The notes under the pieces were generated by a model that did no database searches, was not told the origin of the DNA, and saw nothing but the letters and a program-made list of their open reading frames with translations. Shown here piece by piece: positions 1-64,000 of a stretch of DNA of 64,000 nucleotides. Source of the stretch: a virus. Its lineage: Duplodnaviria > Caudoviricetes. The stretch is from positions 48,507 to 112,506 of the IMG/VR virus record IMGVR_UViG_3300031994_000039. One strand, 5' to 3'. The position numbers were made by a program, and so were the translations under genes. Position 1 is the stretch's first letter. Each line of letters begins with the position of its first letter.

Positions 1-63
1 TGATACCATCTTTTAACCATCTGTCTTTCTTAGAACCTTTCATATTAAATACCCTTTCGTAGA

Positions 64-135
64 TTGGAGCACCGGGATTTGAACCCGGGAATGACGGAGT
101 CAAAGTCCGTTGCCTTACCGCTTGGCTATGCCCCA
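64..135 (-). tRNA. tRNA-Gln(UUG)
   Basis: Minus strand TGGGGCA-TA-GCCAAGCGGTAAGGC-A-ACGGA-CT TTG AC-TCCGT...CCGGG TTCAAAT CCCGG-TGCTCCA-A; canonical cloverleaf with U33; CCA not encoded. Confidence 0.93.
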
Positions 136-236
136 GGGCAGCTGCAGGAGTTGAACCCGCACCCTCGTCGATTACTTACTGACTGTTTTATCATGAATTA
201 ACAGTCTGCTTTCACCAACGAGAACCGTTCACTGCC
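136..236 (-). ncRNA. tRNA-like RNA lacking a D-arm, with a long extended central arm
   Basis: Acceptor-like GGCAGT/GCTGCC, T-arm GCGGG-TTCAACT-CCTGC, stem CTCGTTGGT/ATCGACGAG enclosing GACTGTT/AACAGTC. Confidence 0.5.
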
Positions 237-374
237 GTTTGTTCCAACTTTGTTTTCCGTGAGAAGACTTTTCATCCTCTCTTTGAACTCTACTAAATTA
301 AGGATTTCCTTCCTGTCTGATTCATCAATCTTGCTAAGTCTTTCAGAATCAAAATACCCACCAGAAGTTTTCAT
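198..374 (-). CDS. hypothetical 58-aa protein (MKTSGGYFDSER...)
   Basis: RBS GAGGTG upstream of ATG at 374; 3' end overlaps the tRNA-like element. Confidence 0.4.
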   Translation of the reverse strand: MKTSGGYFDSERLSKIDESDRKEILNLVEFKERMKSLLTENKVGTNGSERFSLVKADC

Positions 375-390
375 AATATCACCTCGAAAG

Positions 391-464
391 TACCTCTACC
401 GGAATCGAACCGGCGCCTCTTTCCATTACTGGAAAGCGTGTTACCATTCTATCACTAAGCGGCA
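391..464 (-). tRNA. atypical/pseudo tRNA (nominal anticodon GUA, A33; arm can refold as a 7-bp stem with GUAA tetraloop)
   Basis: T-arm GCCGG-TTCGATT-CCGGT, D-loop with GG, acceptor with one mismatch; no long variable arm as expected for bacterial Tyr. Confidence 0.6.
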
Positions 465-470
465 CAATAA

Positions 471-542
471 CAAGAGCCCCAGGAATCGAACCCAGTCTAT
501 CTGTCTTGACAACAGATGTGCTATCCTTTACACTATGCTCTT
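471..542 (-). tRNA. atypical tRNA, nominal anticodon UCA (G33)
   Basis: AAGAGCA-TA-GTGT AAAGGATA GCAC-A-TCTGT TGTCAAG ACAGA-TAGA-CTGGG TTCGATT CCTGG-GGCTCTT-G. Confidence 0.65.
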
Positions 543-724
543 GAAGCATATACTATGTGTGGTCAACAACATGGTAGTGAAAACCCGGCATTAAAGGGGA
601 TGCCGGGGAAACTTTAAATGGAGGTTTGAAAGTATGCACAACACCGAAATTTAATATGCTTTTGAAAAGGAGAGTAACTTATGAATAAAAATACCACCAC
701 ACATAGCCTTATATTAGATAATGA

Positions 725-796
725 TTGCGGGAGCCGGACTCGAACCGACGACTTCCAGAATATGGGTCTGGCGATCTACCTCTGCTCTATCCCGCC
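725..796 (-). tRNA. tRNA-Met(CAU), initiator-like body but atypical
   Basis: GGCGGGA...TCCCGCA-A acceptor with 1:72 mismatch; anticodon arm CCAGA-CC CAT AT-TCTGG (C33, no GGG/CCC pairs); T-arm GTCGG TTCGAGT CCGGC. Confidence 0.8.
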
Positions 797-866
797 ATAC
801 ATAAGCCGCCGACCACTTCCAAAACCGGCGACTTAGAAACCCTTTGTACACATGGCACACGGGCGA

Positions 867-924
867 TTCCGGACCGGGGCCTCGAACCCCGATGACCTCC
901 CGGCTTACCATTGCCTGCCCGGAA
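867..924 (-). ncRNA. 58-nt mini-tRNA with no anticodon arm
   Basis: TTCCGGGC/GTCCGGAA acceptor, D-arm GGC-AATGGTAA-GCC, 10-nt linker, T-arm CGGGG-TTCGAGG-CCCCG. Confidence 0.6.
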
Positions 925-1251
925 CTCAGTCACGTTTTATTTTTATGTCGAGTCAGAACTGAGACACTCGACAATTACGAATCGTTTATTGGCACACTGT
1001 ATATTTAGATATACATTAATAGAAATACTGTCAAGTTGTTTATAATTCCCACAGTTATGTGGATCAAACAGTATAATTTTTTCAAACACTGACTGAAGAA
1101 CTTTTAAATATTTTTGTTTTGCGATCAAACAGAAATTTTAAAACAAAATTCGGTGATCAAGTTTTCGCGTTACTTTCGCTGACAGCAAAAGCATGTTATA
1201 GTCAACATCATTTCTTCTATCAATCAGTCCCGCGTCTACTGCTGAACGATA

Positions 1252-1452
1252 TTACAGACCATTCTTGTCATATAACGGATGGGCTTCCACTAAGAAACTG
1301 TCGCTCTGCCCATTCGCTGCTTCCCTTACTGCATTATCACTCATAGGAAGCCCTGTGATTTCTGCTATCATCTTCTGTACTGCCTGTTTTGAACTACAGA
1401 AGTACGACTGTCCGTTTCCTGTGTCTATTAGCTGGAAAATTTCTTTATTCAT
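1252..1452 (-). CDS. hypothetical protein
   Basis: 66-aa ORF with AGGAG/AAGGT RBS, co-directional with the cluster. Confidence 0.6.
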   Translation of the reverse strand: MNKEIFQLIDTGNGQSYFCSSKQAVQKMIAEITGLPMSDNAVREAANGQSDSFLVEAHPLYDKNGL

Positions 1453-1644
1453 GCTTACCTTACTCCTTTGAATTATTGTTTTAACCAGACTTTTAAAGTT
1501 TCCCTAACCTTCAGAAACTTTAAAACATTATTAACAAATACCTCTGCTTATCTTCCGGTAACACCAAAAGAATATCCTGCCGGATATGTCTTAATGCTGC
1601 GGCAAAACATATCTTACATGATATCATCTCTCTGGTCGCTTACG

Positions 1645-1839
1645 TTATTTACAAGGGCTAACGATAAACCCTATAAATGCATCCTGTTCTGCGTCAACTA
1701 CACGCAGAACATTTCCGCCTTTCTTCATTCTCGACGCAGCCTTAACTGCATCAAGAAATGAAAGATAGATCTCGGTTGTCTTACTTATCCTGTCTACATC
1801 CTGACTGGATAAGAGTTTTGTATCACATGCCAGAAACAT
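1645..1839 (-). CDS. hypothetical protein
   Basis: 64-aa ORF translationally coupled (TAATG) to the upstream gene. Confidence 0.6.
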   Translation of the reverse strand: MFLACDTKLLSSQDVDRISKTTEIYLSFLDAVKAASRMKKGGNVLRVVDAEQDAFIGFIVSPCK

Positions 1840-2291
1840 TACCTTAACAGCTTCCCTTTCTTATACATTGCGTTTAGTGCTGACCGCCACTTATCATTTA
1901 TTTCCGGATCAATTATGATTCTTGGAATATGATAGATGTCACACACAGCCATCTCAACACGACAGCCTTTTGCGTCATCATAATCCTCGCTAAACAGCGC
2001 CTCGTCGCACGTAGACAGCAGTTTAATCGCCTCGCCTAAGCAGTACACCCTTCCTTTGAAACATGCCCTCACGCCCGCTGTAGGGGCTGTATTAGGCTTC
2101 GTTTCAACAGTGATCCTGCCGTCAACGAACTCAACTTCATCTTCTTTTATCTTCCGGAATCTTGGTTCGCCATCCTGAGGAACTTCCATGATATATCTGT
2201 TGCTACAAAACCAGGATTTCATACGCTCAATTTCACGCTCTATACGCTCGTCAGAGCGTCCATCGAACGGGAGTGATAAGAATACCCTCAT
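1839..2291 (-). CDS. DUF4406 / nucleoside 2-deoxyribosyltransferase-like protein
   Basis: N-terminal VFLSLPFDG and C-terminal LLSTCDEALF..DYDDAKGCRVE pattern typical of the family. Confidence 0.7.
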   Translation of the reverse strand: MRVFLSLPFDGRSDERIEREIERMKSWFCSNRYIMEVPQDGEPRFRKIKEDEVEFVDGRITVETKPNTAPTAGVRACFKGRVYCLGEAIKLLSTCDEALFSEDYDDAKGCRVEMAVCDIYHIPRIIIDPEINDKWRSALNAMYKKGKLLR

Positions 2292-2527
2292 TCCTCTGCA
2301 CCCTCTACAAACGCGCCCTGAACGGGATATACGAGCTCATCCTTCTCGAATGTCCAGAGATAACCTACATCAAGAGCAGCGCAGTTGCATCTATACCCTG
2401 CCTCCTGAAGCTTCTCATCTCTTTCTCCGAGGTAGATATACATCGTTTTGTCCTCAAGATTTACCTTAAAAACCTCACCCTGTTCAAGCTTTCCCAAAGG
2501 TACTGGCTTTTTATGAATTATCTTCAT
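2288..2527 (-). CDS. hypothetical protein
   Basis: 79-aa ORF, overlapping start/stop coupling with neighbours. Confidence 0.65.
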   Translation of the reverse strand: MKIIHKKPVPLGKLEQGEVFKVNLEDKTMYIYLGERDEKLQEAGYRCNCAALDVGYLWTFEKDELVYPVQGAFVEGAEE

Positions 2528-2954
2528 TTAAATCCTCCTTAAGTCTGTTGCAATCATTGCAGGCGTATTTTCGAGTATATTTTTCGCTAATATATTCAAG
2601 GCCCTCTCTAAGTCCTAAATTGCTTTTGTCTGTGCTTTCTGCATTTCCTCCGCACTTACGCAACTCATTAAAACCATCCTCTCCGTATATGATGAAACCT
2701 GATTTCTTAATTGTGTTGTTGAACTGTGCTCTCAGCTGATGCATATCATTGTTGCACATCATCTTTCTGAGAGCTCTTAGAAAGCCTTGTGCCTGGAATC
2801 TGTACTTCTGCTCGATCTTTTCAGCAACTTCCTTGCCCTCTCCAGCATCAATACTTGTCTTAACTTCTTTTAACCATGTGTATAAAAGTTTGTTATATTC
2901 TCTGAGCACGAGGTTAATATCAACCAGTTTTCCAGTCTTCTTAAGATCACCCAT
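2511..2954 (-). CDS. hypothetical protein
   Basis: Likely start MGDLKK at 2954 behind AGGAG RBS. Confidence 0.6.
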   Translation of the reverse strand: MGDLKKTGKLVDINLVLREYNKLLYTWLKEVKTSIDAGEGKEVAEKIEQKYRFQAQGFLRALRKMMCNNDMHQLRAQFNNTIKKSGFIIYGEDGFNELRKCGGNAESTDKSNLGLREGLEYISEKYTRKYACNDCNRLKEDLNEDNS

Positions 2955-3228
2955 GATAATTTCTCTCCTTCCTGAATGCAGCGTAGTCATTTTCCCATTG
3001 CTGCCGGATCATTTTCTTTCGCTTCGCTGTATCTCTTTCCATCTTTTCTCTCTGTTCTTTTCTGTTGTCAAGTATTACCCACACGCAAACAATTACGAAC
3101 ATGGATATATAAATTGTTTTAAAAATAATAGAGCAAACTATATTTAAACTAGGTGTGGTTGCATCTGTTATCATAAACGCTGTTGATAAGATAATTCCAA
3201 ATATCCCAGAATAACCTTTCATTTTCAC
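2947..3228 (-). CDS. small membrane protein (2 predicted TM helices)
   Basis: Two hydrophobic stretches followed by a basic tail. Confidence 0.6.
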   Translation of the reverse strand: MKMKGYSGIFGIILSTAFMITDATTPSLNIVCSIIFKTIYISMFVIVCVWVILDNRKEQREKMERDTAKRKKMIRQQWENDYAAFRKERNYHG

Positions 3229-3749
3229 ATTACCTCTTGTTTTGTTTTTACTTCATAATTTTTGCATTTTCTCTTTAACTTAAATGGTTCTTCATCACGT
3301 CTAAGAACAAAGCGTCTGTCGCTAAATCGTTTTGCGCGTTCCTGCCCTTTAAGGAATATACACTCGTGATGCATACCAATCTCTGTCCTATCAGTCTTAT
3401 AATATTTACAGGTGAGACATTTGTATTGCTTGCAGAGTTCCTTATATTCAGCGTCGCACTCATCTTTAAAGCTACGCTCTACCATTTCCTTAGTCCATTC
3501 CGGAAGTATAAGCCATCTCCAGACTGGTAAGCCGTTGTAGATATCCTGAGTAAACCGTTCATAAACATCCTCTTTCGTCAGACACTCAAAGTAGTCAGTC
3601 GCAAACCTAAATGATTCAAGATATGCCGAAATTTCCTCGTAGTTAATTTCATACTGACCGCCGATCTCTGTGTCTGCAAAAATCCTAAGGATATCAACAA
3701 TAGCAGAGCAAGCCATTGCCTGTTTTGGGTTCATCATATTCCTCCTCAA
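3225..3749 (-). CDS. hypothetical Cys-rich protein directly downstream of RT
   Basis: 174 aa, CxxC (CLTC) plus further Cys/His; candidate RT partner by position only. Confidence 0.65.
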   Translation of the reverse strand: MRRNMMNPKQAMACSAIVDILRIFADTEIGGQYEINYEEISAYLESFRFATDYFECLTKEDVYERFTQDIYNGLPVWRWLILPEWTKEMVERSFKDECDAEYKELCKQYKCLTCKYYKTDRTEIGMHHECIFLKGQERAKRFSDRRFVLRRDEEPFKLKRKCKNYEVKTKQEVM

Positions 3750-3767
3750 GCCATGAATGGTATCACC

Positions 3768-4934
3768 TTATAAAGTTTTCAAGTCATTCTTAATTGACTC
3801 AGCTATATTCAAGCCGACCTTCTGACTCATCTTGTCAACTATTTTCTGAATGGCTTCCTTTTCGACCATCGAGAAGTAATTACGATACCCTTCGAGCACT
3901 TGAATGTCATTCAACGACCAGTCCTTTCCGTTCTTTTTGTCCATGCCGTATGAATACAACATTGCGGTGAACTTTTTCTTGTTCTTATATCCGACTGTAA
4001 TCTGATTGTCCTTATTAAGCATTACGCCAAGATTCCAGTTTGAACCTGCAGAAGAACCATACCTTGTCTTCTTTCTATTAAGCTCGAACGGAGCTCCGAA
4101 TTCCTGAAGAACCTTTACTATTTCGTCCTCAATCATCTTGTAACTGAAGTCTATCTTACATGATATGATGAAGTCATCCGCATATCTTGTATACACAAAC
4201 TTCCTGTTATCATAATCCCTGAACATATTAAACAGCTTGTAGTCAATTGGGATCATCATGATGTTTGTTATTAGTGGGCTGATCGGAGTTCCTTGAGGAA
4301 GCCCGCCGTTTAAGAACGCAAGGCTGATTGCCTGCTCGAAATATTTCTTTCCTTCCGGAACCGCAAGAACTCTGGAAAACGGAAAAATCATACTGAACAT
4401 CTTTGTCACGAATTCCGGAGTTGTGCTTCCAAAGAAGTTATGAAGGTCGAACTTTGCAAACCACTTACTTTCATTACCCTGATGTCTCTTTACTGCATCC
4501 AGTGTGCTTCTGCCTTTTATATATGCAAATGCTGATGTATGATACATCGCACCAAATCCATCCTCGAAGATGAACTTAAGTTCCCGAAGCGCCTCCATAA
4601 GTCTCGGCTTAGGTGCATCGATTCTACGAAGGCCGCCGGATCTCTTCGGAATGTGGAATGATCTATAAAGTTCCGCTCTATCCACTTCAAAGAGATCCTT
4701 GTACTTCTCGTTAAAGCACCACAATTCATTAATGAGTGACTGAATATTCAAACTGCCGAATATCTTTTCAGCATTTCTGGATAAGTATGTTCGTGTGTTT
4801 GTATTCCTGCCGTCCTTGCGTGTATAGTTTTTATATCTTTCGTTCCATTCATTATCTGGTAACGAAAAGAAATCGTCCAGAGATAGCTGAACTGTTTTCT
4901 TATTAAGAACAACTACTACATACTCATTGTACAT
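3768..4934 (-). CDS. retron-type reverse transcriptase (388 aa)
   Basis: Start MYNEY at 4934 behind AGGAGG; motifs IPKRSGGLRRIDAP, AFAY, DAVKRH (NAxxH-like retron region X), FDLHNFFGS, GLPQGTPISP, YTRYADD, WNLGV (region Y, VTG-like); no fused maturase or nuclease domain. Confidence 0.92.
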   Translation of the reverse strand: MYNEYVVVVLNKKTVQLSLDDFFSLPDNEWNERYKNYTRKDGRNTNTRTYLSRNAEKIFGSLNIQSLINELWCFNEKYKDLFEVDRAELYRSFHIPKRSGGLRRIDAPKPRLMEALRELKFIFEDGFGAMYHTSAFAYIKGRSTLDAVKRHQGNESKWFAKFDLHNFFGSTTPEFVTKMFSMIFPFSRVLAVPEGKKYFEQAISLAFLNGGLPQGTPISPLITNIMMIPIDYKLFNMFRDYDNRKFVYTRYADDFIISCKIDFSYKMIEDEIVKVLQEFGAPFELNRKKTRYGSSAGSNWNLGVMLNKDNQITVGYKNKKKFTAMLYSYGMDKKNGKDWSLNDIQVLEGYRNYFSMVEKEAIQKIVDKMSQKVGLNIAESIKNDLKTL

Positions 4935-4953
4935 AGAGTTTCCTCCTTTCAAA

Positions 4954-5145
4954 TTAATTGTCAACCTCCACGACAATCTTATTATTGTCCAGAGAGAAGA
5001 AGACCACGGCGTGATCGAGGAAATCCTCAACCCGCTGTGGACTTTCGTTCTTTGTGCTTTCAATTATAACTTCCTGACTGCCTGCAGAAACCAGTGTGAA
5101 GTCTATGCTCAGTGCAGCCTTACTGTAAAAATCCCCAAATTTCAT
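4954..5145 (-). CDS. hypothetical 63-aa protein immediately upstream of RT
   Basis: ORF with GAGG RBS, co-directional. Confidence 0.6.
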   Translation of the reverse strand: MKFGDFYSKAALSIDFTLVSAGSQEVIIESTKNESPQRVEDFLDHAVVFFSLDNNKIVVEVDN

Positions 5146-5166
5146 TTTTCCTAGTCCTCTTTATTT

Positions 5167-6078
5167 TTAGCAATTAACCGTCGTAAATTCTTTCGTGTCT
5201 TTATTGAAGAAGAATATCTCTCCAGAAAGAGTATCCGCTGGTCCGAATATTCTATTTGTTTCCGTTACATTACGCTTAATGCTCGTCGGATCGATGCTTC
5301 CAACCTTGTGAACCATAGCCTCGTGTATACTTGTGAACGCTACGTAGAAGCTATCGCCGTACATTTCTGCAAGCTTTTCCTTAACTCCCGGACAGAACAT
5401 TGCGATCGCTCCGTTTGTTTTCCTGCTGGTTGTGACGAGCGTGACTCTGTTGTTACTAAGTCTTTCCTTGCTTTCGAGAACTTTCTTTCCGCTTCCGTCA
5501 GTTATGTTAAACATGTCTGTGTAGAACATTGGAACCTGATTCTTTACTGTGTTCTCCATTGCAGCCGCGAAGATATCCAAATCCTTCATACCTGTCTGCT
5601 TCTTATATCCTTCGACACATCTCATCGGAACCTTTATTGTGTTCAAGATTCCGTCGCAGTCACTCATAATAAGGTAAAGAACCAGCGCAATATCACCCTT
5701 CTTGCAGTACATGCAAGGTTCTTTTGCATTCTTCTGGATAAATTCCGCACTATAATTCACAGGTCTGATGATTAATTCGTCCTTAATCTTAGTGTAGTCT
5801 TCTATTCTGTCGATCTTATTCATGAATCCACCAGCCCTTTTTCTGATGCTTGTCAAAGCCTCGCCAGTTGCCCTAAGGACAATGTCCCATCCTCTTTCGT
5901 TTACTGACTTCTGTGTATCTGCCAGTCTTACTGCCATTGATACCTCATCGCCGTTCAGTTTTATTCTTGCAACCTCTACATCATTTACACATTCAACGAG
6001 GAATTCCTCATTTGCCTGGATAAGATTGTATTCTTCCATTTTTTCTTTTAATACCTTTGCAAATTCTTTGTTAGTCAT
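5167..6078 (-). CDS. DUF5688-like protein
   Basis: Start MTNKEF behind GGAGG; motifs LIIRPVN, GDIALV, VTTSRKTNGAIAMF, FTSIHEAMV, LSGEIFFF resemble this Firmicutes family. Confidence 0.65.
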   Translation of the reverse strand: MTNKEFAKVLKEKMEEYNLIQANEEFLVECVNDVEVARIKLNGDEVSMAVRLADTQKSVNERGWDIVLRATGEALTSIRKRAGGFMNKIDRIEDYTKIKDELIIRPVNYSAEFIQKNAKEPCMYCKKGDIALVLYLIMSDCDGILNTIKVPMRCVEGYKKQTGMKDLDIFAAAMENTVKNQVPMFYTDMFNITDGSGKKVLESKERLSNNRVTLVTTSRKTNGAIAMFCPGVKEKLAEMYGDSFYVAFTSIHEAMVHKVGSIDPTSIKRNVTETNRIFGPADTLSGEIFFFNKDTKEFTTVNC

Positions 6079-6118
6079 AATCAAAACCTCCAAGTTTAAT
6101 TATCTTACTACCATTGTT

Positions 6119-6398
6119 CGTGTAACCTGATTACCTTTCAGGATCTCAGGGCAGCGGGCGCTGGTGCCACCGGCGCGCGTCAAAGCGATCTTTTATTTGT
6201 TCCTTTGCGGAACAAAAGAACGAAGGTCCACGTATTTGCGTGCTTCCTGAGATCTGTTTCTCTAATCAGGGCGGCTCCAGATCCGGAGATGGCGACTTGA
6301 GTTGTCGCCTCTCCTCCTCCTTCGCCTTATCATGTCGAGCCTTTTAATTACATCAAAAGGTTATTTCATATTGGATATAAAATAATATGCGTTACACA
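6119..6398 (-). ncRNA. retron-like msr-msd ncRNA, copy 1
   Basis: Ends UGUGUAAC(G)...GUUACACG (a1/a2); candidate branch G at 6390; msr stem-loops; msd (+ strand 6126-6270) stems CCTGATTA/TAATCAGG and GATCTCAGG/CCTGAGATC enclosing 3 hairpins. Confidence 0.8.
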
Positions 6399-6436
6399 TT
6401 TTCATGTATTAATAAAAGATAGCGTGATACATAAAT

Positions 6437-6511
6437 TACATAAACAATACCGCCGCAAAAATCCCGCAAACCACGTAGCTATCAGGTTTGCGGGGGATAG
6501 TTTTTTCCAAC
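6437..6511 (-). promoter_or_regulatory. candidate phage-RNAP promoter element (copy A) upstream of ncRNA 1
   Basis: Ungapped match to 25003-25077: GTTGGAAAwAACTA, central hairpin with TAnnTRCGTG, TTTATGTA at identical offsets. Confidence 0.5.
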
Positions 6512-6551
6512 TTTCTTGCGGAGTTATGTTTTATTACGTTTTGTCGCTCGC

Positions 6552-7214
6552 TTAAAAAGCGTCGATTTCAAAGCTCTTCAGATCAACTAAAACCATCTTC
6601 TTAATTCCTTCGCCCTTTACGAAGTGTATGAAGTTGGTTACTGCGATTGACGATACCACTCTAACAACAGGGCACACGCCCAGTGTAATGCCGCAAGCTG
6701 ATGTGGGAGTTTCTGCCTTCGCTTCTTCATGGCTGAACTGCATTGTAGCCAGAAGATTTTCCCTCATGCTTTTATCTGACCAGTCAGCAGCGTAATGCTG
6801 TGCGTGCTCTAACAAAGTTCTTATGTCGAACACTGCTTTAACCATCGGATTAAGCATATGTTTTTCACAGATTTCTCTGCGGATCTCGATACTGTCTACG
6901 CAAAGGAAGACATATCCTGCAAGAGTTTCACCGTTCCAACCCTTCTTTGTTTTGATCTCGATGTCCGGATTGATGTTCTGGAGAATACCCTTGAGAGCTT
7001 CTGTCTTTTCCTTGCCGACATCTTCTTTCGTGAACATCTGGTTCACGATATTATGTTCCTCTACCTTATCAAAATCCCAGAGAACCATTGACTTTACGCC
7101 ACAGCGGGCGAGGTTTTCTGCGATTGTTGAACCGACAGATCCACATCCGATGATGTGGATGTTGCCGTTTACATTGCTTGGGTTGAAGTATTCGAGTGAT
7201 TTTGATAAATTCAT
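6552..7214 (-). CDS. ThiF/E1-like ubiquitin-like activating enzyme
   Basis: IIGCGSVGS nucleotide-binding loop, DFDKVEEHNIVNQ, CVDS, DIR, candidate catalytic Cys in TSACG; start MNLSK at 7214. Confidence 0.88.
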   Translation of the reverse strand: MNLSKSLEYFNPSNVNGNIHIIGCGSVGSTIAENLARCGVKSMVLWDFDKVEEHNIVNQMFTKEDVGKEKTEALKGILQNINPDIEIKTKKGWNGETLAGYVFLCVDSIEIRREICEKHMLNPMVKAVFDIRTLLEHAQHYAADWSDKSMRENLLATMQFSHEEAKAETPTSACGITLGVCPVVRVVSSIAVTNFIHFVKGEGIKKMVLVDLKSFEIDAF

Positions 7215-7215
7215 A

Positions 7216-7827
7216 TTAACACGCCTCCACAAATAATTCTTCAAGGTTCACCTTTTCTTCTTCAGGTTCTTCTTTGATCTGGACTTCCGTTGTACAGTAC
7301 TCTTCAAATGCCTTCATGAGTTCTTCGGCAAATTCACTTTCCTGTTCTTCTGTAAGAGCTGGTGTCTCAGGTTCAGGTTCCTCTTCCGGAATCTCATAAT
7401 TGTCAACAATTTCATGGATGATGTCCATTATATCTGTTGCTGCTTCCCCTTCTGCGGCAGGTTCTTCTTCCTCCTCAGGGTCATCCTCTTCTTCGGGTTC
7501 ATCTTCCCATTCCTGGTTGTTGTCCATATATGATTTGAGATCGTCTTTATAATCATTGAACTGCCCGTCGTTGTCGTCTGTTCCTCTCCACGTTCCGTCG
7601 TAGTCGTCGTGTATATATCTGTCATACCTGTCACTTGGTATATCATCAACCAAGCTTCTTAAATCTGACAGAGAGTCGCAGTACTTTGCGTCATCGAGAA
7701 TTCTGCTTTCAAATTCGCCGTGCGTATATAAACCGCCTGTGAAAACATCATTAAAATAATCATAATCCCTTGCGCATTGTTCCAGTTCATCATAGGTGGT
7801 GATATCTTCAAACTCTGTTCGTGTCAT
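7216..7827 (-). CDS. highly acidic protein
   Basis: 203 aa, very D/E-rich (DEPEEEDDPEEEEEP), inside the E1/JAB cluster. Confidence 0.75.
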   Translation of the reverse strand: MTRTEFEDITTYDELEQCARDYDYFNDVFTGGLYTHGEFESRILDDAKYCDSLSDLRSLVDDIPSDRYDRYIHDDYDGTWRGTDDNDGQFNDYKDDLKSYMDNNQEWEDEPEEEDDPEEEEEPAAEGEAATDIMDIIHEIVDNYEIPEEEPEPETPALTEEQESEFAEELMKAFEEYCTTEVQIKEEPEEEKVNLEELFVEAC

Positions 7828-7846
7828 ATTTCAGACCCTCCTTACC

Positions 7847-8656
7847 TTACCATCCGCAACCAAATCTTTCGCTCAGCCACGCTTCGTATTCCTCATCTGT
7901 CATGCCAGCGTAGTAGTCACTATATTTTGATTTCTTACCGCCTTTGCCTTTGCCGATAGTCTTTGTGTCGGCTAAGGTACCCTTCAGATTGTAAATCTGT
8001 GTACCTGTGTATCTTGGGAAGTATTCATCAACCACGAGTTCCTTCGCTTTTTCTGCGAACTCCAGGATTTCCTCTTCGACATCGACGAATACCGTAACAT
8101 CATTGTCTTCATAGACTGTGTTACTCTGTTTATCGTAAATGTTTACGTATACGTCTCCTTTTTTATTTGTAACCAAGAAGATATAGAAGTCGTCGTCTCT
8201 GAGCTGATCAACGATTCCTCCGTAATAGGTTTCGTCTACGCTTGAAGGAGTTACGCCCATGTTTACATGGCTGTGCCCCTGCATTCTTAAGTTCTGAAAA
8301 ACCTCGTCTGGCTGTTCGTAGAGCCACATCTGATACTTTTCCTGATCCGTAGTGACAGTTGAACCTGTTACCTTCTGCGGGTAAACTACTATGTCGTCGA
8401 TGACATAATCGCCGTCCTTTACCTTTCTGGCGATGCCGTGCCATGCAACCTCTTTATCAAACTTATCAACCAGTGCTCTCATTTTCTTATCGGCAAGCTG
8501 ACTGATTTCCAGTGAAGCTTTTTTGCCGGTATTCAGTGTGAGTTTCTTGCTGTAGTTGACTGTGTTATTCTTGAAGACTCCGGCTGCGAGAAATTTTAAA
8601 AATTCCTCACGGATCTTTTCAATTTCTGTCTGATCTATATTAAATGCACGACTCAT
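7847..8656 (-). CDS. JAB/JAMM (MPN+) metallopeptidase, deubiquitinase-like
   Basis: Full JAMM motif: E in DKEVAWHG and H-S-H-x7-S-x2-D (HSHVNMGVTPSSVD); start MSRAF at 8656. Confidence 0.88.
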   Translation of the reverse strand: MSRAFNIDQTEIEKIREEFLKFLAAGVFKNNTVNYSKKLTLNTGKKASLEISQLADKKMRALVDKFDKEVAWHGIARKVKDGDYVIDDIVVYPQKVTGSTVTTDQEKYQMWLYEQPDEVFQNLRMQGHSHVNMGVTPSSVDETYYGGIVDQLRDDDFYIFLVTNKKGDVYVNIYDKQSNTVYEDNDVTVFVDVEEEILEFAEKAKELVVDEYFPRYTGTQIYNLKGTLADTKTIGKGKGGKKSKYSDYYAGMTDEEYEAWLSERFGCGW

Positions 8657-8660
8657 ATGA

Positions 8661-10064
8661 TTAACCTTCCTTTCTAAGTTCCTCAAGAACTTCATTGAGT
8701 GTGTAGCTGTTTCCGTTTAATTCAAAAGCTCTCTTGTTTGTTCTTGTTATGCGAGTTGTAAACTCTTCCATAACGGTGCTGTCTGCGAAGTTCAATGAAC
8801 GAACTGACATTCCGCAGAGACTGAGACACTGGATTGTATCGCCCGCCTTGAGCGCATCGACCATCATCATTTCATAGTCACCTAAACAGTGGTAACGGTC
8901 GATATGTGTATTCGGGAAGTAATCCTGAACTTCTGGAATGTAGCTTGCGTCTGCTATTCCAGTCACTCTGAACTCGCTTATCTTTATTCTGTAAGCTGCA
9001 ACACTCTTGAGCTTCACACTATGTTCTACGAAGATCGCATTGAAGAGTTTTTCTGTGTCCTCTCTGCTGATGTTTGAATAATCGTAAATAATACTATCGT
9101 AATTATCTACAAATTCCTCAGCTGTATCCGAATCAAATACATCAAGATATCCAGTAGCAAAAAACTCGATTGAGTCGCCGCTGCATGAATTGAATACGAG
9201 ATTTTTATTTGCCTTGAAGAAGTCGAGAATTTCGTTACTTTCATTCTTCACAACATTTCTTAATCCATCAATAATGATGTTCTTATCTCTTATCTTTATG
9301 AGCAGATTCGAAATTTCCTCACGCTTCATAGCTATCGTCTGTTCCAGTGATGAGATTTCGTTCTTGTGATATTCTAACTTATTCTTTGCAAAGCGAGTCT
9401 CAATTCCTGAAAGTGCTGCTTCCATTTTCCTTTCCCGGATGCCCTTGATAGCTGCGATGTTTGCGATTGCCTTTAAGAAAGGTTCTACGTTAGTCTTGCT
9501 GAGAGTTTCAAGGAACTCTGTTTCCTCTTTGGTGATAGGCTTTTCCTTGAAGAACCACGGCAGATATACCGGAGTTCCCATTAATACATAACGTTCTGTT
9601 TCAAGAGACATATTTTCTATCGGCTTATAGATTACGATTGTCCGCTTGCCGCATGTGAAACATGTTACCTCAGTTCTGCTAAAGAACTTTCTAACCTTCG
9701 CAGTTTCAACCCATTCCGGGCTCTTTTCCTTAACTCCCTCGCTGAGTTCGTCAAACCACTTTGTATCCGATCTCTTTACAGATATCAGCCATAAATCCTC
9801 ATCACACTTTTCTGTGTCGAATGTGAGTAATCTGTTGTGTAATTCATCGTATGATGAATCATACATGCCAGCGTTTCTGGTTATTTCGTTATACCTGATT
9901 TTGAATGGCGCGTCGTCTTCGACCCTGTCGATTAATAACGCTCTTACAACCATATTGAATACTACGTCTGTACTATAATTCCATTCGATCTTATAGATCT
10001 TCTTATCATCTTCGTCTTCGTTGTAACTGAAGGCAGTTGATGCTGGGATTCTTCCGTTGAACAT
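8661..10064 (-). CDS. coiled-coil protein with putative C-terminal E2/UBC-like domain
   Basis: Central heptad coiled coil; C-terminal FPNTHIDRYHCLGDY resembles the prokaryotic E2 PxxH...CLG active site; lies between Ubl and JAB. Confidence 0.6.
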   Translation of the reverse strand: MFNGRIPASTAFSYNEDEDDKKIYKIEWNYSTDVVFNMVVRALLIDRVEDDAPFKIRYNEITRNAGMYDSSYDELHNRLLTFDTEKCDEDLWLISVKRSDTKWFDELSEGVKEKSPEWVETAKVRKFFSRTEVTCFTCGKRTIVIYKPIENMSLETERYVLMGTPVYLPWFFKEKPITKEETEFLETLSKTNVEPFLKAIANIAAIKGIRERKMEAALSGIETRFAKNKLEYHKNEISSLEQTIAMKREEISNLLIKIRDKNIIIDGLRNVVKNESNEILDFFKANKNLVFNSCSGDSIEFFATGYLDVFDSDTAEEFVDNYDSIIYDYSNISREDTEKLFNAIFVEHSVKLKSVAAYRIKISEFRVTGIADASYIPEVQDYFPNTHIDRYHCLGDYEMMMVDALKAGDTIQCLSLCGMSVRSLNFADSTVMEEFTTRITRTNKRAFELNGNSYTLNEVLEELRKEG

Positions 10065-10124
10065 TTAAAAATTCCTCCTTAGAAAGATTGGCGGGGTGTT
10101 GTGTTCCCCGCCTTTTGGTTTTGG

Positions 10125-10437
10125 TTTGTGTAACCTAATTAGAAGTTGATCCTGATGAAGGATGAGTTCTGGGCTACTCAACCAGGTGAACTTCTATTAC
10201 GATGACCTTTTTCCTGATCTGCGGGCTGCGCAATCTTGGGGCTTCCTGAACATATTTCTGCTTGGATGTTGATTGAGCTTTTAATTTTTTTTTTTAGTAT
10301 GTTTTAATCAGATAAAACAGTACCCAGCTCGTGTCCAGATACCTCCTTCCGGCGGAGGTGCCTCCTTTCCCTTAACAATGCGATCCATTCACTGACAGTA
10401 AATGGTTGTTTTAAAAAAACAAAATGCGTTACACAAA
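10125..10437 (-). ncRNA. retron-like msr-msd ncRNA, copy 2
   Basis: 10-bp a1/a2 TTTGTGTAAC/GTTACACAAA; candidate branch G at 10427; same msr layout as copy 1; msd stem TAGAAGTT/AACTTCTA enclosing 2 hairpins. Confidence 0.8.
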
Positions 10438-10466
10438 AATCAAATACTAGTTTTATTCAGCAGAAA

Positions 10467-10694
10467 TTAAGCGTTGTCTGCTTTAACCACCTGTAAGAGG
10501 TAGCATTTATCAGTAACGCCGTAGTCTGCAAAGGTCTTATTGAAATCCGCACTGCCTACGACGCTGCCGTTGAGTGTGATTCCGCCTGCGGCAACATTGA
10601 GATTTGCCTGTTCTGCGGCTTCGAGAATTGTAGTGCTTGGGTCAAGAACTAATTCTGTTTTATTGAGTGATGTTCCGCTTATTACCTTAATCAT
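10467..10694 (-). CDS. ubiquitin-like (beta-grasp) protein B, 75 aa
   Basis: KTFADYGV resembles ubiquitin RTLSDYNI; ends VVKADNA; AGGAGG RBS. Confidence 0.8.
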   Translation of the reverse strand: MIKVISGTSLNKTELVLDPSTTILEAAEQANLNVAAGGITLNGSVVGSADFNKTFADYGVTDKCYLLQVVKADNA

Positions 10695-10778
10695 GGTTAA
10701 ATTCCTCCTTAATTTACAGGGGCGAGGCAAATGCCCAGCCCCGACTTACCTGTTATTTATGAATTGTGAAGAATGTTA

Positions 10779-11159
10779 TCACATAATTGTGATGCTATCC
10801 ATTGCTGTGCTGAGTGCGTTCTTGGCAGCTTCGATCTTTTCCGGAGCAGTTGCCTCGAATGCGTTCATTTTAGCAAGAGCCTTGCCATACTTTTCAGCAA
10901 TGAACCCCTTGATCTTATCCGGTTCAAGATCGCCGACAGAAACTGAAGTGCTTGCGTAGCCGCTTGCATCAGTCTTATCGAAGGTGATTCCGTATGTTCC
11001 GATTGAGCCTGTGGTTCCTGTTGCAACCTTAAAATCAATTTCCTTTTCCTCGTTCTTAACGACGAGTGCTTCAGGTGTTACTGTTGCAAGTGTTTCGAGA
11101 TCTGCTGTGAGAATTGTGCTTGTGAAAACTGCGATGCCTGAGATTACTGTTACCTTCAT
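10779..11159 (-). CDS. 126-aa hypothetical protein, paralog B
   Basis: Tandem paralog of 11245-11625 (shared GTYGITFDKTDASG, KYGKA). Confidence 0.85.
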   Translation of the reverse strand: MKVTVISGIAVFTSTILTADLETLATVTPEALVVKNEEKEIDFKVATGTTGSIGTYGITFDKTDASGYASTSVSVGDLEPDKIKGFIAEKYGKALAKMNAFEATAPEKIEAAKNALSTAMDSITIM

Positions 11160-11244
11160 TTAGATTTCCTCCTTAAAATTACAGGGGCGAGATTAAGAAA
11201 CCCCGCCCCACTTACGTGAATGAATGTTTGTTTCCGCTGAGCGA

Positions 11245-11625
11245 TTACATAATTGTGATGTTGTTCATTGCTGTTTCAAGAGCTGACTTAGCAAGTGCGA
11301 TACGCTCTGGTGCAACCTCTTCAAAAGAGTTCATCTTTGCGATTGCCTTGCCATATTTAGTGGCAATGAATTCCTTCACCTTGTCTGCCGGAATGTTACC
11401 GATTTCAACAGATGTTGAAGCGAAGCCGCTTGCGTCTGTCTTGTCGAAGGTGATTCCGTAGGTACCAACTGAGCCCTTTGAGCCTGTGTCAACCACAAAC
11501 TCAATTTCTTTTTCTTCGTTCTTGGCGATGAGCACTTCCGGAGTTACCTTCTTGAGTGTTTCCAGATCAGACATGAGAACTGCACTTGTGAAAACCGCGA
11601 TTCCGCTGATTACAGTAATTTTCAT
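11245..11625 (-). CDS. 126-aa hypothetical protein, paralog A
   Basis: Tandem paralog of 10779-11159; AGGAGG RBS. Confidence 0.85.
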   Translation of the reverse strand: MKITVISGIAVFTSAVLMSDLETLKKVTPEVLIAKNEEKEIEFVVDTGSKGSVGTYGITFDKTDASGFASTSVEIGNIPADKVKEFIATKYGKAIAKMNSFEEVAPERIALAKSALETAMNNITIM

Positions 11626-11788
11626 TTTAAATTCCTCCTAGAATTTTCTTACTTGTGTTTTGAGAGATGTGAAATTGTGTGTCTATTATGTTAAACTCCT
11701 AAACGGTTGGGTTGAATTCCGCAAGCCCGAAATTGGGGGCGATAACCGTTCCGCTTAGGAGGTAACATCAGATTGTTTTTCCAGTAGC

Positions 11789-12016
11789 TTAAGCGTTGTC
11801 TGCCTTAACTACCTGGAGTAAGTAACATTTATCTGTTACTCCGTAGTCGTTGAAAGTCTTGTTGAAATCCCCACCGGAAACCATTGAGCCGTTGAGTGTG
11901 ATTCCGCCCGCAGGAACGTTGAGTCCTGCCTGCTCTGCAGCTTCCATGAGTGTTGTTGATGGGTCGATAACGAGTTCTGTCTTGTTGAGTGATGTTCCTG
12001 AGATTACCTTGATCAT
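11789..12016 (-). CDS. ubiquitin-like (beta-grasp) protein A, 75 aa
   Basis: 65/75 identical to 10467-10694; ends VVKADNA. Confidence 0.8.
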   Translation of the reverse strand: MIKVISGTSLNKTELVIDPSTTLMEAAEQAGLNVPAGGITLNGSMVSGGDFNKTFNDYGVTDKCYLLQVVKADNA

Positions 12017-12086
12017 TTGAAATTCCTCCTAAGTTTTTCGTTTAAATTCTTACTAATTCTTACTGGAACTTTTAATTCCTTACTTA

Positions 12087-12115
12087 ACTATATCACAGCG
12101 TTGTCTGTTTGTCAA
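12087..12115 (-). promoter_or_regulatory. sigmaA/70 promoter heading the Ubl-E2-JAB-E1-RT cluster
   Basis: TTGACA-17 bp-TATAGT with extended -10 TG. Confidence 0.8.
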
Positions 12116-12277
12116 GTATATTTTTAAAAGCTCTTTTCTTACCCTGACCAAAATCCGTCCTTTCTTGTTTATGGTTTGTTACTTTCCTACAGTGGTTCAT
12201 TGGTTGGTTATCCACTCACGCCGCGTGGAGGCTGAACCTTGTGAGCTGTAGCTCCTACGAGAGGAGCAAGTATCAAA

Positions 12278-12358
12278 TTAAATTCCGAGCCCTGCGATGA
12301 GGACAGCAATTGCCGTTCCCCACATGAGCAAGCTATAGCAGCTTTTAGAATTCCTCAT
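12278..12358 (-). CDS. 26-aa hydrophobic peptide (MRNSKSCYSLLMWGTAIAVLIAGLGI)
   Basis: RBS AGGTGGTG; single TM-like segment; too short for the ORF track. Confidence 0.45.
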   Translation of the reverse strand: MRNSKSCYSLLMWGTAIAVLIAGLGI

Positions 12359-12377
12359 GTGATTATCACCACCTTTC

Positions 12378-12824
12378 TTATACGCTTCCTATTTTCAGAG
12401 TATCGTAAGCCTCGAACTTCTTGAAGAGCTGCTTGTAGTATGCCCTTACATCGTTGAGTTTTCTTACGAATACCGTCTTCTCGTAGATAGTTTTCCAGCC
12501 GTACTTAGTCTTTAATGCCGGATTGTTTTTCTCGTATCCCTCCTTAACTGTGACGAACCTTCTGTTTAATTCCCTGTACCTTCTGATTGAGAAATCCTCG
12601 GTTCCTGTATAGTGGATTTTCCCTTCATCATCAAGATCCATGTATTCTATTTCATACATAGCAACCTTGTTTCCTTTTATGTCTGCGTCTTTGCTTACCC
12701 AGCCGATTCCCTCGACGTATTTGTTTACGATTCCCGTGTATACTCTATGAAGTTCATACATGATTAAACACCTCTCAGACCTTCTGTAATGCCCCACAAG
12801 GGCGTTGCTGATTTTAATTGACAA
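12378..12824 (-). CDS. hypothetical protein
   Basis: 148-aa ORF in the co-directional early cluster. Confidence 0.65.
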   Translation of the reverse strand: MSIKISNALVGHYRRSERCLIMYELHRVYTGIVNKYVEGIGWVSKDADIKGNKVAMYEIEYMDLDDEGKIHYTGTEDFSIRRYRELNRRFVTVKEGYEKNNPALKTKYGWKTIYEKTVFVRKLNDVRAYYKQLFKKFEAYDTLKIGSV

Positions 12825-12832
12825 CTTTACCC

Positions 12833-13081
12833 CTACCAGTTGAGGAGTGCCTTCTTGGCTTCCCTAGAAAGTTCCTGAGGGTTTATTCCCAGTGCATTGA
12901 GGAGGCTTCTGATTCCGTCCTCATATCCATACTGGTACTCGCAGTTCCTGCGGTATTCCTCGAAGTCTGTGTTTGCGAGTTCCGTGTCCTTAGGGTAAAC
13001 CCTTTTCACAGATTCCCAGTTTGTTTTCATTACAGTCAGAACTGGATTTGTTAAGATTCCCATGTGTTTATTTCCTCCCAT
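12833..13081 (-). CDS. hypothetical protein
   Basis: ORF; true start may be the internal MGILT behind GGAGG. Confidence 0.65.
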   Translation of the reverse strand: MGGNKHMGILTNPVLTVMKTNWESVKRVYPKDTELANTDFEEYRRNCEYQYGYEDGIRSLLNALGINPQELSREAKKALLNW

Positions 13082-13338
13082 TTTCTTTCGTAATTCTTTA
13101 CAGCTTTCCTGTATTCCTCGAAAAGCGCGTCCTCAAGAGGTTTGTATTCCTCGTAGGTCGCAAATGCATATGTAAGACCTGAGCAATATCCTTTTATGTG
13201 GAAGTACTCGTCGTTTGAGAAATCCAAATCTGACATTCCATCGGTAATCATATTCCTCGCCCTTTTACGTATTGCGGAAACATAGCTGTCATAGATTCTT
13301 CTTCCCTGCACGCTGAGCTTTTTAACATACGGTTTCAT
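13051..13338 (-). CDS. hypothetical protein
   Basis: 95-aa ORF coupled to neighbours. Confidence 0.65.
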   Translation of the reverse strand: MKPYVKKLSVQGRRIYDSYVSAIRKRARNMITDGMSDLDFSNDEYFHIKGYCSGLTYAFATYEEYKPLEDALFEEYRKAVKNYERKWEEINTWES

Positions 13339-13869
13339 TTAAAATTCCCCCGTTTCTGCTGCTTCCATTTTGGTAAGTTCCCAAGTTTCCAAATCCATGT
13401 ATGAGTAAATTGAATCATCTTCAATTTCCTCTGTCCAGTGAGTGTTAAGTCTGAGTTTGTAGGTTTCATATTCCTGCAGGTCTTCCTTTACGCAGTAAAT
13501 TTCCCCTGCGTAAATTCCTGTAAGGCAGAAGAACTGCCCGCCTCCGAGTGCTACTGCCTCGGTGGAATAGAGAACTTCTTCTATTGGACAGAAATCTACA
13601 ATTTCCTCGGAGAAATCGTTGTTTCCTAACCAAACTTGTGTTTCATATTCCTCGCCTTTTACTACTTCTACGTTTGCGCCAAGGTCAAACACATTTCCGG
13701 ATTCATCAACCATGCAGTGTTCTGAGATTCCGTACATTACACGATGTTCAAATTCCTGAGCTTCTTCAGCTTCCTCGGCGTTTATATACTGTCCAGTAAT
13801 GCCGTAAAAACAAAGCCCTGCGATAAGTGGCAGGGCATGGAATGTTCTGTTTACGTCTTTGTATGCCAT
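13339..13869 (-). CDS. acidic protein with N-terminal hydrophobic anchor
   Basis: Start MAYKDV behind GAGGAGG; LPLIAGLCFYGI segment. Confidence 0.65.
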   Translation of the reverse strand: MAYKDVNRTFHALPLIAGLCFYGITGQYINAEEAEEAQEFEHRVMYGISEHCMVDESGNVFDLGANVEVVKGEEYETQVWLGNNDFSEEIVDFCPIEEVLYSTEAVALGGGQFFCLTGIYAGEIYCVKEDLQEYETYKLRLNTHWTEEIEDDSIYSYMDLETWELTKMEAAETGEF

Positions 13870-13870
13870 T

Positions 13871-14122
13871 TTAAAATTCCTCCTCGTCAAGTTCCTCGTC
13901 GAGTTCTTCTGTGAACCCTTCGATTTCCTCGTCGTTTTCATCATCTACAACTTCGGTAGCTGTGAAGAGCTTCGAGTAATACGGATCCTTTTCATTTTCC
14001 TTGACTTTTGCCTTGTATTCCTCTGTGGTTTTGCATGACTTCTTGAATTCCTCGCAGTCTGCAAGAAAATCCTTGCAAAGCTGACGGAACTCCTTATGAG
14101 TGATTTTGATTGTGATTTTCAT
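13871..14122 (-). CDS. hypothetical protein with very acidic C-terminus
   Basis: AGGAGG RBS; EELDEELDEEEF tail. Confidence 0.7.
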   Translation of the reverse strand: MKITIKITHKEFRQLCKDFLADCEEFKKSCKTTEEYKAKVKENEKDPYYSKLFTATEVVDDENDEEIEGFTEELDEELDEEEF

Positions 14123-14251
14123 TTGAAATTCCTCCTGTTTATGGTTTAGGTTTGTTTTGAAATTCCGCCTGTTTAGGCGTGATTCCCCGCCCTGCCATTG
14201 CAGGCAGGCAAGCCGGCTTTTCCGGACGGAGATAAACCATAAACCTTTATA

Positions 14252-14599
14252 TCAATTTTCTTTGGAGGTATCGATTCCAAGGAGATTCAGCACAGCTGTA
14301 ATTCCCACAAAGCTGAAATTCCCCATTTTTTCCGGAATAGCTTCCCAAACACCTGGGTAAAGTTCTTTTACTCCGGACAGAAGCATATTTCCCCAGTCAC
14401 CACCGCACGCAGTGCAGTATTTCCCAAGGAATTCCTTGATTCCGTATGCGAATGGCGCTGCTTTTTCGCATTCCTCGATTACACGGAGTCCGTCGCCGTC
14501 CCAAAGGCGGTACACGATTCCTGCAAAGTCGTTTATGTCGAGAAGCTCGTTAATTTCCTGAGCTGTGATTTTTGCATCTAAAATTCCTGTTCCTGTCAT
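14252..14599 (-). CDS. conserved phage hypothetical protein
   Basis: CTACGGDWGNMLLSG motif, RBS AGGGG. Confidence 0.7.
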   Translation of the reverse strand: MTGTGILDAKITAQEINELLDINDFAGIVYRLWDGDGLRVIEECEKAAPFAYGIKEFLGKYCTACGGDWGNMLLSGVKELYPGVWEAIPEKMGNFSFVGITAVLNLLGIDTSKEN

Positions 14600-14612
14600 T
14601 TGAAATTCCCCC

Positions 14613-14756
14613 TTATATACAAATCGGTTCGTCTTCTACGTTCCACTCATCTGAGCTTGACTCAGATTCTTTAGCTTCCTGTGTTTCTATTGCACGAGCA
14701 CGAGCCCGTGCTGCCATAATTTCAAAGTTTAAAGCGTCTTTTGCAATTTTAAACAT
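14613..14756 (-). CDS. hypothetical 47-aa protein (MFKIAKDALNFEIM...)
   Basis: AGGAGG RBS; fills the gap between neighbours. Confidence 0.55.
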   Translation of the reverse strand: MFKIAKDALNFEIMAARARARAIETQEAKESESSSDEWNVEDEPICI

Positions 14757-14873
14757 ATTGATTCCTCCTAAAGGTTTGGTTTTGGTTTATGGGTTTGCGA
14801 TAACCCCGTTCCGGCATTGCACCGGAAAGCCGCTTTTACGGCGGGGTTTAGGGGATTTATTGGGGTAAGATGA

Positions 14874-15689
14874 TTACTTCTTTGCCTTGTACTCGACTGT
14901 GTACATTGAGCCCTCAGATTTCGACTCTTTTACCTTGATGATATTGCAGAGAATATCCATGATTATCATGCGGAACGCCTTGTGTGTGGCTGCTGTTACG
15001 CTAAGGGCAGCTTTACCCTTCTTTGTCTGAGTTGCAAGCAGGTATGAAACGTCGTGTGATGAGCCCTTGAAATCTTTTCCGACCATTTGTGCGACAAGCA
15101 CATTGAGTGATTTGAGGAGCTGCGTCTTAGAAGTCGGGTCGGCAGTTTTGTTAATGTCTTCAAGGTTACCCGCATTTCTGAGGTCTTCACAAAGTTTTGA
15201 GAACGAATAGCTGTCATTGATGCTTTTCAGCTGATTTTCGGTCAACCCTAAATTTTTGCCTACCGCAAGAGTAAGGCGGAAATTGAGTCGTTCACACGTC
15301 CACACCCAGTTCTTGTCTTCACCGATAGTTTTTCCGGCGTATTTCTGAAGCTCTAACGGGTCAATCTGTGTCATGCGGGTGGATATTTCTTTGGAGATAT
15401 GCCCAAATTCATCCTTTACGTCCTTGACGCTTAAAGCGTCGAAGTGGTGGAGCGATGCCGCATTTACGATAATGTTACCGTCCTTTTCAAGGATTGCTTC
15501 AAAAGTCGCAACCTTTACAGCTGTGCCGTAGTTTTTGATTGACTTGTCGATTGCGTCCTTTGTGTCGTTAAGAACCTTGATTGAAGGGGCTTCCTTGTTT
15601 GATTCTGTGTTCCACTCTTTTACGAGTTCTTCAAGATTGATCTTTTCCTCTTCCATGTTGGCAAGAGCATTTTTCATTTTTTCAGTCAT
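14874..15689 (-). CDS. hypothetical protein
   Basis: 271 aa, AGGAGGT RBS. Confidence 0.8.
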   Translation of the reverse strand: MTEKMKNALANMEEEKINLEELVKEWNTESNKEAPSIKVLNDTKDAIDKSIKNYGTAVKVATFEAILEKDGNIIVNAASLHHFDALSVKDVKDEFGHISKEISTRMTQIDPLELQKYAGKTIGEDKNWVWTCERLNFRLTLAVGKNLGLTENQLKSINDSYSFSKLCEDLRNAGNLEDINKTADPTSKTQLLKSLNVLVAQMVGKDFKGSSHDVSYLLATQTKKGKAALSVTAATHKAFRMIIMDILCNIIKVKESKSEGSMYTVEYKAKK

Positions 15690-16160
15690 GATAAATTACC
15701 TCCTGTGTAAATTGACTGTGGTTTATGTGCTGCCCTTTACAGCACTAAACCCCGTGGCAGTGTCGCAACTGCCTGTGTGCAAGCACACAATCCGCTTTTA
15801 GGAAACGGGGTAATATGTAAAGCCCTGTACACGCTTATGTAAGGGCTGAATTTACATTTATCCGCGGGTTTATCTCATGGGTCAAAGCCATGTATCAGAG
15901 AACCCGAAACTGTATCCATGCAAACGGGCAAGCCTCCATTTGCACGTTTCACCCATTTTCACCTACTGGGCAACCGTCGGCAACCGTCATTTATTCACTC
16001 TATCGGGCTTGAGCGCCTGCTACACCGTCAATTTTCCATCAAGTAAAAACCGTCCAATTTGTTCGATTCTCGTAGAGAAGCTCAAGAGCACACCGTAGGT
16101 GTTCAAACTCGTTGGCTTATAGATTTTTGCTATTTGGAAAAAATCCATAGTAGCAAGGGG

Positions 16161-16340
16161 TCAACGCAAGGGGGGTGCAAGCCCCCCGACCGTCAACGCA
16201 AGGGGGGTGCAAGCCCCCCGACCGTCAACGCAAGGGGGGTGCAAGCCCCCCGACCGTCAACGCAAGGGGGGTGCAAGCCCCCCGACCGTCAACGCAAGGG
16301 GGGTGCAAGCCCCCCGACCGTCAACGCAAGGGGGGTGCAA
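16161..16340. repeat. 32-bp perfect tandem repeat x5.6
   Basis: Unit TCAACGCAAGGGGGGTGCAAGCCCCCCGACCG; each unit is a G6/C6 hairpin; no spacers. Confidence 0.95.
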
Positions 16341-16354
16341 AAGTCCAAAGCAAA

Positions 16355-16402
16355 CAAAAAAAAGTCCCTCAGACAACGTATTTACGTCATTTGAGGGACT
16401 TG
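16355..16402 (-). terminator. Rho-independent terminator
   Basis: AAGTCCCTCA...TGAGGGACTT followed by a U tract on the minus strand; loop contains GTAAATACGT. Confidence 0.7.
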
Positions 16403-16424
16403 CTAAGGGGATTAGAGTGTTATA

Positions 16425-17756
16425 TTATCTGATAACAATTGCGCCTTTATGACTATTTGCAAACATCCACGTAGCATATGAAATATTTTCCAGTTTGCCG
16501 TAGTGCTCGAAAATAGGCGGGTTTAAATAGTCTGTTGACTTGTGAAGATTGACTTTGTATTCATTAGCTACTATGCTAATATCAGCACCTGTAAACTCTG
16601 CGTCACTCTGTGGGTCAACGTGTATCGGAATGTTACTCATTTCTGACAGCTTGTTTGCAGTTTCAGTATCGTATGAACCGCGTGAAATAGGGCTTGAATC
16701 CTTTTCGTTCCAGGAATTGGCAAGTATCTCGTGGGCACTTGCATTGTTAAAGTCAAGTACATTTTTCAGTGATTCAATGCTTAAAGCCTTATTACGGATA
16801 CGCTTTAAAGCACTTTTTACAGTTTCTTGACTCATTTTTAAACTTTTAGCAATGACTTTGTATCCGGCAAACGGCATTTTAAGTCTAAATGCGAGCACTT
16901 TTGTTTCTGATTCCGACAGCTTAAGGTCGGCTGTCGATACTCTGAGTCTGTTTTCGTCCTCTAACGTATCAATATTATACACGAGTCGCTGATAGATTTT
17001 AGTGCCTTCTGTCGCATTATCTAACTCAATATAGCTGTAGCGCCCGTCGTAAGACTTGAAGCTGTCGTAAGAAGCGATGTTCTGTCTGATTTTGTGGAAT
17101 ATTTCACGAAGAACAGACGTCTCAACTTCACGATATGTTGCAACAGTGTCTAGTGTGTCAGATATTACGACCTGTTTTGTTGGTTTATTTACCATGATTT
17201 TACGGGTTAACCAATATCTATGACAAATATTCGGAGTTTTGAGCAGTTCAAACTGGAATTTATTCTCAGTTTTCATAGCGCTCCAAAGTTCAATAAATGC
17301 CGTGTTTACGTGATCTGAAGCGCTTCCACTCCATGGATTTTTGATACAGTCATAATACATTTCACGTACCTTTTCGTTGTCCGGTGTTACGTCAAGCATG
17401 CGTCTAAGTACACAGAGTACCATAGCAGGACTTAAAGCTCTAAAAGTCGACTCACACGGATTCTTTTCAGCGTCACTTACAAGGTCGGAAAATACGTGTT
17501 TTTCAGCACTTTCAGCCTTCCATGATTCAATGATTATCATGAAATTTTTCCATGATTCAGTTGACAGAATGTCTACCGGAACGTCAAAATGTTTATCGTC
17601 TTTCCAGTTGATGTTTAAAGGCTTGAAAGTCACGTTTTCACGGGCTTTTAAAGCGTTTTTACGGTTCAGCATTTCTTGACGTTCTGTGAATGTCATGCCG
17701 GAAAATGTGTTGTTTGCGTCGTTTGTGGTTGCGGTTGTGTTTGCGTACTTTTTCAT
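16425..17756 (-). CDS. large protein with sigma-70 region 4/LuxR-like HTH (putative phage transcription regulator)
   Basis: LSESETKVLAFRL...YKVIAKSLKMSQETVKSALKRIRNK; start MKKYA behind AGGAGG. Confidence 0.65.
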   Translation of the reverse strand: MKKYANTTATTNDANNTFSGMTFTERQEMLNRKNALKARENVTFKPLNINWKDDKHFDVPVDILSTESWKNFMIIIESWKAESAEKHVFSDLVSDAEKNPCESTFRALSPAMVLCVLRRMLDVTPDNEKVREMYYDCIKNPWSGSASDHVNTAFIELWSAMKTENKFQFELLKTPNICHRYWLTRKIMVNKPTKQVVISDTLDTVATYREVETSVLREIFHKIRQNIASYDSFKSYDGRYSYIELDNATEGTKIYQRLVYNIDTLEDENRLRVSTADLKLSESETKVLAFRLKMPFAGYKVIAKSLKMSQETVKSALKRIRNKALSIESLKNVLDFNNASAHEILANSWNEKDSSPISRGSYDTETANKLSEMSNIPIHVDPQSDAEFTGADISIVANEYKVNLHKSTDYLNPPIFEHYGKLENISYATWMFANSHKGAIVIR

Positions 17757-17846
17757 AAAAATCATCCTCCTAAGATGTTGTGTCACTTTTTGTGACAAGG
17801 TTTAAAAGTTTATGATATAGAGAAAATTTCTTTTCTCTATGGTTTT

Positions 17847-17875
17847 ATTATACGCCTAAATACGTGGTTTGTCAA
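17847..17875 (-). promoter_or_regulatory. consensus sigmaA promoter (leftward)
   Basis: TTGACA-17 bp-TATAAT; spacer contains the AACCACGTATTTA motif. Confidence 0.85.
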
Positions 17876-18216
17876 GTGTTTTTTTAAAATCTGATACAAA
17901 ATTATTCTATTTCCGATTTTCTCACTTGTGGATATAGGTTTTAGTATTACCGAAGGCAGACCGGACAACCGGAAGACAGGTCACTTCTCCTCCCAAGCCT
18001 CACCTCCAAATCCTCTAACCCCATCCACCCCCGCAAATAAGCGATTTACCGATATCGATTTTTTCTCTGACCCGGAAAATGACGAGTAGAAATTTTTTAC
18101 GAGTGTTAATTCTGACTGGATCGTGTCCATACCCACCAGTATCCAAAATAGTGAGCATATGTAGATTAACTTAACAAATCATCTATACCCGAAAACTTAA
18201 ACTCTTAAAAGACTAC

Positions 18217-18245
18217 TTGACGGAATAGAATAAATATGATATAAT
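18217..18245 (+). promoter_or_regulatory. sigmaA promoter (rightward)
   Basis: TTGACG-17 bp-TATAAT with extended -10 TG. Confidence 0.8.
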
Positions 18246-18329
18246 ATAAGTAGAATATTAAAAGTTGTTTATCCAGAGAAGAAACCTACCCGGTTTCCTT
18301 ACTGGACAAGATAAATGAGGAGGATGCAG

Positions 18330-18581
18330 ATGAGTGATTTAATATTTGGATTCTATTTTAAAGAACCAGGTAAGAACCCAGTAGCCGGAATGGTAGGCCC
18401 TTACGAACTGGCTAAGCAAATACTCATAGACCTGACCGAAGAATCTCCGACTGGAACCAAAGGATATATCATAGACCAGTACAATGAAAAGTACGAAGGT
18501 TTTGAAATGTGCGAAGAAAACGATCCTAGGTTACTCGAACAGAAAGCGAGAAACAAGAAAAGGAATAAGGGAAAGAAATAA
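18330..18581 (+). CDS. hypothetical protein
   Basis: AGGAGG RBS before MSDLIF. Confidence 0.7.
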   Translation: MSDLIFGFYFKEPGKNPVAGMVGPYELAKQILIDLTEESPTGTKGYIIDQYNEKYEGFEMCEENDPRLLEQKARNKKRNKGKK

Positions 18582-18830
18582 ACCACGCAGTTTCGAGCTT
18601 GCGAGGCACTATCATGTTTTGCCTCGCAAAATAATTTTTAACTGGCGTATCTACGTCGATTGAGGGGTACTCCCCTTTAAAATATTTAACATAGGAAAAC
18701 AGGTAGGCATAACCCACGTATCTATGGGTTTGCGAGGCGGTCCTTGCATTTGCCTCGCAAATCTTCTCACAACCCACGTATTTTCCTCGTTTGGACAGTA
18801 TTCCCCTTTAAATATATTTATATAGGAAAT
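18581..18830. repeat. ~130-bp imperfect direct repeat x2 with hairpins; candidate replication origin
   Basis: Both copies contain AACC(C)ACG..TTGCGAGGC...GCCTCGCAAA and CCCCTTTAAA(A/T)..ATATTTA..ATAGGAAA; non-coding, upstream of the helicase-like gene. Confidence 0.6.
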
Positions 18831-18973
18831 ATCCAAATCGAATGACATAGGTATCCAGTATCCTGCAAGTGTAACTTTCCCGGCGGGAGTGAAGCTGCAA
18901 AAAAATCGCAATGTAGGATTTTTGCAAAAAAGTACTCAAATTGCAGAGATTTTTTCTTTAAGGAGATGTATTT

Positions 18974-19372
18974 ATGTACACAATAGTAATAAAACAAAAA
19001 GGTAGAGTTACCACTGAAGAGGTGAGCTCTCTCAAAAAAGCTAAGGATAAAATAGTAGAACTTGAGTCCAATTTCGAGTCCTCCCTAATGGCTGTTGTTC
19101 TGGATAAAGATTTTAATATGGTAATGTATAAAAACAAGGATGCGTGGGATAACGCATTTAAACCTGCGTCGGAAGCAAAAGAATGGAAGAATTTCAAACC
19201 TAGATCCTGTAGACATTGCGGATCCAAAGGAATTTTACGATACGCTAATTTTGGGCAGTGGGCAGGGTATAAATTCAGGGTTGAGTGTGAGAATCCTGAA
19301 TGCACCGGGGATCCGCCACGGTTTGCTGTCAGTCCAGAAGAAGCCATTGAAATTTGGAATTACAATCTATAG
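18974..19372 (+). CDS. Lar-family (restriction alleviation-like) Zn-finger protein
   Basis: CRHCG...VECENPEC...EEAIEIWN C-terminal signature. Confidence 0.7.
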   Translation: MYTIVIKQKGRVTTEEVSSLKKAKDKIVELESNFESSLMAVVLDKDFNMVMYKNKDAWDNAFKPASEAKEWKNFKPRSCRHCGSKGILRYANFGQWAGYKFRVECENPECTGDPPRFAVSPEEAIEIWNYNL

Positions 19373-19384
19373 GGTGGTGAGGGA

Positions 19385-20782
19385 ATGATTTATATATGTG
19401 ATGCGATAATGGGTAGTGGCAAGACTTCTGCTGCCATAAATTACCTGAAAGCTCACAGGGCCGACAAAACGATATATGTCACTCCTTTTCTGGATGAAGT
19501 TGACAGGATCCTGACTCAGTGCCACGGCATCGCCCTTCATACTCCTTCAGCTGCAACTGCCAAAAGAGAATGTGGTGAATATGCAAAACGCAAAGACTTT
19601 GAACGTTTGGTCCGTCAGGGCAAAAGTGTGGTGACTACCCACTCCCTGTTCCGGGAGCTGGCTCCTGAGATTACAGATGTTATTAAGGAGCAGGGGTATA
19701 CACTTATAGTAGACGAAAACCTTGAGGAGATACAGATGAGCGGAGACAGTGAAGAAGAGACGGATACCGTCAACGGGTTCACTATTTCGGATATAGCTGT
19801 ATTTGTTCGTGCTGGAGATTTAATTGAAACCATTGATTACTCAAGTGAGTCTGTTGAGATAGCAACGTACAGAAGAAGTGAGGCTGCTAAGGATTTGAGC
19901 GCAGACGGGAAATTTAGTGAGTTTTATAAACAGGTAGACGAAAGGATACTCAGGGCGTATATCTTTAAAAGTGATGGCAAAAGAACCGGAGCCTCATTCT
20001 ACTGGATGGTCCGCCCGGAACTCTTCACAGTATTTAAAGACGTAATTGTCATGACCTACAGATTTGAGGGGCAGGGATTGTACAACATCTTTAAATTATT
20101 TGAACTGGAGTATCAGTATATATCAATTAACAAAACTCAGAAAGGTTTCTTTTTCGACTTCTCCGGAGGGGTTAGTAAGTACATACCAGACTACACGAAG
20201 CATATATATAATATGATTCATATACTGGATGATGAAGCTCTTAACGAGATAGGTAATGAGGAAAATGCATTATCGGTTAGCTGGTTTATCCGTGAGGATG
20301 GAAAGGCTACAGAGGGCAAAGGAGATAAGATAAAGAAATTAAAGAACAATATAGGTAACTGTTACAGGCATAAGTGGCCAGAATCAAGCGGTGGTGCAGG
20401 TTCTATTTCTGGAAAACATTTAAATGAGAAGAGACTTTGGTCTACCTATAAGATGTTCCAGGAGAAGTTGGCGGGTGCGGGATACTCGCAGAATTTCCTC
20501 TCCTTTAATACAAAGGCAACTAACGATTACCGAAATGCAGAGTATCTGGTTTATGCAGTGAATCTGTATTACTTCCTTCCGGTAAAGTTTATGTATAATG
20601 CTCTGGGGATAGAGATAAACGACGAACTTTACGCTCTGTCTACGATGATTCAGTGGATCTGGCGTTCAGCTATAAGAGACGGTAAGCCAGTGTACTTATA
20701 CCTGCCGAGCAGCCGTATGAGAAGAATACTTATTAACTGGATGAATGAGATATCGGGAGGGGTGAAGAAAATAGATGTTTAA
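19385..20782 (+). CDS. SF2 helicase-like / origin-binding protein
   Basis: Walker A DAIMGSGKT, TTHSLF, Walker B LIVDE, C-terminal QWIWRSAIRDG. Confidence 0.75.
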   Translation: MIYICDAIMGSGKTSAAINYLKAHRADKTIYVTPFLDEVDRILTQCHGIALHTPSAATAKRECGEYAKRKDFERLVRQGKSVVTTHSLFRELAPEITDVIKEQGYTLIVDENLEEIQMSGDSEEETDTVNGFTISDIAVFVRAGDLIETIDYSSESVEIATYRRSEAAKDLSADGKFSEFYKQVDERILRAYIFKSDGKRTGASFYWMVRPELFTVFKDVIVMTYRFEGQGLYNIFKLFELEYQYISINKTQKGFFFDFSGGVSKYIPDYTKHIYNMIHILDDEALNEIGNEENALSVSWFIREDGKATEGKGDKIKKLKNNIGNCYRHKWPESSGGAGSISGKHLNEKRLWSTYKMFQEKLAGAGYSQNFLSFNTKATNDYRNAEYLVYAVNLYYFLPVKFMYNALGIEINDELYALSTMIQWIWRSAIRDGKPVYLYLPSSRMRRILINWMNEISGGVKKIDV

Positions 20783-20999
20783 GTGTTGGAACTGCCAATG
20801 GCATGATTCCAATCAGTGTGACAAGGGATATGGCGGTATAGGCTGTTCCTACTCTCCTATCGACGAATACATCGACGATGAAGAAGCGGACATACTGATT
20901 GAGGAAAACAGATACGAATTCAGAAAAGAATTTAATAGGATTACCGAAGAGGATAAAACAGGCTTTCTGAGCCTGAAAAATTTTGATCCTATGAAGTAG
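20775..20999 (+). CDS. small Cys-rich hypothetical protein
   Basis: CWNC...C...C; GGGGTG RBS. Confidence 0.6.
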   Translation: MFKCWNCQWHDSNQCDKGYGGIGCSYSPIDEYIDDEEADILIEENRYEFRKEFNRITEEDKTGFLSLKNFDPMK

Positions 21000-21100
21000 C
21001 ATTTTAAGAGTAAATAACTGGTAAAATACTTCATCGACTGGATAACAACCTGGTCGGTGAAGTATCCAGTTTAATATATATAATTTATGATGAATAGGAT

Positions 21101-24100
21101 GTGGTTACTATTAGCAAGCAGTTGACATGTCAGAAGTACATTCTGAAGATTAACAGCTCAAGGCTTCGCAGAGAGAAGTGGAATCTTAACGTCTCACTTG
21201 ACGAAGCCAGGAACAATGACGAGATCATCTCACTGGCGGACAGTCAGATGCTCAGGTGGATCGACGAGCTGAATGGAGTAACGGACGCTGACAGAAAGGC
21301 AAAGTCAATCAAAAAGCAGATAAGGGAACTGCGTAAGTGCGAACCGTCTTTACAAATACGCCGTGAAATGCGCAGGCTCTATTCTGATCTGGATGCACTT
21401 CAGTTTAAACCGGACTATCTTTGTTTAATTATAGACAAAGGTAAAGATTATCTGCGAGCAGTAAAGGGATTTAAAGTAAACGGAATAAAGTATAAACGTT
21501 TGCTTGGAACTACTGGTGGTATTAAGAACTCCACCATAGTGTTTGTCTCGGAAAGGCTCTCGGACGAGCTGCACAGGCGTATCAACAACGGTAGGGATAT
21601 GACCAAGGCTATGGTGCCCGCCAAGCTGAATGCATACATGGCGCTGACCTGTAGTGCTTCAGTTCCGGTATCACTACCGAAAGGGATCCTGGTTGTGGAT
21701 GATGTAGAGACTGAGTTCCTCTCAGATATCATTTATCTCTCCAGTCAGGATGAGGGCGAACCGGTGATGGAATACAAGAAGGATTATCTTATGAAGCTTG
21801 ATGCCACTGACGGCTTCGGACTGATGCTTCCCTCTCTGGCACAGAGGTGGAGTGAGGAGATAGGTCTTGACTATACGGCAAGCGGTATGTGCTGTAGGTA
21901 CAGCTTTACTAAGGGTATGGTTTTTACGTTTGACTTTCTGGACTTTGCTGATAAGGTCGCAGGCGGCAAATATCTTGTCAAGGACGTATGGGGCAACGAG
22001 GTGGATATCAGGAATGTAGAACTGATACTGACCACATCTATGTTAAAGTTATGGGACAGCTATCCAAGCTGTGAGGAGTTTATCAGATTATCTGAGGAGA
22101 ATCACTATACATTCGCTATAACCAAAGCGTGCCCGGAGGTACTTGAGGATGAACGATGTTTAAACTATCAGTTTGTACAGCCATTTAACCTCGATGAGGA
22201 TGATATACAGGAACTTATCTCCCCTACCCTTAACGAGATATGGGATGTGCTGCAAGGCGACTGGCGGCGTGCTCTCGTATTCCTCAGAGGCGTAGGTATG
22301 ACGGAAGAAAACATTGGCCGCTCAGCTGATGATATCGCTAAGGCTATAATGGCGGACCAGAGAGTGTTCGATGATCCATATGTCCAGAATAGTATTTATC
22401 AGCTTATCAGGAACAGAATTAACGCTGCGAAGATAGGCGTGCTCAAGGTTCACGCAAATTATTCGATTGTATCTGGAGATCCATATATTCTGTGCCAGAA
22501 AGTATTTGGTCTGGAGGAAACCGGATTACTTAAGGCCGGGGAGATATATAATCAGTATTGGGCTGATAACAGCTCTGATGAAGTAGTGTGCTTCAGAGCC
22601 CCGATGTCTTGTCATGAAAATATAAGGAAAATGAAAGTTTGTAAGTCCGATGAGGTTCGGTACTGGTATCAGTATATGAAGACCTGCACAATACTTAATG
22701 CGTGGGATGAAACAATGCCCTCATTAAATGGATTAGACTTCGACGGAGATCTCACGTTTATAACAGATAACGAAGTTCTACTCCGCAGACATGAAAAGCT
22801 TCCGGCTATTGTTTGTATCCAGAAGAAGGCAGAAAAGAAAATAGCTTCGGAAGAAGACTTCGTTGTATCTGATATGAATGCTTTCGGTAATGATATTGGC
22901 AGTATTACAAACAGAACTACTTCAATGTATGAGGTTAGGTATAACTATGAAAAAGGAAGCAGAGAATATGAAGAGCTTACATACCGCATAAGGTGTGGTC
23001 AGCTCCTACAACAGGATTATCAATTATCGACTAGTCCGCTTGTACAGAAATGTGCTTGAAAAACGACTCATTGAATTGCTGGAATCCCTTAAAGCTTACA
23101 GTGCTACAACGGAGGAGCGAACAGTTCCAAACGTGAATGCGGCGAAAGCAGAAAGAAACTGTAAGATGGTATATGGTTAAATCCTAAGTATTAAGCAATA
23201 GGCAATCTAGCAGCTAAGTTCCGAACAGGAGAAAGTTCAACGACTAACTCTTATGAGTGTAGGGATACAAGCTATTGGTATTTCGAAGTGGTGGGCATCC
23301 TTAGGGATGATGATATAGTCTTCTCTCAGTCGAAATGGCTGAGGACGAAAGTCGGCAAGGAGTAGCGTCCTATTATAACTTAAATAGTTTAGCCAAAAGG
23401 AAAGGGCAATTGATAAAGCAAAGGGTATTATATCTCTTCCGGCTCCGAGAGAGTGGTACGATCGTCATGCGGTAGCTAAGATCGAAGATGATGAGAAGCG
23501 TGATTTCTACCGCACGATCATCGCAGACAAAAAGCCAATGTTCATGACCTACATCTACCCTTCTCTGGCGAGAGATTATAAGGACTTTCTATCCAGTACA
23601 AACAAGAACGCGTTGAGAGAGTTTGGTATGACAGTAGGAGAACTTAAAGAAAAGAGATATGATGAACTCACACCGAGACAGATTGAGTTCCTGCATTATT
23701 ACGATAAGATGATGCCGGTTGGCTTAAATGACTGTGTAATGAACAGAATCTGCAGAATCTTCGAGAGAGAGTTTGATGACTTCATCAAGAACAAGTCCGG
23801 TACAAATGCTGAATTTGATCCGGAGATCCTGAAGAGTGGCATAACTTATACTGACAAGGATTATAAGGCCGTTAGGAATCTGCATAATGATTATCTTAAC
23901 AGACTCAAGAATTATAAAACCAGAGCGTGCTATGAGCGTGTTGATGGTGATGAATTCAATGAACAGCTCGACAGAATCAAAGCTGAGTTTGAGGAAGAAT
24001 GTGACAAGGTTTGTCCGTGTAGAAGAACACTCACAGACATCCTTATTGATATTTGTTATTCAAACGCATCCACCAAGAGATATATCTGGAGCTCATGCGG

Positions 24101-24251
24101 TAATATCGTTGTTGATAATCTTCTTAAGAACAACGACAACACGCTACGCTTCCCGGAACTCTGTGCCGAGGGTGAATTTGAATATGGTGGCAAACGTTTT
24201 ACGATAAAGGAAAAGAAAGTTGAGGGAGAAGAAAATGATAGTGCTGAATGA
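21101..24251 (+). CDS. YonO-like single-subunit (RdRP-family) RNA polymerase, intron-split, ~920 aa
   Basis: Catalytic GLDFDGD, FRAPM, GDPY; exons 21101-23017 and 23406-24251 join as LLQQD|AIDKAKG. Confidence 0.88.
23018..23405 (+). mobile_element. group I intron in RNAP gene (388 nt, no ORF)
   Basis: P/Q/R/S elements AATTGCTGGAA, AATCTAGCAG, GTTCAACGACTA, GATATAGTCT; 5' U-G in P1; terminal G. Confidence 0.9.
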
Positions 24252-24993
24252 ATACGAGTGGGCTGAAGAAGCTATCCGTGAACACTCACTTGGTAATAAA
24301 CCATCTGAAACATTATACAGGGTTGCGAAATATTATGTATCCAAAGGTGAAACGAAGAACCAGGTTCGCAAACGTCTTGAAGATTTTCTTCGAGCCTGTG
24401 ACTCATCAGCATCTATTCCTAAATGGGGTGATACAATCGACTTCGCCGTAAAGCGTGCTCAGAAGTATGGACTTGTCGAGATTGACTATATACCGATTAC
24501 AGATAAGGAACTTGAACGCATAGGGCAGCTTGATGGTAAGCCGATAAGGAGATTAGCGTTTACATTGCTCTGCTTGTCTAAGTACTGGAGGACTATTAAC
24601 GAGAAAGCTGATGGCTGGGTATCAAACAAAGACTCAGATATTATGAAACTCGCTAATATCAATACTTCAGTCCGCAGACAGAGCGCAATGTTCGCAGAAC
24701 TAAATAAGAATGAAATGATTCAGTTCTCCAGAAAAGTTGATAACAATAACGTTAGGGTTTGCTTCGAGGCCGAGGGTGAAGTTGTTATGAAGGTAGATAA
24801 CTTCCTTGATCTCGGAAATCAATATCTGATGTTTTGCGGTCAGCCGTACTACAAGTGTGAGACTTGCGGTCGAATTATAAAAAAGAAGTCTAAAACCGGT
24901 AGGAATCCGAAGTATTGCCCTGAGTGTGCAGCTAGAATGAAGCTGAAACAGAGCGTTGAATCTGTTATGAGAAGTAGAAAAAGTAGCAGTTAA
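24235..24993 (+). CDS. RNAP-adjacent protein with C-terminal Zn finger
   Basis: CETCG...YCPEC; overlaps the RNAP stop. Confidence 0.75.
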   Translation: MIVLNEYEWAEEAIREHSLGNKPSETLYRVAKYYVSKGETKNQVRKRLEDFLRACDSSASIPKWGDTIDFAVKRAQKYGLVEIDYIPITDKELERIGQLDGKPIRRLAFTLLCLSKYWRTINEKADGWVSNKDSDIMKLANINTSVRRQSAMFAELNKNEMIQFSRKVDNNNVRVCFEAEGEVVMKVDNFLDLGNQYLMFCGQPYYKCETCGRIIKKKSKTGRNPKYCPECAARMKLKQSVESVMRSRKSSS

Positions 24994-25002
24994 TTTGTAA
25001 TT

Positions 25003-25077
25003 GTTGGAAATAACTACGCCCCTCGACTTGCGTAAATGCGTGAGTTGTCAGGGGCGTAAAATATTTCTATTTATGTA
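25003..25077 (+). promoter_or_regulatory. candidate phage-RNAP (late) promoter element (copy B)
   Basis: Matches 6437-6511 without gaps; heads the recombinase/HU/structural gene block. Confidence 0.5.
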
Positions 25078-25146
25078 TATAAACAAAACGTTTGTTAGGG
25101 TGCGACACGCGCATCTATAATTTTATAACGAAAGGAAGGTTGCCAG

Positions 25147-25311
25147 TTGGTTATGGTAACAAAGCAGGAAAAAGAACAGATCCTTAAACTTTTTCCTGAC
25201 GTACATATTGTTCGCACAATGAAGCAGAAGTCAAAGAGACATCGTTATTATTGTGCTGAGGAATGCGGTGTTGTCGAAGCTCTCCAGAAGATGAGAAGCG
25301 AGAATAAGTAA
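25147..25311 (+). CDS. small basic hypothetical protein (54 aa)
   Basis: AAGGAAGGT RBS; ...VRTMKQKSKRHRYY... Confidence 0.65.
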   Translation: MVMVTKQEKEQILKLFPDVHIVRTMKQKSKRHRYYCAEECGVVEALQKMRSENK

Positions 25312-25329
25312 CACCAATTTATAAAGGAG

Positions 25330-26364
25330 ATGATTATAATGCCGAGGAAAACACAGATGAATGAAATCACCTCCCCGGAACTTATAAGTCAGATCCTTCC
25401 GGAGAACAGAATATTACTGAAAGATTTCATGGATTATCTTCGCTCGATTCAGAGGAGCGAAACAACTATTGCCGCCTACGAGAACGATATACAGATTGCG
25501 TTCGTGTGGAATTTAAAGTTTAACGGCAATAAGGAATTTTATAACTGGACAAAGAGAAATGTGGTAGCGTATCAGAATTGGCTGTTAAATAATAACGGCA
25601 ACTCCCCAGCCAGAGTAAGAAGGCTTAAAGCTTCACTTTCTTCTTTAAGTAACTATATCGAGAATGTTCTTGATGACGAATACCCAGGATTCAGGAATAT
25701 TATCAATAAGGTCGAGAGTCCGGTAATAACTCCAGTAAGAGAAAAGACTGTCTTCACGGAGGAACAAATTGAAACTCTGCTGAATACTCTTACTGAAAAG
25801 AAGAAGTATGATAAGGCTTGTGCGGTTGCACTTGCTTTATATTCTGGAAGAAGAAAATCAGAACTGTTAAGATTTAAGGTTTCTGATTTTGATGACAGTC
25901 ATTTAACATGCGGCGGATCCTTATACAGAAGCGATCCGATTAAAACTAAAGGCAGGGGTGCTCAGGGTAAGATGCTTGAGTGTTATACACTTGCCAAACA
26001 ATTTAAACCATACCTTGACAACTGGATGAGATACAGAGAAGAAAACAATATTCATAGCGAATGGTTGTTCCCTGATTCAGAGCAGCCAGGGCTGACGATG
26101 ACTATAGTAACGCTCAATAGTTGGGCTGAAGTATTTTCACGAATGATGGGTATAGACTTCTACTGGCACGCATTACGTCATATGACGGTTACAAACTTCA
26201 AGCGTGCAGGAATACCTGACTCTGTTATTCAGTCTTACATAGGCTGGTCCGACCTCTCGATGGTGTCGGTATATTCAGACCTCAAGGCTGATGAACAGCT
26301 CGGTATGTATTTCACTGAGAATGGTATGGTAGCACCGAAGGCTAAAGGCCTCGATGAAATTTAA
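25330..26364 (+). CDS. tyrosine recombinase/integrase
   Basis: SGRRKSEL, KTKG, HALRH, IGW, catalytic Y in SVY. Confidence 0.9.
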   Translation: MIIMPRKTQMNEITSPELISQILPENRILLKDFMDYLRSIQRSETTIAAYENDIQIAFVWNLKFNGNKEFYNWTKRNVVAYQNWLLNNNGNSPARVRRLKASLSSLSNYIENVLDDEYPGFRNIINKVESPVITPVREKTVFTEEQIETLLNTLTEKKKYDKACAVALALYSGRRKSELLRFKVSDFDDSHLTCGGSLYRSDPIKTKGRGAQGKMLECYTLAKQFKPYLDNWMRYREENNIHSEWLFPDSEQPGLTMTIVTLNSWAEVFSRMMGIDFYWHALRHMTVTNFKRAGIPDSVIQSYIGWSDLSMVSVYSDLKADEQLGMYFTENGMVAPKAKGLDEI

Positions 26365-26383
26365 ATGAAAGGAATGAAAGGTT

Positions 26384-26938
26384 TTGGATTTTAACGGTTT
26401 AGTCCGTGCCGTTACCAATACGCTCAAGGAAGCTAATGTTGGTAAGGTGGTTAAGACATCAAAGCATGTTCTGCATATTAAGGATGAGGAAGGCAACAAC
26501 GCCGACTTCATATTTAACATGAAAGAAAGAGAATCGCCGTTTAACTCAGACGACGTTAAGGAAATCTTAATGACGCTCATCCAGGTAATAGAAGCTTGTA
26601 TGCAGCGTGGCGAAGCCGTAGCTATTCGTGGCTTTGGCAGATTTGAAATTAAATACTATAATCCGCGTGTCTCAAGAAATATTCAGACTGGTGAGCCAGT
26701 ACATATTCCGGGCAGATGTATTCCGAAGTTCGTCTGCGGTCGTGACCTGAAGACAATGGCACAGTTGTACGAGAACTCGCTTACAGAAAGTTCAATCGAA
26801 ACTCGTATTGATAATAACTGTCTTGATGATGAGTGGTATAACACCAATCTGTTTGAAGACAGTAACAACAACGAGGAAGATGATCTCCAGCTTGTGGATC
26901 TGTTTGCCGAGGCAGCTAAAGAAACCAGCGAAGAGTAG
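26384..26938 (+). CDS. HU/IHF-like DNA-binding protein with acidic tail
   Basis: VAIRGFGRF...RNIQTGEPVHIP...PKF. Confidence 0.85.
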   Translation: MDFNGLVRAVTNTLKEANVGKVVKTSKHVLHIKDEEGNNADFIFNMKERESPFNSDDVKEILMTLIQVIEACMQRGEAVAIRGFGRFEIKYYNPRVSRNIQTGEPVHIPGRCIPKFVCGRDLKTMAQLYENSLTESSIETRIDNNCLDDEWYNTNLFEDSNNNEEDDLQLVDLFAEAAKETSEE

Positions 26939-26948
26939 GTGATGGCTG

Positions 26949-27965
26949 ATGGCAATGGAAGCGTTCTCGGAATGCGTAATCTGTTCGAGATGCGGAATTA
27001 AATATTCTAAGAGAAAGGGAAACTTCCCTGCTAACTTCTCGGATTTATACAGAGGCACGGGCACGCTTCATATTTGCAATACGTGCCTCGAAGATATATT
27101 TAATAAATACTATGCGGAGTGTCAGGATAGCAGGACGGCAGTAAGATTGACCTGCCGAGCTTTAAACCTTTATTGGAACGAGCAGGAGTTCATTCTTGCG
27201 ACGAAGCAGACTGCTATCAAGAATACAATGAGAGCATATGTGTCCAATATCAGAAAAGCAAAGAATTTGCATAAGACGTATGATGATACTCTTCGCGAAG
27301 AAGATATGCTTTTTACATTCGGCAAACCGGAGGAGAAAGAACCGGAACCGGAGATAATAGAAGAACCGGAAGAGATATATGAAGAAGAACCGGTTTATGA
27401 CATTTCGGAACAGACAAAAATTTTCTGGGGTCCGGGATACACAGACGAAATGTATCACGAACTTGACTGTAGGTATCAGTACTGGATGTCAGAGTTTCCG
27501 GAGAACAGTGAACTTGATATCGGTACCAAGGCAATCATCAAACAGATTTGCTCACTCGAACTTGATATAAACAGAGATCGTGCTGCGGGCAGACCGATAG
27601 ATAAATCGGTTAATGCATTGAATACTTTACTTGGCAGCGCGAACTTGAAGCCAGCTCAGAGGAAAACAGAGGCGGATGCGGAGAATGAACTGATGAGCAC
27701 TCCGCTGGGCGTATGGCTCTGGAAGTATGAGAATAAAAGACCTCTACCGGAGATAGATCCGGACTTGAAAGATGTGAACGGAATAAAGAAATACGTGTTC
27801 ACTTGGATGGGGCATTTAGGAAAAATGCTCGGATTAAAGAACTCTTACACAAAGTTGTATGAAGAGGAAATTGAGCGGCTAAGAGTGGAGCGTCCTGAAT
27901 ATGAGGACGAAGATGATGAGTCATTGCTGATTGATTCGTATAGCGATGGTGATAGCCATGAATAG
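26949..27965 (+). CDS. Zn-finger protein, probable terminase small subunit
   Basis: CSRC/CNTC N-terminus; immediately upstream of TerL. Confidence 0.55.
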   Translation: MAMEAFSECVICSRCGIKYSKRKGNFPANFSDLYRGTGTLHICNTCLEDIFNKYYAECQDSRTAVRLTCRALNLYWNEQEFILATKQTAIKNTMRAYVSNIRKAKNLHKTYDDTLREEDMLFTFGKPEEKEPEPEIIEEPEEIYEEEPVYDISEQTKIFWGPGYTDEMYHELDCRYQYWMSEFPENSELDIGTKAIIKQICSLELDINRDRAAGRPIDKSVNALNTLLGSANLKPAQRKTEADAENELMSTPLGVWLWKYENKRPLPEIDPDLKDVNGIKKYVFTWMGHLGKMLGLKNSYTKLYEEEIERLRVERPEYEDEDDESLLIDSYSDGDSHE

Positions 27966-30244
27966 GCGTGAAGCTATCATGGAGGGAGCTGCCTACTGGG
28001 GCAGCTTCTATCGTCACAATATTGATAAATTCGTTGAGGATTACTTACACATAAGGCTCAAACGATTCCAGAGAGTTATTTTAAGCATGATGGTTTACGT
28101 CACTGTATTTGTACTGATAGCTTGCCGTGGTTTAGGTAAGACATATCTCAGTGGCGTGTATTGTTGTGTTCGCTGTATCCTGTGGCCCGGCACGAAAATA
28201 TGCATAGCCTCAGGAACACGTAACCAGGCAGGCGCAGTTCTTGAAAAGATAATGCTCGAACTGGTTCCGAATTCTCCAGAACTTAGAAACGAGATTGATT
28301 ACAAACAAACAAAGATCAATGGTACTCAGGCTCAGATAGTTTTTAAAAACACAAGCGTTATTAAGGTTGTTACAGCGAGCGATAGTTCTCGTGGTAATAG
28401 ATGTAACGTTTTACTTTTGGATGAATTTAGATTAATTCACAAAGATATAATTGACACAATCCTCAGAAAGTTCTTAACACTTAGGCGTATGCCAAGATAC
28501 GAAGAGCTTACCGAAGTAGAGCGAAGAGCTGAGTATGACAAGGAAAAGAACTTGACACTCTATATGAGTTCTGCATATTTTAAGGACCATTGGTCATACC
28601 AAAAATGTGTTGATACATTTAAAGCTATGATGGATGATACACGCAGACAGTTCGTCTGTGGATTTCCATATCAGCTTTCAATTTCAGAAGGTTTACTTGA
28701 TGCTGAAGCGGTTGCGGATGAAATGTCTGAGTCTGACTTTAGCGAAGTAAAGTGGAGCATAAACATTTCTGTGCTCCTTAAACTCATTGAACTCATTAAC
28801 CTAATGAGGGTACTACAATGTAGTGCTAACAGGGAAACCCTAAGTGCATAAGCATATGGCAATCCTGTGCCAAGACATAATTATATGTAAGGTGCAACGA
28901 CCATCCTATATGGAGTACATCAGAGACAGGTACTGGTGGAAGCGGTGAGAACGAGTAGTCGTTATGATATGGTCTGATCTATTATGAAAGTAATAGCTAA
29001 CAAATAAATAGGAAATGGATGCGCTCTTCTACGGAAGTGGCGAAGACGCGTTCTTTGATTTCTCTTCTATTTCAAAGAACCGCAGAATAAAATACCCAAT
29101 GTTGCCGGAGAAACTTGCAAACAAGCTCGGCAACTCTAATCAGGTTAAGATACCTCAGAAGGCTCACGGTGAGGTAAGAATACTTTCTGCCGATATTGCG
29201 CTCATGTCGTCGAAGAAACATAATAACGACGCGACTGCGATATTTATTAATCAGATGAGTGCTACTAAAATTGGCAGGTATGTGAGCAACATTGTTTATG
29301 CAGACACATACGAAGGCCTGCGAACAAATGAACAAGCGTTAATAATACGCAAACTATATGAAGAGTATGATTGCGATTACATTGTACTTGATACTAACGG
29401 TAGACTGATGCCGCTTTGCATAGTAATATGCATTGAAAAAGTGAAGAATCAAGCGGGAAGGCTGAGATGCTAACCCGAACCGAAGGCTATTGGTAATACG
29501 ATAGTCAGGGGCAACGCATAGGTGTGAAACTAGTTATAGAATATAATCACCCACGAGGCTTCACCATCTGAACAATTCAGATGAAAAGATATGCTGAACT
29601 TGTAGGAAATCAACTACAAGAGCTATGAGATAAAAAGCTCATAGGATAACAATGACCTGATCGGTCTTGGTGTGTTCGATGAACTCGCCCACGATATTAT
29701 TGATGCAGACACTGGAGAAATCTACCCTGCCCTCTCTTGCTATAACGACAAGACGATGGCAGAAAGATGTACAGTACCCGGTGCCGACAAAGTTATATAT
29801 TCAGTTAAAGCTTCAGCGCAGTTCAACTCAGACTGCGCATTTTTATTGCGTGAAGCATTTAAGAGCGGTCGTGTTAGATTGCTTGCAACAGAATACGATG
29901 CTGACGAATATCTAATGGAAATAAAGGGTTATGCTTCCCTGTCACCATCAGAGAAGCTTTCGATAAAACTTCCTTATATTCATACCACACTGTTGATAGA
30001 CGAACTTACAAAACTGCAACACGAAACATCGGGCGGCAAGGTTCGTATCTTCGAGAAGCCGGGTATGCGTAAGGATAGATACTCATCATTATCATATAAC
30101 TACTACGTAGCTATTCAGATAGAAAACAAACTCAGCAAGAAGGCAAATAACAGTATAGAAGAAAGTTTCTTCGTTGTTAAACCTCCGAGCATTGGAAAGG
30201 CGGTGAACAGACACGGCACAAACAGAAAACAAACATTCTGGTAA
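27958..30244 (+). CDS. terL: terminase large subunit, split by two introns (~592 aa)
   Basis: Walker A CRGLGKT, Walker B LLLDE, nuclease ADIA, LDTNG|IGLG, RKDRYSS; exons 27958-28760, 29011-29401, 29660-30244 total 1779 nt in frame. Confidence 0.9.
28761..29010 (+). mobile_element. group I intron 1 in terL (250 nt), apparent omega-A
   Basis: P1 AGCAU/GUGCU; P10 CAUUUCU pairs exon GGAAAUG; P7 GACCA/UGGUC; splicing restores KWSMEMDAL. Confidence 0.85.
29402..29659 (+). mobile_element. group I intron 2 in terL (258 nt)
   Basis: P1 CGGU/GCCG; P10 AGACUGAU pairs AUCGGUCU; P7 GCAUA/UAUGC; terminal G. Confidence 0.88.
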
Positions 30245-30308
30245 TAGACGCAACTATAACAGAAATAAATCAAAGATTGTTGCGAAAGATAAAACCACTC
30301 CCCCGATT

Positions 30309-31736
30309 ATGTCTTCGGAGGCGTTTGCGATTCTTAACAAAATTATTACCAGGAACTTGAACAAAAATACTTCAGCTCCTGTATTCACCTTATATACCAA
30401 GGACGATATTACAAGGTTCATCGGCAATCCTTACAGATACGAAAAAGAAATCAGAAAAGCAATGATATATATGTACGGCGCTTCTCCGCATTTCTACAGA
30501 CTCATTCAGTATTTTGTAGGACTGACGGACTTATCGTACTTCGTATCTCCATACAGAACTGATCCGAACGCACAGTCAGCGAAGTTTATTAACAGAAACT
30601 ACAGACGAGTGCTTAATGCTCTCTCAGCTATGAGTATCAAGTCGCAGTTTCCGAAGATACTTACTGTGTGTTTGAGAGAGGACGTATTCTATGGTACGTT
30701 CTGGGTAACTCCGGACTGCATAACAATTCAGAGATTACCAAGTGATTACTGTGCTATCTCAACAATAGTCGGTAATGTTTTAAATGTTACTTTCAACTTC
30801 TCGTACTTTGATGCGAAACCGGAACAGCTTGATTACTACCCGGACGAATTCCGCATCAAGTATGAAATGTATAAGAAGGACAGGGCGAACAGATGGATCG
30901 AACTCGACTCCCCTAACTCGTTCTGTATAAAGTGCAATAATGATATTCTCGATTATCCGCTGCCGCCTTTCATCGGTCTGCTTCGTGATATTTATGATCT
31001 CGAAGATTACAAGCAGATGAAGCTTGCGAAGACTGTTCTTGAGAACTACGCAATGCTTAACATGAAGATACCAATGGATAAGGAAGGTAACTGGCTGCTC
31101 GATGGCGATAAGGCTAAAGAGTTCTGGCAGAACCTTGACGCGGTCCTTCCGGAGGAAGTAGGTTCAGTGCTTAGCCCTATGGATATCGACAAGATTTCAT
31201 TCGAGCGTTCTAACGTTGGCGATACTAACTATATCGCCGATGCGGAAAAGAATCTCTTTACTGCGGCGGGCGTAAGCTCGTTGATCTTTAATGGCGGTAC
31301 ATCAGCCAATGCTCTCCTGCTTTCTATTAAAGCAGACCAGTGTATTACATATGGCATTGTAAAGAGCATAGAAGATGTTGTAAATAGATTTATCCAGGGT
31401 CAGGGGTATGGCAAATACTTCAAAGTAACATTCATTGACTCAAGCCCATTCAACCGTAAGGAAGTCGGCGACCAGTATCTCAAGGCCGCTCAGTATGGCC
31501 TCCCTACTGTTATGATGTATGGTGCATCACAGGGACTTGGGCAGTCAGAATTTGATACTATGAACTTCCTCGAAAACGATATTCTCAAGCTCAAGGAAGT
31601 ACTCATCCCGCTCAGAACATCTACATCAATGGGTTCCGCTGACGATAACTCGGAAGGTGGCAGACCTATGAAGGATAATTCAGAGCTTACGGATAGCGGC
31701 GAGCAGAACCGTGAAGATCAGGACGATTGGGGGTAA
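30309..31736 (+). CDS. portal protein
   Basis: Position after TerL, size, C-terminal GGRP motif; may start earlier at ACG 30213. Confidence 0.8.
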   Translation: MSSEAFAILNKIITRNLNKNTSAPVFTLYTKDDITRFIGNPYRYEKEIRKAMIYMYGASPHFYRLIQYFVGLTDLSYFVSPYRTDPNAQSAKFINRNYRRVLNALSAMSIKSQFPKILTVCLREDVFYGTFWVTPDCITIQRLPSDYCAISTIVGNVLNVTFNFSYFDAKPEQLDYYPDEFRIKYEMYKKDRANRWIELDSPNSFCIKCNNDILDYPLPPFIGLLRDIYDLEDYKQMKLAKTVLENYAMLNMKIPMDKEGNWLLDGDKAKEFWQNLDAVLPEEVGSVLSPMDIDKISFERSNVGDTNYIADAEKNLFTAAGVSSLIFNGGTSANALLLSIKADQCITYGIVKSIEDVVNRFIQGQGYGKYFKVTFIDSSPFNRKEVGDQYLKAAQYGLPTVMMYGASQGLGQSEFDTMNFLENDILKLKEVLIPLRTSTSMGSADDNSEGGRPMKDNSELTDSGEQNREDQDDWG

Positions 31737-31742
31737 GACCTA

Positions 31743-31913
31743 ATGTTCGTATATGTTTTCAAAAAGGAAGACAGAGATCTGCTATTAAGACTTGGCTATA
31801 GTTTACATAAGAATAACGAAGCCAATAACATATATGTGTTTGATAACGACGAGATCGTTTCTCTTGAAGATTTAGGAATTGATTTCACTTATTCAAACAA
31901 ATTAACTTTTTAA
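31743..31913 (+). CDS. small hypothetical protein (56 aa)
   Basis: MFVYVFKKEDRDLLLRLGY...YSNKLTF; fills the gap between portal and protease. Confidence 0.65.
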   Translation: MFVYVFKKEDRDLLLRLGYSLHKNNEANNIYVFDNDEIVSLEDLGIDFTYSNKLTF

Positions 31914-31927
31914 GGGAAGGGGGTGCT

Positions 31928-33586
31928 ATGATGGGAAAAGAATCAGAAAGACTTTCTATCCGATATACCTTTTCTTCGTCGGCTATCTTCGATGTCGAGG
32001 ATATAAACTCCTCCTTTGCAAAAGGTAAATTAAGAGTTATGTATCTGGGAAAGAACCAGAACAAGACAAATTTCACTCAGAAAAACGTAGAGCGTGCGTT
32101 ACCTACTCTTTATAATGTTCCGATTGTTTGTAATTACAGCATTATCGATAATACAATAGGCGGACATGATATGGGAATCGCTAAAGATGAAAAGGGTAAT
32201 ATTAAAATTGTAAACATTACAGAACCATGCGGTGTAGTTCCTGAAAGTGCTGAATTCAGCATAGCAACTGAAACTGACGACGATGGTAATGAACATGATT
32301 ATCTTATTGCCGATGGTGTGATCTTATGGAAACGCCAGGAGGTTTATTCGCATATTAAAGACGATCTTGATGGCAAGGTAGACCATTCAATGGAAGTTGA
32401 TATATTCAGCAAACAGAAGATGGACGATGGCTACTCAGATATTATAGATTTTCAGTTCACAGCTCTTTGTTTACTTGAAAGAGATGCTCCGTGTTTTGAA
32501 GGCAGCAATCTCACACTCTATTCAGTTGCTGGAGATACAGAAGCATTCAGAGCAAAGTTTGAACTCATGCTTAATGAACTCAGTGAAATTTTACCGGTTA
32601 ATTCCTCTAACGAGGATGACATAAAAAATAATTTCTCGACGGAAGGAGGAGACAATAAGTTGGACGAAAAGAAATCTTTAGTTGAAAAGTATGGTCTTAC
32701 TGTTGAAACACTTGATTTCAGCATTGAAGATATGACACTTGAAGATCTGGAAGCAAAGCTTAAGACATACAGCAAGGGTGCTGAATCAGAAGGAACAGAA
32801 CCTACTGGAAAACCGGAGGCTGCAAGCGCTTCTGAGCCAGAGACAAATCCAGAGTCAAGCTATTCAAAGGTTGAGGGCGAACCAACATCCGAACCAAAGA
32901 CAAGTGAAAATTATTCACTCAATTCACAGACAGAAAAGGAACTTCGTATAGCAGTAGCTGAACTCGAAACAGTCCAGTATAGCTGGGGCGCTGATCCGCG
33001 CTATATGTTTGTAGACTACGACGCAGAAAAGAGCGAAGTTTACGCAAACGATATGAAAGAACACTGGACACTGGTTGGATTTAAATACTCAGTAAATGGT
33101 GATGCAGTAGAAGTTGATGTTAATTCAAGAGCAAGAATGAAGTACACAATCGCTCCATTTGAAGATGGCGGCGCATCTCAGCTTGAAGGTATGACAGCAG
33201 TATTTGCAAATATCGATAAGAAGATCAATGATGATGCTGAGGCCCTTGCTAAGTTTAGCACACTTGAGGCCGAAGTTGAAGAGCTCAGAAAATTCAAGGC
33301 TGAGGTTGAATCTTCTAAGGCGGCTGAAGAGAAGGCAGAAATGCTTGGTAAGTTCTCTGCCCTTAACGGCAACGAAATGTTTGAAGCTCTTGTAAAGGAT
33401 GCTGAAAAATATACAGTCGAAGAACTTGAAGATAAATGCTATTCAATCCTTGGAAGAGTAACATCTGCAAAGTTCTCAGTACAGCCAGAAGCAAAGGTAC
33501 CGACTATCAAGATTGATAGACCGGAAGATAATAAGAAGAACGCTGAACCTTACGGCGGCATCTTCGAAAGATTTAATATCAAATAA
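31928..33586 (+). CDS. prohead protease-scaffold protein
   Basis: IGGH, HSMEV, ALCLL..APCF N-domain plus acidic coiled-coil C-domain. Confidence 0.8.
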   Translation: MMGKESERLSIRYTFSSSAIFDVEDINSSFAKGKLRVMYLGKNQNKTNFTQKNVERALPTLYNVPIVCNYSIIDNTIGGHDMGIAKDEKGNIKIVNITEPCGVVPESAEFSIATETDDDGNEHDYLIADGVILWKRQEVYSHIKDDLDGKVDHSMEVDIFSKQKMDDGYSDIIDFQFTALCLLERDAPCFEGSNLTLYSVAGDTEAFRAKFELMLNELSEILPVNSSNEDDIKNNFSTEGGDNKLDEKKSLVEKYGLTVETLDFSIEDMTLEDLEAKLKTYSKGAESEGTEPTGKPEAASASEPETNPESSYSKVEGEPTSEPKTSENYSLNSQTEKELRIAVAELETVQYSWGADPRYMFVDYDAEKSEVYANDMKEHWTLVGFKYSVNGDAVEVDVNSRARMKYTIAPFEDGGASQLEGMTAVFANIDKKINDDAEALAKFSTLEAEVEELRKFKAEVESSKAAEEKAEMLGKFSALNGNEMFEALVKDAEKYTVEELEDKCYSILGRVTSAKFSVQPEAKVPTIKIDRPEDNKKNAEPYGGIFERFNIK

Positions 33587-33609
33587 AAATAAGAAGGAGG
33601 AACAATAGA

Positions 33610-34152
33610 ATGAAAAATTATCCAGTAGTTAGAACAGATAAGATGTTCGGTACTGATAACCGCACTGGACTTTACTCAGTAAAGTACATTGTTGAAACAA
33701 CTGAAAGCGGTTCTACAGTAAAGACACCTACAGCAATTACAAACGGCTCTGTTGTTAAGCTCGGCGCACTTGTATCAACAGTAACACCAGCATACACAGC
33801 AAGAGAAGTATACGAAGCAAACGACGTTGCAGCAGACACACCACTCTCAGAGGTAGTACTTATCGCTTCACCAGAAGTATGCTACGACGAAAGACTCCGT
33901 GATCTTGATGACTTCACAAACGAAGCAGATACAATTGCAAGAGCATACACACTCCCAGTTAATGCTATGTTCAGCCTCACAGCTAATGCATTTGACGGCA
34001 CACCTGCAAAGGGCAAGCTCGTTGAACTCAAGGCTGGTCACAAGTTTAATGCAGTAACATCTATCACATCAGGTTCAACAAAGGTCGGCGTTATCGACGC
34101 TGTTGAAACAGCAGGCAAGTACACTTACTACGTAGTAAGAGTTACAGGCTGA
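33610..34152 (+). CDS. capsid decoration/stabilizing protein
   Basis: Position just before MCP; strong RBS. Confidence 0.65.
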   Translation: MKNYPVVRTDKMFGTDNRTGLYSVKYIVETTESGSTVKTPTAITNGSVVKLGALVSTVTPAYTAREVYEANDVAADTPLSEVVLIASPEVCYDERLRDLDDFTNEADTIARAYTLPVNAMFSLTANAFDGTPAKGKLVELKAGHKFNAVTSITSGSTKVGVIDAVETAGKYTYYVVRVTG

Positions 34153-34180
34153 TAAAACTTTTTGAAAGGAGGAATTTAGA

Positions 34181-35209
34181 ATGCCTATTACAAATGAAGA
34201 AATGAACAATGTAGTTAAAGCTGCAGTTGACGGCTACAAAGGTTGTGTGGAAAAGTACTCAGTAGCTCAGTCAAATGATCTCGTTCGTGAAGCTCTTATC
34301 GAAGCTAACGGCGGTTCAACAAAGCTCGATTATAGAAAGATGAGAGACGGCGAATGCAAGGGTGTGTTCACTCTCCTCGAACAGATCCTTAAGAGAACAA
34401 CAATCGAAGGCCTTCAGCAGAACGACTTCTTCACGTCACTCGTTGAGTATGTTGACGTAGCTGCTGGTGACAAGCCAACATTTATTCTCCCAGATACAAC
34501 ACTCTTTACAGTTGATGAATCAGCAGACGGCACACAGGCTATCCGCAGACAGAGACTCGGTGGCACATCTGAGATCACAATTCCTACATCAGTTAAGTCA
34601 ATCAGAGTTTACGAAGAACTTTCAAGAGTTCTCGCTGGCCGTGTTGACTTTAACGACCTTATCGCTAAGGTAAGCGAATCTTACCAGAAGAGAATTCTCG
34701 AAGATATCTATAAGGTATGGGCTGGCATCACAGCTAATCAGATCGGTGCAACATATTACCAGATGAGAGGTTCTTATGACGAAGCTACACTTCTCGACCT
34801 CATCGCACACGTAGAAGCTGCAGGTAACGGCGGTCAGGCAATGATCCTCGGTACAAAGAAGGCTCTTAGAAATCTTGCTCCTTCTATCATTTCCGATATT
34901 AACAAGCAGGATATCTACAACATGGGTTACTATGGCAAGTTCTTCGGCTCACCGGTTATGGCTCTTCCGCAGCGTCACCAGACAGGTACAACAAACTTTG
35001 TACTTCCTGACGATATTCTTACAGTAATCGTAGGCGACGCAGGCAAGCCAATCAAGCTCGTTCGTGAAGGCGATCCGCTTATCATCCCAGTAGATCCAAC
35101 ACAGAATCAGGATCTTACACAGGAATACTTCTATGCTGAAAAGTACGGCGTAGGTTTCGTATTCGCTGGCAACCAGAATACAGGTCTTGGCCTCTACGAT
35201 ATCGCGTAA
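34181..35209 (+). CDS. major capsid protein
   Basis: 342 aa, strong RBS, synteny, followed by a terminator. Confidence 0.85.
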   Translation: MPITNEEMNNVVKAAVDGYKGCVEKYSVAQSNDLVREALIEANGGSTKLDYRKMRDGECKGVFTLLEQILKRTTIEGLQQNDFFTSLVEYVDVAAGDKPTFILPDTTLFTVDESADGTQAIRRQRLGGTSEITIPTSVKSIRVYEELSRVLAGRVDFNDLIAKVSESYQKRILEDIYKVWAGITANQIGATYYQMRGSYDEATLLDLIAHVEAAGNGGQAMILGTKKALRNLAPSIISDINKQDIYNMGYYGKFFGSPVMALPQRHQTGTTNFVLPDDILTVIVGDAGKPIKLVREGDPLIIPVDPTQNQDLTQEYFYAEKYGVGFVFAGNQNTGLGLYDIA

Positions 35210-35218
35210 TAATAACTA

Positions 35219-35248
35219 AGCCGGGCAGTTTATACTGTCTGGCTTTTT
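35219..35248 (+). terminator. Rho-independent terminator
   Basis: AGCCGGGCAGT-TTAT-ACTGTCTGGCT-TTTT. Confidence 0.8.
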
Positions 35249-35269
35249 GAAAGAAAGGATTTTTAACTT

Positions 35270-35830
35270 ATGGAAGAAAAGACACAGAAGCGTGGCAGAA
35301 CTCAGAATAAGAATACTGAACCGGCTGCTAAGTCAGCTCCGGTATCTGCTGTCGCTGAATCTAACAAACCTATTATCCCAAAGAGCATCGACGATAGTCA
35401 GTATGTGACTGTAAAGAATGGATGCCACGGCGTTCTTGTTTACAAAAGCAAGAGAACTGGCGAAACATTCAAGTGGGACGGATACTGTTCAGAACAGGAA
35501 ATGCAGTTACGTGAACTGAAGGATGCTAAGAATTCAAGCAGAAAATTCTTTGAGAGCAACTGGTTTATCTTTGATGATGATAACCAGTGGGTAGTTGATT
35601 ATCTCGGTATGCGTCGTTACTATGCCAATGCAATTGGCTGCGGCAAGTTTGATGATCTCTTCAAGCTCCCGCTCGACGAAATGACAGAGCAGATCAAGGC
35701 TATGTCAAAGGGCCAGAAGGACTCGGTTGCACATAGAGCATATCAGCTTATCGTTGATGGCGAAATCGACTCAAGGAAGTGTATTGCTACACTCGAAGAC
35801 CTTCTCGGCGTTCAGCTTATCGAAAAGTAA
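35270..35830 (+). CDS. head-associated hypothetical protein
   Basis: Synteny after MCP. Confidence 0.6.
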   Translation: MEEKTQKRGRTQNKNTEPAAKSAPVSAVAESNKPIIPKSIDDSQYVTVKNGCHGVLVYKSKRTGETFKWDGYCSEQEMQLRELKDAKNSSRKFFESNWFIFDDDNQWVVDYLGMRRYYANAIGCGKFDDLFKLPLDEMTEQIKAMSKGQKDSVAHRAYQLIVDGEIDSRKCIATLEDLLGVQLIEK

Positions 35831-35841
35831 GGTGAACGGAG

Positions 35842-36324
35842 ATGGCTATCGAGGTAGTATCATACGATGACTTTCTGGCAGTATTTCTTGATAAGATAAA
35901 GGAATATGAATTTCTGCAGATGACTGAAGATAGCAGAGATAAAATAATTGATGGTTATATGAAGAGAGCGTTAACAAAATTTCGTAAGAATCTTAGATAC
36001 GATTTCTATACTACGGCTGATGATACATTGAGACAGTTTGACTTCTCAAGTCAGACCGATAGTTTTAAGGAGCAGCTTGAGGCCGACCTTGATGAAATCG
36101 TGAGCATCGTTACGGATGGGATGATACTCGAATGGTTAAAGCCATACAAGAATAATCAGGAAATTCTTGAGAACGTTCTTAACACTCGTGACTTTACGAT
36201 GTACTCTCCTGCTGAACTTTTAAAACAGGTTCGCACAACATATAATGATGTGAATAAGGAGTACACTCAATTGATCCGAGAGTATTCCTATAACCACATG
36301 AAGCTGGAGGAATTACACATATGA
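35842..36324 (+). CDS. head-tail adaptor-like protein
   Basis: Synteny; DFTMYSPAELL motif. Confidence 0.6.
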   Translation: MAIEVVSYDDFLAVFLDKIKEYEFLQMTEDSRDKIIDGYMKRALTKFRKNLRYDFYTTADDTLRQFDFSSQTDSFKEQLEADLDEIVSIVTDGMILEWLKPYKNNQEILENVLNTRDFTMYSPAELLKQVRTTYNDVNKEYTQLIREYSYNHMKLEELHI

Positions 36325-36659
36325 TTGCTCTGGCTATTGAAAATACTGTAGTTGATGAAAAGCTTATGAAGAATTACTTCACAAGATTAGTCAACTCTAT
36401 CTTTAAGATACTGCCTATGAAAGAAAGTGGTGAAAGCACACTTCCGGTTTACTTAAAGAGTTTACAGTCTGAGATTACTGGTCTTGCCAGTGTTGTTGAA
36501 GTAGCTAAGGACGATGCAATGATCTTGCAGCTCGTCTCGATACTTCAGTATCAGGCTGATAACCCCGACTGTCCTGTCGAAGAAACTCGCAGAGAAGTTT
36601 TTAAAGCTATCGCTGTTTGTAATAAACTTAAAGGACAGTACTCGAAGGGGGCTGATTGA
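36321..36659 (+). CDS. hypothetical virion morphogenesis protein
   Basis: IFKILPM...RREVF, coupled ORF. Confidence 0.6.
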   Translation: MIALAIENTVVDEKLMKNYFTRLVNSIFKILPMKESGESTLPVYLKSLQSEITGLASVVEVAKDDAMILQLVSILQYQADNPDCPVEETRREVFKAIAVCNKLKGQYSKGAD

Positions 36660-36660
36660 A

Positions 36661-38458
36661 ATGGGCGCATGGGATATATATGAAAGTCGTGCCTCAATTC
36701 ACGGCGAAACAAGAAGGTCTGCGGAGTTAATTAAAGAGTCCAGGAGACTCCTTAAGAAAACAAGAGAAAGCCTGTCGTATTTCAACGTACTTGTTGACGG
36801 AGTGGAACGTCAGGTTTGTATCATAGACTCTGACAACCTAAACGAGAAAAAAATGCTTTCGATGCCGGGTGAAGATTTCGACTGCGGCGGACTTGTTGAG
36901 TGGATGGATAACCATTGGCTTATCGAGGAGAAAGATGCTCATAATGAATTATATACTCGTGTTAAACTTCTTCAGTGTAACTACTTGCTTAAGTGGGTGG
37001 ACGAAGATGATGTTATTCACGAGCAGTATTGTGTGATTGAAGACGGAACGAAATTGAGAAATCAGTTTCCGTACAGCGTGAGCTGTATGTTAAAACATCT
37101 GTTTAATTGCTGGAACATCCTAAAGCAATATATACTACAGCATAGCAATGAAAGATATGCAGGTGCGAATGTTACGAAAGTAGAAAGAAATATATTGATG
37201 GCATAGGGTTAAATCCTAAGTGTTATGGAATGGATAATCAGCAGCCAAGCCTTGAACAGAGGAAGGTTCAACGATCATCCCTTTATGGGAGTAGGGTGAT
37301 AATCATCATTCGAAATAGCAGACATCCGGAAGGATGAAGATATGATCTGCTCTTTGTAGAAATACAAAGTAAGAATAATAAATTCTTATATTATGTCAAA
37401 TAAGGAGTTGTAAACATTGTCAACAAGATGTATAGACTTAACTGGTCAGAAATTTGGTAGACTAACAGTTATATCAAGAGGAGAAAATGATTCGCATGGT
37501 ACGGCTAGATGGCTATGCCTTTGTGAATGCGGAAACATAAAACTTATCAGAGGTGATAAGTTACGTCATAATGAAATAATGTCATGTGGTTGTTATCAGG
37601 CCGAATTAAGAAAGAGTACCGAACGCGCTGAGAATATTAGCAAAGCGAAGACAAGGCATGGCATGAGTAATACAAAATTGTATTATGTTTATAACAATAT
37701 GATTAGAAGATGTTATTCTCCTAATAACGAAAGGTATAATAACTATGGTGATAGAGGGATCATTGTTTGTAATGAATGGCGAAATAATATTGATAGCTTT
37801 TTTGAATGGGCTATTGCTACTGGTTATACTGATGGGCTTACCCTTGATAGAATAAATGTTAATGGTAATTATTGCCCGGAAAATTGCAGATGGGCATCTC
37901 AAAAGGTTCAAGCTAACAACAGAACGAGCAATGCATATATAACACATAACGGTGAGACTCATACAATAGCAGAATGGTCTGACATAACTGGATTATCCCC
38001 GAAATTATTATATCAAAGAAAACGTCTCGGATGGGACGATAGCAGAATATTAACAGAACCAGTGAGACATAATAAACATAGCTAAGGACTTAACCGGCGA
38101 GCTAGAAGATCGTACCTTCGTGACCACTCGTGGAGATGCGAGAATTGCATTACACATTGGTAAGAACGAAGATACTGCTAAGTTCAACAGGAACAGTCGT
38201 TTTATCGTAGACGATTTGATTTCTGGAACGAAGCTTGCTTTCCTTCTCACAAAACCGTTGAAAATCGGACACACATATAACGATAAAGGAATCTACCTTT
38301 TCGTACTTCAAGAAGTTGTTACAACAGATAACGACAATCTTGAACTTAATATTGCAGATTATTACAAACATTTTCCTAAGGAAGATACAGTTCCGGACTT
38401 CGACGATCCGGTTGACACAAGCCACACTACACCATCTGGAAAGGAGATATGGATCTGA
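36661..38458 (+). CDS. head-closure-like protein, intron-split (~254 aa)
   Basis: Exons 36661-37054 and 38088-38458 join as IEDGTK-Y-LTGELED. Confidence 0.75.
37055..38087 (+). mobile_element. group I intron carrying a homing endonuclease
   Basis: P1 GAAAU/GUUUC; AATTGCTGGAA, AATCAGCAG, GTTCAACGATCA, AAGATATGATC; terminal G. Confidence 0.9.
37417..38085 (+). CDS. intron-encoded HNH-type homing endonuclease
   Basis: DLTGQKFGRL, WLCLCECG, SCGC, TLDRINVNGNYCPENCRWA. Confidence 0.88.
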   Translation: MSTRCIDLTGQKFGRLTVISRGENDSHGTARWLCLCECGNIKLIRGDKLRHNEIMSCGCYQAELRKSTERAENISKAKTRHGMSNTKLYYVYNNMIRRCYSPNNERYNNYGDRGIIVCNEWRNNIDSFFEWAIATGYTDGLTLDRINVNGNYCPENCRWASQKVQANNRTSNAYITHNGETHTIAEWSDITGLSPKLLYQRKRLGWDDSRILTEPVRHNKHS

Positions 38459-38952
38459 TGCAGTTACGTGAATTATTTAATTATAAGAACCAGCTCATGA
38501 AAGACCTCCTGACCAACGAAAAAATAGTGAAGCTTATTGACGATACAGTTCCTATAAGCGAGGCTTCAAAGCTTGCCTACAAAAAAGTTTTCCCTTATGA
38601 ATATTTGCCGGACACAGCAAAGAACGGCGATACATTCATTTGCTTCGATGTTGATGTAACAAATGTTTATAACAAAACTTTTCTTGCCCCGGTCTTATAT
38701 GTCTGGATATTTACACACAGAAGTAATTTAAGGCTTAAGCAAGGCGGTCTGCTTATAGATACATTATGTTCTGAAATTTGCGAGGTGCTTAATGGCAGCC
38801 GAATGTACGGCATGGGTGAAATGAATTTCGCTTCGATGCGAAGGTTCGCACCTATGACAGACTTTCAGGGCAAGTGTCTGACATTTAATATTACTGAAGT
38901 AAACAGATATCATACTCCGCTTAAACCGGTTCCTGAAAATCGCAGAGCGTAA
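38449..38952 (+). CDS. tail terminator-like protein
   Basis: Synteny and size. Confidence 0.55.
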   Translation: MDLMQLRELFNYKNQLMKDLLTNEKIVKLIDDTVPISEASKLAYKKVFPYEYLPDTAKNGDTFICFDVDVTNVYNKTFLAPVLYVWIFTHRSNLRLKQGGLLIDTLCSEICEVLNGSRMYGMGEMNFASMRRFAPMTDFQGKCLTFNITEVNRYHTPLKPVPENRRA

Positions 38953-38961
38953 GGAGATTGA

Positions 38962-39684
38962 ATGGCAACATTAAATCTGCTTTACGAACATGAGTATGTT
39001 ATAAATGATAAAATCAAAGTCGTGATACCGACCGTCGGTCAGGTACTTGATAACGAGGATGAATATTATTCTATGGTTACGGCCTTTACCGCTATGCCTA
39101 TAGACCTGATGGTACAGCTCGACGATATGAAGATAGACTTCGAGCAAATCACCGACTATGATTTATTCATTATACTATTCAACGGGCTGCGATTACAGAA
39201 CGTTGGTTTGATCCTGAAGGATATTGACTTCAGCAAATTTATTCTGGATATCGATGAAGAAAAACAGGAACTATTCTTGATAGACGAGGAGAACGATATA
39301 AAGATCGACCGGTCTGTCTACTTGCAGATTTCTGCGGTCCTGAGGAAAATTCATAATATAAAAAAGAATATTCGAAAGCCGGGCAATAAAGATGCGAGAG
39401 ATTATATGCTTAAGCGAGCACGTGAAAAAATGAAGCGTGCGAAAAATCGCAAAACAGAATCTCAGACTGAATCTTTAATCGTGGCTTTGGTAAATGCTCC
39501 TGAGTTTAAGTATGATTATCAGTCCGTCCGGGATCTGACAATTTACCAATTCAATAAGAGCTTATATCAGATAGTTAATCGTGTAGATTATAACAACCGC
39601 ATGGTCGGCATCTACACTGGTAACATAAATCCAAAAGATATGAGCCAGGATGATTTGAACTGGCTCACTACAAAATCAAAATAA
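38962..39684 (+). CDS. tail-region hypothetical protein
   Basis: LTIYQF...GIYTG motif, synteny. Confidence 0.6.
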   Translation: MATLNLLYEHEYVINDKIKVVIPTVGQVLDNEDEYYSMVTAFTAMPIDLMVQLDDMKIDFEQITDYDLFIILFNGLRLQNVGLILKDIDFSKFILDIDEEKQELFLIDEENDIKIDRSVYLQISAVLRKIHNIKKNIRKPGNKDARDYMLKRAREKMKRAKNRKTESQTESLIVALVNAPEFKYDYQSVRDLTIYQFNKSLYQIVNRVDYNNRMVGIYTGNINPKDMSQDDLNWLTTKSK

Positions 39685-39702
39685 AAGAAGGAGGAATATA
39701 TA

Positions 39703-40512
39703 ATGGTAAACGTTAATGACCTTACTATTACTTCCCTTGAAACAATTACAGCGTTTGACGTTGCTACAGGTGACTACAAGTTCACACTCGACGAACTTCA
39801 GAACGCAACAATTGCTCAGGGTCAGGAAACAACTGATATCACCGGTAAGGGTGGTAGAAAGCTTAACACACTCAAGAAGAACAAGAGTGTAACAATCAGC
39901 GGTTCAAACGGCGTTATCTCAGGCGGTCTTCTCGAAGTACAGACAGGCGGCACATTTGAGAACAAGGCTACAGAAGTACTCTGGACAGATTACCTCGTAG
40001 TTGACGCAAGCCACGAAGCTACAACATCATATAAGGCTATCGGTACAGCTGGTGCTGAAATTATCGGTCTTATTGTTAAGGATGCTAATGGTATCCCAAC
40101 AACAGAACTCGTTCAGGACACAACTGCAGCTGAAGGCAAGTTTGCATATGATCCATCTACAAAGAAACTCAGCTTCTATACAGATATCGCAGAAGGTACA
40201 GAAATCGTAGCAACATACAAGAGAAAGATCACAGCTGATGTTCTCTCTAATATGTCTGACAACTATTCAGGCAAGTGTACACTTTATGTTGACGCATTTG
40301 CTGAAGATAAGTGTGCAAGAGTATATCGTGTACAGTTCTTCTTCCCTAAGGTTGACTTCTCAGGCGAATTCTCTATCGAACTTGGCGGCGACCAGGCAGT
40401 TCATTCATTTGAATCTCAGTCACTCGCAGGCGGTTGCGGTTCAGGTTCAGTCGGTGCAGGTCTTCTCTGGACATACACAGTATTCGGCGAAACAGCACCT
40501 GACGCTCCATGA
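39703..40512 (+). CDS. major tail tube protein
   Basis: Thr/Gly-rich 269 aa, strong RBS, synteny. Confidence 0.75.
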   Translation: MVNVNDLTITSLETITAFDVATGDYKFTLDELQNATIAQGQETTDITGKGGRKLNTLKKNKSVTISGSNGVISGGLLEVQTGGTFENKATEVLWTDYLVVDASHEATTSYKAIGTAGAEIIGLIVKDANGIPTTELVQDTTAAEGKFAYDPSTKKLSFYTDIAEGTEIVATYKRKITADVLSNMSDNYSGKCTLYVDAFAEDKCARVYRVQFFFPKVDFSGEFSIELGGDQAVHSFESQSLAGGCGSGSVGAGLLWTYTVFGETAPDAP

Positions 40513-40524
40513 TGAGGTAAAATT

Positions 40525-40932
40525 ATGCCAGGAATCAGAAAATGTAAAATTTGCGGAAAAGAGTATGAATACTGTCATACTCTCCGAAGCAATACAGTAT
40601 TTCGCTGGCAGGACGTTGCTTGCTGCATAGAGCATGGTACTGAGTATTTTGCTAAGGTCGCTGCTTCCCGTGGCGAAACTTTCGATGCGGCAGCTGCAGA
40701 ACCTAAGGCATCAAATTCACCTAAGGCAGATCCGAAGGTGGCTGAAGTTATCGTCGAAGATAACAAGGTTGAGATCGAAGTCGAAGAACCGGAAACTGTT
40801 GAGGTTGATGATGGGGCTTCTGACGAATTCGACTCATTTGATATTACCAGGGGTTTTGACGACGAACCTGCTGAAGAAGCTAAGGAAGATTCTGATTCTT
40901 TCAGCTTCCTTAGATTTAATAAAAAGAAATAA
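40525..40932 (+). CDS. Zn-finger protein with acidic tail
   Basis: CKICGKEYEYC...CCIEH. Confidence 0.7.
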   Translation: MPGIRKCKICGKEYEYCHTLRSNTVFRWQDVACCIEHGTEYFAKVAASRGETFDAAAAEPKASNSPKADPKVAEVIVEDNKVEIEVEEPETVEVDDGASDEFDSFDITRGFDDEPAEEAKEDSDSFSFLRFNKKK

Positions 40933-40960
40933 TAACGCACGGTTAGCCGTGTTAGTAGCT

Positions 40961-40994
40961 ATAGCTGCATCCATTTTGGGTGCGGCTATTTTTT
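40961..40994 (+). terminator. Rho-independent terminator
   Basis: ATAGCTGCATCC...GGGTGCGGCTAT-TTTTT. Confidence 0.75.
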
Positions 40995-41114
40995 CAACTA
41001 TGATATACGGCGGATGCTAAGTGTGACATTATGTCGCACACTATTTGATGTTCGGAAGGTCATCGCGCCCTGTCCGGGGAGAACGGACATCCGCCATTTT
41101 TAATAAGGATTTAT

Positions 41115-41558
41115 ATGAAACAAAAGAAAATTTCGTTTACAATAGACAATGAAACGTTGCTTTTATATTCATCATGTTATTTCAAGTTACATCCGAGAGC
41201 ACATAAGATCCCTATCCCCCACCCTTATCATGAGTCGATAAACGTATGGATGATTATGCGCAGACCGATGATGAATGCTTTAAAGCAGAAATGGAAAGAT
41301 TTTATAAAGTGGCTGGTAGATACAAAAGGTTATACTAACCTGCACGTTGAAAAATGTGAGATAACACAATGTGTCTACTATCCTAATAATAGAAGACACG
41401 ACATAGACAATTCGGTCCCGAAGTTTATCTTGGATGGATTGGTTGAAAGCGGTATGATCGTCGATGACGACCATCTGCATATATCAAAGTTAACTTTAAC
41501 ATGCGGCGTGGATGTCGATAATCCACGCACTGAAATAATGATAAGAGTTTTAGAATGA
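41115..41558 (+). CDS. rusA: RusA-like Holliday junction resolvase
   Basis: RRHDIDN..KFILDGL...IVDDD...PRTEI. Confidence 0.8.
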   Translation: MKQKKISFTIDNETLLLYSSCYFKLHPRAHKIPIPHPYHESINVWMIMRRPMMNALKQKWKDFIKWLVDTKGYTNLHVEKCEITQCVYYPNNRRHDIDNSVPKFILDGLVESGMIVDDDHLHISKLTLTCGVDVDNPRTEIMIRVLE

Positions 41559-41571
41559 AAGGATTTTAATT

Positions 41572-42237
41572 ATGGCAAGAACAAAAAAGACACCTGCTAA
41601 GGAAGCAGAAACAAAGGCAACAGAAACAAAGGCAATTTCAATTGACGAGTTTGCAGACAGTATCACTACCGAAAACGGCAAACTTTCATGGAATGGTTTT
41701 GAAATTACTGTTAAGCCAAGATTAACGATGAAAGAAGTTTCTAGATTTACAGCTATTATTGTCAGCTTATCTTTCGGCGATGACGGAATATACATTCCGG
41801 AAGTATACGAATACGCAGTAGGCGTTGCTACAGTAATGATGTACACAGACCTTCAGTTACCTAAGGATGTCGAAGCACAGTATAAGCTTCTTACATTCAC
41901 GGACCTTTATAGTCAGATCACAGACATGGTTGACGCAGACCAGTATTCATCTGCAGTTCACTCTGCTCTTGAAAGAATTCAGAACTTAACTCAGGCAAAT
42001 ACAGATGCTATAAGAAAGCAGGCTGCGGATGTCATCAGCGCTGTTGATGTTCTCGTAAAGAAGATAGAAGATACGTTCGGCGGAATTGATCCGGAATGGA
42101 TGAACGGTATAGCTCAGGCTTTATCTTCTGGAAAGATCGACGAAGAAAAGCTTGCAAAGGGTGTTGTTAAGAATAGAAAAATCGACACTGATAAAATAGC
42201 AGAGGCAGTCGCTGAGAAAATTAAGAAAGAAAAATAA
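41572..42237 (+). CDS. tail assembly chaperone-like protein
   Basis: Synteny upstream of tape measure. Confidence 0.5.
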   Translation: MARTKKTPAKEAETKATETKAISIDEFADSITTENGKLSWNGFEITVKPRLTMKEVSRFTAIIVSLSFGDDGIYIPEVYEYAVGVATVMMYTDLQLPKDVEAQYKLLTFTDLYSQITDMVDADQYSSAVHSALERIQNLTQANTDAIRKQAADVISAVDVLVKKIEDTFGGIDPEWMNGIAQALSSGKIDEEKLAKGVVKNRKIDTDKIAEAVAEKIKKEK

Positions 42238-42257
42238 ATTAAAAGGATGGTGATACT

Positions 42258-42845
42258 ATGCAGATAAACTTTGATATCATTAAAAGCAAAACTCAAAAAT
42301 TCATAGAATCAGATGAAGGTCAGGAATTTGTAAGCAGTATCGCCATCCCGGAAGGAATGATGATAGAAGCTGCACAGAAATTAGCTGATATTATCAGAAG
42401 AAACGTTCATTCAGGACTTTATGGGAATTCAATAAATAAAATCGTTGATAGCGGTATTATAATATCACGCCCTGTCAGGACCGGTAAATATAAAGGACGA
42501 AATACCTGGGCAATAGATATAAGCTTTGACCCAAGTATGTTACATCGTGACTCCTTGGAAATTAGACGAAAGGGCCGAGTAGTAGGTCATACAAGTATTG
42601 ATGGAATAGATAATATCATGTCGTTGCTCGATACAGGATATCCTTATGAAGATGGAGCCCAGATGAAGTCAGTACGTGGCTACTGGAGGTCTAGATGGGT
42701 TAATATAAAAACGCCTCTCGAAAGAGCAGGCGATCATTTTATGTCTGATTCAGTTAATGAGTTTAACGCTGTATACGGACAGGAATATTTTTGTTATGCT
42801 TCTATAGTTGCTCCTGATGAATATTATATGAGAATTAGTGATTAA
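42258..42845 (+). CDS. tail completion-like protein
   Basis: Synteny. Confidence 0.5.
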   Translation: MQINFDIIKSKTQKFIESDEGQEFVSSIAIPEGMMIEAAQKLADIIRRNVHSGLYGNSINKIVDSGIIISRPVRTGKYKGRNTWAIDISFDPSMLHRDSLEIRRKGRVVGHTSIDGIDNIMSLLDTGYPYEDGAQMKSVRGYWRSRWVNIKTPLERAGDHFMSDSVNEFNAVYGQEYFCYASIVAPDEYYMRISD

Positions 42846-42884
42846 TAAATACATTACTTTAATAACAAAGGAAGGTGAATATAA

Positions 42885-45800
42885 ATGGCAGATATTAGGC
42901 TTGATTTTGGCGTTGATAAAGGTGTTTCAAAAATAAATATAGAAAAAGACCTTACTGACATAGTGAACCAATTACCTACCTTTGGAATTAAGGTAGGTGT
43001 AAACGCTGAATCATTACAAGAGTTTAAAGCTCAACTTGAAAGCACAAAAGAACAGATAAACGGATTAAAGGATTTTCAGTTAAATCTCGGTGGTGCGAAT
43101 GTAGCAATTCAAACTGCGGGGGAACTTGACTCAACAATAAAAGATATCTTAACTCAGCTCAAATCCTTTAACACAATACCAATAGATTTCGGTGATGAGG
43201 TAATATCTTTTTCAACCGCATTTAAGGGTATAGCTACAGACATTGAAGCTATAAAAATGTCGCTAAGGTCATTAAGTTCGGCAATTAAAGGTGTAGGTAC
43301 TGGAGATATTATAAGCATATCAACTCTGCTCGATAATATAGAAAATGCTATATTGACTATTGACGATACGATTAAAGATATGGGGAGGATTAAGCTTGAT
43401 AGTTCTATTAAATCTCAATTTGAAGGTTTAGTAAATTCTATAACATTAATTGAAAATTCTCTTCAAAGCGTAAGAACTTTTACATTACCTCAAGGTTTAA
43501 CAAATAATATTAACGATATTCTTGTCCAGCTTCGAAGTGTAAATCAGGCCATAACTGATATCTGGAGCTCGTTCGCTGAATTTGGGACACTGGACAGCGC
43601 GGGTCAGCAGATGATCAGTCTTACTGAACAGTTTATTAAACTCAATAATGGTATCCACTCTGTTACGGATGCAATATCTGGTCTTAAAACGAACCTTGCA
43701 ATCGCCTTTTCAGATGGAAACCAAGGCCTTGTAAATTTCGATATTGAGTTAAATAGAATCAGAGATACAATAAAGAATAGCAAAACAGAGGTTTATGCTG
43801 GCAGTAGCTGGTTCGGTTACGATGAAGCGAAACGCCTTGAAGTAATGAATGTGGATTTAAGAACCTTAACTGAACAATTATCTAAGATCCCGGAAATTCT
43901 TACGCAAATCGTTGCTCTCGTAGATACAATAAGCAAAAAGGAATTTAGCATTACAAATACTTTCACGGGTAATCTTGAAAACTTTAAAGATAAAGCCCAA
44001 GAAACAAGACTGTATAGAGATAGGCTCCTTGAACTTTACAAAGTCGTTCGTGATTATAATTCCGAAGCGGAACGTATGGCTTCAACGAGATATGTAAATG
44101 GCGAAGTTAATAGATTATTCCAGCAGATTCCGGGAACAGGAATTTCAAATGTTTTTGAAATGCTGAACCAGCTCGATGAACTCGGAGTATCAGAGCGGTC
44201 TATTTACTCAATGAGCAATATGAAGTCTATTGAAGCTAAAATGGGTAGACTTAATGAATTAAAGAGTATATATGAAACTCTTTTTCAGGAAGTACAGAAA
44301 TATCAGCAGGCAGAATCTAAAAGTGCGTTAGCAAAAACAGGCTTTGAAATCAAGATGCCAGATACATCAGGTTTTCAAAAGGCAAACGAGGCACTTGATA
44401 AATATCTGAACAAGATAACCGAGATCAAGACTGCAGCTGCAGATGCTGCAATGCAGCAGGTAAGCTCCAAACAAACTACTGAACGCCTGGAAACTGCTAA
44501 ACAAATGGCGGCAATAGTAGAGCAGTCATTAGCTGCCCCGCAGCAACAGTTATCTGAACTTCAGACTAAAATTGCTGAAACATTTGATTTATCAAAGGTA
44601 ACCCCTAATACAGAAAAAATAACACAAACTTTATTAGGGGTTAAACAACAGCTTACCGAAATACAGTCGCAAATCAGAAGCACGTTCGACCTGTCAACTA
44701 TACCTTTTGATACAACAAAAATTACTTCTGGAGTTGCTGGTATTAAGAATCAACTTTCAGAAATTCAGGTTCAGGTAAATGGAATTTTTGATCCTTCAAA
44801 AATGATATTTGACCCAAAGAGTATTGAGCAAATTGCAGCAGCAACAAAGAATGCCTTTGATTTATCTGGTGCGAATCTTGATAGCTCTAAATTCACAAGA
44901 TTTACAGCTGAAATAACTCAGCAACTCACCCGGATTCAGAATCAGCTCCGCACAACATTTAATACAGCTAATCTCGTAATCGATACGGCGAAGGTTGATG
45001 ATTTCCTCAGACATGTTAGTGGCGAGCTTGTTCGTATTCAGAATCAGTTAAGAGAAACATTTAACGGTGCAAGACTCGTTGTTGATACAGCAAAGGTCGG
45101 AGATTTTACTACAGAAGTCAAACGTCAGATTGCTGAAGTCAAAGCTGAGATTGCTACGATATTTGATTTGTCCGGTGTAACATTTGACTATACACAGTTT
45201 GATGCATTTACTGGAAGAATCAAGAGCGGATTTGATGAAATCAGAACAAGTGTCAAGAGTTCACTCGATGGTATCAAGGCGTATATCAATGAGGTAACTG
45301 GTGCGTATGCTAACCTTCTTGTTCAGATTGATAAGGCGGCTAATAATCCGGTAGTTCAGAAGGTTGCGGACTCTGCAATCCCTGCTTCACAGGACGCTCA
45401 GAAGGTGCGACAGGCTACAGCTGTACGTGACCTTGCACAGGCACATGTTGAATTGGGTCAGGCTGAAACACAAGCTGCAAAGGCTGCTAATCAGCAAGAA
45501 ATGGCTGAAACTAAAAAATTAGCTATAGCACGTGTTTTATTTAACACAGAAGAACAGCTTGCTACTCTGGTTGCTAAGAACGCTATGGATGAGAGACTGG
45601 AGTATGATAGTCTTAGAGAGGCTCTATTATCAGTTTCAGAAGCAGCAGATATAGTCAGAGAAGATATAAATCAGGTAGATGTAGTTTTTAAAGATAAGGC
45701 AGACAAAACAACTACATACTTATCTAGAGTAAGAACTGAAATAGCTGCTTATAAAGCCGAGCTTAAGAAATTCGAAATCGGCGGAGTTGTAACACCTACG

Positions 45801-48800
45801 CAGTTCTATAGTGCTATGGGCTCGTTAAAGAAAATCGAAACGTCGTATCCTGAAAAGAAAGGCATACAGGTATATGATGAGATTCTTCATAAGCTTAATG
45901 AACTTAGAATTGCAGAAGAATTAGTCACAGAGAACGGTTTGAATTTAAACGAGGCATTTAATGAACTGGGTATGTCGAGTGCAAAAGGATTCTTTGAAGA
46001 AATAAATGCTTTGATCAAAGAGTTCAACGCTCAGGTAACAGGCGAAACTCCGATCCTTAAACTTCACGAACAGATAGCTTCTCTTTCCGGAGTGATTAAA
46101 CAAGCAAAGAACAATAAAAATGTTCTGGACACCGATCAGTATAAAAACATAGTTAATACTATGGGCGTGTTTAAGAATGTTCTTGATCAGGTTGAAAATA
46201 AGGGTAAATCTGTAAACCAAGCATTTGCAGATTTGAAGACAACAACTAAACAAGCTTTTGACCAGGCGAAAATTTATGCAAGCGACCTTAGAACAGTTCT
46301 TAACGAAACAGCCAAACCGGCTAAAGAAGGTGCTGCAAAAATCTTTGACGCAAGTGCGTTAGAAAAATCTATAGCTAAAATGCAGGGTCTTGCAAATCAG
46401 GCTCTTAGAGACCCTAATGCTAAAAAGACCAAGGAATACCTCGACCTGGCTAACCATCTTAGCCTTGCAAATCAGGCATTTGAAGCATTAAAGCAGAATG
46501 AACTTACAGCTGAACAGGCATTAGCTCAGTATGGCACTAACGGAACTGAGTATGTAAGGGATCTTACAACTGTAGTTGATGCATTTAATATTGTTCTGAA
46601 GAAGACTGCGAATGAAACAATTAAGTCTAACAACGCAGCTAAGGCTCAGGCTCAGGCGGCCAAAGAAGCTGAAGCAGAACAGAAGAAACTTAATCAGACG
46701 CAGGCTGAAGCACTGGCAAATGCTAAGCGGTTAAAGGAAGCTTATTTACAGGTTCTCAGAATGCAATCGTCAATGGTTACATCTCTGAATTCTGCTGGTA
46801 ATAAGAATTCAGCTCTTACAGGTAGTAACGAATATCAGGCTGTGCAGAATTATCTTAATCAGTTTAAGAGTGCCACCGCTGCAATGGCATCGGAGAATTT
46901 AAATATATTTGATGCTTTTACAAGTATAGGAGGAAACTTCGAGAACGCTGTATTAAGAGCGAACGAGGCAATGGCTCAGCTCAAGATTGTTACCGGTGAA
47001 ACCGCTAAGGAAACGAAGGACGCAGAAGCCAAAGTGACATCGTTAGCAAAGGCGTATGACGCTCTTGCTCGTGCCAACAGATTAATTAACAATAACCAGA
47101 ATCTTAAGAATACAGCAGAATACACATCCCTCGTAAGAAACAGAGATGAAATGCAGCATATTGTTGACCTTCTGGAAAATGGTGTTAAAACTGTCGGTGG
47201 TTATAGACGGCAGTACACTTCACTCGATGATGTATTCCAGCAGTTAAATGTTGACGGCGAACAGCTTTTTAAAAACCTTCGTGTGTCTGCTTCAAGATTC
47301 AATAATGAAATCGCTAAGACGGAAAAGAGCATCACCTTAGACGCAGCTTATAAGAAACTCGGAAGTCTTCAGAATCTTCTCAATGGCAAAAAGGGTAAAA
47401 CTCTTATCGGAACTGACGAATACAATGCAGTTCTGAATTCTGTAAACCAGCTTACTACAGCTATTGCAAAGGCTGAATCACAGCAGATTTCGATGAATCA
47501 GGCGTTTGAGCAGATGGGCGTAACAAGTAAAGACGCTTTAGGTCAAATGAACCTGGCTGCAGAAAAGATGAAGATTCTTCTTGATAGTACTCAGGTTACT
47601 GATATGAAAACCGCATGGCAGGAAGTTCAGTCGGCAACAAGATTATTAAATAATAATCAATCAATGGCCGGAGATACAACATATCAGAAGCTTAAGTCTG
47701 ATGTTGAGCTCATGGCAAAAGCAATTGAAGAGGCGCGTAAGAATAACACAACTCTTGATGTTCAGTTACAGCAGTTAGGTAGAGATGGCAAACAGGCCCT
47801 TGATAATATCAGGCTTGGTGCTCTGGACCTCAAAGCCGCTATGGATGGAGTAGGCGTTTCAGGAACCACAACTGAAGTTAAGCTTGAGCGAGCTATGAAT
47901 AGTCTGAAAAAGCTTCAGACAGATGCTGGTAAGTATCAGGGTTATAGCTTTAATCTTAACGGCTCTCCTGCAGTAATTGAGCAAACCGAACAGTACACAA
48001 AACTTCAGGCTCAGATTCAGACTGTAGCTAGAGCATTAGAACTTATGCGCAACAGTGGCCTAAGTGCTGACGAAGCTCTTGCGCAGCTCGGCACCACAGG
48101 CACAGAACTCTTCAGTAATATAGAATTAAATTCTGTAAGAATGAAGGGCGCTATCGACCAGGTAACTCGTGCGTATAAAGAAGCAACAACCGGTGCGAAG
48201 GCAAACAACCAGGAAGAGAAGAATCGTCAGAATCTCATCGCAAAAGCGTACAGCTTAATGTCTAAGTCACAGAAGATAACCACTAACTGGACAATGGCAG
48301 CGACGGGTAAATCGGCAAGCTCTTATAGAGACATTCAGGGTTATGCTAATGCGCTCGGTAATTTAATAAGTCAGTTTAAAGCTGGTTCAATTTCAAGCGC
48401 AGATTTCTCAAGACAGATTGCGACAATTGATGCCGGACTTAAACAAGGTATAACAACGATTCAGGCTGCAGGAGAAAATGCTGCGTCACTTTCTTTTAGG
48501 CTTAATAATATAGCTCAAAGATTTGGAGCATGGTTCGGTGCGACAAGAATCATTATGAGGGTTATCACTTCTCTTAAACAGATGATTTCAACATCTATCG
48601 AACTTGACGATGCGTTCACTCAGTTACAGATAGTAACAAAAGACACAGAGGCTTCATATGAAAGCTTCGGCAGTACTGTAGCGAAGATCGCTAGGGAAAC
48701 TGCGGTATCTATGAAGGATATCACTGATGCTGCAACAACATTCGCAAGGTTAGGTTATAATCTTGACGAAGCAGCCAAGCTTGCAGAATACACTGCTAAG

Positions 48801-51800
48801 CTTCAGAACGTTGGTGATATCGAAACACAAGAAGCGCAAGATGCAATTACTTCAATATTGAAAGCATATGATGAAGTTGATGCTGACCATATTGAAGAAG
48901 TAATGAACAAATTGATTACGACAGGTAACAATTTCCCAATCTCAGTTTCACAAATCGCTGAGGGCATGACCAACGCCTCATCAGCTTTAGCAGCTGCGGG
49001 AAATACTTTTGATCAATCAGTTGCATTACTTACAGCGGCAAATACCACACTACAAGACGCCGCTAAATCATCAACAGCGTTAAGAACAATTACAGCAAGA
49101 CTTAGAAGGACCGACAGTGAGCTTGATGAACTTGGAGAGTCTATGGAATCGTCCAAGTATGACAAACTCATCAAGAGTCTTACTGATTTGGACATTGCGT
49201 TAGTAGACGTAAACAACGAATATCGTAGCACCTACGATATAATGGCGGATATCGCCGGTAAGTGGGATTCAATGACCACGATGGAACAGGCTGCTTTAGC
49301 AGAGACAATTGCTGGCAAAATAGTGCCAGGGTATACAGTAATGTGTACATAAGAACATATTTAATTGCAGGTAATTCCTAAAGCCTTACACCACAATAAC
49401 GGGGAAACCACGTTATGACGGGACGAAAGTAGAAATAACGTAAGGATGTAATATGCGAGAAATCGCTAAGTTACTTTATAATGGATGCTCATGCAGCGAA
49501 ACCTCTAAGTCGAAAGATATGAGGAACGTTCAACGACTATCCCTTGGGTGAGAAGCACCAATAGGAGTACGGCGCAAACAAAGGCGTGGGTGAAAATCCC
49601 TTAAACGGAAAAGGTATGCCCCTACCAGGTAATGCTGAGGGTGAAGAAATAGTCTGTTCTCATGCGAAAGTATGAGGGATTGTAAATTTAATAATGAATG
49701 ATTATTACAACGTATCATCCATTAGGATGATGCGCTTTCTTTATGCTCTGGGGTTTGATAAAGAAAGTTATTATGACAAAAATAATGTAGAACGGTGGCG
49801 TTTTAAAAAGACTGATGATTTATTATTATCGGTTAAATTTTATAAAGAGATGCGCCAGAGAAACGATTATAAATAAAAAAGAAGGAGTAGCACATATGGC
49901 AAGACCAGATACTTATACAGATGAAGAAAAACAATTTTTAATTGAGAATTATCCAACGCAATCATGGGATTTTTTATTAACAGAGTTTAATAAGATAAGC
50001 CCGGTCAAACGTAATAAACAAGCTCTCATTTGTAAGGCATCATCTCTTGGCATAAAAAGAGATGGCGTTAGTAATAGCAATTACACAGAGGAAGAGGATA
50101 ACCTTATAAGAGGAGTATATAATATATCTCTCGAACATACTCTGGAAAATAATTTAAAAATACTGATAGCAGAAAAAATGCCGCATAGGACTTTACGCAG
50201 TGTATATGCCCGCGCGTGTAAACTTGGGATAAAGTTACGAAAACACTGGACTCAAGAAGAGGTAGAATTTATTGAATCAAATTACTACGACCTTTCGACA
50301 AAACAAATGGCAGAAGTTTTATGCAGAACTGAATATGCTGTTTATCATATAGTTCAAAAGCTCGGACTGCAAGGTGCTCCAATGTCAGTTTATACAGAAG
50401 ATGATAAAAGGTTTGTTAGAGATAACTATTTAAAAATGAGCGATGAAGAGATTGGAAAGGTATTACATAGGCAGAAGAACTCGATCAAGGAGTTAAGACG
50501 TAAGCTTGGTTTGAGAAAGCCAACACCTGAAAATGTCATGTATGATTTAAATAGATACACTCATCGTCACAACAATAAATGGAAGATGGACTCTGCTAAA
50601 GCAGTAATTATAAGTGTGTAATTACTGGAAAGCCTTTTGATGATATACATCATCTGTATGCAAGGAATTTGATAATTGATAAAATGCTTACATCTCATCC
50701 GGAGTATGTAGGTGTGAATTTTAACCTATTGTCCACTGTTGAAAAGGCAGAAATTTTTGATTGCTTTTTGACTGAGCAAAATAAGCATCCCTTAGGGGTG
50801 TGTTTAACGGAGGAATATCATATGATGTTTCATAAGATGTATGGGTATGGTGGTAATACCCCGGAACAGTTTTATGATTTTGTCAAGAAAGTTGCCCCAG
50901 AACGACTTGACTATATAATGAATTTATAAAAATTATCGTTACAATCCAGTAGGTCCTGTGAACCTACTAAACGTTAAAAACTAGGCAGCAAGCTGCTTTC
51001 TATTCAATCATATCCAACTTCCAGGAAGCATCCGGCGCAATGGATGCGATGGCGAACTCAGCCGGAACTCTCGAAGAAGCCTACGGTACATATCTCGACA
51101 GCACAACAGCTCACATCAACCAGTTTAAAGCAGCATTTGAAGAGCTCGGTGCGAATACATTTAAGAGCGAGTTCTTATCGAACATGGTTGATCTAGGAAC
51201 TGCGTTTACAGGATTCGTCAATGCTTTGGTAAAGGCGAAGGCTCTTATACCTACATTAGGTATAGGTGCAATATTACTTCCGCAGCTTGCTAAAACAACT
51301 AACGCAGCAATAGCTAGCCGGCAGCAAGTTGCGAAGTTGTCAGCAGAATTAATTAAGAACAAAGCAGTTAATGATCAGCTTTCTACTTCAATTGCTGCAT
51401 TAACCATGCAGCAGTTACAGAAGGTTGAAGCTGACGTTCTGGAAGCTTATAACTTAGGTAAATTAAGCATCACAGAATATCAGCAATTAAATACGACTAT
51501 CCAACAGACAATGGCTAACGCTGAACTTGCGGCAAGCAACAATATCGTAGCTACAAGTTACAACGCAATCAAGGCCGCCATTCCTGGATGGGGTTGGGTT
51601 CTCATATCAGTTACTTTAGTTACAGCAGCTATGGGAAAACTCGCTCAGGCGGCCCAGGCATCACATCAGGCGTTTGTTGAAAGTTCAAGCACTATCACCG
51701 AGGAGGTTAATGCTCTTAAGAATTATAAGAAGTCTATTGAAGAAATTTCAGCTTCAACTGAAACTGAAACTGAAAAACTTCAGAAACTTAACGAAATTCG

Positions 51801-54495
51801 TGAAACCTTAAATAATACTTATGATTCGAATATTGAAAAGCATAATAATGAAAAAGATACTATTGCAGCTCTTAACAAGGAACTCGACGGAGAGATAGCA
51901 CGCCGTAGAGAGCTTTATTTATTAGAAACTGAAGATGAATATAACAAAGCGGTAGCAAGAAGCCGTGATTTTAAATCTGAGAAGTATAACTTCTCAGCAG
52001 GTGGGTATCTTGATTATAAAAATCCATTCGGAAGCATTAATAATGCTATAGAAAAGTTTGGCGCTGAAAGAGGAAAGCCTAAAGGAATATCTGACGCGTT
52101 CCTTAGTTTATTCCCGACTGATGATAGGGGTAGACTTACCATTGGTCAGAACGCTAAGAACGAAATCGAGCTTCTTAAAGAATACGAAGAAATTCTGTTG
52201 AAAATTTCTAAGATTCGTAGTGACAGAGCAAAGGTTGGTCGGGATTTGACTGACCAGGAAATGACTTTATACAACCGAATCAAAGATTATTATGAAGAAC
52301 TTAAGAGCGATACAGGCGAAGACGGATGGGGTTATGACTCTATCATGGAATACGCTCAGCAAAAAGCAGAAGATATTATTGCTGCAACCGAACAAGGGTC
52401 TATGTCTATCGAAGAATGGCGCGAGGAGCTTATTCGTTTAGCCGACGGCGACGAGTATGTAATCGAAAAGCTCAAAGAACTTATAGACGGAATGACCGGG
52501 GCTAACGATGCGGTTGAAGAAACTGTTGATGTTTTAGCTGAAGCTTATAAAGAGATGGAGCGTATTCAGAGTATGCTTGATTCTCTTGACGAGTCCATGC
52601 AGACAGCGAAGGATATTTTTGAGGATCTCGCAAAGACTATCAAATCAAATAATGATGCTGATAAGTTCTTTACATCTACAGAGATCATCGACCTTCTGGA
52701 TAAATATCCGGAACTCTCAAACGCAATTCTTGAAACCTCATACGGCTATAAGATAGAAACAGAAGCTCTTGAACAGTTACGTCAGGCAAAACTCGCTGAA
52801 CAGAAAGATGCGCTTGCCGCTCAGATTGCTGAAACAGAAAGTGCAATTGAATCAGTTCAGAAACGAATTGACGCATATACTGCCGAGGTAAAAGGAGTTA
52901 AGTCGCTTGCTGAAGCAAAGGTAGAACTTGCAAAGATCGATGCAGCGGTTGCAAAGCTTAACAGTATTAATAGCGCAACACCGTTCGCTACCGGTCTGGA
53001 AAACACACAGAAGTCTCTGGAAGCAAGAAGGAAGGCTCTCGCAGGCTGGGTCGGTACTGCGGAAGAACTTGATAAGCTCAATGAATCGTTAAAGAAATCT
53101 AAGATGCAGTATACTGTTCTTGGTAAAGTATTTGATGATGTCGAAGATAAAAGCAAGGATGTCAGCAAGGCTTTAAGTGACCAGAAAAATAAGCTGAAAG
53201 ATTTAGCTGATGAGTATAAAGATGCTCAGAAAGCTATAGAAGATTTAATCAAGCTGACAATGGATATGATTAAGAAACAAAAGAATCTCGAAAAAGAGGC
53301 CCTTAAAGAACAGCTTGACAATTTCAAAAAGCTTATAGAAAAACGCAAGGAATTAATCGATTTAGAAAAAGATCAATACGAATTTGAGAAGAATCTCAAA
53401 GAGCAAAACCGTGACCTCCTTGCAATACAGCAGGAACTTGATGCATTATCAGTAGAGGGAGCCGATTACTCTCTCGAAGACATGAAACGCAAAGCTGAAC
53501 TTCAGCAGAAGTTTAACGAGCAGTCCGAAAAGAGAACAGACTTCTTATACGACCATGAAGTTGATTTACGCAAGGATGCCCTCGACCGTGAGGAGAAGGC
53601 GTTCGAAGAAAATATCAACACGCAGACCAAGGCGATTGAAGATTACCTTGCTCACGAGGGCTGGATCAGAGCCGAGGCTATTGATTTAATCAACAGCAAA
53701 AGCCAGGAATTTTACGATAACCTGCTGAACTATACTCAGAACTATACTGATATGGCACAGTGGGAATTCCAAAATCTCTGGAACTCAGCATACGAAGCTC
53801 TTATGAAATACGGCAACGGCGCGATAGATGTGGATTACACATTGGCATATCTCGCCGGACGCATCGCTCAGATGGATGCCGAAATGGAAGCTCTGGAGAA
53901 TCAGATTAACAATACCAAGAATGCAGCACAGTCATTTACCGACGGCTTCACCGACGGTATGGAAGGCGTTGTCAAAGTAACTGAAGAAGCCATCAAAAAG
54001 ATGGGAGAGCTTCAGAATGTTAATCTGGAAAACACTTCATGGTCTGCACAAGCTAAAGACCCACGTTACTACGATACAGGTTATACCAACTCGTACATGG
54101 GCAATAGCAGTAGTAGTAGCAGCAGCCATGCTTACTGGCCGATGTCAGACAAGCTTAAATCACTTGTTAATACGAAGTACCACGACGGTGGACTCGTAAA
54201 GAATAACGGTAAGCTTGACGGATCAGAAATCCTTGCTAAGCTTATGACTGGAGAAGTTGTAGTAACTCCTGATCAGGCAAACAAGTTTATCGGCGATACA
54301 CTTCCGAAGATGATAACATCAAACTCAATCAACAATAATAATGCACCGGTAGTTTCTATCGGTGATATTAATATTGCTGGCGACGCAACCGAGACTACTG
54401 TGACAAAGATCAAGCAGGCTCAGAAAGAAATAGTAGATAACGTCTTTAAGGTTATTAATAATCAGAGACGTTTATATACCGGAATAAATATTTAA
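42885..54495 (+). CDS. tape measure protein, intron-split (~3315 aa)
   Basis: Helical repeats and TP901-type core (ATTFARLGY, GNNFPIS); exons 42885-49316 and 50980-54495 join as ETIAG|TRQQAAF. Confidence 0.88.
49694..49876 (+). CDS. small intron-borne hypothetical protein (60 aa)
   Basis: ORF starts right after the intron core (S element). Confidence 0.5.
   Translation: MNDYYNVSSIRMMRFLYALGFDKESYYDKNNVERWRFKKTDDLLLSVKFYKEMRQRNDYK
49896..50929 (+). pseudogene. Myb/SANT-repeat + HNH homing endonuclease, frameshifted near 50602
   Basis: Four (Y/W)TxE(E/D) repeats; -1 frame continues SNYKCVITG..DIHHL...GVCLTEEYHMMFH. Confidence 0.75.
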
Positions 54496-54503
54496 TAATT
54501 TTC

Positions 54504-54532
54504 GGGGAGAGTTCCACACTCTCCCCTATTTT
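54504..54532 (+). terminator. Rho-independent terminator
   Basis: GGGGAGAGT-TCCAC-ACTCTCCCC-TATTTT. Confidence 0.65.
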
Positions 54533-54543
54533 AATAAAAGGCG

Positions 54544-55353
54544 GTGATTACAATGTTCAACGGATATGATTTTATATATAACGGCAAATCAAGTATATCC
54601 GAAAATGTAAAGATACTGTCCACTGAAAACAACACATTTGAATTTGTTAAGAGCGTACCAGATAAAGAGTTCAATATGTTTAAAACAAATCAATCAGGTA
54701 AGTGGCGTATAGCCGGAGTAACAACTCCCGAACCACTTAGCTTTCCTATGCAGATTATGATTTATAGCGATGATAATGATCTATACGCAGACGGTGGCCC
54801 TGTTCTGGAAAGAAACAGAATATCGAATATAGCACACTGGCTTTTTGATACTACTGACTTTAAAAAGTTTCAGATACTGTCTGACGACCTAAGGGATTTA
54901 TACTTCATGGCGGTTTTCAAAGATATCGAATACTTTGAGGCCGGGGGTGACGTATGCGGATTCAAGGTAACTGTAGTATGCGATACTGTAGGTGCCTACG
55001 AAGAAAAGACAATAAAGAAAACATCAAGCGGTTCGCTCACATTTAATCTTCAGATACTTCAGGACGGAATATATGAAGTGCAGCCGAAGTACATAATTGA
55101 TCTCGGTGGAACTGGAGCGACCATTAACGTTAATGGTGAAAGTATTGTCCTTCAGTCTTTGACAGCCGGAAGTAGAATTACAATTGATTCTAGCACACTT
55201 ATCGCTACTTCAAGCGAGGGCGATAACCTGTATGTCGAGAACCGGTTTAATAAAACTTTCCCTAATTTTGTATGGGGTAGAAATACAATTTCTATTACTG
55301 GACAATGTACATTAACGATTAACTATAAGATGGTGAGAGAGGTGGGCTGCTAA
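54544..55353 (+). CDS. distal tail protein (Dit)
   Basis: FIYNGKSS N-terminus, GRNTI C-terminus, follows TMP. Confidence 0.8.
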   Translation: MITMFNGYDFIYNGKSSISENVKILSTENNTFEFVKSVPDKEFNMFKTNQSGKWRIAGVTTPEPLSFPMQIMIYSDDNDLYADGGPVLERNRISNIAHWLFDTTDFKKFQILSDDLRDLYFMAVFKDIEYFEAGGDVCGFKVTVVCDTVGAYEEKTIKKTSSGSLTFNLQILQDGIYEVQPKYIIDLGGTGATINVNGESIVLQSLTAGSRITIDSSTLIATSSEGDNLYVENRFNKTFPNFVWGRNTISITGQCTLTINYKMVREVGC

Positions 55354-58352
55354 TGGAATTTAAATTCAATTCTCTGGATTTAGCAAAACCTCCGAAGATA
55401 GCGATATGCAGACTCGACCTTCAAATGATCGGATATCTGAACGCATATAACATTGTAATCAAACCGGCGTTTTGTAATGTATCAGAACTGACTTTTAAAT
55501 GTAATAAGGATAGTAATCATTTTAATTGTTTACGAAAGGACATGGTTCTGGAAGGCGATGGTTTCGGAAGATTTATTATTACTGATGTTTCAGAAAACAA
55601 TGACGGACAGACAAAGTACGCAGAAGTAGAAGCTCAAAGTTATGAGGTTACCATGAACCGTGTAACAATTTCATATACAGAGAATACTGTGTTTAAACTC
55701 TGGGATGCGATTGATCCGGCTCACGGCTCTATAGTAAGACAACCTGATGGAACAATGGCACAGTACCCTACCCTGCTTTATATAATACAACAGCAAACAG
55801 GCTGGACGATTAAACATGTCGATGCTACTCTTTTAAACTCATATAGAACGATGGATATTGACAAAGAACAGGTTTATGGATTTCTGATGGATACAGTGGC
55901 AGAAACATTTAAGTGTTATTTTGAATTTGATACAACAAACAAATGGATCTACTGCTATGACGCGGATGAAGAAGTTTATGACCCGGTTAATACCGGCATT
56001 AACCTTTCATTCAGGAACGTCATCCGGGAAAGAAAAATATCTTCAAGCTCTGAAGAAATCATTACCGCTCTTACTGTTAAAGGCGCTGAAGGTGTCGGTA
56101 TCAGTATGGTTAATCCTATTGGTAATGATGTACTTTATGATTTTTCATACTACATGAATAATGAAGAATGGGGTATGCCTCAAGATTTACAGGATGCGAT
56201 TGTTGAGTGGCAGGAAAAGATAGAATCACAGAAGGCTGATTACGAAGAAGCGGTTTCTAATTATAGAGAGGCGTGTATAGAATCAACAACATGTGATGGA
56301 GAACTTAGAGTTCTTAAGTCTGAGCTTCAAGCTTTACTCGATGTACAATCAGTCGATATTGCCGCTAATAATGAACAGGGATTGCAAGATATATACCCAC
56401 AGATTGTAGCTAAAGAGAGTGCGGTTAAGGGTATGCAGATCAATTATGATTTTGCAGAAGAAGAAAAAGTAGCATACAAACATCATATTGAAACTATAGT
56501 GCAGTCCTTGTCATTTGAGAACAACTTCACAACAACTCAATTGGAGCAACTTCAGTATTATATCAATGGGTCCGTTTATGAAAATGCAAACTTTATCTTT
56601 ACACAGGATATGCCTGAAGAAGATAAGCTTAAAACCGCACAAAGTCTGTATGAATTTGGTCTCAAACAATTCAAAAAGCTCTCATCTCCGCAATACGAAT
56701 ATACTTGTACTATTGAGCCATTCATGTTCAATAAAGAATATAAGAAATTCGCAGACAATATCAAACTTGGCGGCATAGCAAATCTTGAACTGGAAAGTGG
56801 GTTGTGGGTTGAACCCAAAATACTTCAGGTGGTAATTGATTACGACGAACCTCAGAATACGACGATGGTACTATCTGATAGTTTTGTTCTGGCAGATAAT
56901 ATTTACAGATTTTCAAGTGGATTTAATCAGGCTATCAAAGCTTCAAGAAAAACATCTACAGCAGCTCCTTTGTGGGATGAACCAAACAAGAACGGCTTTT
57001 ATGGAACAGTAACTGAATATATAAATAATGCCTTGAATCTTGCAAATCAGGAAATCATTAATGCAAATAATCAAGAGTTCAAACTTGGGTCATACGGCCT
57101 TCGCGGTAAAAAGTGGGATGAAGAAGAAGATGATTATGATCCGCATCAGGTCGCAATGACAAATAATGTACTCGCCTTTACGGATGATAACTGGCAACAT
57201 TGTAAGATGGCTATTGGTAGGGTGACTATCGGTCAGGATGAATATTACGGCGTAGTAGGTGAAGCTATTGTCGGTGAACTTATCGCTGGTAGTCAGCTCG
57301 TTATTCGTGATGCTAACTCAACATTCAGAATTGATTCAGCCGGTGCGAGTCTTGAGAACGCGCCGTTTACTGTATATAACAACAGTTCAAGAATCTCAAT
57401 TAATCCTACTGACGGATTTAAAATTCAGAAAAAGAACGCAACTAATCCAAGCATCTGGGACGATGTGCTATCAGAAGATAATAGCGGTAATATTATTGCG
57501 CGATCAATCAAGGTCGAATCCGGCGATATAGGCGGATGGGAAATCAGAAGTGACGGCCTCTACTCTCCTACTGGAGATTATATTAAATCTGATGGCACCG
57601 GAAAGCTTTCATTGCTGAGATATAATAACTCAGCTGCATATTTCGACGGTAATATCTACGCAAATAATCTTCAGTGGAATTATGGCGGAGGTAGTTACGG
57701 CAATGTCTTTACTGTAACTGGAGGTATTCCGGGTATGGCTGGATCATGGCTTACGGCAGGCAGTGTTGGTACCGACAGACGTAACGCAGCTCAGTGGGAT
57801 GAGCTGTATGCTAATAAGATTTACTGTGAAGAACTATTCGCTGTTATGATCACTGCAGATAATCTTCAAGCCGGCAAAATCCAAACCACAGACCTTCTTT
57901 TTGGCGGCAAATTCTACGTAGGCTCTGCTACAAATCCTTACAACCGTGCAACAATGTACGGCAAACAGGAAGATATTTCAGCGCAGATTCAGAATCAGTA
58001 TTCAATCTTTCTTGAAACTGCGGGTAACATCCATTTAAACACTGATGCTGGTGGGGTTCTGTGTAGCGGTAAATTATCTGCGGCAAGTATAACAACTACA
58101 GATCAAAACGGCACATCTACTTTTAACCATACGCTTATAGCTGAATGGCTGCGAGTAAATCAGAAAATAAACAGGGTTGTTGTGTCGGACTACTTTGCTA
58201 CAGATGAGCGTATTGATGCAACTATTGGCGGTAGACTTTGGATCACAGGCGGAACTGCTGTAAAGCAAGGCAATAATTATTGGCACGGACAAACAACTGA
58301 CATAACAATTGATGGTGTAACATTACACTTCAAGGACGGATTATTAATATAA
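55353..58352 (+). CDS. Tal / tail spike (baseplate hub-central fibre) protein
   Basis: Follows Dit; coiled coil, FTDDNW..AIG, IGGWEI, C-terminal LHFKDGLLI. Confidence 0.8.
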   Translation: MEFKFNSLDLAKPPKIAICRLDLQMIGYLNAYNIVIKPAFCNVSELTFKCNKDSNHFNCLRKDMVLEGDGFGRFIITDVSENNDGQTKYAEVEAQSYEVTMNRVTISYTENTVFKLWDAIDPAHGSIVRQPDGTMAQYPTLLYIIQQQTGWTIKHVDATLLNSYRTMDIDKEQVYGFLMDTVAETFKCYFEFDTTNKWIYCYDADEEVYDPVNTGINLSFRNVIRERKISSSSEEIITALTVKGAEGVGISMVNPIGNDVLYDFSYYMNNEEWGMPQDLQDAIVEWQEKIESQKADYEEAVSNYREACIESTTCDGELRVLKSELQALLDVQSVDIAANNEQGLQDIYPQIVAKESAVKGMQINYDFAEEEKVAYKHHIETIVQSLSFENNFTTTQLEQLQYYINGSVYENANFIFTQDMPEEDKLKTAQSLYEFGLKQFKKLSSPQYEYTCTIEPFMFNKEYKKFADNIKLGGIANLELESGLWVEPKILQVVIDYDEPQNTTMVLSDSFVLADNIYRFSSGFNQAIKASRKTSTAAPLWDEPNKNGFYGTVTEYINNALNLANQEIINANNQEFKLGSYGLRGKKWDEEEDDYDPHQVAMTNNVLAFTDDNWQHCKMAIGRVTIGQDEYYGVVGEAIVGELIAGSQLVIRDANSTFRIDSAGASLENAPFTVYNNSSRISINPTDGFKIQKKNATNPSIWDDVLSEDNSGNIIARSIKVESGDIGGWEIRSDGLYSPTGDYIKSDGTGKLSLLRYNNSAAYFDGNIYANNLQWNYGGGSYGNVFTVTGGIPGMAGSWLTAGSVGTDRRNAAQWDELYANKIYCEELFAVMITADNLQAGKIQTTDLLFGGKFYVGSATNPYNRATMYGKQEDISAQIQNQYSIFLETAGNIHLNTDAGGVLCSGKLSAASITTTDQNGTSTFNHTLIAEWLRVNQKINRVVVSDYFATDERIDATIGGRLWITGGTAVKQGNNYWHGQTTDITIDGVTLHFKDGLLI

Positions 58353-58371
58353 ATGAAAGGACGATTTCATA

Positions 58372-58545
58372 ATGACATATAAAGATATGGTTCAGACTTT
58401 GGATAACGTAGGAGTAGCTTTAATGGATATGGAGATAAAAGGCAAACAGTGCTTTAAACTTGCCGAAGTTCTCAAAGCTCTCAATGCTGTCCGGAACGAG
58501 ATTGAATCAAAAGATAAAGAAGAAAGTGAGGTTGATGACTCATGA
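58372..58545 (+). CDS. small hypothetical protein (57 aa)
   Basis: AAAGGA RBS; coupled to the next gene. Confidence 0.6.
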   Translation: MTYKDMVQTLDNVGVALMDMEIKGKQCFKLAEVLKALNAVRNEIESKDKEESEVDDS

Positions 58546-58892
58546 CCTTATTTCAGTTAGAACCAATTACTATCCCGGCTGGCGATACAGTAGCGATGGA
58601 ATACGAATTTGTCCTTAAAGATGGCAGCGTCCCGGACTATTCAACATATACCGCCTACTATGTTCTCAGTCAGTACGGGTTTGAGGATTCTAATATTCTA
58701 TCAGAGAGCATGATTCTGAAACAGGACACAACGAACGTATTTAGCGTAACACTTGATTCTGAAACCACGGCAGATTTAGAACCGGGCACATACACAGCAA
58801 AGATTGTTCTTAGTGACGGAACTAACTACTTCAAGAAGGCAAGAGGAGTGTTCAATGTTGTGAAGGATACAGATGGGGTAGGTGTTGGGTAA
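58542..58892 (+). CDS. BppU-like baseplate upper protein N-domain
   Basis: IPAGDT...VTLDSETTADL.PGTY pattern. Confidence 0.6.
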   Translation: MTLFQLEPITIPAGDTVAMEYEFVLKDGSVPDYSTYTAYYVLSQYGFEDSNILSESMILKQDTTNVFSVTLDSETTADLEPGTYTAKIVLSDGTNYFKKARGVFNVVKDTDGVGVG

Positions 58893-59875
58893 TGGCAGTA
58901 ACAGGAACAGGCACACAGGCAGATCCGTTTATAGTGCATAACTATACTGAATTTATGTCGCTTTCAAATCATGTCGCAGTTGAAGATTCAAGTGTGTATA
59001 TACAGTTCTTTGACGATGAACACCCTAATCAAACTATCGACTGTAATACATACGGCTCGGAATTTAAGTGGGGACAATTTGTTGGCAAGGCAGATGTTAC
59101 AACATATATCAATCTTAATGGTTGTACAATCAAAAACTTTTTAATAGATAGTGATTGTACCATGTTTTATGCGGTGGGTTTCAATGATACAATGCCAAGG
59201 TGGCACGCTGCAAAAATTGAAGTATCAAATGGATCAATAAGAAATGTATTTATGGCATCTGCAAGTAGCAAGTTAATCTATGGCGAGGTTACTTTGCGTG
59301 ATGTGTCAGTTAGTATGAATGTAGCAGGGACTACGGAAATACCTATATCGGGAATTGCTACAGGTAAACCTTGCTATATAGATAATTGTGCATTATATCT
59401 TGTGGCTTCTACACTATATACGAAGTTAATACGATACACGTCTATGTCTGATACAGATGTAGAATTGCACGTGGCTAATATGAATCAACAGCTTATTATA
59501 TCGGGTTGTAAAATAGTAGATTGTCGTTTCCAAGGTAAAATAGCCGGACAAGTCTACGATGTCGGAGGACATGTTTTTGTTATTCTTGCATATAATTATG
59601 GAGATGGATTTAGCGGTGACCAATGTGAAGTGACAAACAGTGTTTTTGATATGGATGCTTCCGGTGTTGTGGCTTATTGGGGTGGGTCTGAAATTGCATT
59701 TTATACGGTGCGTAATTCAGCAACATATAATACTAATGTATTTTGTAATTCGCATGGATTACCGGACAGCTATCATTTCCCATCTGTTTGGAACTACATG
59801 GATCATGAACACATCAGAAACGGAACATACTTAAACGATCAAGGCTTTACGGTAGTTGAAGTCGTAGGGAGTTGA
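58892..59875 (+). CDS. putative beta-helical adhesin/receptor-binding protein, paralog 1
   Basis: GTGTQADPFIV N-motif; paralog of 60331-61227. Confidence 0.65.
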   Translation: MAVTGTGTQADPFIVHNYTEFMSLSNHVAVEDSSVYIQFFDDEHPNQTIDCNTYGSEFKWGQFVGKADVTTYINLNGCTIKNFLIDSDCTMFYAVGFNDTMPRWHAAKIEVSNGSIRNVFMASASSKLIYGEVTLRDVSVSMNVAGTTEIPISGIATGKPCYIDNCALYLVASTLYTKLIRYTSMSDTDVELHVANMNQQLIISGCKIVDCRFQGKIAGQVYDVGGHVFVILAYNYGDGFSGDQCEVTNSVFDMDASGVVAYWGGSEIAFYTVRNSATYNTNVFCNSHGLPDSYHFPSVWNYMDHEHIRNGTYLNDQGFTVVEVVGS

Positions 59876-59880
59876 TCATA

Positions 59881-60312
59881 ATGGCTGATTGGAAAATTAT
59901 CAACGGCAACTTACCATTTAAAGATGACTTCCCTACTCGTCCTACTTCTTTTGATGACTACCCGGACTGGATATGGCACAAGGTAGTAAATGAACTTCCT
60001 TACAAGGTGATGTTCCCTACTCGGTATGCGATTGACGATGCACCGGAAGCAATGTGGAAAATCTCAGATGACTTACCTTATAAGACTTCATTTGCTACTC
60101 GGTATCCTATTGATGAAGCACCAATGGCATTATGGGTTAAAGAACCGGACGGACTGCCTTACAAGATTGTGTTCCCTAAAATGCCAAAAGCTCCGGTCAT
60201 GGAGAAACTTTATGAAGGCGAACGTGAAATTGTGCTATTATCAGACTACCATCAAACAGTTATTTTGTCCGGGTATAATCAGAAGATTGTTATTGATGAT
60301 ATAGAACTATAG
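59881..60312 (+). CDS. Trp/Pro repeat protein, paralog 1
   Basis: Four W...LP(Y/F)K..F repeats of ~27 aa; paralog of 61230-61601. Confidence 0.7.
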   Translation: MADWKIINGNLPFKDDFPTRPTSFDDYPDWIWHKVVNELPYKVMFPTRYAIDDAPEAMWKISDDLPYKTSFATRYPIDEAPMALWVKEPDGLPYKIVFPKMPKAPVMEKLYEGEREIVLLSDYHQTVILSGYNQKIVIDDIEL

Positions 60313-60330
60313 GAAGGAGTGTGATGAGGA

Positions 60331-61227
60331 ATGGCAGTAACAGGTGGGGGCACAGAATCAAATCCATACGTAGTGCATAGTTATGATGAAATAGCTTATG
60401 TTATGACTAACTATCTTTCATCTGCTCATGTATATATGTTACTTGATAATGATATAGATTGTAACACTTACGGATCTACATTTGAATGGCAACAGTTAAA
60501 CTTTCCGGGTAATTATAATATCGGTTTCACCTTAGACTTGGGCGGTTATGCTATAAAAACTTTTAAACTCCGTGAAAACAATGCAATGTTTGGTGTACAT
60601 GGTGGAAATGGTTACGAATCAACTATAAAGAATGGCAAGATACTAAATGTGTTTGCTGGTCGGTCAAGAGGATTATTTGCTTATACGACTGGTGTGTATA
60701 AACAGAGTATCTTAGATAATGTAAGCATATCAATGTCTTTGGAAACCGGACTGATGGATGCTAATGTTGCAATAGACGCAGCTATTAAAAATAGTTCGAT
60801 ATATATCGAAGGTAGCTGGACAAGTGATCATCAGGATAATGGATTACTTTGGCATCGTGGTTCGGACGTAGGCGGATTCATCGTTGATTCTGATTTCTTA
60901 GTTGACGTAAATCTTGGCACAATTTGTTTTGATAAAGGTAATGGTACTACAGAACGATGCAGATTTAGAGGTTCTTGTATTGGCGGTGCTAAATATAATG
61001 GTGTTTTAGGCGGTAAATTAATGAACTGTGTTGTTGACCTTGACCTTGACATATCTACTTCATACAGACTGTGTTATGACCAAAATTCAAATGGCATAGT
61101 TAATGAGGATAAAATACCGTCCGGGTTTAATGTATGCGGATTAACAAAAGTAACTTCTCAGGAAATTATAAATGGTGCTGCATTAAGAGCAAAAGGATTT
61201 GAGGTTACGAATGTGGTAGGTGGTTAG
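60331..61227 (+). CDS. putative beta-helical adhesin/receptor-binding protein, paralog 2
   Basis: GGGTESNPYVV, IDCNTYGS shared with paralog 1. Confidence 0.65.
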   Translation: MAVTGGGTESNPYVVHSYDEIAYVMTNYLSSAHVYMLLDNDIDCNTYGSTFEWQQLNFPGNYNIGFTLDLGGYAIKTFKLRENNAMFGVHGGNGYESTIKNGKILNVFAGRSRGLFAYTTGVYKQSILDNVSISMSLETGLMDANVAIDAAIKNSSIYIEGSWTSDHQDNGLLWHRGSDVGGFIVDSDFLVDVNLGTICFDKGNGTTERCRFRGSCIGGAKYNGVLGGKLMNCVVDLDLDISTSYRLCYDQNSNGIVNEDKIPSGFNVCGLTKVTSQEIINGAALRAKGFEVTNVVGG

Positions 61228-61229
61228 CT

Positions 61230-61601
61230 ATGGCATGGTATATAGTTGACGGTGATTTGCCTTATGAAAACGAGTTTATTGATAATGCATTTTCAGAATC
61301 ATACACTATTGACGAAACTCCGGTATTGTTTTGGCAGATAATAGATGGAGCAATACCATTCAGACCGTCCGGTTATCCTCAGATGTATACGGTTAATGAC
61401 GTTCCTGATTCTTTTTGGAGGATTATTGACGGTGATGATCCATTTAGACTTACTTTTCCACCAATGCCAAAACCACCACGATGGGTTAAGAATTACAAAG
61501 GCAAACACTCTAAAGTCATCATCCCGATTTACAAACAGACTATCCCCGTAGGCAAAATCCTAAGAGGTGATGATAGCCCGGCAGATCCACAATCGGGGTG
61601 A
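61230..61601 (+). CDS. Trp/Pro repeat protein, paralog 2
   Basis: Three WxIxDG..P(F/Y) repeats. Confidence 0.7.
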   Translation: MAWYIVDGDLPYENEFIDNAFSESYTIDETPVLFWQIIDGAIPFRPSGYPQMYTVNDVPDSFWRIIDGDDPFRLTFPPMPKPPRWVKNYKGKHSKVIIPIYKQTIPVGKILRGDDSPADPQSG

Positions 61602-61607
61602 TAATAC

Positions 61608-62003
61608 ATGATTAAAATAATTTGGCGTGGCTGGCTTTATGACGGAAAGAAATCACCATACATCGCTGTCGAAAACGGGACGGCAATCAAACTTCAGGGA
61701 ACGGGAAACGGAACGGCAACCTTAAAAGGAATACTATCTGATAATACTTCCCCGGTAAACATAGGACTGATACGCTGCAATGACTTAGCAAAAAGAAAGA
61801 AGTTGCTGACCGATGATGTTTACTACGCAGACATATCAGGGTATAAATATATTACTTTGCAGAACGAAGGCTTTAGTAAGGTCTATGGAGTTATCTTTGG
61901 AGAAGCTGAAGAAAAGACTCCAACTGAAACTGAAGTGCATGAATACTATGCAAAGGTATTACTTGATGAATATAAACAAAGAGTTATCGTATCAAAACAT
62001 TGA
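61608..62003 (+). CDS. hypothetical beta-rich protein, paralog of 62678-63016
   Basis: IIW..YDG, QGxGxG..TLKG, VY.AD(I/V)SGY shared. Confidence 0.7.
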   Translation: MIKIIWRGWLYDGKKSPYIAVENGTAIKLQGTGNGTATLKGILSDNTSPVNIGLIRCNDLAKRKKLLTDDVYYADISGYKYITLQNEGFSKVYGVIFGEAEEKTPTETEVHEYYAKVLLDEYKQRVIVSKH

Positions 62004-62014
62004 GAGGTGATTTT

Positions 62015-62314
62015 ATGAACAAAGAAAAGATTACTGCTGGCACAATTATAAGAGCATTATGTTTAATTCTTGCACTTGTAAATCTTACTCTTGAAACAAT
62101 GGGCAAGAGAATTATTCCTATTACCGATGATCAGATTAGTGAACTTGTGACACTTGTAATCACAATCGCTACATCACTTGTCGGTTTTTGGAAGAACAAT
62201 TCATTCACACAGGAAGCTATTATTGCAGATGGGATTATGCATGATTTAAAATCCTTTAAAGGTAAGACAGTAGAACCGGAAGAAAATTCTGAAACTACTC
62301 AGGATGGTGATTAG
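62015..62314 (+). CDS. SPP1-type holin
   Basis: GTIIR..LILALVN...FWKNNSFTQEA. Confidence 0.88.
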   Translation: MNKEKITAGTIIRALCLILALVNLTLETMGKRIIPITDDQISELVTLVITIATSLVGFWKNNSFTQEAIIADGIMHDLKSFKGKTVEPEENSETTQDGD

Positions 62315-62316
62315 TT

Positions 62317-62667
62317 GTGGATGAAACAAGGATTTATGAAATCGGCTCAAAGGTCGAGAAACATGATGAAGATATAAAAGAGATTAAGATTGACATTAAG
62401 GATCTGTATGCTAAGACAAGTTTGCTCACAGAACTGTCAATATCAATTAAAACTCTTGCTGAAAATTTAAAGGACGTAAAACAAACAGTCGTTGACATAA
62501 AGAAAGATCAGGATGAGTTTAAGGATGAAGTGGCGGCATTAAAAAGTCTGCCTACACAATCCAAGGCTAAGATGTTTGATAAGGCAGTAATTGCTGTAGT
62601 GTCTGCTATTGGCGGTGGAATCCTGATGTATTTACTGAAAGTGGTGTTCCCACAAATATTCTCATAA
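62317..62667 (+). CDS. XhlA-like coiled-coil membrane protein
   Basis: Coiled coil plus C-terminal TM helix, next to holin. Confidence 0.65.
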   Translation: MDETRIYEIGSKVEKHDEDIKEIKIDIKDLYAKTSLLTELSISIKTLAENLKDVKQTVVDIKKDQDEFKDEVAALKSLPTQSKAKMFDKAVIAVVSAIGGGILMYLLKVVFPQIFS

Positions 62668-62677
62668 TGGTGATTTT

Positions 62678-63016
62678 ATGGATGAAGAAACATTTGTTAT
62701 GAAAGGACTGAGAAAGAACATGACAAGAATTATTTGGAATGATGAGATATACGATGGCACAACAGCAAAGGTTGTTGATGTAGTCGGTGCAGAACAGTGT
62801 AAGATTCAGGGCGTTGGTTCGGGTTCGTACACACTGAAGGGCAGACTTAGTACAACAGCATCATTTGATACTATCTGCACAATCAAGGTTTCTGATTTTA
62901 GCAAGAAGTCCGAGATTACAGACACAGCGGTTTACTCTGCTGATGTATCAGGCTATTCACAGGTTACGGTCGAGGCAGACGGTCTTGATAGTATAACCGC
63001 AGTTCTCATGGGATAA
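62678..63016 (+). CDS. hypothetical beta-rich protein, paralog of 61608-62003
   Basis: Shares the motifs listed for the paralog; start may be 62720. Confidence 0.7.
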   Translation: MDEETFVMKGLRKNMTRIIWNDEIYDGTTAKVVDVVGAEQCKIQGVGSGSYTLKGRLSTTASFDTICTIKVSDFSKKSEITDTAVYSADVSGYSQVTVEADGLDSITAVLMG

Positions 63017-63027
63017 GGGGTGATAAT

Positions 63028-64000
63028 ATGGCTATAGATCCAATAGCAAGAGGTATGGCTGCCGGAGCTGGTGGCGGAGGTGGCGGTGTTGATGTTGGTA
63101 TTGATGCCGGTACTGGTATTCGCTTTACCGGGACAGATCCTATTACCATAATCAACACTGGTGTTACTGCTGTTACAACTCCGGGCGATAATGATACGCT
63201 CGCTGAAGATGGTACTATCAAGGTAGCTAATCCGGGCGCAGAAAACAGCGCAGACAGAGTTCATTATGTCAAGGTTAAAGGTATTAATAATGCAGCTTTC
63301 AAGGACGTTGATGATGTAATTAATGATACCAAGGCAACATCAACTAATGTCCCGACTACAAAGGCAGTATATGATGAACTCGAAAAGAAGTTAGAAGCCG
63401 ACCTTGATACTACAGCTTTTACAGATGATAACGATCATGTACCGTCATCTAAACTTGTAAAGGGAAAGCTTGACGATAAGCTTGATAATACACTCACAAT
63501 CAATGGTGTGTCTTATGACAGCACTAATGATTCTTATACGCTCGATGGCGATGATGTTGATCTTACTGGATACGCACCAATATCAAGCGGTGCTGAAGAA
63601 GATGTAGCTGCAACAGACAGTGTTAATGATGCAGTAGCAAAGATAGAATACAAGGCTGATAATCGTATTCCTACAGACAATATTGATAGCGACTTCCCTG
63701 TTAACCCGGATGCTACACACGTTCTTGCATCAACAGTAGCAAGTGCAACATTTCAGGGTACAGGGACAGTAGGCGTTAATCCTAAGAAGGGTTTAGTTCC
63801 AGCTCCAAGTACAACTTCAGGAACAGAAACAAGATTCTTAAAGGCAGACGGAACATGGGCAACTCCGCCTAACACTGAGTATTCTTCCGGTACTGGTATT
63901 AATATTAGCAATGCTGGAGAAATTACAAACACTGGTGTTACAGATGTATCAGCTTCAGATATTGCAGATCCGTCAATTGCAGACGGTACATTCAAGGTAG
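63028..64000 (+). CDS. tail fibre-like protein (runs off the window end)
   Basis: ATG 63028 behind GGGGTG; frame appears open to 64000; GLVPAP...FLKADGTWATP and GTGI..I.NTGV fibre motifs. Confidence 0.75.
   Translation, partial: MAIDPIARGMAAGAGGGGGGVDVGIDAGTGIRFTGTDPITIINTGVTAVTTPGDNDTLAEDGTIKVANPGAENSADRVHYVKVKGINNAAFKDVDDVINDTKATSTNVPTTKAVYDELEKKLEADLDTTAFTDDNDHVPSSKLVKGKLDDKLDNTLTINGVSYDSTNDSYTLDGDDVDLTGYAPISSGAEEDVAATDSVNDAVAKIEYKADNRIPTDNIDSDFPVNPDATHVLASTVASATFQGTGTVGVNPKKGLVPAPSTTSGTETRFLKADGTWATPPNTEYSSGTGINISNAGEITNTGVTDVSASDIADPSIADGTFKV

Follow-up and report, generated by a model that had tools for sequence, protein, structure and literature searches.

A conserved accessory block of gut phages joins a retron to a predicted minimal ubiquitin-like conjugation set

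We analyzed a 64,000-nucleotide stretch of the IMG/VR record IMGVR_UViG_3300031994_000039 (Caudoviricetes), hereafter called the window, in which the minus strand of positions 3225–12115 carries a reverse transcriptase (RT) and two retron-like ncRNAs together with genes for ubiquitin-like proteins (Ubl), partner proteins (X), an E2-like protein, a JAB protease, and an E1. All the genes and both ncRNAs of a preliminary description were confirmed in place, with ncRNA2 between UblB and the E2-like gene, and ncRNA1 past E1 and ahead of the DUF5688, 63-aa, and RT genes (Table 1). The region is a single conserved accessory block that joins a retron and a minimal ubiquitin-like conjugation set. Its carriers are uncultured gut phages that form a large family, have genomes of approximately 100–150 kb, and are probably temperate; the window includes an integrase gene, and copies of the block also lie within contigs of 575 kb and 1.5 Mb.

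Table 1. Features of the region in minus-strand order (window positions)
Feature	Position	Strand	Basis or remark
Sigma-70-like promoter, upstream of UblA	12087..12115	-	TTGACA, 17-nt spacer, TG, TATAGT; 11/12 positions match
UblA, 75 aa, ubiquitin-like beta-grasp, ends ...VKADNA	11789..12016	-	Atlas model; relatives' alignment
XA, 126 aa, conserved Ubl partner	11245..11625	-	AF2 model
Terminator-like hairpin, XA/XB interval	11184..11209	-	
XB, 126 aa	10779..11159	-	XA paralog
UblB, 75 aa from ATG	10467..10694 (TTG-extended ORF to 10730)	-	UblA paralog
ncRNA2 (msr-msd)	~10125..10437	-	a1 10428-10437, conserved G 10427, a2 10125-10134
G+C-rich hairpin, directly past ncRNA2, ahead of E2-like	10090..10112	-	GGCGGGG ... 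CCCCGCC; sequence reading
E2-like protein, 467 aa	8661..10064	-	Alignments; AF2 pLDDT 88.7
JAB/JAMM metalloprotease, 282 aa	7847..8695	-	Intact E...HSH...S..D; PADLOC JAB 6.8e-05
Acidic protein, 203 aa, optional member	7216..7827	-	
E1, minimal ThiF-type adenylating enzyme, ~220 aa	6552..7214 (or 7244)	-	ThiF 2.4e-25
Terminator-like hairpin past E1	6456..6494	-	CCCGCAAACC ... GGTTTGCGGG, then ATTTTTG; sequence reading
ncRNA1 (msr-msd)	~6117..6400	-	a1 6391-6398, conserved G 6390, a2 6119-6126
DUF5688 protein, 308 aa	5167..6093	-	Pfam 7.7e-25
63-aa ORF	4954..5145	-	
Retron-type RT, 388 aa, YADD	3768..4934	-	Pfam, PADLOC, NCBIfam profiles
Cys-rich 174-aa protein	3225..3749	-	

The two Ubl genes are 76% identical in nucleotides and 87% in amino acids, and the two X genes 70% and 71%. 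Sequence profiles alone gave weak beta-grasp hints for the Ubl, and the Atlas model of UblA matched ThiS/MoaD (TM 0.69) and ubiquitin clusters (TM 0.62–0.70). The C-terminal KADNA was almost invariant among 34 relatives; the conserved terminus reads Asp-Asn-Ala, with Asp-Gly-Gly or Asp-Gly-Ala as rare variants, and is followed by 0–4 extra residues or by a fused X, the latter in L082, L086, L088, L089, L090, and L097. Such extensions and fusions appear to mark a processing site. XA was modeled as a beta-sheet with a 42-residue C-terminal helix (AF2 pLDDT 96.9), and a structure search found no relative of it in the PDB (best Z 3.9). No Bil, Pfam, or PADLOC model matched the E2-like, Ubl, or X proteins.

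The E2-like protein, which matched no sequence profile, consists in the AF2 model of an N-terminal alpha/beta domain (residues 1–200), a long helix (221–273), and a C-terminal UBC/RWD-like domain (277–467) with the topology α1-β1-β2-β3-β4-(Asn-x-His...Cys)-α2-α3-α4. N385, H387, and C393, which make up an Asn-x-His-x5-Cys motif, were invariant in the alignment of relatives. The best matches other than coiled coils in the VIA search were RWD domains with middling Z scores (8adl_C, 7.5 over 90 aa; 4nf9_A, 6.3 over 88 aa; 8aaf_e, 6.2 over 77 aa). In the JAB protein, which also matched the RPN11 profile (E 0.024), the JAMM residues E82, H141, S142, H143, S151, and D154 were invariant among 31 relatives. 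The E1, with an invariant GCGSVG nucleotide loop and an invariant Cys174, matched UBA5, UBA1, MoeB, and Cap2 in the PDB, and its match to the PADLOC "E1-E2" (Cap2-type) models (7e-20) covered the nucleotide-binding part alone. The acidic protein was found in approximately three quarters of relatives, sometimes relocated downstream of the RT.

The RT starts at an ATG preceded by a GGAGG ribosome-binding site, with a TTG-extended ORF reaching 5063. It matched Pfam RVT_1 (8.8e-18), PADLOC RT_II-A (2.2e-46, with many further retron RT models ranking after), and the NCBIfam retron St85 family (1.9e-50); RYADD was invariant in the alignments of relatives. By these profiles the enzyme probably lies near the St85/type II-A family, although at 171.8 bits it stays under the type II-A threshold (St85 family cut-off 235). 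As the preliminary description had noted, no recognizable classical retron effector stands by the RT: PADLOC effector models matched none of the adjoining genes.

Both ncRNAs have the anatomy of retron RNAs and would serve as templates for msDNA. The two have a 5' scaffold in common and are each closed by an a1/a2 stem, formed by TGTGTAAC with GTTACACG (ncRNA1) or with GTTACACA (ncRNA2). ncRNA1 has 8 contiguous a1/a2 pairs, a fold z-score of -5.25, and a score of 61.7 bits with covariance model R1; ncRNA2, also structured, has 10 contiguous pairs and scored 63.2 bits (E 6.6e-11). Their msr hairpins covary, whereas their msd parts are unrelated. The scaffold covariance model recovered 222 same-strand copies across 89 sources. 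Among 113 distinct copies, 90.5% of the msr cells were paired against 38–48% in slid controls, and 407 cells were compensatory against 42–78. A conserved G, the candidate priming (branching) G, occupied the aligned position after a1 in 108 of these copies; of 108 copies in the pairing test, 88 had at least 8 contiguous a1/a2 pairs (5.6 on average with shuffled a1), with a2 lying 174–442 nt downstream. Each locus carries one to several such RNAs, with a common msr scaffold and different, fast-changing msd templates.

The preliminary description had proposed a search for gene-neighborhood co-occurrence of the RT with E1, JAB, and Ubl, and this revealed strict co-inheritance. Of 157 distinct E1 loci whose downstream sequence was long enough, 155 had the RT, and in the remaining two the sequence ends within cargo genes; conversely, E1, E2-like, and JAB genes accompanied 126 of 127 distinct RT loci, the lone exception being an unrelated bacterial retron. 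None of the related loci long enough to judge carried the RT/ncRNA or the Ubl module independently of the other. In 49 non-redundant 20-kb neighborhoods, the only near-invariant genes were those for E2-like, JAB, E1, and RT (49/49) and X/Ubl (48/49), and the coupling persisted down to 48% RT identity and 20–35% E2-like identity. Sister phages with the RNA polymerase in common (41–48% identity), one of them complete at 131.8 kb, lack both RT and E1, and the positive controls of this absence test gave the expected result. The window's own flanking genes had no homolog in relatives; in other complete genomes, HU and DNA ligase are located elsewhere and the block stays intact.

The other genes of the region behave differently. 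The preliminary description had put forward the DUF5688 and Cys-rich proteins as possible retron partners, but DUF5688 was found in only 5 of approximately 96 sources, and neither the Cys-rich protein nor the 63-aa ORF had a homolog in any related locus. All three are lineage-specific cargo outside the conserved block. Nor is the symmetry of the window, with ncRNAs, Ubls, and X proteins each in pairs, supported as a meaningful pattern: L004, L006, and L007 have two ncRNAs in the same slots with one Ubl and one X, and L082 has three of each protein with one detected ncRNA, so that ncRNA numbers do not track Ubl and X. The interleaving is weak evidence in itself. In the window, as in L004, L006, L007, and L093, ncRNA2 is set within the row of Ubl genes, and the same gap between Ubl and E2-like is occupied by tRNA-Leu in L003 and by tRNA-like sequence in L008, L012, L013, L015, and L016; thus small RNA genes settle there whatever their function. 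Of the single RT–msDNA–Ubl system proposed from the window, what stands is the non-chance link, seen in co-presence, in co-absence, and in the rearranged locus L105 described below; the cargo proteins as conserved partners, the symmetry as a pattern, and the interleaving as evidence in itself are not supported.

On these grounds we infer a functional coupling, and consider that there is about an even chance that the block works as a retron and a minimal conjugation set acting together, with RT–msDNA gating or directing conjugation. Sensing or regulation falls to the RT–msDNA complex in characterized retrons. The complex would have the same place here, and Ubl conjugation would replace the usual retron effector. 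The JAMM protease would free the terminal Ala by trimming Ubl precursors, which have C-terminal extensions or are fused to X; the E1 would then adenylate the Ubl, and its Cys174 would hand the Ubl on to the E2-like residue Cys393. Proteins of competing phages or of the host may be tagged as the output, in lysogeny or infection. Against the coupling speak the middling fold match of the E2-like protein and the ncRNA numbers that do not follow those of Ubl or X; moreover, the RT was seen fused to no gene of the Ubl set.

Alternatively, two independent modules may be neighbors by descent, namely a retron with a role of its own (for example, msDNA decoys against host defenses) and a Ubl set, co-inherited through their few-kb proximity in a shared accessory or early region. 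This seems possible but somewhat unlikely. Every occurrence of the block comes from one phage lineage, so co-presence and co-absence may each trace to one evolutionary event. Terminator-like hairpins stand 3' of XA, ncRNA2, and E1 (one resembling the window's post-E1 hairpin also lies 3' of E1 in L013 and L016), and a promoter of its own is possible for ncRNA1; accordingly, the block forms several transcription units, not one operon. Independence would also accommodate the 0.1–6 kb of changing cargo that separates E1 from RT and the tRNA-Leu in the slot of ncRNA2. However, while all else turns over, the six genes never part in approximately 155 distinct, deeply diverged loci; L105, in which the ncRNA and RT are placed between JAB and E1, keeps the linkage despite the rearrangement; the sister phages lack both sets jointly; and the retron has no other conserved candidate effector.

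It is less probable still that the two arms form one coupled system for counter-defense or host takeover rather than inter-phage defense, with the Ubl set either tagging or inactivating proteins of the host or undoing its E1/E2-dependent immunity (such as type II CBASS or Bil), and the several msDNAs serving as decoys or sponges against host DNA-sensing defenses. Such a role would suit a block kept without variation across its phage lineage, in contrast to the usual variable defense cargo, as well as the several ncRNAs per RT with their divergent msd parts, the acidic, possibly DNA-mimic-like proteins alongside, and the RNase H gene that adjoins the RT in some relatives, as if securing msDNA maturation. 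On the other hand, no protein matched a known anti-defense family in profile searches, merely reversing host conjugation needs no self-contained Ubl with E1 and E2, and the window's integrase and the copies in the two large contigs fit prophage-borne defense equally. A more specific form of coupling, in which msDNA or RT–msDNA is the substrate, scaffold, or guide of the cascade (for example, with Ubl placed onto RT or nucleic acid, or with the different msd sequences directing the E2-like protein to particular targets), strikes us as improbable; if true, it would amount to nucleic-acid-programmed protein tagging with several msd "programs" per phage. Chance co-location in an accessory region, which the preliminary description had allowed for, retains practically no probability: the locus census, the 49 neighborhoods, and the sister-phage co-absence rule it out.

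We found no paper in the literature on the pairing of a retron with a ubiquitin-like kit. If the two arms cooperate, they would constitute a new type of retron, the partner of which is a protein-tagging cascade in place of a toxin, and self-contained Ubl conjugation would be fixed equipment of a phage lineage, not of bacteria. The family is very large, since in public metagenomes the E2-like protein alone makes up 2,508 clusters (50% identity), and such an unexplained mechanism would thus be common in animal-gut viromes. Natural retrons with one RT for several templates are relevant to retron-based DNA production, and the compact E1/E2/JAB/Ubl set should be useful for studying the control of ubiquitin-like tagging.

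Among retrons, the nearest known by RT family are type II-A (St85/Sen2) in the classification of Mestre et al. 2020 (PMC7736814), with which the block shares a retron-clade RT with YADD, accompanying non-RT genes, and an ncRNA on the same strand that has a1/a2 inverted repeats, a conserved G past a1, structured hairpins in its msr, and an msd that varies. In contrast to that type, it has no NDT, DNA-binding, or other classified effector, and its conserved partners are instead Ubl, X, E2-like, JAMM protease, and E1; moreover, 2–5 dispersed ncRNAs accompany each RT, and the whole is a fixed block of one phage lineage. The PRTRC cassette (operon class 6d) likewise combines a small E1, E2-like, JAB, and Ubl on a mobile element (Iyer, Burroughs and Aravind, 2006, PMC1779556; reverse transcriptases or retrons are not mentioned there), but the E1 scored 31.4 bits against the TIGR03736 cut-off of 144.75, and no other PRTRC model (TIGR03735–03742) matched. 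Type II CBASS, with Cap2 (E1-E2) and Cap3 (JAB), also places E1/E2/JAB machinery beside a nucleotidyl-transferase-based immune module, which that machinery regulates. There, the conjugated "Ubl" is the cyclase's own C-terminus, and E1 and E2 are fused, whereas the phage block has a separate Ubl, and its RT lacks a conserved small-residue end in the alignment of relatives. The bacterial ISG15-like defense operons BilABCD (bioRxiv 10.1101/2023.09.04.556158; 10.1101/2023.09.26.559546) arrange Ubl, E2 (E2-like in the phage), JAB, and E1 in the same order and likewise have a minimal E1 that lacks a UFD; their JAMM peptidase removes residues past the Ubl conjugation end, and their Ubl is conjugated via Cys enzymes. 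The genes of the phage block suggest the same trimming, and its Ubl would likewise be conjugated. Whereas a C-terminal Gly, conserved in all Bil Ubls, precedes the trimmed tail (same references), the phage Ubl ends in a conserved Asn-Ala. The phage E2-like protein, at approximately 470–500 aa across the family, has an added N-terminal domain and a long helix, the partner X is additional and sometimes fused after the Ubl, and, unlike BilABCD, the block is encoded by phages and always joined to a retron.

The source IMG/VR virus record spans 112.5 kb and is rated 95% complete, and the window is its right-hand 64 kb. The minus strand carries the window genes from 1 to approximately 17 kb, among them the retron and the ubiquitin-like (Ubl) set, in which two Ubl genes and two genes for X, the conserved partner protein of Ubl, form paralogous pairs. 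The arrangement given in the preliminary description, with ncRNA2 between UblB and the E2-like gene and ncRNA1 after E1, is present as listed in the table, and the true start of the reverse transcriptase (RT) is the ATG at 4934, which is preceded by a GGAGG site. The block consists of several units and is not a single operon: XA and E1 are each followed by a hairpin with a T-rich tail, and ncRNA2 by a G+C-rich one, and a promoter of its own is possible for ncRNA1. A megablast search of the region against GenBank phages gave no match.

Features of the window and of related loci (L numbers; related loci from IMG/VR, metagenomes and genomes, with coordinates within each locus)
Feature	Position	Strand	Remark
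Promoter-like site, strong	12087-12115	-	First element in transcription order
UblA, XA, terminator-like hairpin, XB, UblB		-	In this order, 3' of the promoter-like site
ncRNA2	10125-10437	-	After UblB; G+C-rich hairpin next
E2-like protein (467 aa), JAB protease, acidic 203-aa protein, minimal E1	7216-7827 (acidic protein)	-	In this order, after the G+C-rich hairpin
Terminator-like hairpin, then ncRNA1	6117-6400 (ncRNA1)	-	3' of E1
DUF5688 protein, 63-aa ORF, RT, Cys-rich 174-aa protein		-	In this order, after ncRNA1
Partial third msr-like element	1160-1208	-	Model R1 positions 19-61, E 0.015
Complementary 17-nt stretches	6215-6231 and 5037-5053		Within ncRNA1 msd; within 63-aa ORF, shortly before the RT start
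YonO/RdRP-type single-subunit RNA polymerase	21101-23059		Pfam PF05183, 6.7e-16
Three group I introns	23008-23343, 28739-28996, 37045-37369
Tyrosine integrase	25330-26364
Three tRNA genes	64-796
Dispersed ncRNAs, examples	L008:14065-14873, L015:9665-11534, L020, L021
tRNA-Leu(taa)	L003:3733-3818		Ubl/E2-like gap; ARAGORN
tRNA-like sequence	L008:9857-10000, L013:5750-5956, L015:5813-5981, L016:5794-5998, L012		Ubl/E2-like gap
RNase H gene	L013:11494-12129, L016:11515-12150, L017:11515-12150		Cauli_VI and RNase_H domains
Ubl-X fusions	L082:4702-5319 and 5431-6063, L086:6776-7393, L088:5941-6582, L089:7012-7620, L090:4945-5565, L097:6462-7082
Acidic protein families	L020:4531-5142 and homologues; window 7216-7827		Approximately 180-200 aa

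Related loci were gathered in five ways, using the RT in IMG/VR, the E2-like protein in protein collections, the RT in protein collections, E1 profiles in IMG/VR and metagenomes, and the RT in GTDB genomes. When the count was limited to E1 genes having 2.5 kb or more of downstream sequence, RT followed E1 in 155 of 157 distinct loci, and the remaining two (L010 and L011) both end inside cargo genes. E1, E2-like and JAB genes were likewise present at 126 of 127 RT genes from distinct loci with at least 8 kb upstream; the exception (L126) is the RT of an ordinary bacterial retron, with 27% identity. The association persisted down to 48% identity in RT and approximately 20-35% in the E2-like protein. 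Among 49 non-redundant 20-kb neighbourhoods, only E2-like, JAB, E1 and RT occurred in all 49, followed by X/Ubl (48) and by families found in 40, 37, and 30. At one locus (L105), an ncRNA and the RT are placed between JAB and E1. A YonO-like RNA polymerase with 41-48% identity to that of the window occurs in five phage records, one of which is a complete genome (131.8 kb, with terminal repeats). Neither RT nor a ThiF-type E1 was found in these sister records (0/5 for each); both are present in two complete genomes of the clade. The co-location of the RT/ncRNA and Ubl modules, for which chance had been left open, is thus beyond chance, and their independent occurrence was sought in the census and the sister phages and not found. 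A clean whole-block indel between conserved flanks was also sought in the sister phages, and no boundary could be defined because, even where the block is present, HU and DNA ligase lack synteny with it.

The genes around this core vary. The E1-RT interval holds 0.1-6 kb of changing cargo, and no relative has a homologue of the window's own flanking genes, which include those for the Cys-rich protein and the 63-aa ORF. Since DUF5688 was found in five sources and the Cys-rich 174-aa protein has no homologue in the relatives, the proposal that one of them is the retron effector or partner was rejected as a general explanation. The apparent match in number between ncRNAs and Ubl/X genes was also rejected across relatives. 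As for the interleaving of ncRNAs with Ubl genes, it is real in the window, and an ncRNA occupies the Ubl/E2-like gap in L004, L006, L007, and L093 as well, but in itself it is weak evidence of coupling. Because the ncRNAs flank RT in most relatives and the gap holds tRNA-Leu or tRNA-like sequence in others, the interleaving is a lineage-specific detail, and the strong evidence is the co-inheritance.

The two intergenic RNAs are retron-like and, judging from their sequences, putative sources of msDNA. They have a common 5' scaffold. A stem of 8-10 bp closes each of them, pairing the segment just before a conserved G (a1) with one that lies 264 or 293 nt downstream (a2). The relatives have the same scaffold, with closing stems that differ but covary. 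Searching with a covariance model built on the 5' part (model R1) detected 222 scaffold copies from 89 sources, every one of them on the RT strand. RNAalifold on the first 16 msr copies gave only part of hairpin 2; the msr structure was drawn by hand and then backed by counts on independent copies. In the two msr hairpins, 90.5% of cells were paired, compared with 38-48% with slid partners, and doubly changed cells numbered 407 against 42-78 in the slid controls. The conserved G was present in 108 of 113 distinct copies, and at least eight contiguous a1/a2 pairs were formed in 88 of 108 (shuffled a1, mean 5.6). Rfam has no family covering either RNA. The best matches of the RT were retron models, namely PADLOC RT_II-A (2e-46) and the NCBIfam St85 family (1.9e-50, with a score under the family cut-off).

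Several further features of the RNAs were observed. In hairpin 2, the partial third msr-like element resembles the family consensus more closely than do the two full ncRNAs, and a search for its a1/a2 pair gave no convincing one and no a2 partner. Loci L003-L125 contain one RT with several msr-msd RNAs dispersed around it, commonly 2-4 per locus and at most approximately five. These have the msr scaffold in common but differ in their a1/a2 stems, and their msd parts are unrelated; the majority are located in the E1-RT gap and just 3' of RT, and some several kb downstream. A 17-nt stretch of the ncRNA1 msd is 94% complementary to a site within the 63-aa ORF, which is possibly meaningless, as by our estimate chance alone would give approximately 0.14 such pairs in the region. 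Some relatives carry an RNase H gene directly after RT and its downstream ncRNA, and its product could mature msDNA without need of a host enzyme.

The Ubl set looks catalytically complete, as predicted from its conserved residues and models. E1 is a 220-aa ThiF-type enzyme matching UBA5, UBA1, MoeB, MccB, and Cap2, in which the nucleotide loop and Cys174 are invariant, and all JAMM residues of JAB are kept in 31 relatives. The 75-aa Ubl has a predicted ubiquitin/ThiS-like fold and a nearly invariant C-terminus, Lys-Ala-Asp-Asn-Ala. Because this end is followed in some relatives by 1-4 further residues or directly by a fused X, it looks like a precursor processing site. In the natural Ubl-X fusions, which resemble ubiquitin fusion precursors, X starts right after the terminal Asn-Ala, and in L082 three X and three Ubl units alternate in an array. 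Outside its own family, the 467-aa protein is without sequence relatives, and PDB sequence profiles gave only coiled-coil noise. Its model is confident (pLDDT 88.7), with a C-terminal domain of UBC topology that places the invariant Asn385, His387, and Cys393 at the positions of the Asn and the catalytic Cys of E2 enzymes. The modeled E2-like assignment is no more than likely, because the best non-coiled-coil matches of this domain were RWD domains (Z 6.2-7.5). X was also modeled confidently (pLDDT 96.9) as a sheet and a long helix; PDB sequence profiles gave nothing, an Atlas feature search no usable match, and a wide VIA-align search a best Z of 3.9, and hence no assignable fold. Foldseek against PDB returned nothing significant for X or the E2-like protein, and Pfam, PHROGs, PADLOC, and NCBIfam returned nothing for either of these, Ubl, the acidic protein, the 63-aa ORF, or the Cys-rich protein. 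Two strongly acidic protein families accompany the block: in 40 of 49 loci one lies immediately upstream of X, and in 37 of 49 the other lies between JAB and E1 or downstream of RT. A role as DNA mimics or as conjugation targets is possible for both.

In retrons, the RT-msDNA controls an effector, and in type II CBASS, E1, E2, and JAB control a nucleotidyl-transferase. The chances appear roughly balanced that the block is one functional system, a retron with Ubl conjugation as its partner arm. By analogy with these two, JAB would mature Ubl, Cys174 of E1 and Cys393 of the E2-like protein would pass it on, and conjugation would be gated or directed by the RT-msDNA complex. The main rival, that the retron and Ubl modules are independent neighbours, seems less likely than not to us. 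In its favour, every locus comes from one phage lineage, so that the association and the joint absence from the sister group may each go back to one event. The hairpins and the possible ncRNA1 promoter that split the block, the cargo between E1 and RT, and the tRNA-Leu or tRNA-like sequence filling the Ubl/E2-like gap in several relatives also fit independent neighbours. If the block is a single system, it could serve a prophage in excluding other phages, or could act in counter-defence or host takeover. Block copies lie deep inside two long metagenome contigs, VOFB01000498.1 (L197; 574,840 bp) and SCPN01001483.1 (L202; 1,518,968 bp), which suggests integrated prophages; together with the integrase of the window, these copies point to a temperate lifestyle.

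We found no publication describing a retron joined to E1/E2/JAB/Ubl in the literature on retrons with ubiquitin-like, ThiF, or JAB proteins, on phage retrons, and on Bil/Bub. A metagenome count of viral retron-like RTs has been published, without an E1/E2/JAB/Ubl context (PMC13681634). The block does not belong to PRTRC; it differs from retron type II-A in the sub-cut-off St85 score of its RT, and from Bil in that its Ubl is without the conserved terminal Gly and no model matches. We therefore class the block as a putative new retron type accompanied by a phage-borne Bil-like set.

Follow-up and report, generated by a model that had tools for sequence, protein, structure and literature searches.

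The window analysed here is a 64,000-nucleotide stretch of a 112-kb gut phage, which carries one retron-type reverse transcriptase (RT) and several copies of a partner RNA, each with a different template. All window features described below are on the minus strand, and positions are those of the window. Read along that strand, the locus comprises genes for a ubiquitin-like protein (Ubl), a conserved 467-aa protein (p467), a JAB/JAMM-type peptidase and a ThiF/E1-type adenylyltransferase, followed by the RT. Two noncoding RNA (ncRNA) copies, B and A, lie upstream of the RT, and two related elements, D and C, lie downstream of it. A megablast search of deposited phages with the region found no close DNA relative, and a close RT is present in only one deposited record, the uncultured MT835544 (RT 41% identical).

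The RT (3768..4934) is a protein of 388 aa that matches Pfam RVT_1 and has an intact YADD motif and an N-terminal extension of ~75 aa. Its start is the ATG at 4934, preceded by AAAGGAGG, rather than 5063. PADLOC identifies the protein as RT_II-A (2e-46), and all 25 matches listed are retron RT models. In NCBIfam, retron_St85_RT is matched at 2e-50 versus 5e-25 for group II; the retron_St85_RT score, 172 bits, is under the curated cutoff of 235 bits. Among PDB sequences, the RTs of Ec83, Ec78, St85 and Ec67 match at between 6e-28 and 2e-20; group II RTs reach only 1e-12 and are also outranked by the Kva2 retron RT. Every top HMM or PDB match is to a retron RT, ahead of group II RTs by at least 15 orders of magnitude. 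On these matches, the RT meets the criterion of falling within the retron clade of prokaryotic RTs, and its nearest relatives are proven retron RTs.

The catalytic YxDD criterion is met as well, with RYADD invariant in the RT alignment (A2). The NAxxH criterion of region X is not: LDAVKRHQ in the window RT corresponds to LDNAKIHQ in Ec83 and RDNAAAHAG in Ec78, so that the His is retained and the Asn-Ala is lost. Nor is the VTG criterion of region Y, where NWNLGVMLN stands in place of the NRHVTGVT of Ec78 and Ec83 and the Gly alone is retained. As far as motif and score comparisons can tell, the altered NAxxH (AVKRH) and VTG (NLG) motifs and the sub-cutoff NCBIfam score count against a retron reading and remain a caveat to it.

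Copies A (6119..6398) and B (10125..10437) occupy two gaps that an earlier note on this DNA described as sharing one retron-style layout. Re-reading both gaps confirms this description: each contains a1, an invariant G, two covarying stem-loops (SL1 and SL2), a purine-rich linker, an unrelated template, an AG motif and a2. In copy A, a1 (GUGUAAC, 6397-6391) is followed by the candidate branching G6390, SL1 (6385-6375/6371-6361), SL2 (6360-6352/6348-6340), the linker, SL3 and the msd hairpin. Its 3' end consists of AAUCAG (6132-6127), with G6127 as the first template base, and a2 (GUUACAC, 6126-6120). Copy B has a1 at 10434-10428, the candidate branching G10427, SL1, SL2, the linker, SL3 and a branched msd, and ends in AAUUAG (10140-10135; first template base G10135) and a2 (10134-10128). 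The predicted folds of both copies are closed by a1/a2, contain SL1 and SL2, and are better than all dinucleotide shuffles (z -6.5 for A and -3.1 for B), a result far beyond chance. Covariance model R2 scores copy A at 66 bits (E 2e-12) and copy B at 83 bits (E 3e-16), and the ncRNAs match no family of Rfam release 15 at the gathering score or at E values up to 5. The two copies have the same 7-nt a1/a2 core, so cross-pairing between them is possible.

The two ncRNAs counted earlier are an underestimate, as the genome has at least three full copies and two handle-only elements. Copy E, the third full copy, lies just beyond the window edge; its fold is closed by an a1/a2 pair that shows a compensatory U-A to C-G change between the window and the related locus L176. 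In L176, the handle and 3' end of copy A are conserved and its msd has diverged. The copy B site is also occupied in L176 and in L004, L006 and L007. The ncRNAs sit among tRNA genes, and relative L003 has a tRNA-Leu at the site of copy B.

The two handle-only elements are conserved and lie downstream of the RT. Element C (1015..1224; R2 30.5 bits, E 2e-4) contains the SL1-SL2 handle and the GUAAC linker, and is conserved in L176 with compensatory changes in SL2. A 10-bp a1/a2-like pair is present in the window and is not kept in L176; the status of element C as a template is therefore uncertain, and we do not count it as a proven one. Element D (1470..1613; R2 19.9 bits, E 0.047) has the GCAU motif, both stem-loops and a perfect hairpin of 12 bp. 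It lacks a clear a1/a2 and is likewise conserved in L176.

The covariance-model search suggested in the earlier note gave 45 relatives in related phages when the model rested on A and B alone. After refinement, the model recovered 165 more copies, spread over 90 related phage loci and usually three per RT. In both searches every hit is on the RT strand. The stems had been noted to differ in sequence and keep pairing, and this is borne out across the family: 96% of the cells in the two stems are paired, with double-sided changes at 16 of 16 stem pairs. The covariation score is 0.79, versus 0.22 for shuffled and ~0.09 for slid controls, and the G-U pairs of the stems are compatible only with the RT-sense strand. 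None of the 107 scored copies departs from the G adjoining a1 (114 of 115 letters in its column of alignment A6). Complementarity of a2 to a1 is clear in most of the 107 and begins at the base beside this invariant G; a2 lies at a median distance of 278 nt downstream of the G, and the base preceding a2 is a G in 101 of 107. The a1/a2 pairs of the 107 kept members comprise 8-14 complementary bases, on average 10.4 against 7.8 with shuffled a1, and the outer bases vary between copies in most related phages.

Three copies are found in 23 loci, two in 12, four in four and one in four. With two to six ncRNAs per RT, the criterion of a single adjacent ncRNA is not met; more than 170 related loci follow the pattern of several copies per RT as a rule, and an RT subgroup at 46% identity likewise has three. 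All copies lie within ~10 kb of the RT and on the same strand. The closest relative with DNA (RT 79% identical) has copies at the B, A, D, C and E sites and one directly after the RT. The family is a large one of gut phages, with 270 or more viral contigs and RT clusters in the thousands. A scan for promoters and terminators performed no better on the sequences than on shuffles, and neither a -10 box nor a T-run is conserved in position beside the RNAs, which counts against the retron reading.

The anatomy of the RNAs, their covariation, strand bias, copy number and linkage to the RT are established by computation. On sequence evidence, we consider a phage retron likely, with one RT serving several dispersed msr-msd RNAs. 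The multi-template reading proposed earlier is supported by every sequence-level test that we ran, with msDNA synthesis itself only inferred.

Elements C and D, which retain the handle without a conserved a1/a2, leave some room for RNAs that bind the RT and are mostly not copied constitutively. Such RNAs would be regulators, RT sponges or conditional templates, and abundant msDNA would come from a single copy at most. The changed NAxxH and VTG motifs may alter priming, and a report on a type VI retron describes little msDNA before infection and conditional templates (10.1101/2025.10.22.683967). We regard this explanation as improbable: the invariant G, an a2 that in most copies complements a1 beside this G, and the G before a2 in 101 of 107 copies point to selection for a G-a1/a2 arrangement that is hard to explain without priming and templating.

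It is very unlikely that the repeats are RNA or DNA elements unrelated to the RT, such as transcript-processing or insulator elements of the operon region, elements resembling tRNAs, or small mobile elements bounded by terminal inverted repeats. Their tRNA-gene surroundings, including the tRNA-Leu in L003, would be in line with such an origin, and miniature transposons also have terminal inverted repeats. However, no copy lies more than ~10 kb from the RT or on the opposite strand, the inverted repeats vary between copies with compensatory changes, the internal 60-nt RNA structure covaries and uses G-U pairs, and no Rfam match is obtained even at E 5. A transposon (MITE) reading was rejected: outside the repeats and the 60-nt structure the copies are unrelated, the opposite of what transposon copies show.

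The templates evolve quite differently from the handle. The 107 copies fall into 88 unrelated msd clusters, and in strain pairs identity is 83% in the msd, versus 98% in the msr and 90% at third codon positions of the RT. The msd thus changes at least as fast as synonymous sites, with many indels, and the handle is nearly frozen; the msDNA sequence is then either unconstrained or under diversifying selection. In predicted folds, the msd is a long hairpin in A and E and is branched in B; many msd regions of the family differ from the simple long hairpin of classic retrons and are only modestly structured, a point against the retron reading. Branched-hairpin folding of the variable regions on the cDNA strand, as proposed earlier, finds only weak family-wide support, with a mean z of -1.6 on that strand (shuffling controls, DNA parameters) versus -1.1 in the sense direction. 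A large folding advantage of the cDNA strand was discarded, as it is mostly due to base composition and only a small asymmetry is left after shuffling controls.

No second copy of any msd is present in the 112-kb genome, and msd substitutions are not biased toward adenine. A sample of 301 genomes, taken from the order to which a Lachnospiraceae MAG with a related phage contig belongs, gave a single, non-significant 26-nt msd match; as the host is unknown, this null result neither supports nor refutes an msd target. That the msd is a donor for targeted change in phage or host, by mutagenic retrohoming as in diversity-generating retroelements (DGRs) or by natural recombineering, is scarcely credible: its strain-level hypervariability and the recombination of retron ssDNA in engineered systems (10.1101/2023.07.17.549397) would suit such a role, but second copies, adenine bias and significant matches are all missing from the material just described and the RT is not DGR-like by PADLOC or NCBIfam. 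With phage DGRs the family shares a phage RT and a fast-changing RNA template; it differs in lacking a template/variable repeat pair and adenine-specific changes, and in its RT class.

In the multi-template retron that we favor, the RT would most likely recognise the common 5' handle, consisting of SL1, SL2 and the GUAAC...GAUAAGG linker. The a1/a2 duplex would bring the invariant G beside the first template base, the G just 5' of a2. We infer that the RT primes from the 2'-OH of the invariant G, and that the A+C-rich msd is copied into a G+T-rich single-stranded DNA beginning 5'-C-T-A/G. Branching and cDNA synthesis, like the biological role, are inferences. Each RNA would therefore be expected to yield a different msDNA, of up to ~200 nt. 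Copies A, B and E carry all the features named, and C and D retain the handle alone. If the msDNA is unconstrained, abundant ssDNA or hairpins could act as a decoy or scaffold; alternatively, the msd may be under diversifying selection in an arms race. A decoy based on restriction sites or GATC was also considered and dropped, only a terminal ATGTAG motif being enriched in the msd set.

Like canonical retrons, the nearest of which by RT are Ec83 and Ec78 (type I-A) and the St85 family, the phage system has a retron-clade RT with YADD kept and ncRNAs with a1/a2, a G directly following a1, stem-loops in the msr, a variable msd and a template start beside a2. Unlike them, it has several ncRNAs per RT, spread over ~12 kb on both sides of the RT, AVKRH and NLG in place of NAxxH and VTG, an additional N-terminal RT segment, and long (~150-230 nt), often branched templates, and its carrier is a large, apparently lytic-type phage. 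Mestre et al. are said to have defined, in 2020, retron types I-XIII with accessory effectors. PADLOC detects no known retron effector nearby, and in place of an effector of the 13 described types we find the cassette of Ubl, E2-like protein, JAB peptidase and E1.

In the retron literature searched, each RT has one template RNA and retrons are viewed as bacterial defence systems; no description of a natural one-enzyme, many-template retron was found there. Multitron designs reportedly use ncRNAs with a common msr and differing msd and a1/a2 sequences, and the outer a1/a2 bases vary likewise between the copies of most related phages. The phage system resembles these engineered retron arrays in its several ncRNAs per retron RT (10.1101/2023.07.17.549397), but multitrons are man-made editing tools, whereas the phage arrangement occurs naturally and is kept across hundreds of phage contigs. 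The phage family is a natural counterpart of such arrays. Its handle, invariant G and AG-a2 junction are defined sufficiently for the design of a co-expression test, and naturally orthogonal a1/a2 pairs and long templates could serve multiplexed in-cell DNA production.

The Ubl (10467..10694; 75 aa from an internal Met) has a beta-grasp topology in its model, which Foldseek matches to ubiquitin, NEDD8 and bacterial Ubl at probability 1.00 and TM ~0.6. Its C-terminus is an invariant Asn-Ala (DNA/NNA end; alignment A8), with short tails beyond it in some relatives. In p467 (8661..10064; model pLDDT 83), an N-terminal domain is followed by a long coiled coil and then by an RWD/UBC-like (E2-like) domain in the C-terminal part, in which His387 and Cys393 are invariant (alignment A7). 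The top VIA-align matches of residues 271-424 are chains of the SEA complex, Knl1/KMN and the RQC complex (Ltn1/listerin), at Z 6.3-7.5. We take these chains to be RWD domains, and the model comparison is only suggestive of p467 as a probable E2-like protein; no family match is found in Pfam, PHROG, PADLOC, NCBIfam, PDB sequences, Foldseek or Atlas. The JAB/JAMM-type peptidase (7847..8695; PADLOC JAB 7e-5) has an intact HSHx7SxxD motif in translation and is conserved in 86 loci. The ThiF/E1-type adenylyltransferase (6552..7244; Pfam ThiF 2e-25, PADLOC E1-E2 models) precedes the RT in each of the 87 loci with room, and the RT is present in all 80 ThiF-seeded loci. The order Ubl-p467-JAB-E1-RT is kept throughout the same 87 loci, in MT835544 and in the 80 E1-seeded loci.

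Ubiquitin-like conjugation systems of bacteria include Bil, the Bub operons and CBASS Cap2/Cap3. The phage cassette resembles these in its beta-grasp Ubl, ThiF-family E1, JAB peptidase and probable E2-like Cys protein. It differs from them in a Ubl that ends in Asn-Ala rather than Gly, in an E2-like protein of 467 aa with a coiled coil, and in being phage-borne and always followed by a retron RT and ncRNAs. The retron forms the downstream half of a conserved block running from Ubl, E2-like protein, JAB peptidase and E1 to an ncRNA, the RT and more ncRNAs, and RT-msDNA complexes may, by inference, act with the Ubl conjugation enzymes during infection or be regulated by them. That the two halves are one machine, in which multi-template RT-msDNA complexes are specificity or sensor modules, scaffolds or substrates of Ubl conjugation, is a tentative idea that we would not expect to hold. 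Against a functional link, gene order kept inside a single phage family can also stem from common descent. If true, the phage would direct or gate protein tagging in infection by reverse-transcribed DNA, a new retron effector logic and a new use of ubiquitin-like conjugation. The fixed pairing with the cassette raises the directly testable question of what a phage achieves by combining reverse-transcribed DNA with protein tagging.

Further reading frames are interspersed with these genes. A 203-aa protein (7216..7827) belongs to no family and has no tblastn match in 90 loci; L176 has a 205-aa gene at its position, a likeness of size and place only. A DUF5688 protein of 308 aa (5167..6093; Pfam PF18941 8e-25), encoded between copy A and the RT, is found only in the closest relatives (contigs P0005 and P0006) and is absent by tblastn from 90 other loci. 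Between it and the RT lies a small ORF of 63 aa (4954..5145), and a 62-aa gene occupies the same place in L176.

The window with the retron-type locus forms the right-hand part (64 kb) of an IMG/VR virus record that is 112.5 kb long and has a completeness rating of 95%. The whole series is encoded on the minus strand and comprises, from high to low coordinates, a 75-aa ubiquitin-like gene (Ubl, 10467-10694), ncRNA B (10437 to 10125), the gene of a 467-aa conserved protein (p467), a JAB peptidase gene, a 203-aa gene, a ThiF/E1 gene, ncRNA A (6398 to 6119), a DUF5688 gene, a 63-aa ORF and, last, the reverse transcriptase (RT, 4934 to 3768). Two paralogous 126-aa genes are located upstream of Ubl (window 10779-11159 and 11245-11625, minus strand). 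In L176, the closest relative with DNA, three 126-aa paralogues are found at 2346-4311, together with a second 75-aa gene (3091-3318) equal in size to the Ubl of L176.

Gaps A and B share the layout that the earlier note had claimed for a pair of msr-msd ncRNAs, and both RNAs read as described. Each fold is closed by the terminal inverted repeats a1/a2, with stem-loops SL1 and SL2 formed, and beats every dinucleotide shuffle (z -6.5 for A and -3.1 for B). RT-seeded searches provided a comparison set in which 85 loci are viral and 7 are MAG contigs with a Clostridia assignment. When only A and B went into a covariance model, 43 loci gave 45 matches, on the RT strand every time; the model rebuilt from the 45 matches found 165 in 90 loci, again without a strand exception. 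The SL1/SL2 stems are 96% paired over 118 distinct sequences, with double-sided changes in 16/16 pairs and a covariation score of 0.79, compared with 0.22 for shuffles and ~0.09 when the partners are slid. Because the alignment was fitted to the model, these counts are biased somewhat toward it. The frequent G-U pairs in the stems are compatible only with the RT-sense strand. No family in Rfam 15 matches the ncRNAs.

In the family alignment, the G directly 3' of a1 is invariant. The a2 complement of a1 begins exactly at the base adjoining this G, clearly so in most of the 107 scored copies, and lies at a median of 278 nt downstream of it. The base preceding a2 is G in 101/107 copies, inside an AUGUAG-like motif. 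Judged from sequence, this arrangement is the geometry of retron priming.

Four profile matches are present in the window's own genome (A, B, E and C), in each case on the minus strand. ncRNA E is located just outside the window, at genome position 47548 to 47285 (minus strand). Its junctions consist of a1 UUUGUAAU followed by G, and of UAG followed by a2 AUUACAAA; SL1 is replaced by three small hairpins, and the msd, the variable template region, forms a long hairpin (z -3.4). Element C (1224 to 1015, minus strand) is also a covariance-model match (E 2e-4), while the weaker element D (~1613 to 1470, minus strand) is detected by the covariance model alone (E 0.047). In L176, whose RT is 79% identical, elements occupy the sites matching B, A, D, C and E, and an extra full copy directly follows the RT. 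Alignment of these elements with L176 shows that the handles (SL1-SL2 plus linker) are frozen, that the msd regions have diverged and that SL2 carries compensatory changes; E also has a U-A to C-G swap at the a1/a2 junction. Since the putative a1/a2 of C is not conserved in L176 and D has none, we count three full ncRNAs (A, B and E) and two handle-only elements (C and D). The two-copy observation made earlier is confirmed, but a total of two was too low.

Multiplicity extends to the related phages, where a 20-kb locus most often contains three copies (23 loci), less often two (12 loci) and in a few cases four or one (4 loci each). In the commonest layout, the RT is preceded by a single copy and closely followed by two. 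The model did not detect a subgroup whose RT identity is only 46%; with the subgroup's own seed, three copies were found (a1 GUUUGUGUU, a2 AACACAAAC). A variant ncRNA class, with the 5' motif shortened to UGUAGAUU and SL1 enlarged with UACAUAA, is conserved in several relatives (L008 15340-15570, L043 15440, L048 12640, L050 13620 and L005 17440) and resembles the expanded handle of E.

Element C ends in a GC-rich hairpin with A/U-rich sequence after it (window 946-973, minus strand), beyond which lies a GC-rich tRNA-like stretch (830-940, minus strand) called by neither ARAGORN nor Rfam. In the related locus L003, a tRNA-Leu(UAA) gene (3733-3818) is found at the site of ncRNA B, and the ncRNAs flank the RT on both sides. 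A P-loop kinase-like gene follows ncRNA E just outside the window, from about 47230 downwards on the minus strand of the same genome. In the equivalent region of L176 (16521-20441), the products are a Thg1-like protein and an AAA_33/Metallophos/T4 RNA-ligase fusion; the pair resembles a repair set for RNA or tRNA adjoining the retron RNAs.

The msd regions, 107 in all, fall into 88 unrelated clusters. Between closely related phage pairs, identity is 98% in the msr and 83% in the msd, where indels are numerous. For the RT gene, identity is 96% over the whole gene and 90% at third codon positions, which puts the rate of msd change at or above that of synonymous sites. No adenine bias was found in the msd changes of these pairs. 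Template strands are rich in A+C (C 0.27 versus 0.20 genome-wide), and the cDNA would consequently be G+T-rich. The variable regions of A and B had been described as unrelated branched hairpins folding on the cDNA strand; across the family, the structure is only modest, with a small significant cDNA-strand excess (mean z -1.6 versus -1.1 for the sense strand). A search across the phage's own genome revealed no second copy of any msd, and 301 genomes sampled within the order of a Lachnospiraceae MAG carrying a related contig gave no significant match. Motif enrichment in the msd set returned the terminal ATGTAG only.

Among the best 25 PADLOC matches of the RT, all are retron RT models, with RT_II-A at the top (2e-46). 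In NCBIfam, retron_St85_RT scores 2e-50, under the curated cutoff, versus 5e-25 for group II maturases. The family profile matches the solved retron RTs Ec83, Ec78, St85-family, Ec67 and Kva2 at 6e-28 to 4e-15, with group II RTs behind (1e-12). YADD is invariant in the family alignment, and residue-level alignment with Ec78 and Ec83 reveals two changed signatures, NAxxH to AVKRH and VTG to NLG. On these comparisons, the RT is classified in the retron clade, as a divergent member. Its family is large (4,749 clusters with E no higher than 1e-10) and has no name in public sources.

While anatomy, covariation, strand bias, multiplicity and linkage are established computationally, the action of the RT on these RNAs is inferred. 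The RT would bind the handle common to the ncRNAs, priming would start from the invariant G, positioned beside the template start by a1/a2, and each msd would be copied into its own, different msDNA. Since several cognate RNAs surround the single RT gene, each infected cell is expected to produce a range of different DNAs. No natural multi-ncRNA retron emerged from full-text literature searches. The nearest precedent is an engineered retron array (10.1101/2023.07.17.549397), in which several ncRNAs per RT are man-made, whereas in these phages they are natural. For viral retron-like RT clades, a catalogue exists (PMC13681634) that does not cover their RNAs.

The order Ubl, p467, JAB, E1 and RT is kept in 87/87 loci with upstream room and also in the uncultured record MT835544, whose RT is just 41% identical. 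In E1-seeded retrieval, the RT was present in 80/80 loci. Genes beyond the Ubl-to-RT block are not conserved among loci, and the DUF5688 gene and small ORF occur in the closest relatives only. The predicted model of Ubl has a beta-grasp fold matching ubiquitin, NEDD8 and a bacterial Ubl; its C-terminal end is an invariant Asn-Ala, followed by short tails in some relatives. JAB retains the HxHx7SxxD motif. In the confident predicted model of p467 (pLDDT 83), residues 271-424 have as best structural matches chains of the SEA complex, Knl1/KMN and the RQC complex (Ltn1/listerin), at Z 6.3 to 7.5. Reading these matches as RWD domains is suggestive only; the same region carries invariant His387 and Cys393 and is on that account probably E2-like. 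The constant pairing of the retron with this conjugation cassette suggests a joint function, although shared ancestry of the gene order is not excluded.

Elsewhere in the window, Rfam models identify three group I catalytic introns at gathering-score level (23008-23343, 28739-28996 and 37045-37369, plus strand), suggesting intron-split phage genes. Between tRNA-Gln and tRNA-Met, ARAGORN places a tRNA whose anticodon is UCA and which it labels SeC (470-543, minus strand). This tRNA may suppress UGA, a hint that stop codons are recoded in part of the phage.

What the first reader, a model, noticed from the sequence alone, without database searches (positions are those of the whole stretch)
6552..12016. 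Phage-encoded ubiquitin-like conjugation set (2 Ubl, E2-like, JAB, E1)
Seen: co-directional Ubl-A, X-A, X-B, Ubl-B, coiled-coil/E2-like (HIDRYHCLG), JAB with an intact JAMM motif, an acidic protein and ThiF/E1, all behind one sigmaA promoter. Established: E1+E2+JAB+Ubl sets occur in bacterial anti-phage systems (Bil, CBASS Cap2/Cap3) and in PRTRC cassettes of mobile elements. No thiamine or molybdopterin biosynthesis genes are present. Inference: the phage conjugates its own Ubl to host or phage targets, for counter-defence, host takeover or phage-phage competition. The E2 call is the weakest link.
Basis: partly seen in the sequence, partly recalled or inferred. Interest (0 to 1): 0.82.

Follow-up and report, generated by a model that had tools for sequence, protein, structure and literature searches.

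The report
Phage ubiquitin-like tagging operon plus retron
A 112-kb gut phage, and all its near-complete relatives examined, carries a ubiquitin-like protein-tagging kit (tag, partner protein, E2-like protein, trimming protease, activating enzyme) made of unannotated protein families and sitting beside a retron, a pairing I found in no paper.

Summary
Eight co-directional minus-strand genes at 6552-12016 sit behind one near-consensus sigma-70 promoter.

What each part is:
- **E1:** a minimal ThiF/E1, closest to UBA5, with an invariant loop Cys.
- **JAB:** the full JAMM motif is kept, and it matches PADLOC and RPN11 profiles.
- **Ubl:** the two 75-aa proteins are beta-grasp Ubls (TM 0.62-0.70 to MoaD and ubiquitin).
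- **Ubl tail:** the invariant tail K-A/T-D-N-A sometimes carries 1-2 extra residues. It is fused in frame to protein X in two lineages and is K-A-D-G-G-C(C) in a third.
- **E2-like:** the C-terminal domain of the 467-aa protein (pLDDT 93) matches almost only UBC/RWD-superfold chains, but weakly (Z 3.3-5.3). It has an invariant P-N-x-H-x5-C-x-G. No sequence profile detects it.

Gene order is Ubl-E2-DUB-E1, as in Bil operons. Membership of Bil, CBASS or PRTRC is not met.

- The cassette is a core, fast-evolving block of one lineage of about 105-137-kb gut phages.
- It lies next to a retron-type RT, and a copy of the conserved ncRNA element sits inside this operon.

Conjugation chemistry and biological role are untested. 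This scan has reported the same cassette-plus-retron on other DNA (at least 15 genomes). No paper searched describes it.

The parts
12087..12115 (-). sigma-70/sigmaA-type promoter-like site (TTGACA, 17-nt spacer with TG, TATAGT) upstream of Ubl-A
   Evidence: 11 of 12 consensus matches; pattern match only
11789..12016 (-). Ubl-A, a 75-aa beta-grasp ubiquitin-like protein ending ...VVKADNA
   Evidence: Atlas structure search gives MoaD/ThiS TM 0.69 and ubiquitin families TM 0.62-0.70. The tail K[A/T]DNA is invariant in 22 aligned relatives.
11245..11625 (-). X-A, a 126-aa partner protein of unknown fold
   Evidence: Always next to the Ubl. Fused to the Ubl C-terminus in L001 and L007. No Pfam, PHROG or Atlas match. 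Near-invariant K26 and P29.
10779..11159 (-). X-B, paralogue of X-A (71% identical)
10467..10694 (-). Ubl-B, paralogue of Ubl-A (87% identical), same KADNA end
10343..10452 (-). ncRNA-like element (two-hairpin scaffold shared with the RNA found next to the RT in related phages) inside the operon
   Evidence: A covariance model built only from other loci hits here at 32.7 bits, E 6e-4. Found at this site only in the window and L006 among the loci searched.
9420..10064 (-). N-terminal alpha/beta domain of the 467-aa protein (residues 1-215), function unknown
   Evidence: Weak but consistent resemblance to the MoaB/MogA/gephyrin fold: Z 4-5, 110-128 residues aligned. Occurs as a stand-alone paralogue in L023, L024 and L026.
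9246..9404 (-). long single helix (residues 221-273), probable coiled-coil dimerisation element
   Evidence: AlphaFold model; only coiled-coil matches
8664..9242 (-). E2-like UBC/RWD-superfold domain (residues 275-467). Invariant P384 N385 H387 C393 G395; the Cys codon is at 8886-8888.
   Evidence: Model pLDDT 93, pTM 0.87. VIA-align: only 137 of 48,161 chains reach Z>=2, and the top 50 are almost all E2 enzymes or RWD/UEV-type domains. Residues invariant over 22 members at 22-35% identity.
7847..8656 (-). JAB/JAMM metalloprotease (269 aa) with a basic then Tyr/Asp-rich tail. Motif HSHVNMGVTPSSVD at 8234-8275; Glu at 8450-8452.
   Evidence: Motif invariant in relatives. RPN11 profile alignment places the Glu, HxH and SxxD correctly. 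PADLOC JAB 6.8e-5.
7216..7827 (-). acidic 203-aa protein, an accessory member of the block
   Evidence: Present in most loci, absent or displaced in others. No family match.
6552..7214 (-). minimal E1 (ThiF fold, 220 aa). GCGSVG at 7131-7148; invariant Cys in ETPxSAC at 6693-6695.
   Evidence: Pfam ThiF 2.4e-25. PADLOC E1 part of CBASS E1-E2 7e-20. Best solved relatives: UBA5 4.9e-16, then UBA1/UBA6, MoeB, ThiF. Invariant residues.
6298..6415 (-). second ncRNA-like element, between the E1 and DUF5688/RT
   Evidence: Covariance model hit at 26.7 bits, E 0.012. Every related locus has at least 294 nt of non-coding sequence between the E1 and the RT.
3768..4934 (-). retron-type reverse transcriptase (outside the given coordinates, same strand)
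   Evidence: RVT_1 8.8e-18. PADLOC RT_II-A 2.2e-46. An RT lies within 3.6 kb downstream of the E1 in 29 of 30 loci with at least 3 kb of downstream sequence.

Best explanation
The operon encodes a self-contained ubiquitin-like conjugation pathway.

**Proposed steps (all inferred).**
1. The JAB protease trims Ubl precursors, whether they carry 1-2 extra residues or are Ubl-X fusions. This exposes the tail ...K-A-D-N-A (or ...K-A-D-G-G in one branch).
2. The dimeric minimal E1 adenylates that carboxylate.
3. The E1 probably holds the Ubl on its invariant crossover-loop Cys, as UBA5 does.
4. The Ubl passes to the invariant Cys393 of the E2-like domain of the 467-aa protein.
5. That protein's coiled coil and N-terminal domain would choose the target.
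6. JAB can also reverse the conjugates.

Protein X is made 1:1 with the Ubl. It is either the main acceptor (at its N-terminus or at near-invariant Lys26) or an obligate partner.

**Shown.**
- Fold and family of the E1, the JAB and the Ubl.
- Tail conservation and the gene fusions.
- UBC/RWD-type fold and invariant motif of the E2-like domain.
- Gene order and distribution.

**Likely role.** The block is core to the lineage. Its E2-like and X proteins evolve much faster than the portal. It lies beside a retron. So I judge a role in conflict with the host or with other phages most likely (about 0.45). A role in the phage's own development is about 0.3.
For: - **E1.** Pfam ThiF 2.4e-25. UBA5, UBA1 and UBA6 rank above MoeB and ThiF. 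GCGSVG, D57, D59, K80, D117 and R122 are invariant. So is a Cys in ETPxSAC, just before the helix that HMMER aligns (second, non-significant stretch) to UBA5's SLPTTMGVV helix.
- **Ubl.** The Atlas model matches MoaD/ThiS (TM 0.69) and ubiquitin families (TM 0.62-0.70) over 66-72 of 75 residues. The KxDNA end is invariant, with optional +A, +R, +T or +AA. In L023, L024 and L026 the end is KAD-GG-C(C). Ubl-X fusions join exactly at DNA|A. L001 has the Ubl only as a fusion, so cleavage is needed before any E1 action.
- **Ala precedent.** An Ala C-terminus is conjugated by a Cap2-type E1 in CBASS (PMC10097602).
- **JAB.** Glu, HxH and Sx2D are invariant. RPN11 alignment. PADLOC JAB 6.8e-5.
- **E2-like.** The domain model has pLDDT 93. 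The top 50 structural matches are nearly all E2s (UBE2F Z 4.5 with 111 aligned, Pex4, UbcH10, Ubc13, bacterial BilB 8tyz_C Z 4.0 at 16% identity) or RWD domains (Z up to 5.3). P384, N385, H387, C393 and G395 are invariant at 22-35% identity. The N-to-C spacing of 8 equals that of HPN...C in UbcH5 (from memory).
- **Only candidate.** The phage record has no other E2 family.
- **Gene order.** Ubl-E2-DUB-E1, as in Bil and 6C operons.
- **Synteny and spread.** Synteny is kept in 33 related loci. 16 of 17 portal-selected contigs of 89 kb or more carry the cassette; the exception ends just past its RT gene.
Against: - No sequence profile (Pfam, NCBIfam, PADLOC, PDB sequences) recognises an E2 in the 467-aa protein.
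- Foldseek finds nothing.
- The VIA Z scores of 3.3-5.3 lie below the level at which a single match would be trusted. RWD domains, which are non-catalytic, score as high as E2s.
- The Arg of the E1 motif NLxRQ is Asn in all 14 E1s aligned, so adenylation activity is not certain.
- An Asn-Ala end is unusual for a Ubl.
- No target, E3 or conjugate is known.
- All evidence is computational.
Confidence: 0.62

Rival explanations
1. A sulfur-carrier or cofactor-type pathway rather than protein tagging. A MoaD/ThiS-like carrier is adenylated by a MoeB/ThiF-like enzyme and trimmed by a JAMM protease, as with CysO/Mec+ or QbsE/QbsD. It then works with X as its partner enzyme, the way MoaD works with MoaE. 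The MogA/MoaB-like N-domain would handle a nucleotide or pterin-like substrate.
For: - The best named structural match of the Ubl is the molybdopterin synthase small subunit, TM 0.69.
- The N-domain of the 467-aa protein resembles the MoaB/MogA/gephyrin fold at Z 4-5 with 110-128 residues aligned.
- 1:1 Ubl-X pairing and gene fusions recall MoaD-MoaE.
- JAMM trimming of sulfur carriers is established (own knowledge).
Against: - hhalign of the X profile against a MoaE profile gives probability 0.16%.
- X has no conserved Cys or His and few invariant polar residues.
- The phage record has no rhodanese.
- MoaE occurs in only 4 of 81 sampled Bacillota genomes and not in the lysogen-like MAG G035.
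- The Asn-Ala end is not the Gly-Gly that sulfur carriers need to reach their partner's active site (own knowledge).
- An invariant Cys in a UBC/RWD-fold domain has no role in such pathways.
- The E2-like protein and X diverge much faster than the portal, unlike metabolic enzymes.
Confidence: 0.12
2. An E1, Ubl and JAB system without a true E2. The UBC/RWD-like domain would be a non-catalytic scaffold, as RWD and UEV domains are. The activated Ubl would be transferred directly from the E1, for example onto X, onto the RT, or onto the retron's RNA-DNA product.
For: - RWD domains score as high as E2 enzymes in the fold search (Z 5.1-5.3 against 4.5 or less).
- No E2 sequence family matches.
- CBASS variants with an E1-only Cap2 exist (PMC10097602).
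- ncRNA copies lie inside and beside the operon.
- The JAB tail is strongly basic and could bind nucleic acid (inference).
Against: - P-N-x-H-x5-C-x-G is invariant over 22 members at 22-35% identity. It sits after the fourth strand, where E2s carry HPN...Cys. Such conservation is hard to explain for a scaffold.
- The gene order matches Ubl-E2-DUB-E1.
Confidence: 0.13
3. The Ubl operon and the retron are independent modules that sit side by side only because all carriers descend from one phage ancestor with conserved gene order.
For: - All carriers share a portal 59-72% identical, so they are one lineage.
- The spacing between the E1 and the RT varies from 0.3 to 3.6 kb, and unrelated genes are inserted there (DUF5688, MazE-like).
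- One locus (L033) has no RT within 5.9 kb of the E1.
Against: - Same strand and adjacency hold in 29 of 30 informative loci, despite 22-35% identity of the E2-like protein.
- An ncRNA copy lies inside the Ubl operon in the window and in L006.
- Earlier notes of this scan report RT plus Ubl kits with other architectures in other phages (not checked here).
Confidence: 0.45

Closest known systems
BilABCD (type I/II Bil, 6C/CEHH operons) bacterial ubiquitination-like anti-phage systems
   Same: - Four core roles in the same gene order: Ubl, E2, JAB DUB, E1.
- The DUB pre-processes a Ubl that carries extra C-terminal residues.
- The bacterial E2 BilB (8tyz_C) is among the structural matches of the E2-like domain: Z 4.0, 16% identity.
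   Different: - The E1 here is a 220-aa single adenylation domain with a loop Cys. Bil's E1 is a roughly 500-aa protein with inactive and active adenylation domains and a separate CYS domain.
- The E2-like domain is the C-terminus of a 467-aa three-part protein. It matches no CEHH or Prok-E2 model.
- The Ubl ends in Asn-Ala in most members.
- There is an extra partner X and an acidic protein.
- It is carried as a core block by a phage and lies next to a retron.
Type II CBASS Cap2 (E1-E2) and Cap3 (JAB)
   Same: - The E1 half of Cap2 models is the best defence-library match of the E1, 7e-20, and Cap3-type JAB models match the JAB.
- A C-terminal Ala is an accepted substrate end there (PMC10097602).
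   Different: - No CD-NTase (SMODS) in the phage.
- E1 and E2 are not fused.
- The conjugated protein is a beta-grasp Ubl, not a nucleotidyltransferase.
UBA5-UFM1 type minimal E1 systems
   Same: - UBA5 is the best solved sequence relative, 4.9e-16.
- Both have a single adenylation domain with a Cys in the crossover-loop region just before the following helix. The position of UBA5's catalytic Cys is from memory.
   Different: - Only residues 18-90 align significantly.
- The NLxRQ Arg is Asn here.
- No UFC1-type E2 and no UFM1-type tail.
PRTRC cassette (ParB-related, ThiF-related cassette) of plasmids and integrative elements
   Same: A ThiF-family protein travels with a small ThiS-like protein and a JAB-like protein on a mobile element (own knowledge).
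   Different: - PRTRC_ThiF scores 31.3 bits against a cut-off of 144.75.
- No other PRTRC family scores at E<=1.
- No Prok-E2_D in the phage.
- No ParB gene was seen among the genes examined (not specifically searched).
Retrons (RT, msr-msd ncRNA and accessory effector genes)
   Same: - The neighbouring RT is retron-type, RT_II-A 2.2e-46.
- A conserved two-hairpin non-coding element with compensatory changes lies between the E1 and the RT.
- Accessory genes are co-directional.
   Different: - I recall no retron type with a Ubl, E1, E2 or JAB effector, and the papers searched name none.
- There are several ncRNA copies per RT.
- It is a lineage-wide block of a phage.
- msDNA production is untested.

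Membership tests
BilABCD | beta-grasp Ubl whose C-terminal Gly is exposed by the DUB | tested here: inconclusive
   The beta-grasp is supported. The tail is conserved, with optional extra residues and fusions. The end is Ala in the window and most relatives. It is Gly-Gly only in L023, L024 and L026.
BilABCD | E2 with UBC fold and catalytic Cys (Pfam Metal_CEHH or Prok-E2 models) | tested here: inconclusive
   UBC/RWD-superfold matches at Z 3.3-5.3, including BilB 8tyz_C at Z 4.0. The PN-H...C motif is invariant. No hit to Metal_CEHH, Prok-E2_B, Prok-E2_D or UQ_con.
BilABCD | E1 with inactive and active adenylation domains and a separate CYS domain | tested here: not met
   The E1 is 220 aa with one ThiF domain.
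BilABCD | gene order Ubl-E2-DUB-E1 | tested here: met
JAB/JAMM (MPN+) metalloproteases | Glu ... HxH x7 S xx D zinc site in an MPN fold | tested here: met
   The motif is invariant. The RPN11 profile alignment places all motif residues correctly (E 0.08). PADLOC JAB 6.8e-5. Pfam JAB models do not score, and the fold itself was not modelled.
ThiF/E1 adenylating enzymes | Rossmann GxGxxG, Mg-binding Asp, ATP-binding Arg/Lys set | tested here: inconclusive
   Pfam ThiF at 89.5 bits against a cut-off of 28.1. GCGSVG, D57, D59, K80, D117 and R122 are invariant. The Arg of NLxRQ is Asn in all 14 sequences.
Type II CBASS (Cap2/Cap3) | CD-NTase with conserved Gly/Ala end, and a fused E1-E2 Cap2 | tested here: not met
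   No SMODS family in the phage record. E1 and E2-like are separate genes. NCBIfam cap2_3 scores 63.3 bits against a cut-off of 320.
PRTRC cassette | NCBIfam PRTRC_ThiF, PRTRC proteins A-F and a ParB-family protein | tested here: not met
   PRTRC_ThiF scores 31.3 bits against a cut-off of 144.75. No other PRTRC model hits any of the 8 proteins at E<=1.
Sulfur-carrier systems (MoaD/MoaE/MoeB, ThiS/ThiF, CysO/Mec+) | Gly-Gly carrier end, a partner synthase (MoaE, ThiG or CysM) and a sulfur donor domain | tested here: not met
   The end is Asn-Ala. X against MoaE by hhalign gives 0.16%. No rhodanese. ThiG and CysM were not compared.
Retron | retron-clade RT with an adjacent structured ncRNA that templates msDNA | tested here: inconclusive
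   The RT matches retron models at 2.2e-46. A conserved two-hairpin element shows compensatory changes in 8 of 15 pairs and recurs 1-5 times per locus. No Rfam match. msDNA cannot be tested here.

The most novel reading that the evidence does not exclude
The Ubl kit and the retron form one machine. Either the RT-ncRNA-msDNA complex senses or guides, and the E1/E2-like/JAB set tags a protein in response. Or the Ubl is attached to the RT, to X or to the msDNA itself. That would be a new retron class with a protein-conjugation effector, carried as a core function by a widespread lineage of gut phages.
Probability: 0.3. Interest if true: 0.9.

Novelty: new variant of a known kind. Interest (0 to 1): 0.78.

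Why it matters
Ubiquitin-like conjugation in bacteria has so far been described as a host defence against phages (Bil, type II CBASS, Bub). Here a complete-looking pathway belongs to the virus.

- It was present in 16 of 17 long portal-selected contigs examined, in a lineage whose portal occurs on at least 497 IMG/VR contigs.
- It is built from families that no annotation library names. The E2-like protein's only BFVD relative is 'uncharacterized'.
- It ends in Asn-Ala instead of Gly-Gly.
- It has a minimal UBA5-like E1.

If it is active, it offers:
- a compact, orthogonal tagging system;
- a test of how far E1 and E2 chemistry tolerates non-Gly ends;
- through its fixed neighbour, a possible first link between retrons and protein conjugation.

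The fast divergence of the E2-like and X proteins suggests an arms-race interface worth mapping.

Tried and rejected
- **DNA similarity.** Against 50,697 GenBank phage records: no match. tblastn finds one uncultured faecal phage only, MT835544.1.
- **Foldseek against PDB.** With the full-length model and with the domain model: nothing at E<=0.001.
- **VIA-align on the full-length model.** It was swamped by coiled-coil matches to the 221-273 helix. I therefore spent the second fold job on the C-terminal domain, and neither X nor the Ubl-X fusion was folded.
- **Profile of the 467-aa family against PDB sequences and Pfam.** Only coiled-coil noise.
- **Profile-profile test against real prokaryotic E2 families.** This failed for lack of reference sequences. 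Metal_CEHH and Prok-E2_B were found in 0 of 401 Bacillota genomes each.
- **ESM Atlas for X.** No model and no hit.
- **Pfam for X, the acidic protein and the stand-alone N-domain paralogue.** Nothing.
- **Rfam for the region.** No family.
- **MccB-like peptide-nucleotide idea (C-terminal Asn chemistry).** Rejected. The Asn is penultimate, and it is replaced by Gly-Gly in L023, L024 and L026.
- **The Ubl-to-E2 gap as a universal ncRNA site.** Rejected. The gap is only 67 nt in some loci.
- **A single-protein portal scan.** It gave only close, short contigs. The alignment-based scan was needed.

Full report
**1. What is there**

The region holds eight co-directional minus-strand ORFs:
- Ubl-A (11789-12016)
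- X-A (11245-11625)
- X-B (10779-11159)
- Ubl-B (10467-10694)
- a 467-aa protein (8661-10064)
- a JAB protein (7847-8656)
- an acidic protein (7216-7827)
- a ThiF protein (6552-7214)

Comparison with relatives moves three start codons inward: JAB, ThiF and Ubl-B. With those starts the enzyme genes are separated by a few bases only.

A near-consensus TTGACA-17(TG)-TATAGT site and an AGGAGG precede Ubl-A. Terminator-like hairpins lie between X-A and X-B and in the 400-nt gap before the 467-aa gene. These could give more Ubl and X than enzymes; that is inference.

The window is part of a 112,506-bp IMG/VR virus record rated 95% complete. It carries a portal, a tape-measure protein and minor tail proteins.

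**2. The E1**

Only this protein is recognised by Pfam (ThiF, 2.4e-25), NCBIfam and PHROGs.
- A profile of 14 family members ranks UBA5 first among solved proteins (4.9e-16). UBA1 and UBA6 follow, then MoeB (7.6e-13) and ThiF (1.9e-10).
- In PADLOC it best matches the E1 half of CBASS E1-E2 fusions, 7e-20.
- Invariant residues include GCGSVG, D57, D59, K80, D117, R122 and a Cys in ETPxSAC.
- HMMER's second, co-linear and non-significant stretch aligns the helix right after that Cys with UBA5's [20 protein letters not shown] helix. From memory, UBA5's catalytic Cys250 lies just before that helix. I therefore infer a UBA5-like loop cysteine.
- One oddity: the Arg of the canonical NLxRQ motif is Asn in all 14 sequences.

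**3. The JAB**

- The Glu, HxH and Sx2D residues are invariant among relatives about 40% identical.
- A four-sequence profile aligns to RPN11 with every motif residue in register, E 0.08.
- PADLOC JAB models match at 6.8e-5. Pfam JAB models do not score.
- The family is large: 3,670 representative clusters at E<=1e-3.
- Its C-terminal tail is low-complexity, basic and then Tyr/Asp-rich.

**4. The Ubl**

- The ESM Atlas holds a model of Ubl-A (pTM 0.68).
- Its named structural neighbours are all beta-grasp families: MoaD/ThiS at TM 0.69 and ubiquitin or Rad60-SLD families at TM 0.62-0.70, over 66-72 of 75 residues.

The strongest evidence is the tail.
- K-[A/T]-D-N-A is invariant in 22 aligned relatives. 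All but a few of the 38 Ubl domains in my loci keep it.
- It is sometimes followed by one or two extra residues (A, R, T or AA).
- In L023, L024 and L026 it reads K-A-D-G-G-C(C), the classical di-glycine plus extension.
- In L001 (once) and L007 (twice) the Ubl is fused in frame to X, exactly at DNA|A(S/E)I....
- L001 has no free Ubl gene. So the fusion must be cut before an E1 could act, and JAB is the obvious candidate.
- A C-terminal Ala has precedent. CBASS CD-NTases end in Gly or Ala, and the Ala-ended E. cloacae enzyme is conjugated (PMC10097602).

**5. The E2 call**

The full-length model (pLDDT 84) has three parts: an alpha/beta N-domain, a 53-residue helix and a C-terminal domain. The helix swamped the first fold search, so I modelled residues 275-467 alone (pLDDT 93, pTM 0.87).

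- Foldseek found nothing.
- The exhaustive VIA-align search gave only 137 of 48,161 chains at Z>=2.
- Its top 50 are almost entirely one superfold. They include the RWD domains of the SEA complex and Knl1 (Z 5.3-5.1). They also include the E2 enzymes UBE2F (Z 4.5, 111 aligned), Pex4, UbcH10, Ubc13, E2S, UbcH7, UbcH5 and Ubc9, and the bacterial E2 of the Bil E1-E2-Ubl complex (8tyz_C, Z 4.0, 16% identity).
- Each Z alone is weak. The near-exclusive enrichment is what carries weight.
- The topology is helix, four-strand meander with a helical insert between strands 2 and 3, loop, short helix, then long helices.
- P384, N385, H387, C393 and G395 follow strand 4 and are invariant over 22 members only 22-35% identical.
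- The Asn-to-Cys spacing of eight equals that of HPN...Cys in UbcH5 (from memory).
- No sequence model of any E2 family matches this protein or anything else in the phage.

I conclude that this is a new, highly diverged UBC-superfold family with a plausible catalytic Cys. Catalysis is unproven.

**6. The other parts**

- **N-domain.** Residues 30-186 resemble the MoaB/MogA/gephyrin fold weakly but consistently (Z 4-5). The domain exists as a separate gene in L023, L024 and L026.
- **X.** It has no detectable relatives outside the cassette. It has no conserved Cys or His and a near-invariant Lys26. Its copy number tracks that of the Ubl: 2:2 here, 3:3 in L007, 1:1 in most loci, 1:2 in L004.
- **Acidic protein.** It is dispensable or displaced in about a third of loci.

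**7. Distribution**

- The order X-Ubl-E2like-JAB-(acidic)-E1 is kept in all 33 related loci fetched from Logan, ENA, JGI, IMG/VR and four MAGs.
- All carriers whose record holds the portal region share a portal 59-72% identical to the window's.
- At least 497 IMG/VR contigs encode that portal.
- Of 17 portal-selected contigs of 89 kb or more, 16 carry the cassette. The exception is an 80%-complete fragment that ends a few hundred bases past its RT gene.
- So the cassette is a core block of one lineage of about 105-137-kb phages.
- Three IMG/VR records are classed as provirus, and one copy sits on a 358,930-bp Eubacteriales MAG contig. The phages may therefore be temperate and infect Clostridia-type hosts.

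Identity to the window's proteins across the lineage:

| Protein | Identity |
|---|---|
| portal | 59-72% |
| RT | about 62% |
| E1 | 52-87% |
| JAB | about 40% |
| Ubl | 35-51% in distant members |
| X | 25-33% |
| E2-like | 22-35% |

The recognition-type components evolve fastest.

**8. The retron next door**

- A retron-type RT (PADLOC RT_II-A, 2.2e-46) lies within 3.6 kb downstream of the E1, on the same strand. This holds in 29 of 30 loci with at least 3 kb of downstream sequence.
- The gap between the E1 and the RT is never under 294 nt.
- That gap holds a roughly 70-nt element 71-85% identical between loci whose proteins have diverged far more.
- Eleven copies fold into two adjacent hairpins, and 8 of 15 pairs show changes on both sides.
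- A covariance model built from them finds 1-5 copies per locus, always on the cassette strand.
- In the window it hits 10343-10452 (E 6e-4) and 6298-6415 (E 0.012). The first lies inside the Ubl operon, between Ubl-B and the E2-like gene. The second lies between the E1 and DUF5688.
- Among the loci searched, the first site is used only in the window and in L006. Other loci have as little as 67 nt there.
- Whether the retron and the Ubl kit work together cannot be decided from one lineage. I put it at about 0.3-0.5.

**9. Rivals**

- **Sulfur-carrier reading.** It gains a little from the MoaD-like and MogA-like resemblances. Against it:
  - X is unrelated to MoaE by profile-profile comparison, 0.16%.
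  - The phage record has no rhodanese.
  - MoaE is rare in the host phylum and absent from the lysogen-like MAG.
  - The end is Asn-Ala.
  - The UBC-like domain has an invariant Cys.
- **E2-less reading** (the UBC/RWD domain as a scaffold). It stays open because RWD domains score as well as E2s.
- **Recent capture from the host, or countering a host E2-based system.** Metal_CEHH and Prok-E2_B were not found in 401 sampled Bacillota genomes. That gives no support to either idea.

**10. Known or new**

- Library searches for phage-encoded Ubl, E1 and JAB sets, and for retron plus ubiquitin, returned the Bil, CBASS and Bub papers and retron papers. None describes this cassette.
- The only BFVD homologue of the E2-like domain is an 'Uncharacterized protein'.
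- This scan has already reported the same cassette-plus-retron on other DNA, in at least 15 genomes, with similar conclusions.
- My independent additions:
  - the Gly-Gly-ended branch that anchors the Asn-Ala tail as the activated end;
  - the exact Ubl-X fusion junctions and the 1:1 pairing;
  - the domain-level UBC/RWD fold result;
  - the UBA5-like loop Cys and the missing Arg in the E1;
  - the portal-based test that the block is core to the lineage;
  - the negative MoaE test.

**Verdict.** This is a real, conserved, phage-borne ubiquitin-like conjugation-type operon of new families. It works most like Bil but is not a member of Bil, CBASS or PRTRC. Its chemistry and purpose are untested.

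Noticed in passing
window 10343-10452 (-) and 6298-6415 (-); L001 15015, 16883, 18520; L034 five copies: A conserved two-hairpin non-coding element recurs 1-5 times per locus, always on the cassette/RT strand. This suggests several template RNAs per reverse transcriptase. One copy lies inside the Ubl operon of this phage.
   Followed up: partly
window 470-543 (-): ARAGORN calls a tRNA with anticodon TCA (labelled SeC), next to tRNA-Gln and tRNA-Met. It could be a UGA suppressor. The ORFs examined read through normally under table 11.
   Followed up: no
L023:4236-4898, L024:4689-5336, L026:4679-5338: The Gly-Gly-ended branch carries an extra stand-alone gene. It is homologous to the N-terminal (MoaB/MogA-like) domain of the E2-like protein and sits upstream of X. 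This branch lacks the acidic protein.
   Followed up: partly
window 7847-8050 (-); L001:12100-12458; L003:8650-8914: The JAB proteins end in long low-complexity tails. These are Gly/Tyr-rich, then Lys/Arg-rich, then Tyr/Asp-rich. They may be nucleic-acid or partner binding regions.
   Followed up: no
L015:6074-6295: This Ubl stops two residues early (...VVKAD), unlike all others. In the same locus the E1 is displaced 1.9 kb downstream of the acidic gene.
   Followed up: no
L008-L012, L014, L016, L020 (gap of about 1 kb between Ubl and the E2-like gene): A subgroup has about 990-1,120 nt between the Ubl and the E2-like gene. None of my cassette HMMs covers that stretch, and I did not examine its content.
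   Followed up: no
window 11184-11209 (-) and 10319-10343 (-): Terminator-like hairpins lie between X-A and X-B and before the E2-like gene. They could attenuate transcription, so that Ubl and X outnumber the enzymes.
   Followed up: no
L032 (MAG contig JAUNSG010000001.1, 358,930 bp); G003, G006, G022: One cassette-bearing phage lies on a 359-kb Eubacteriales MAG contig together with its portal. Three IMG/VR relatives are classed as provirus. The lineage may be temperate.
   Followed up: partly
window 5167-6093 (-): A DUF5688 protein sits between the E1/ncRNA and the RT, here and in L006. In L002 and L005 it lies elsewhere. Its function is unknown.
   Followed up: no
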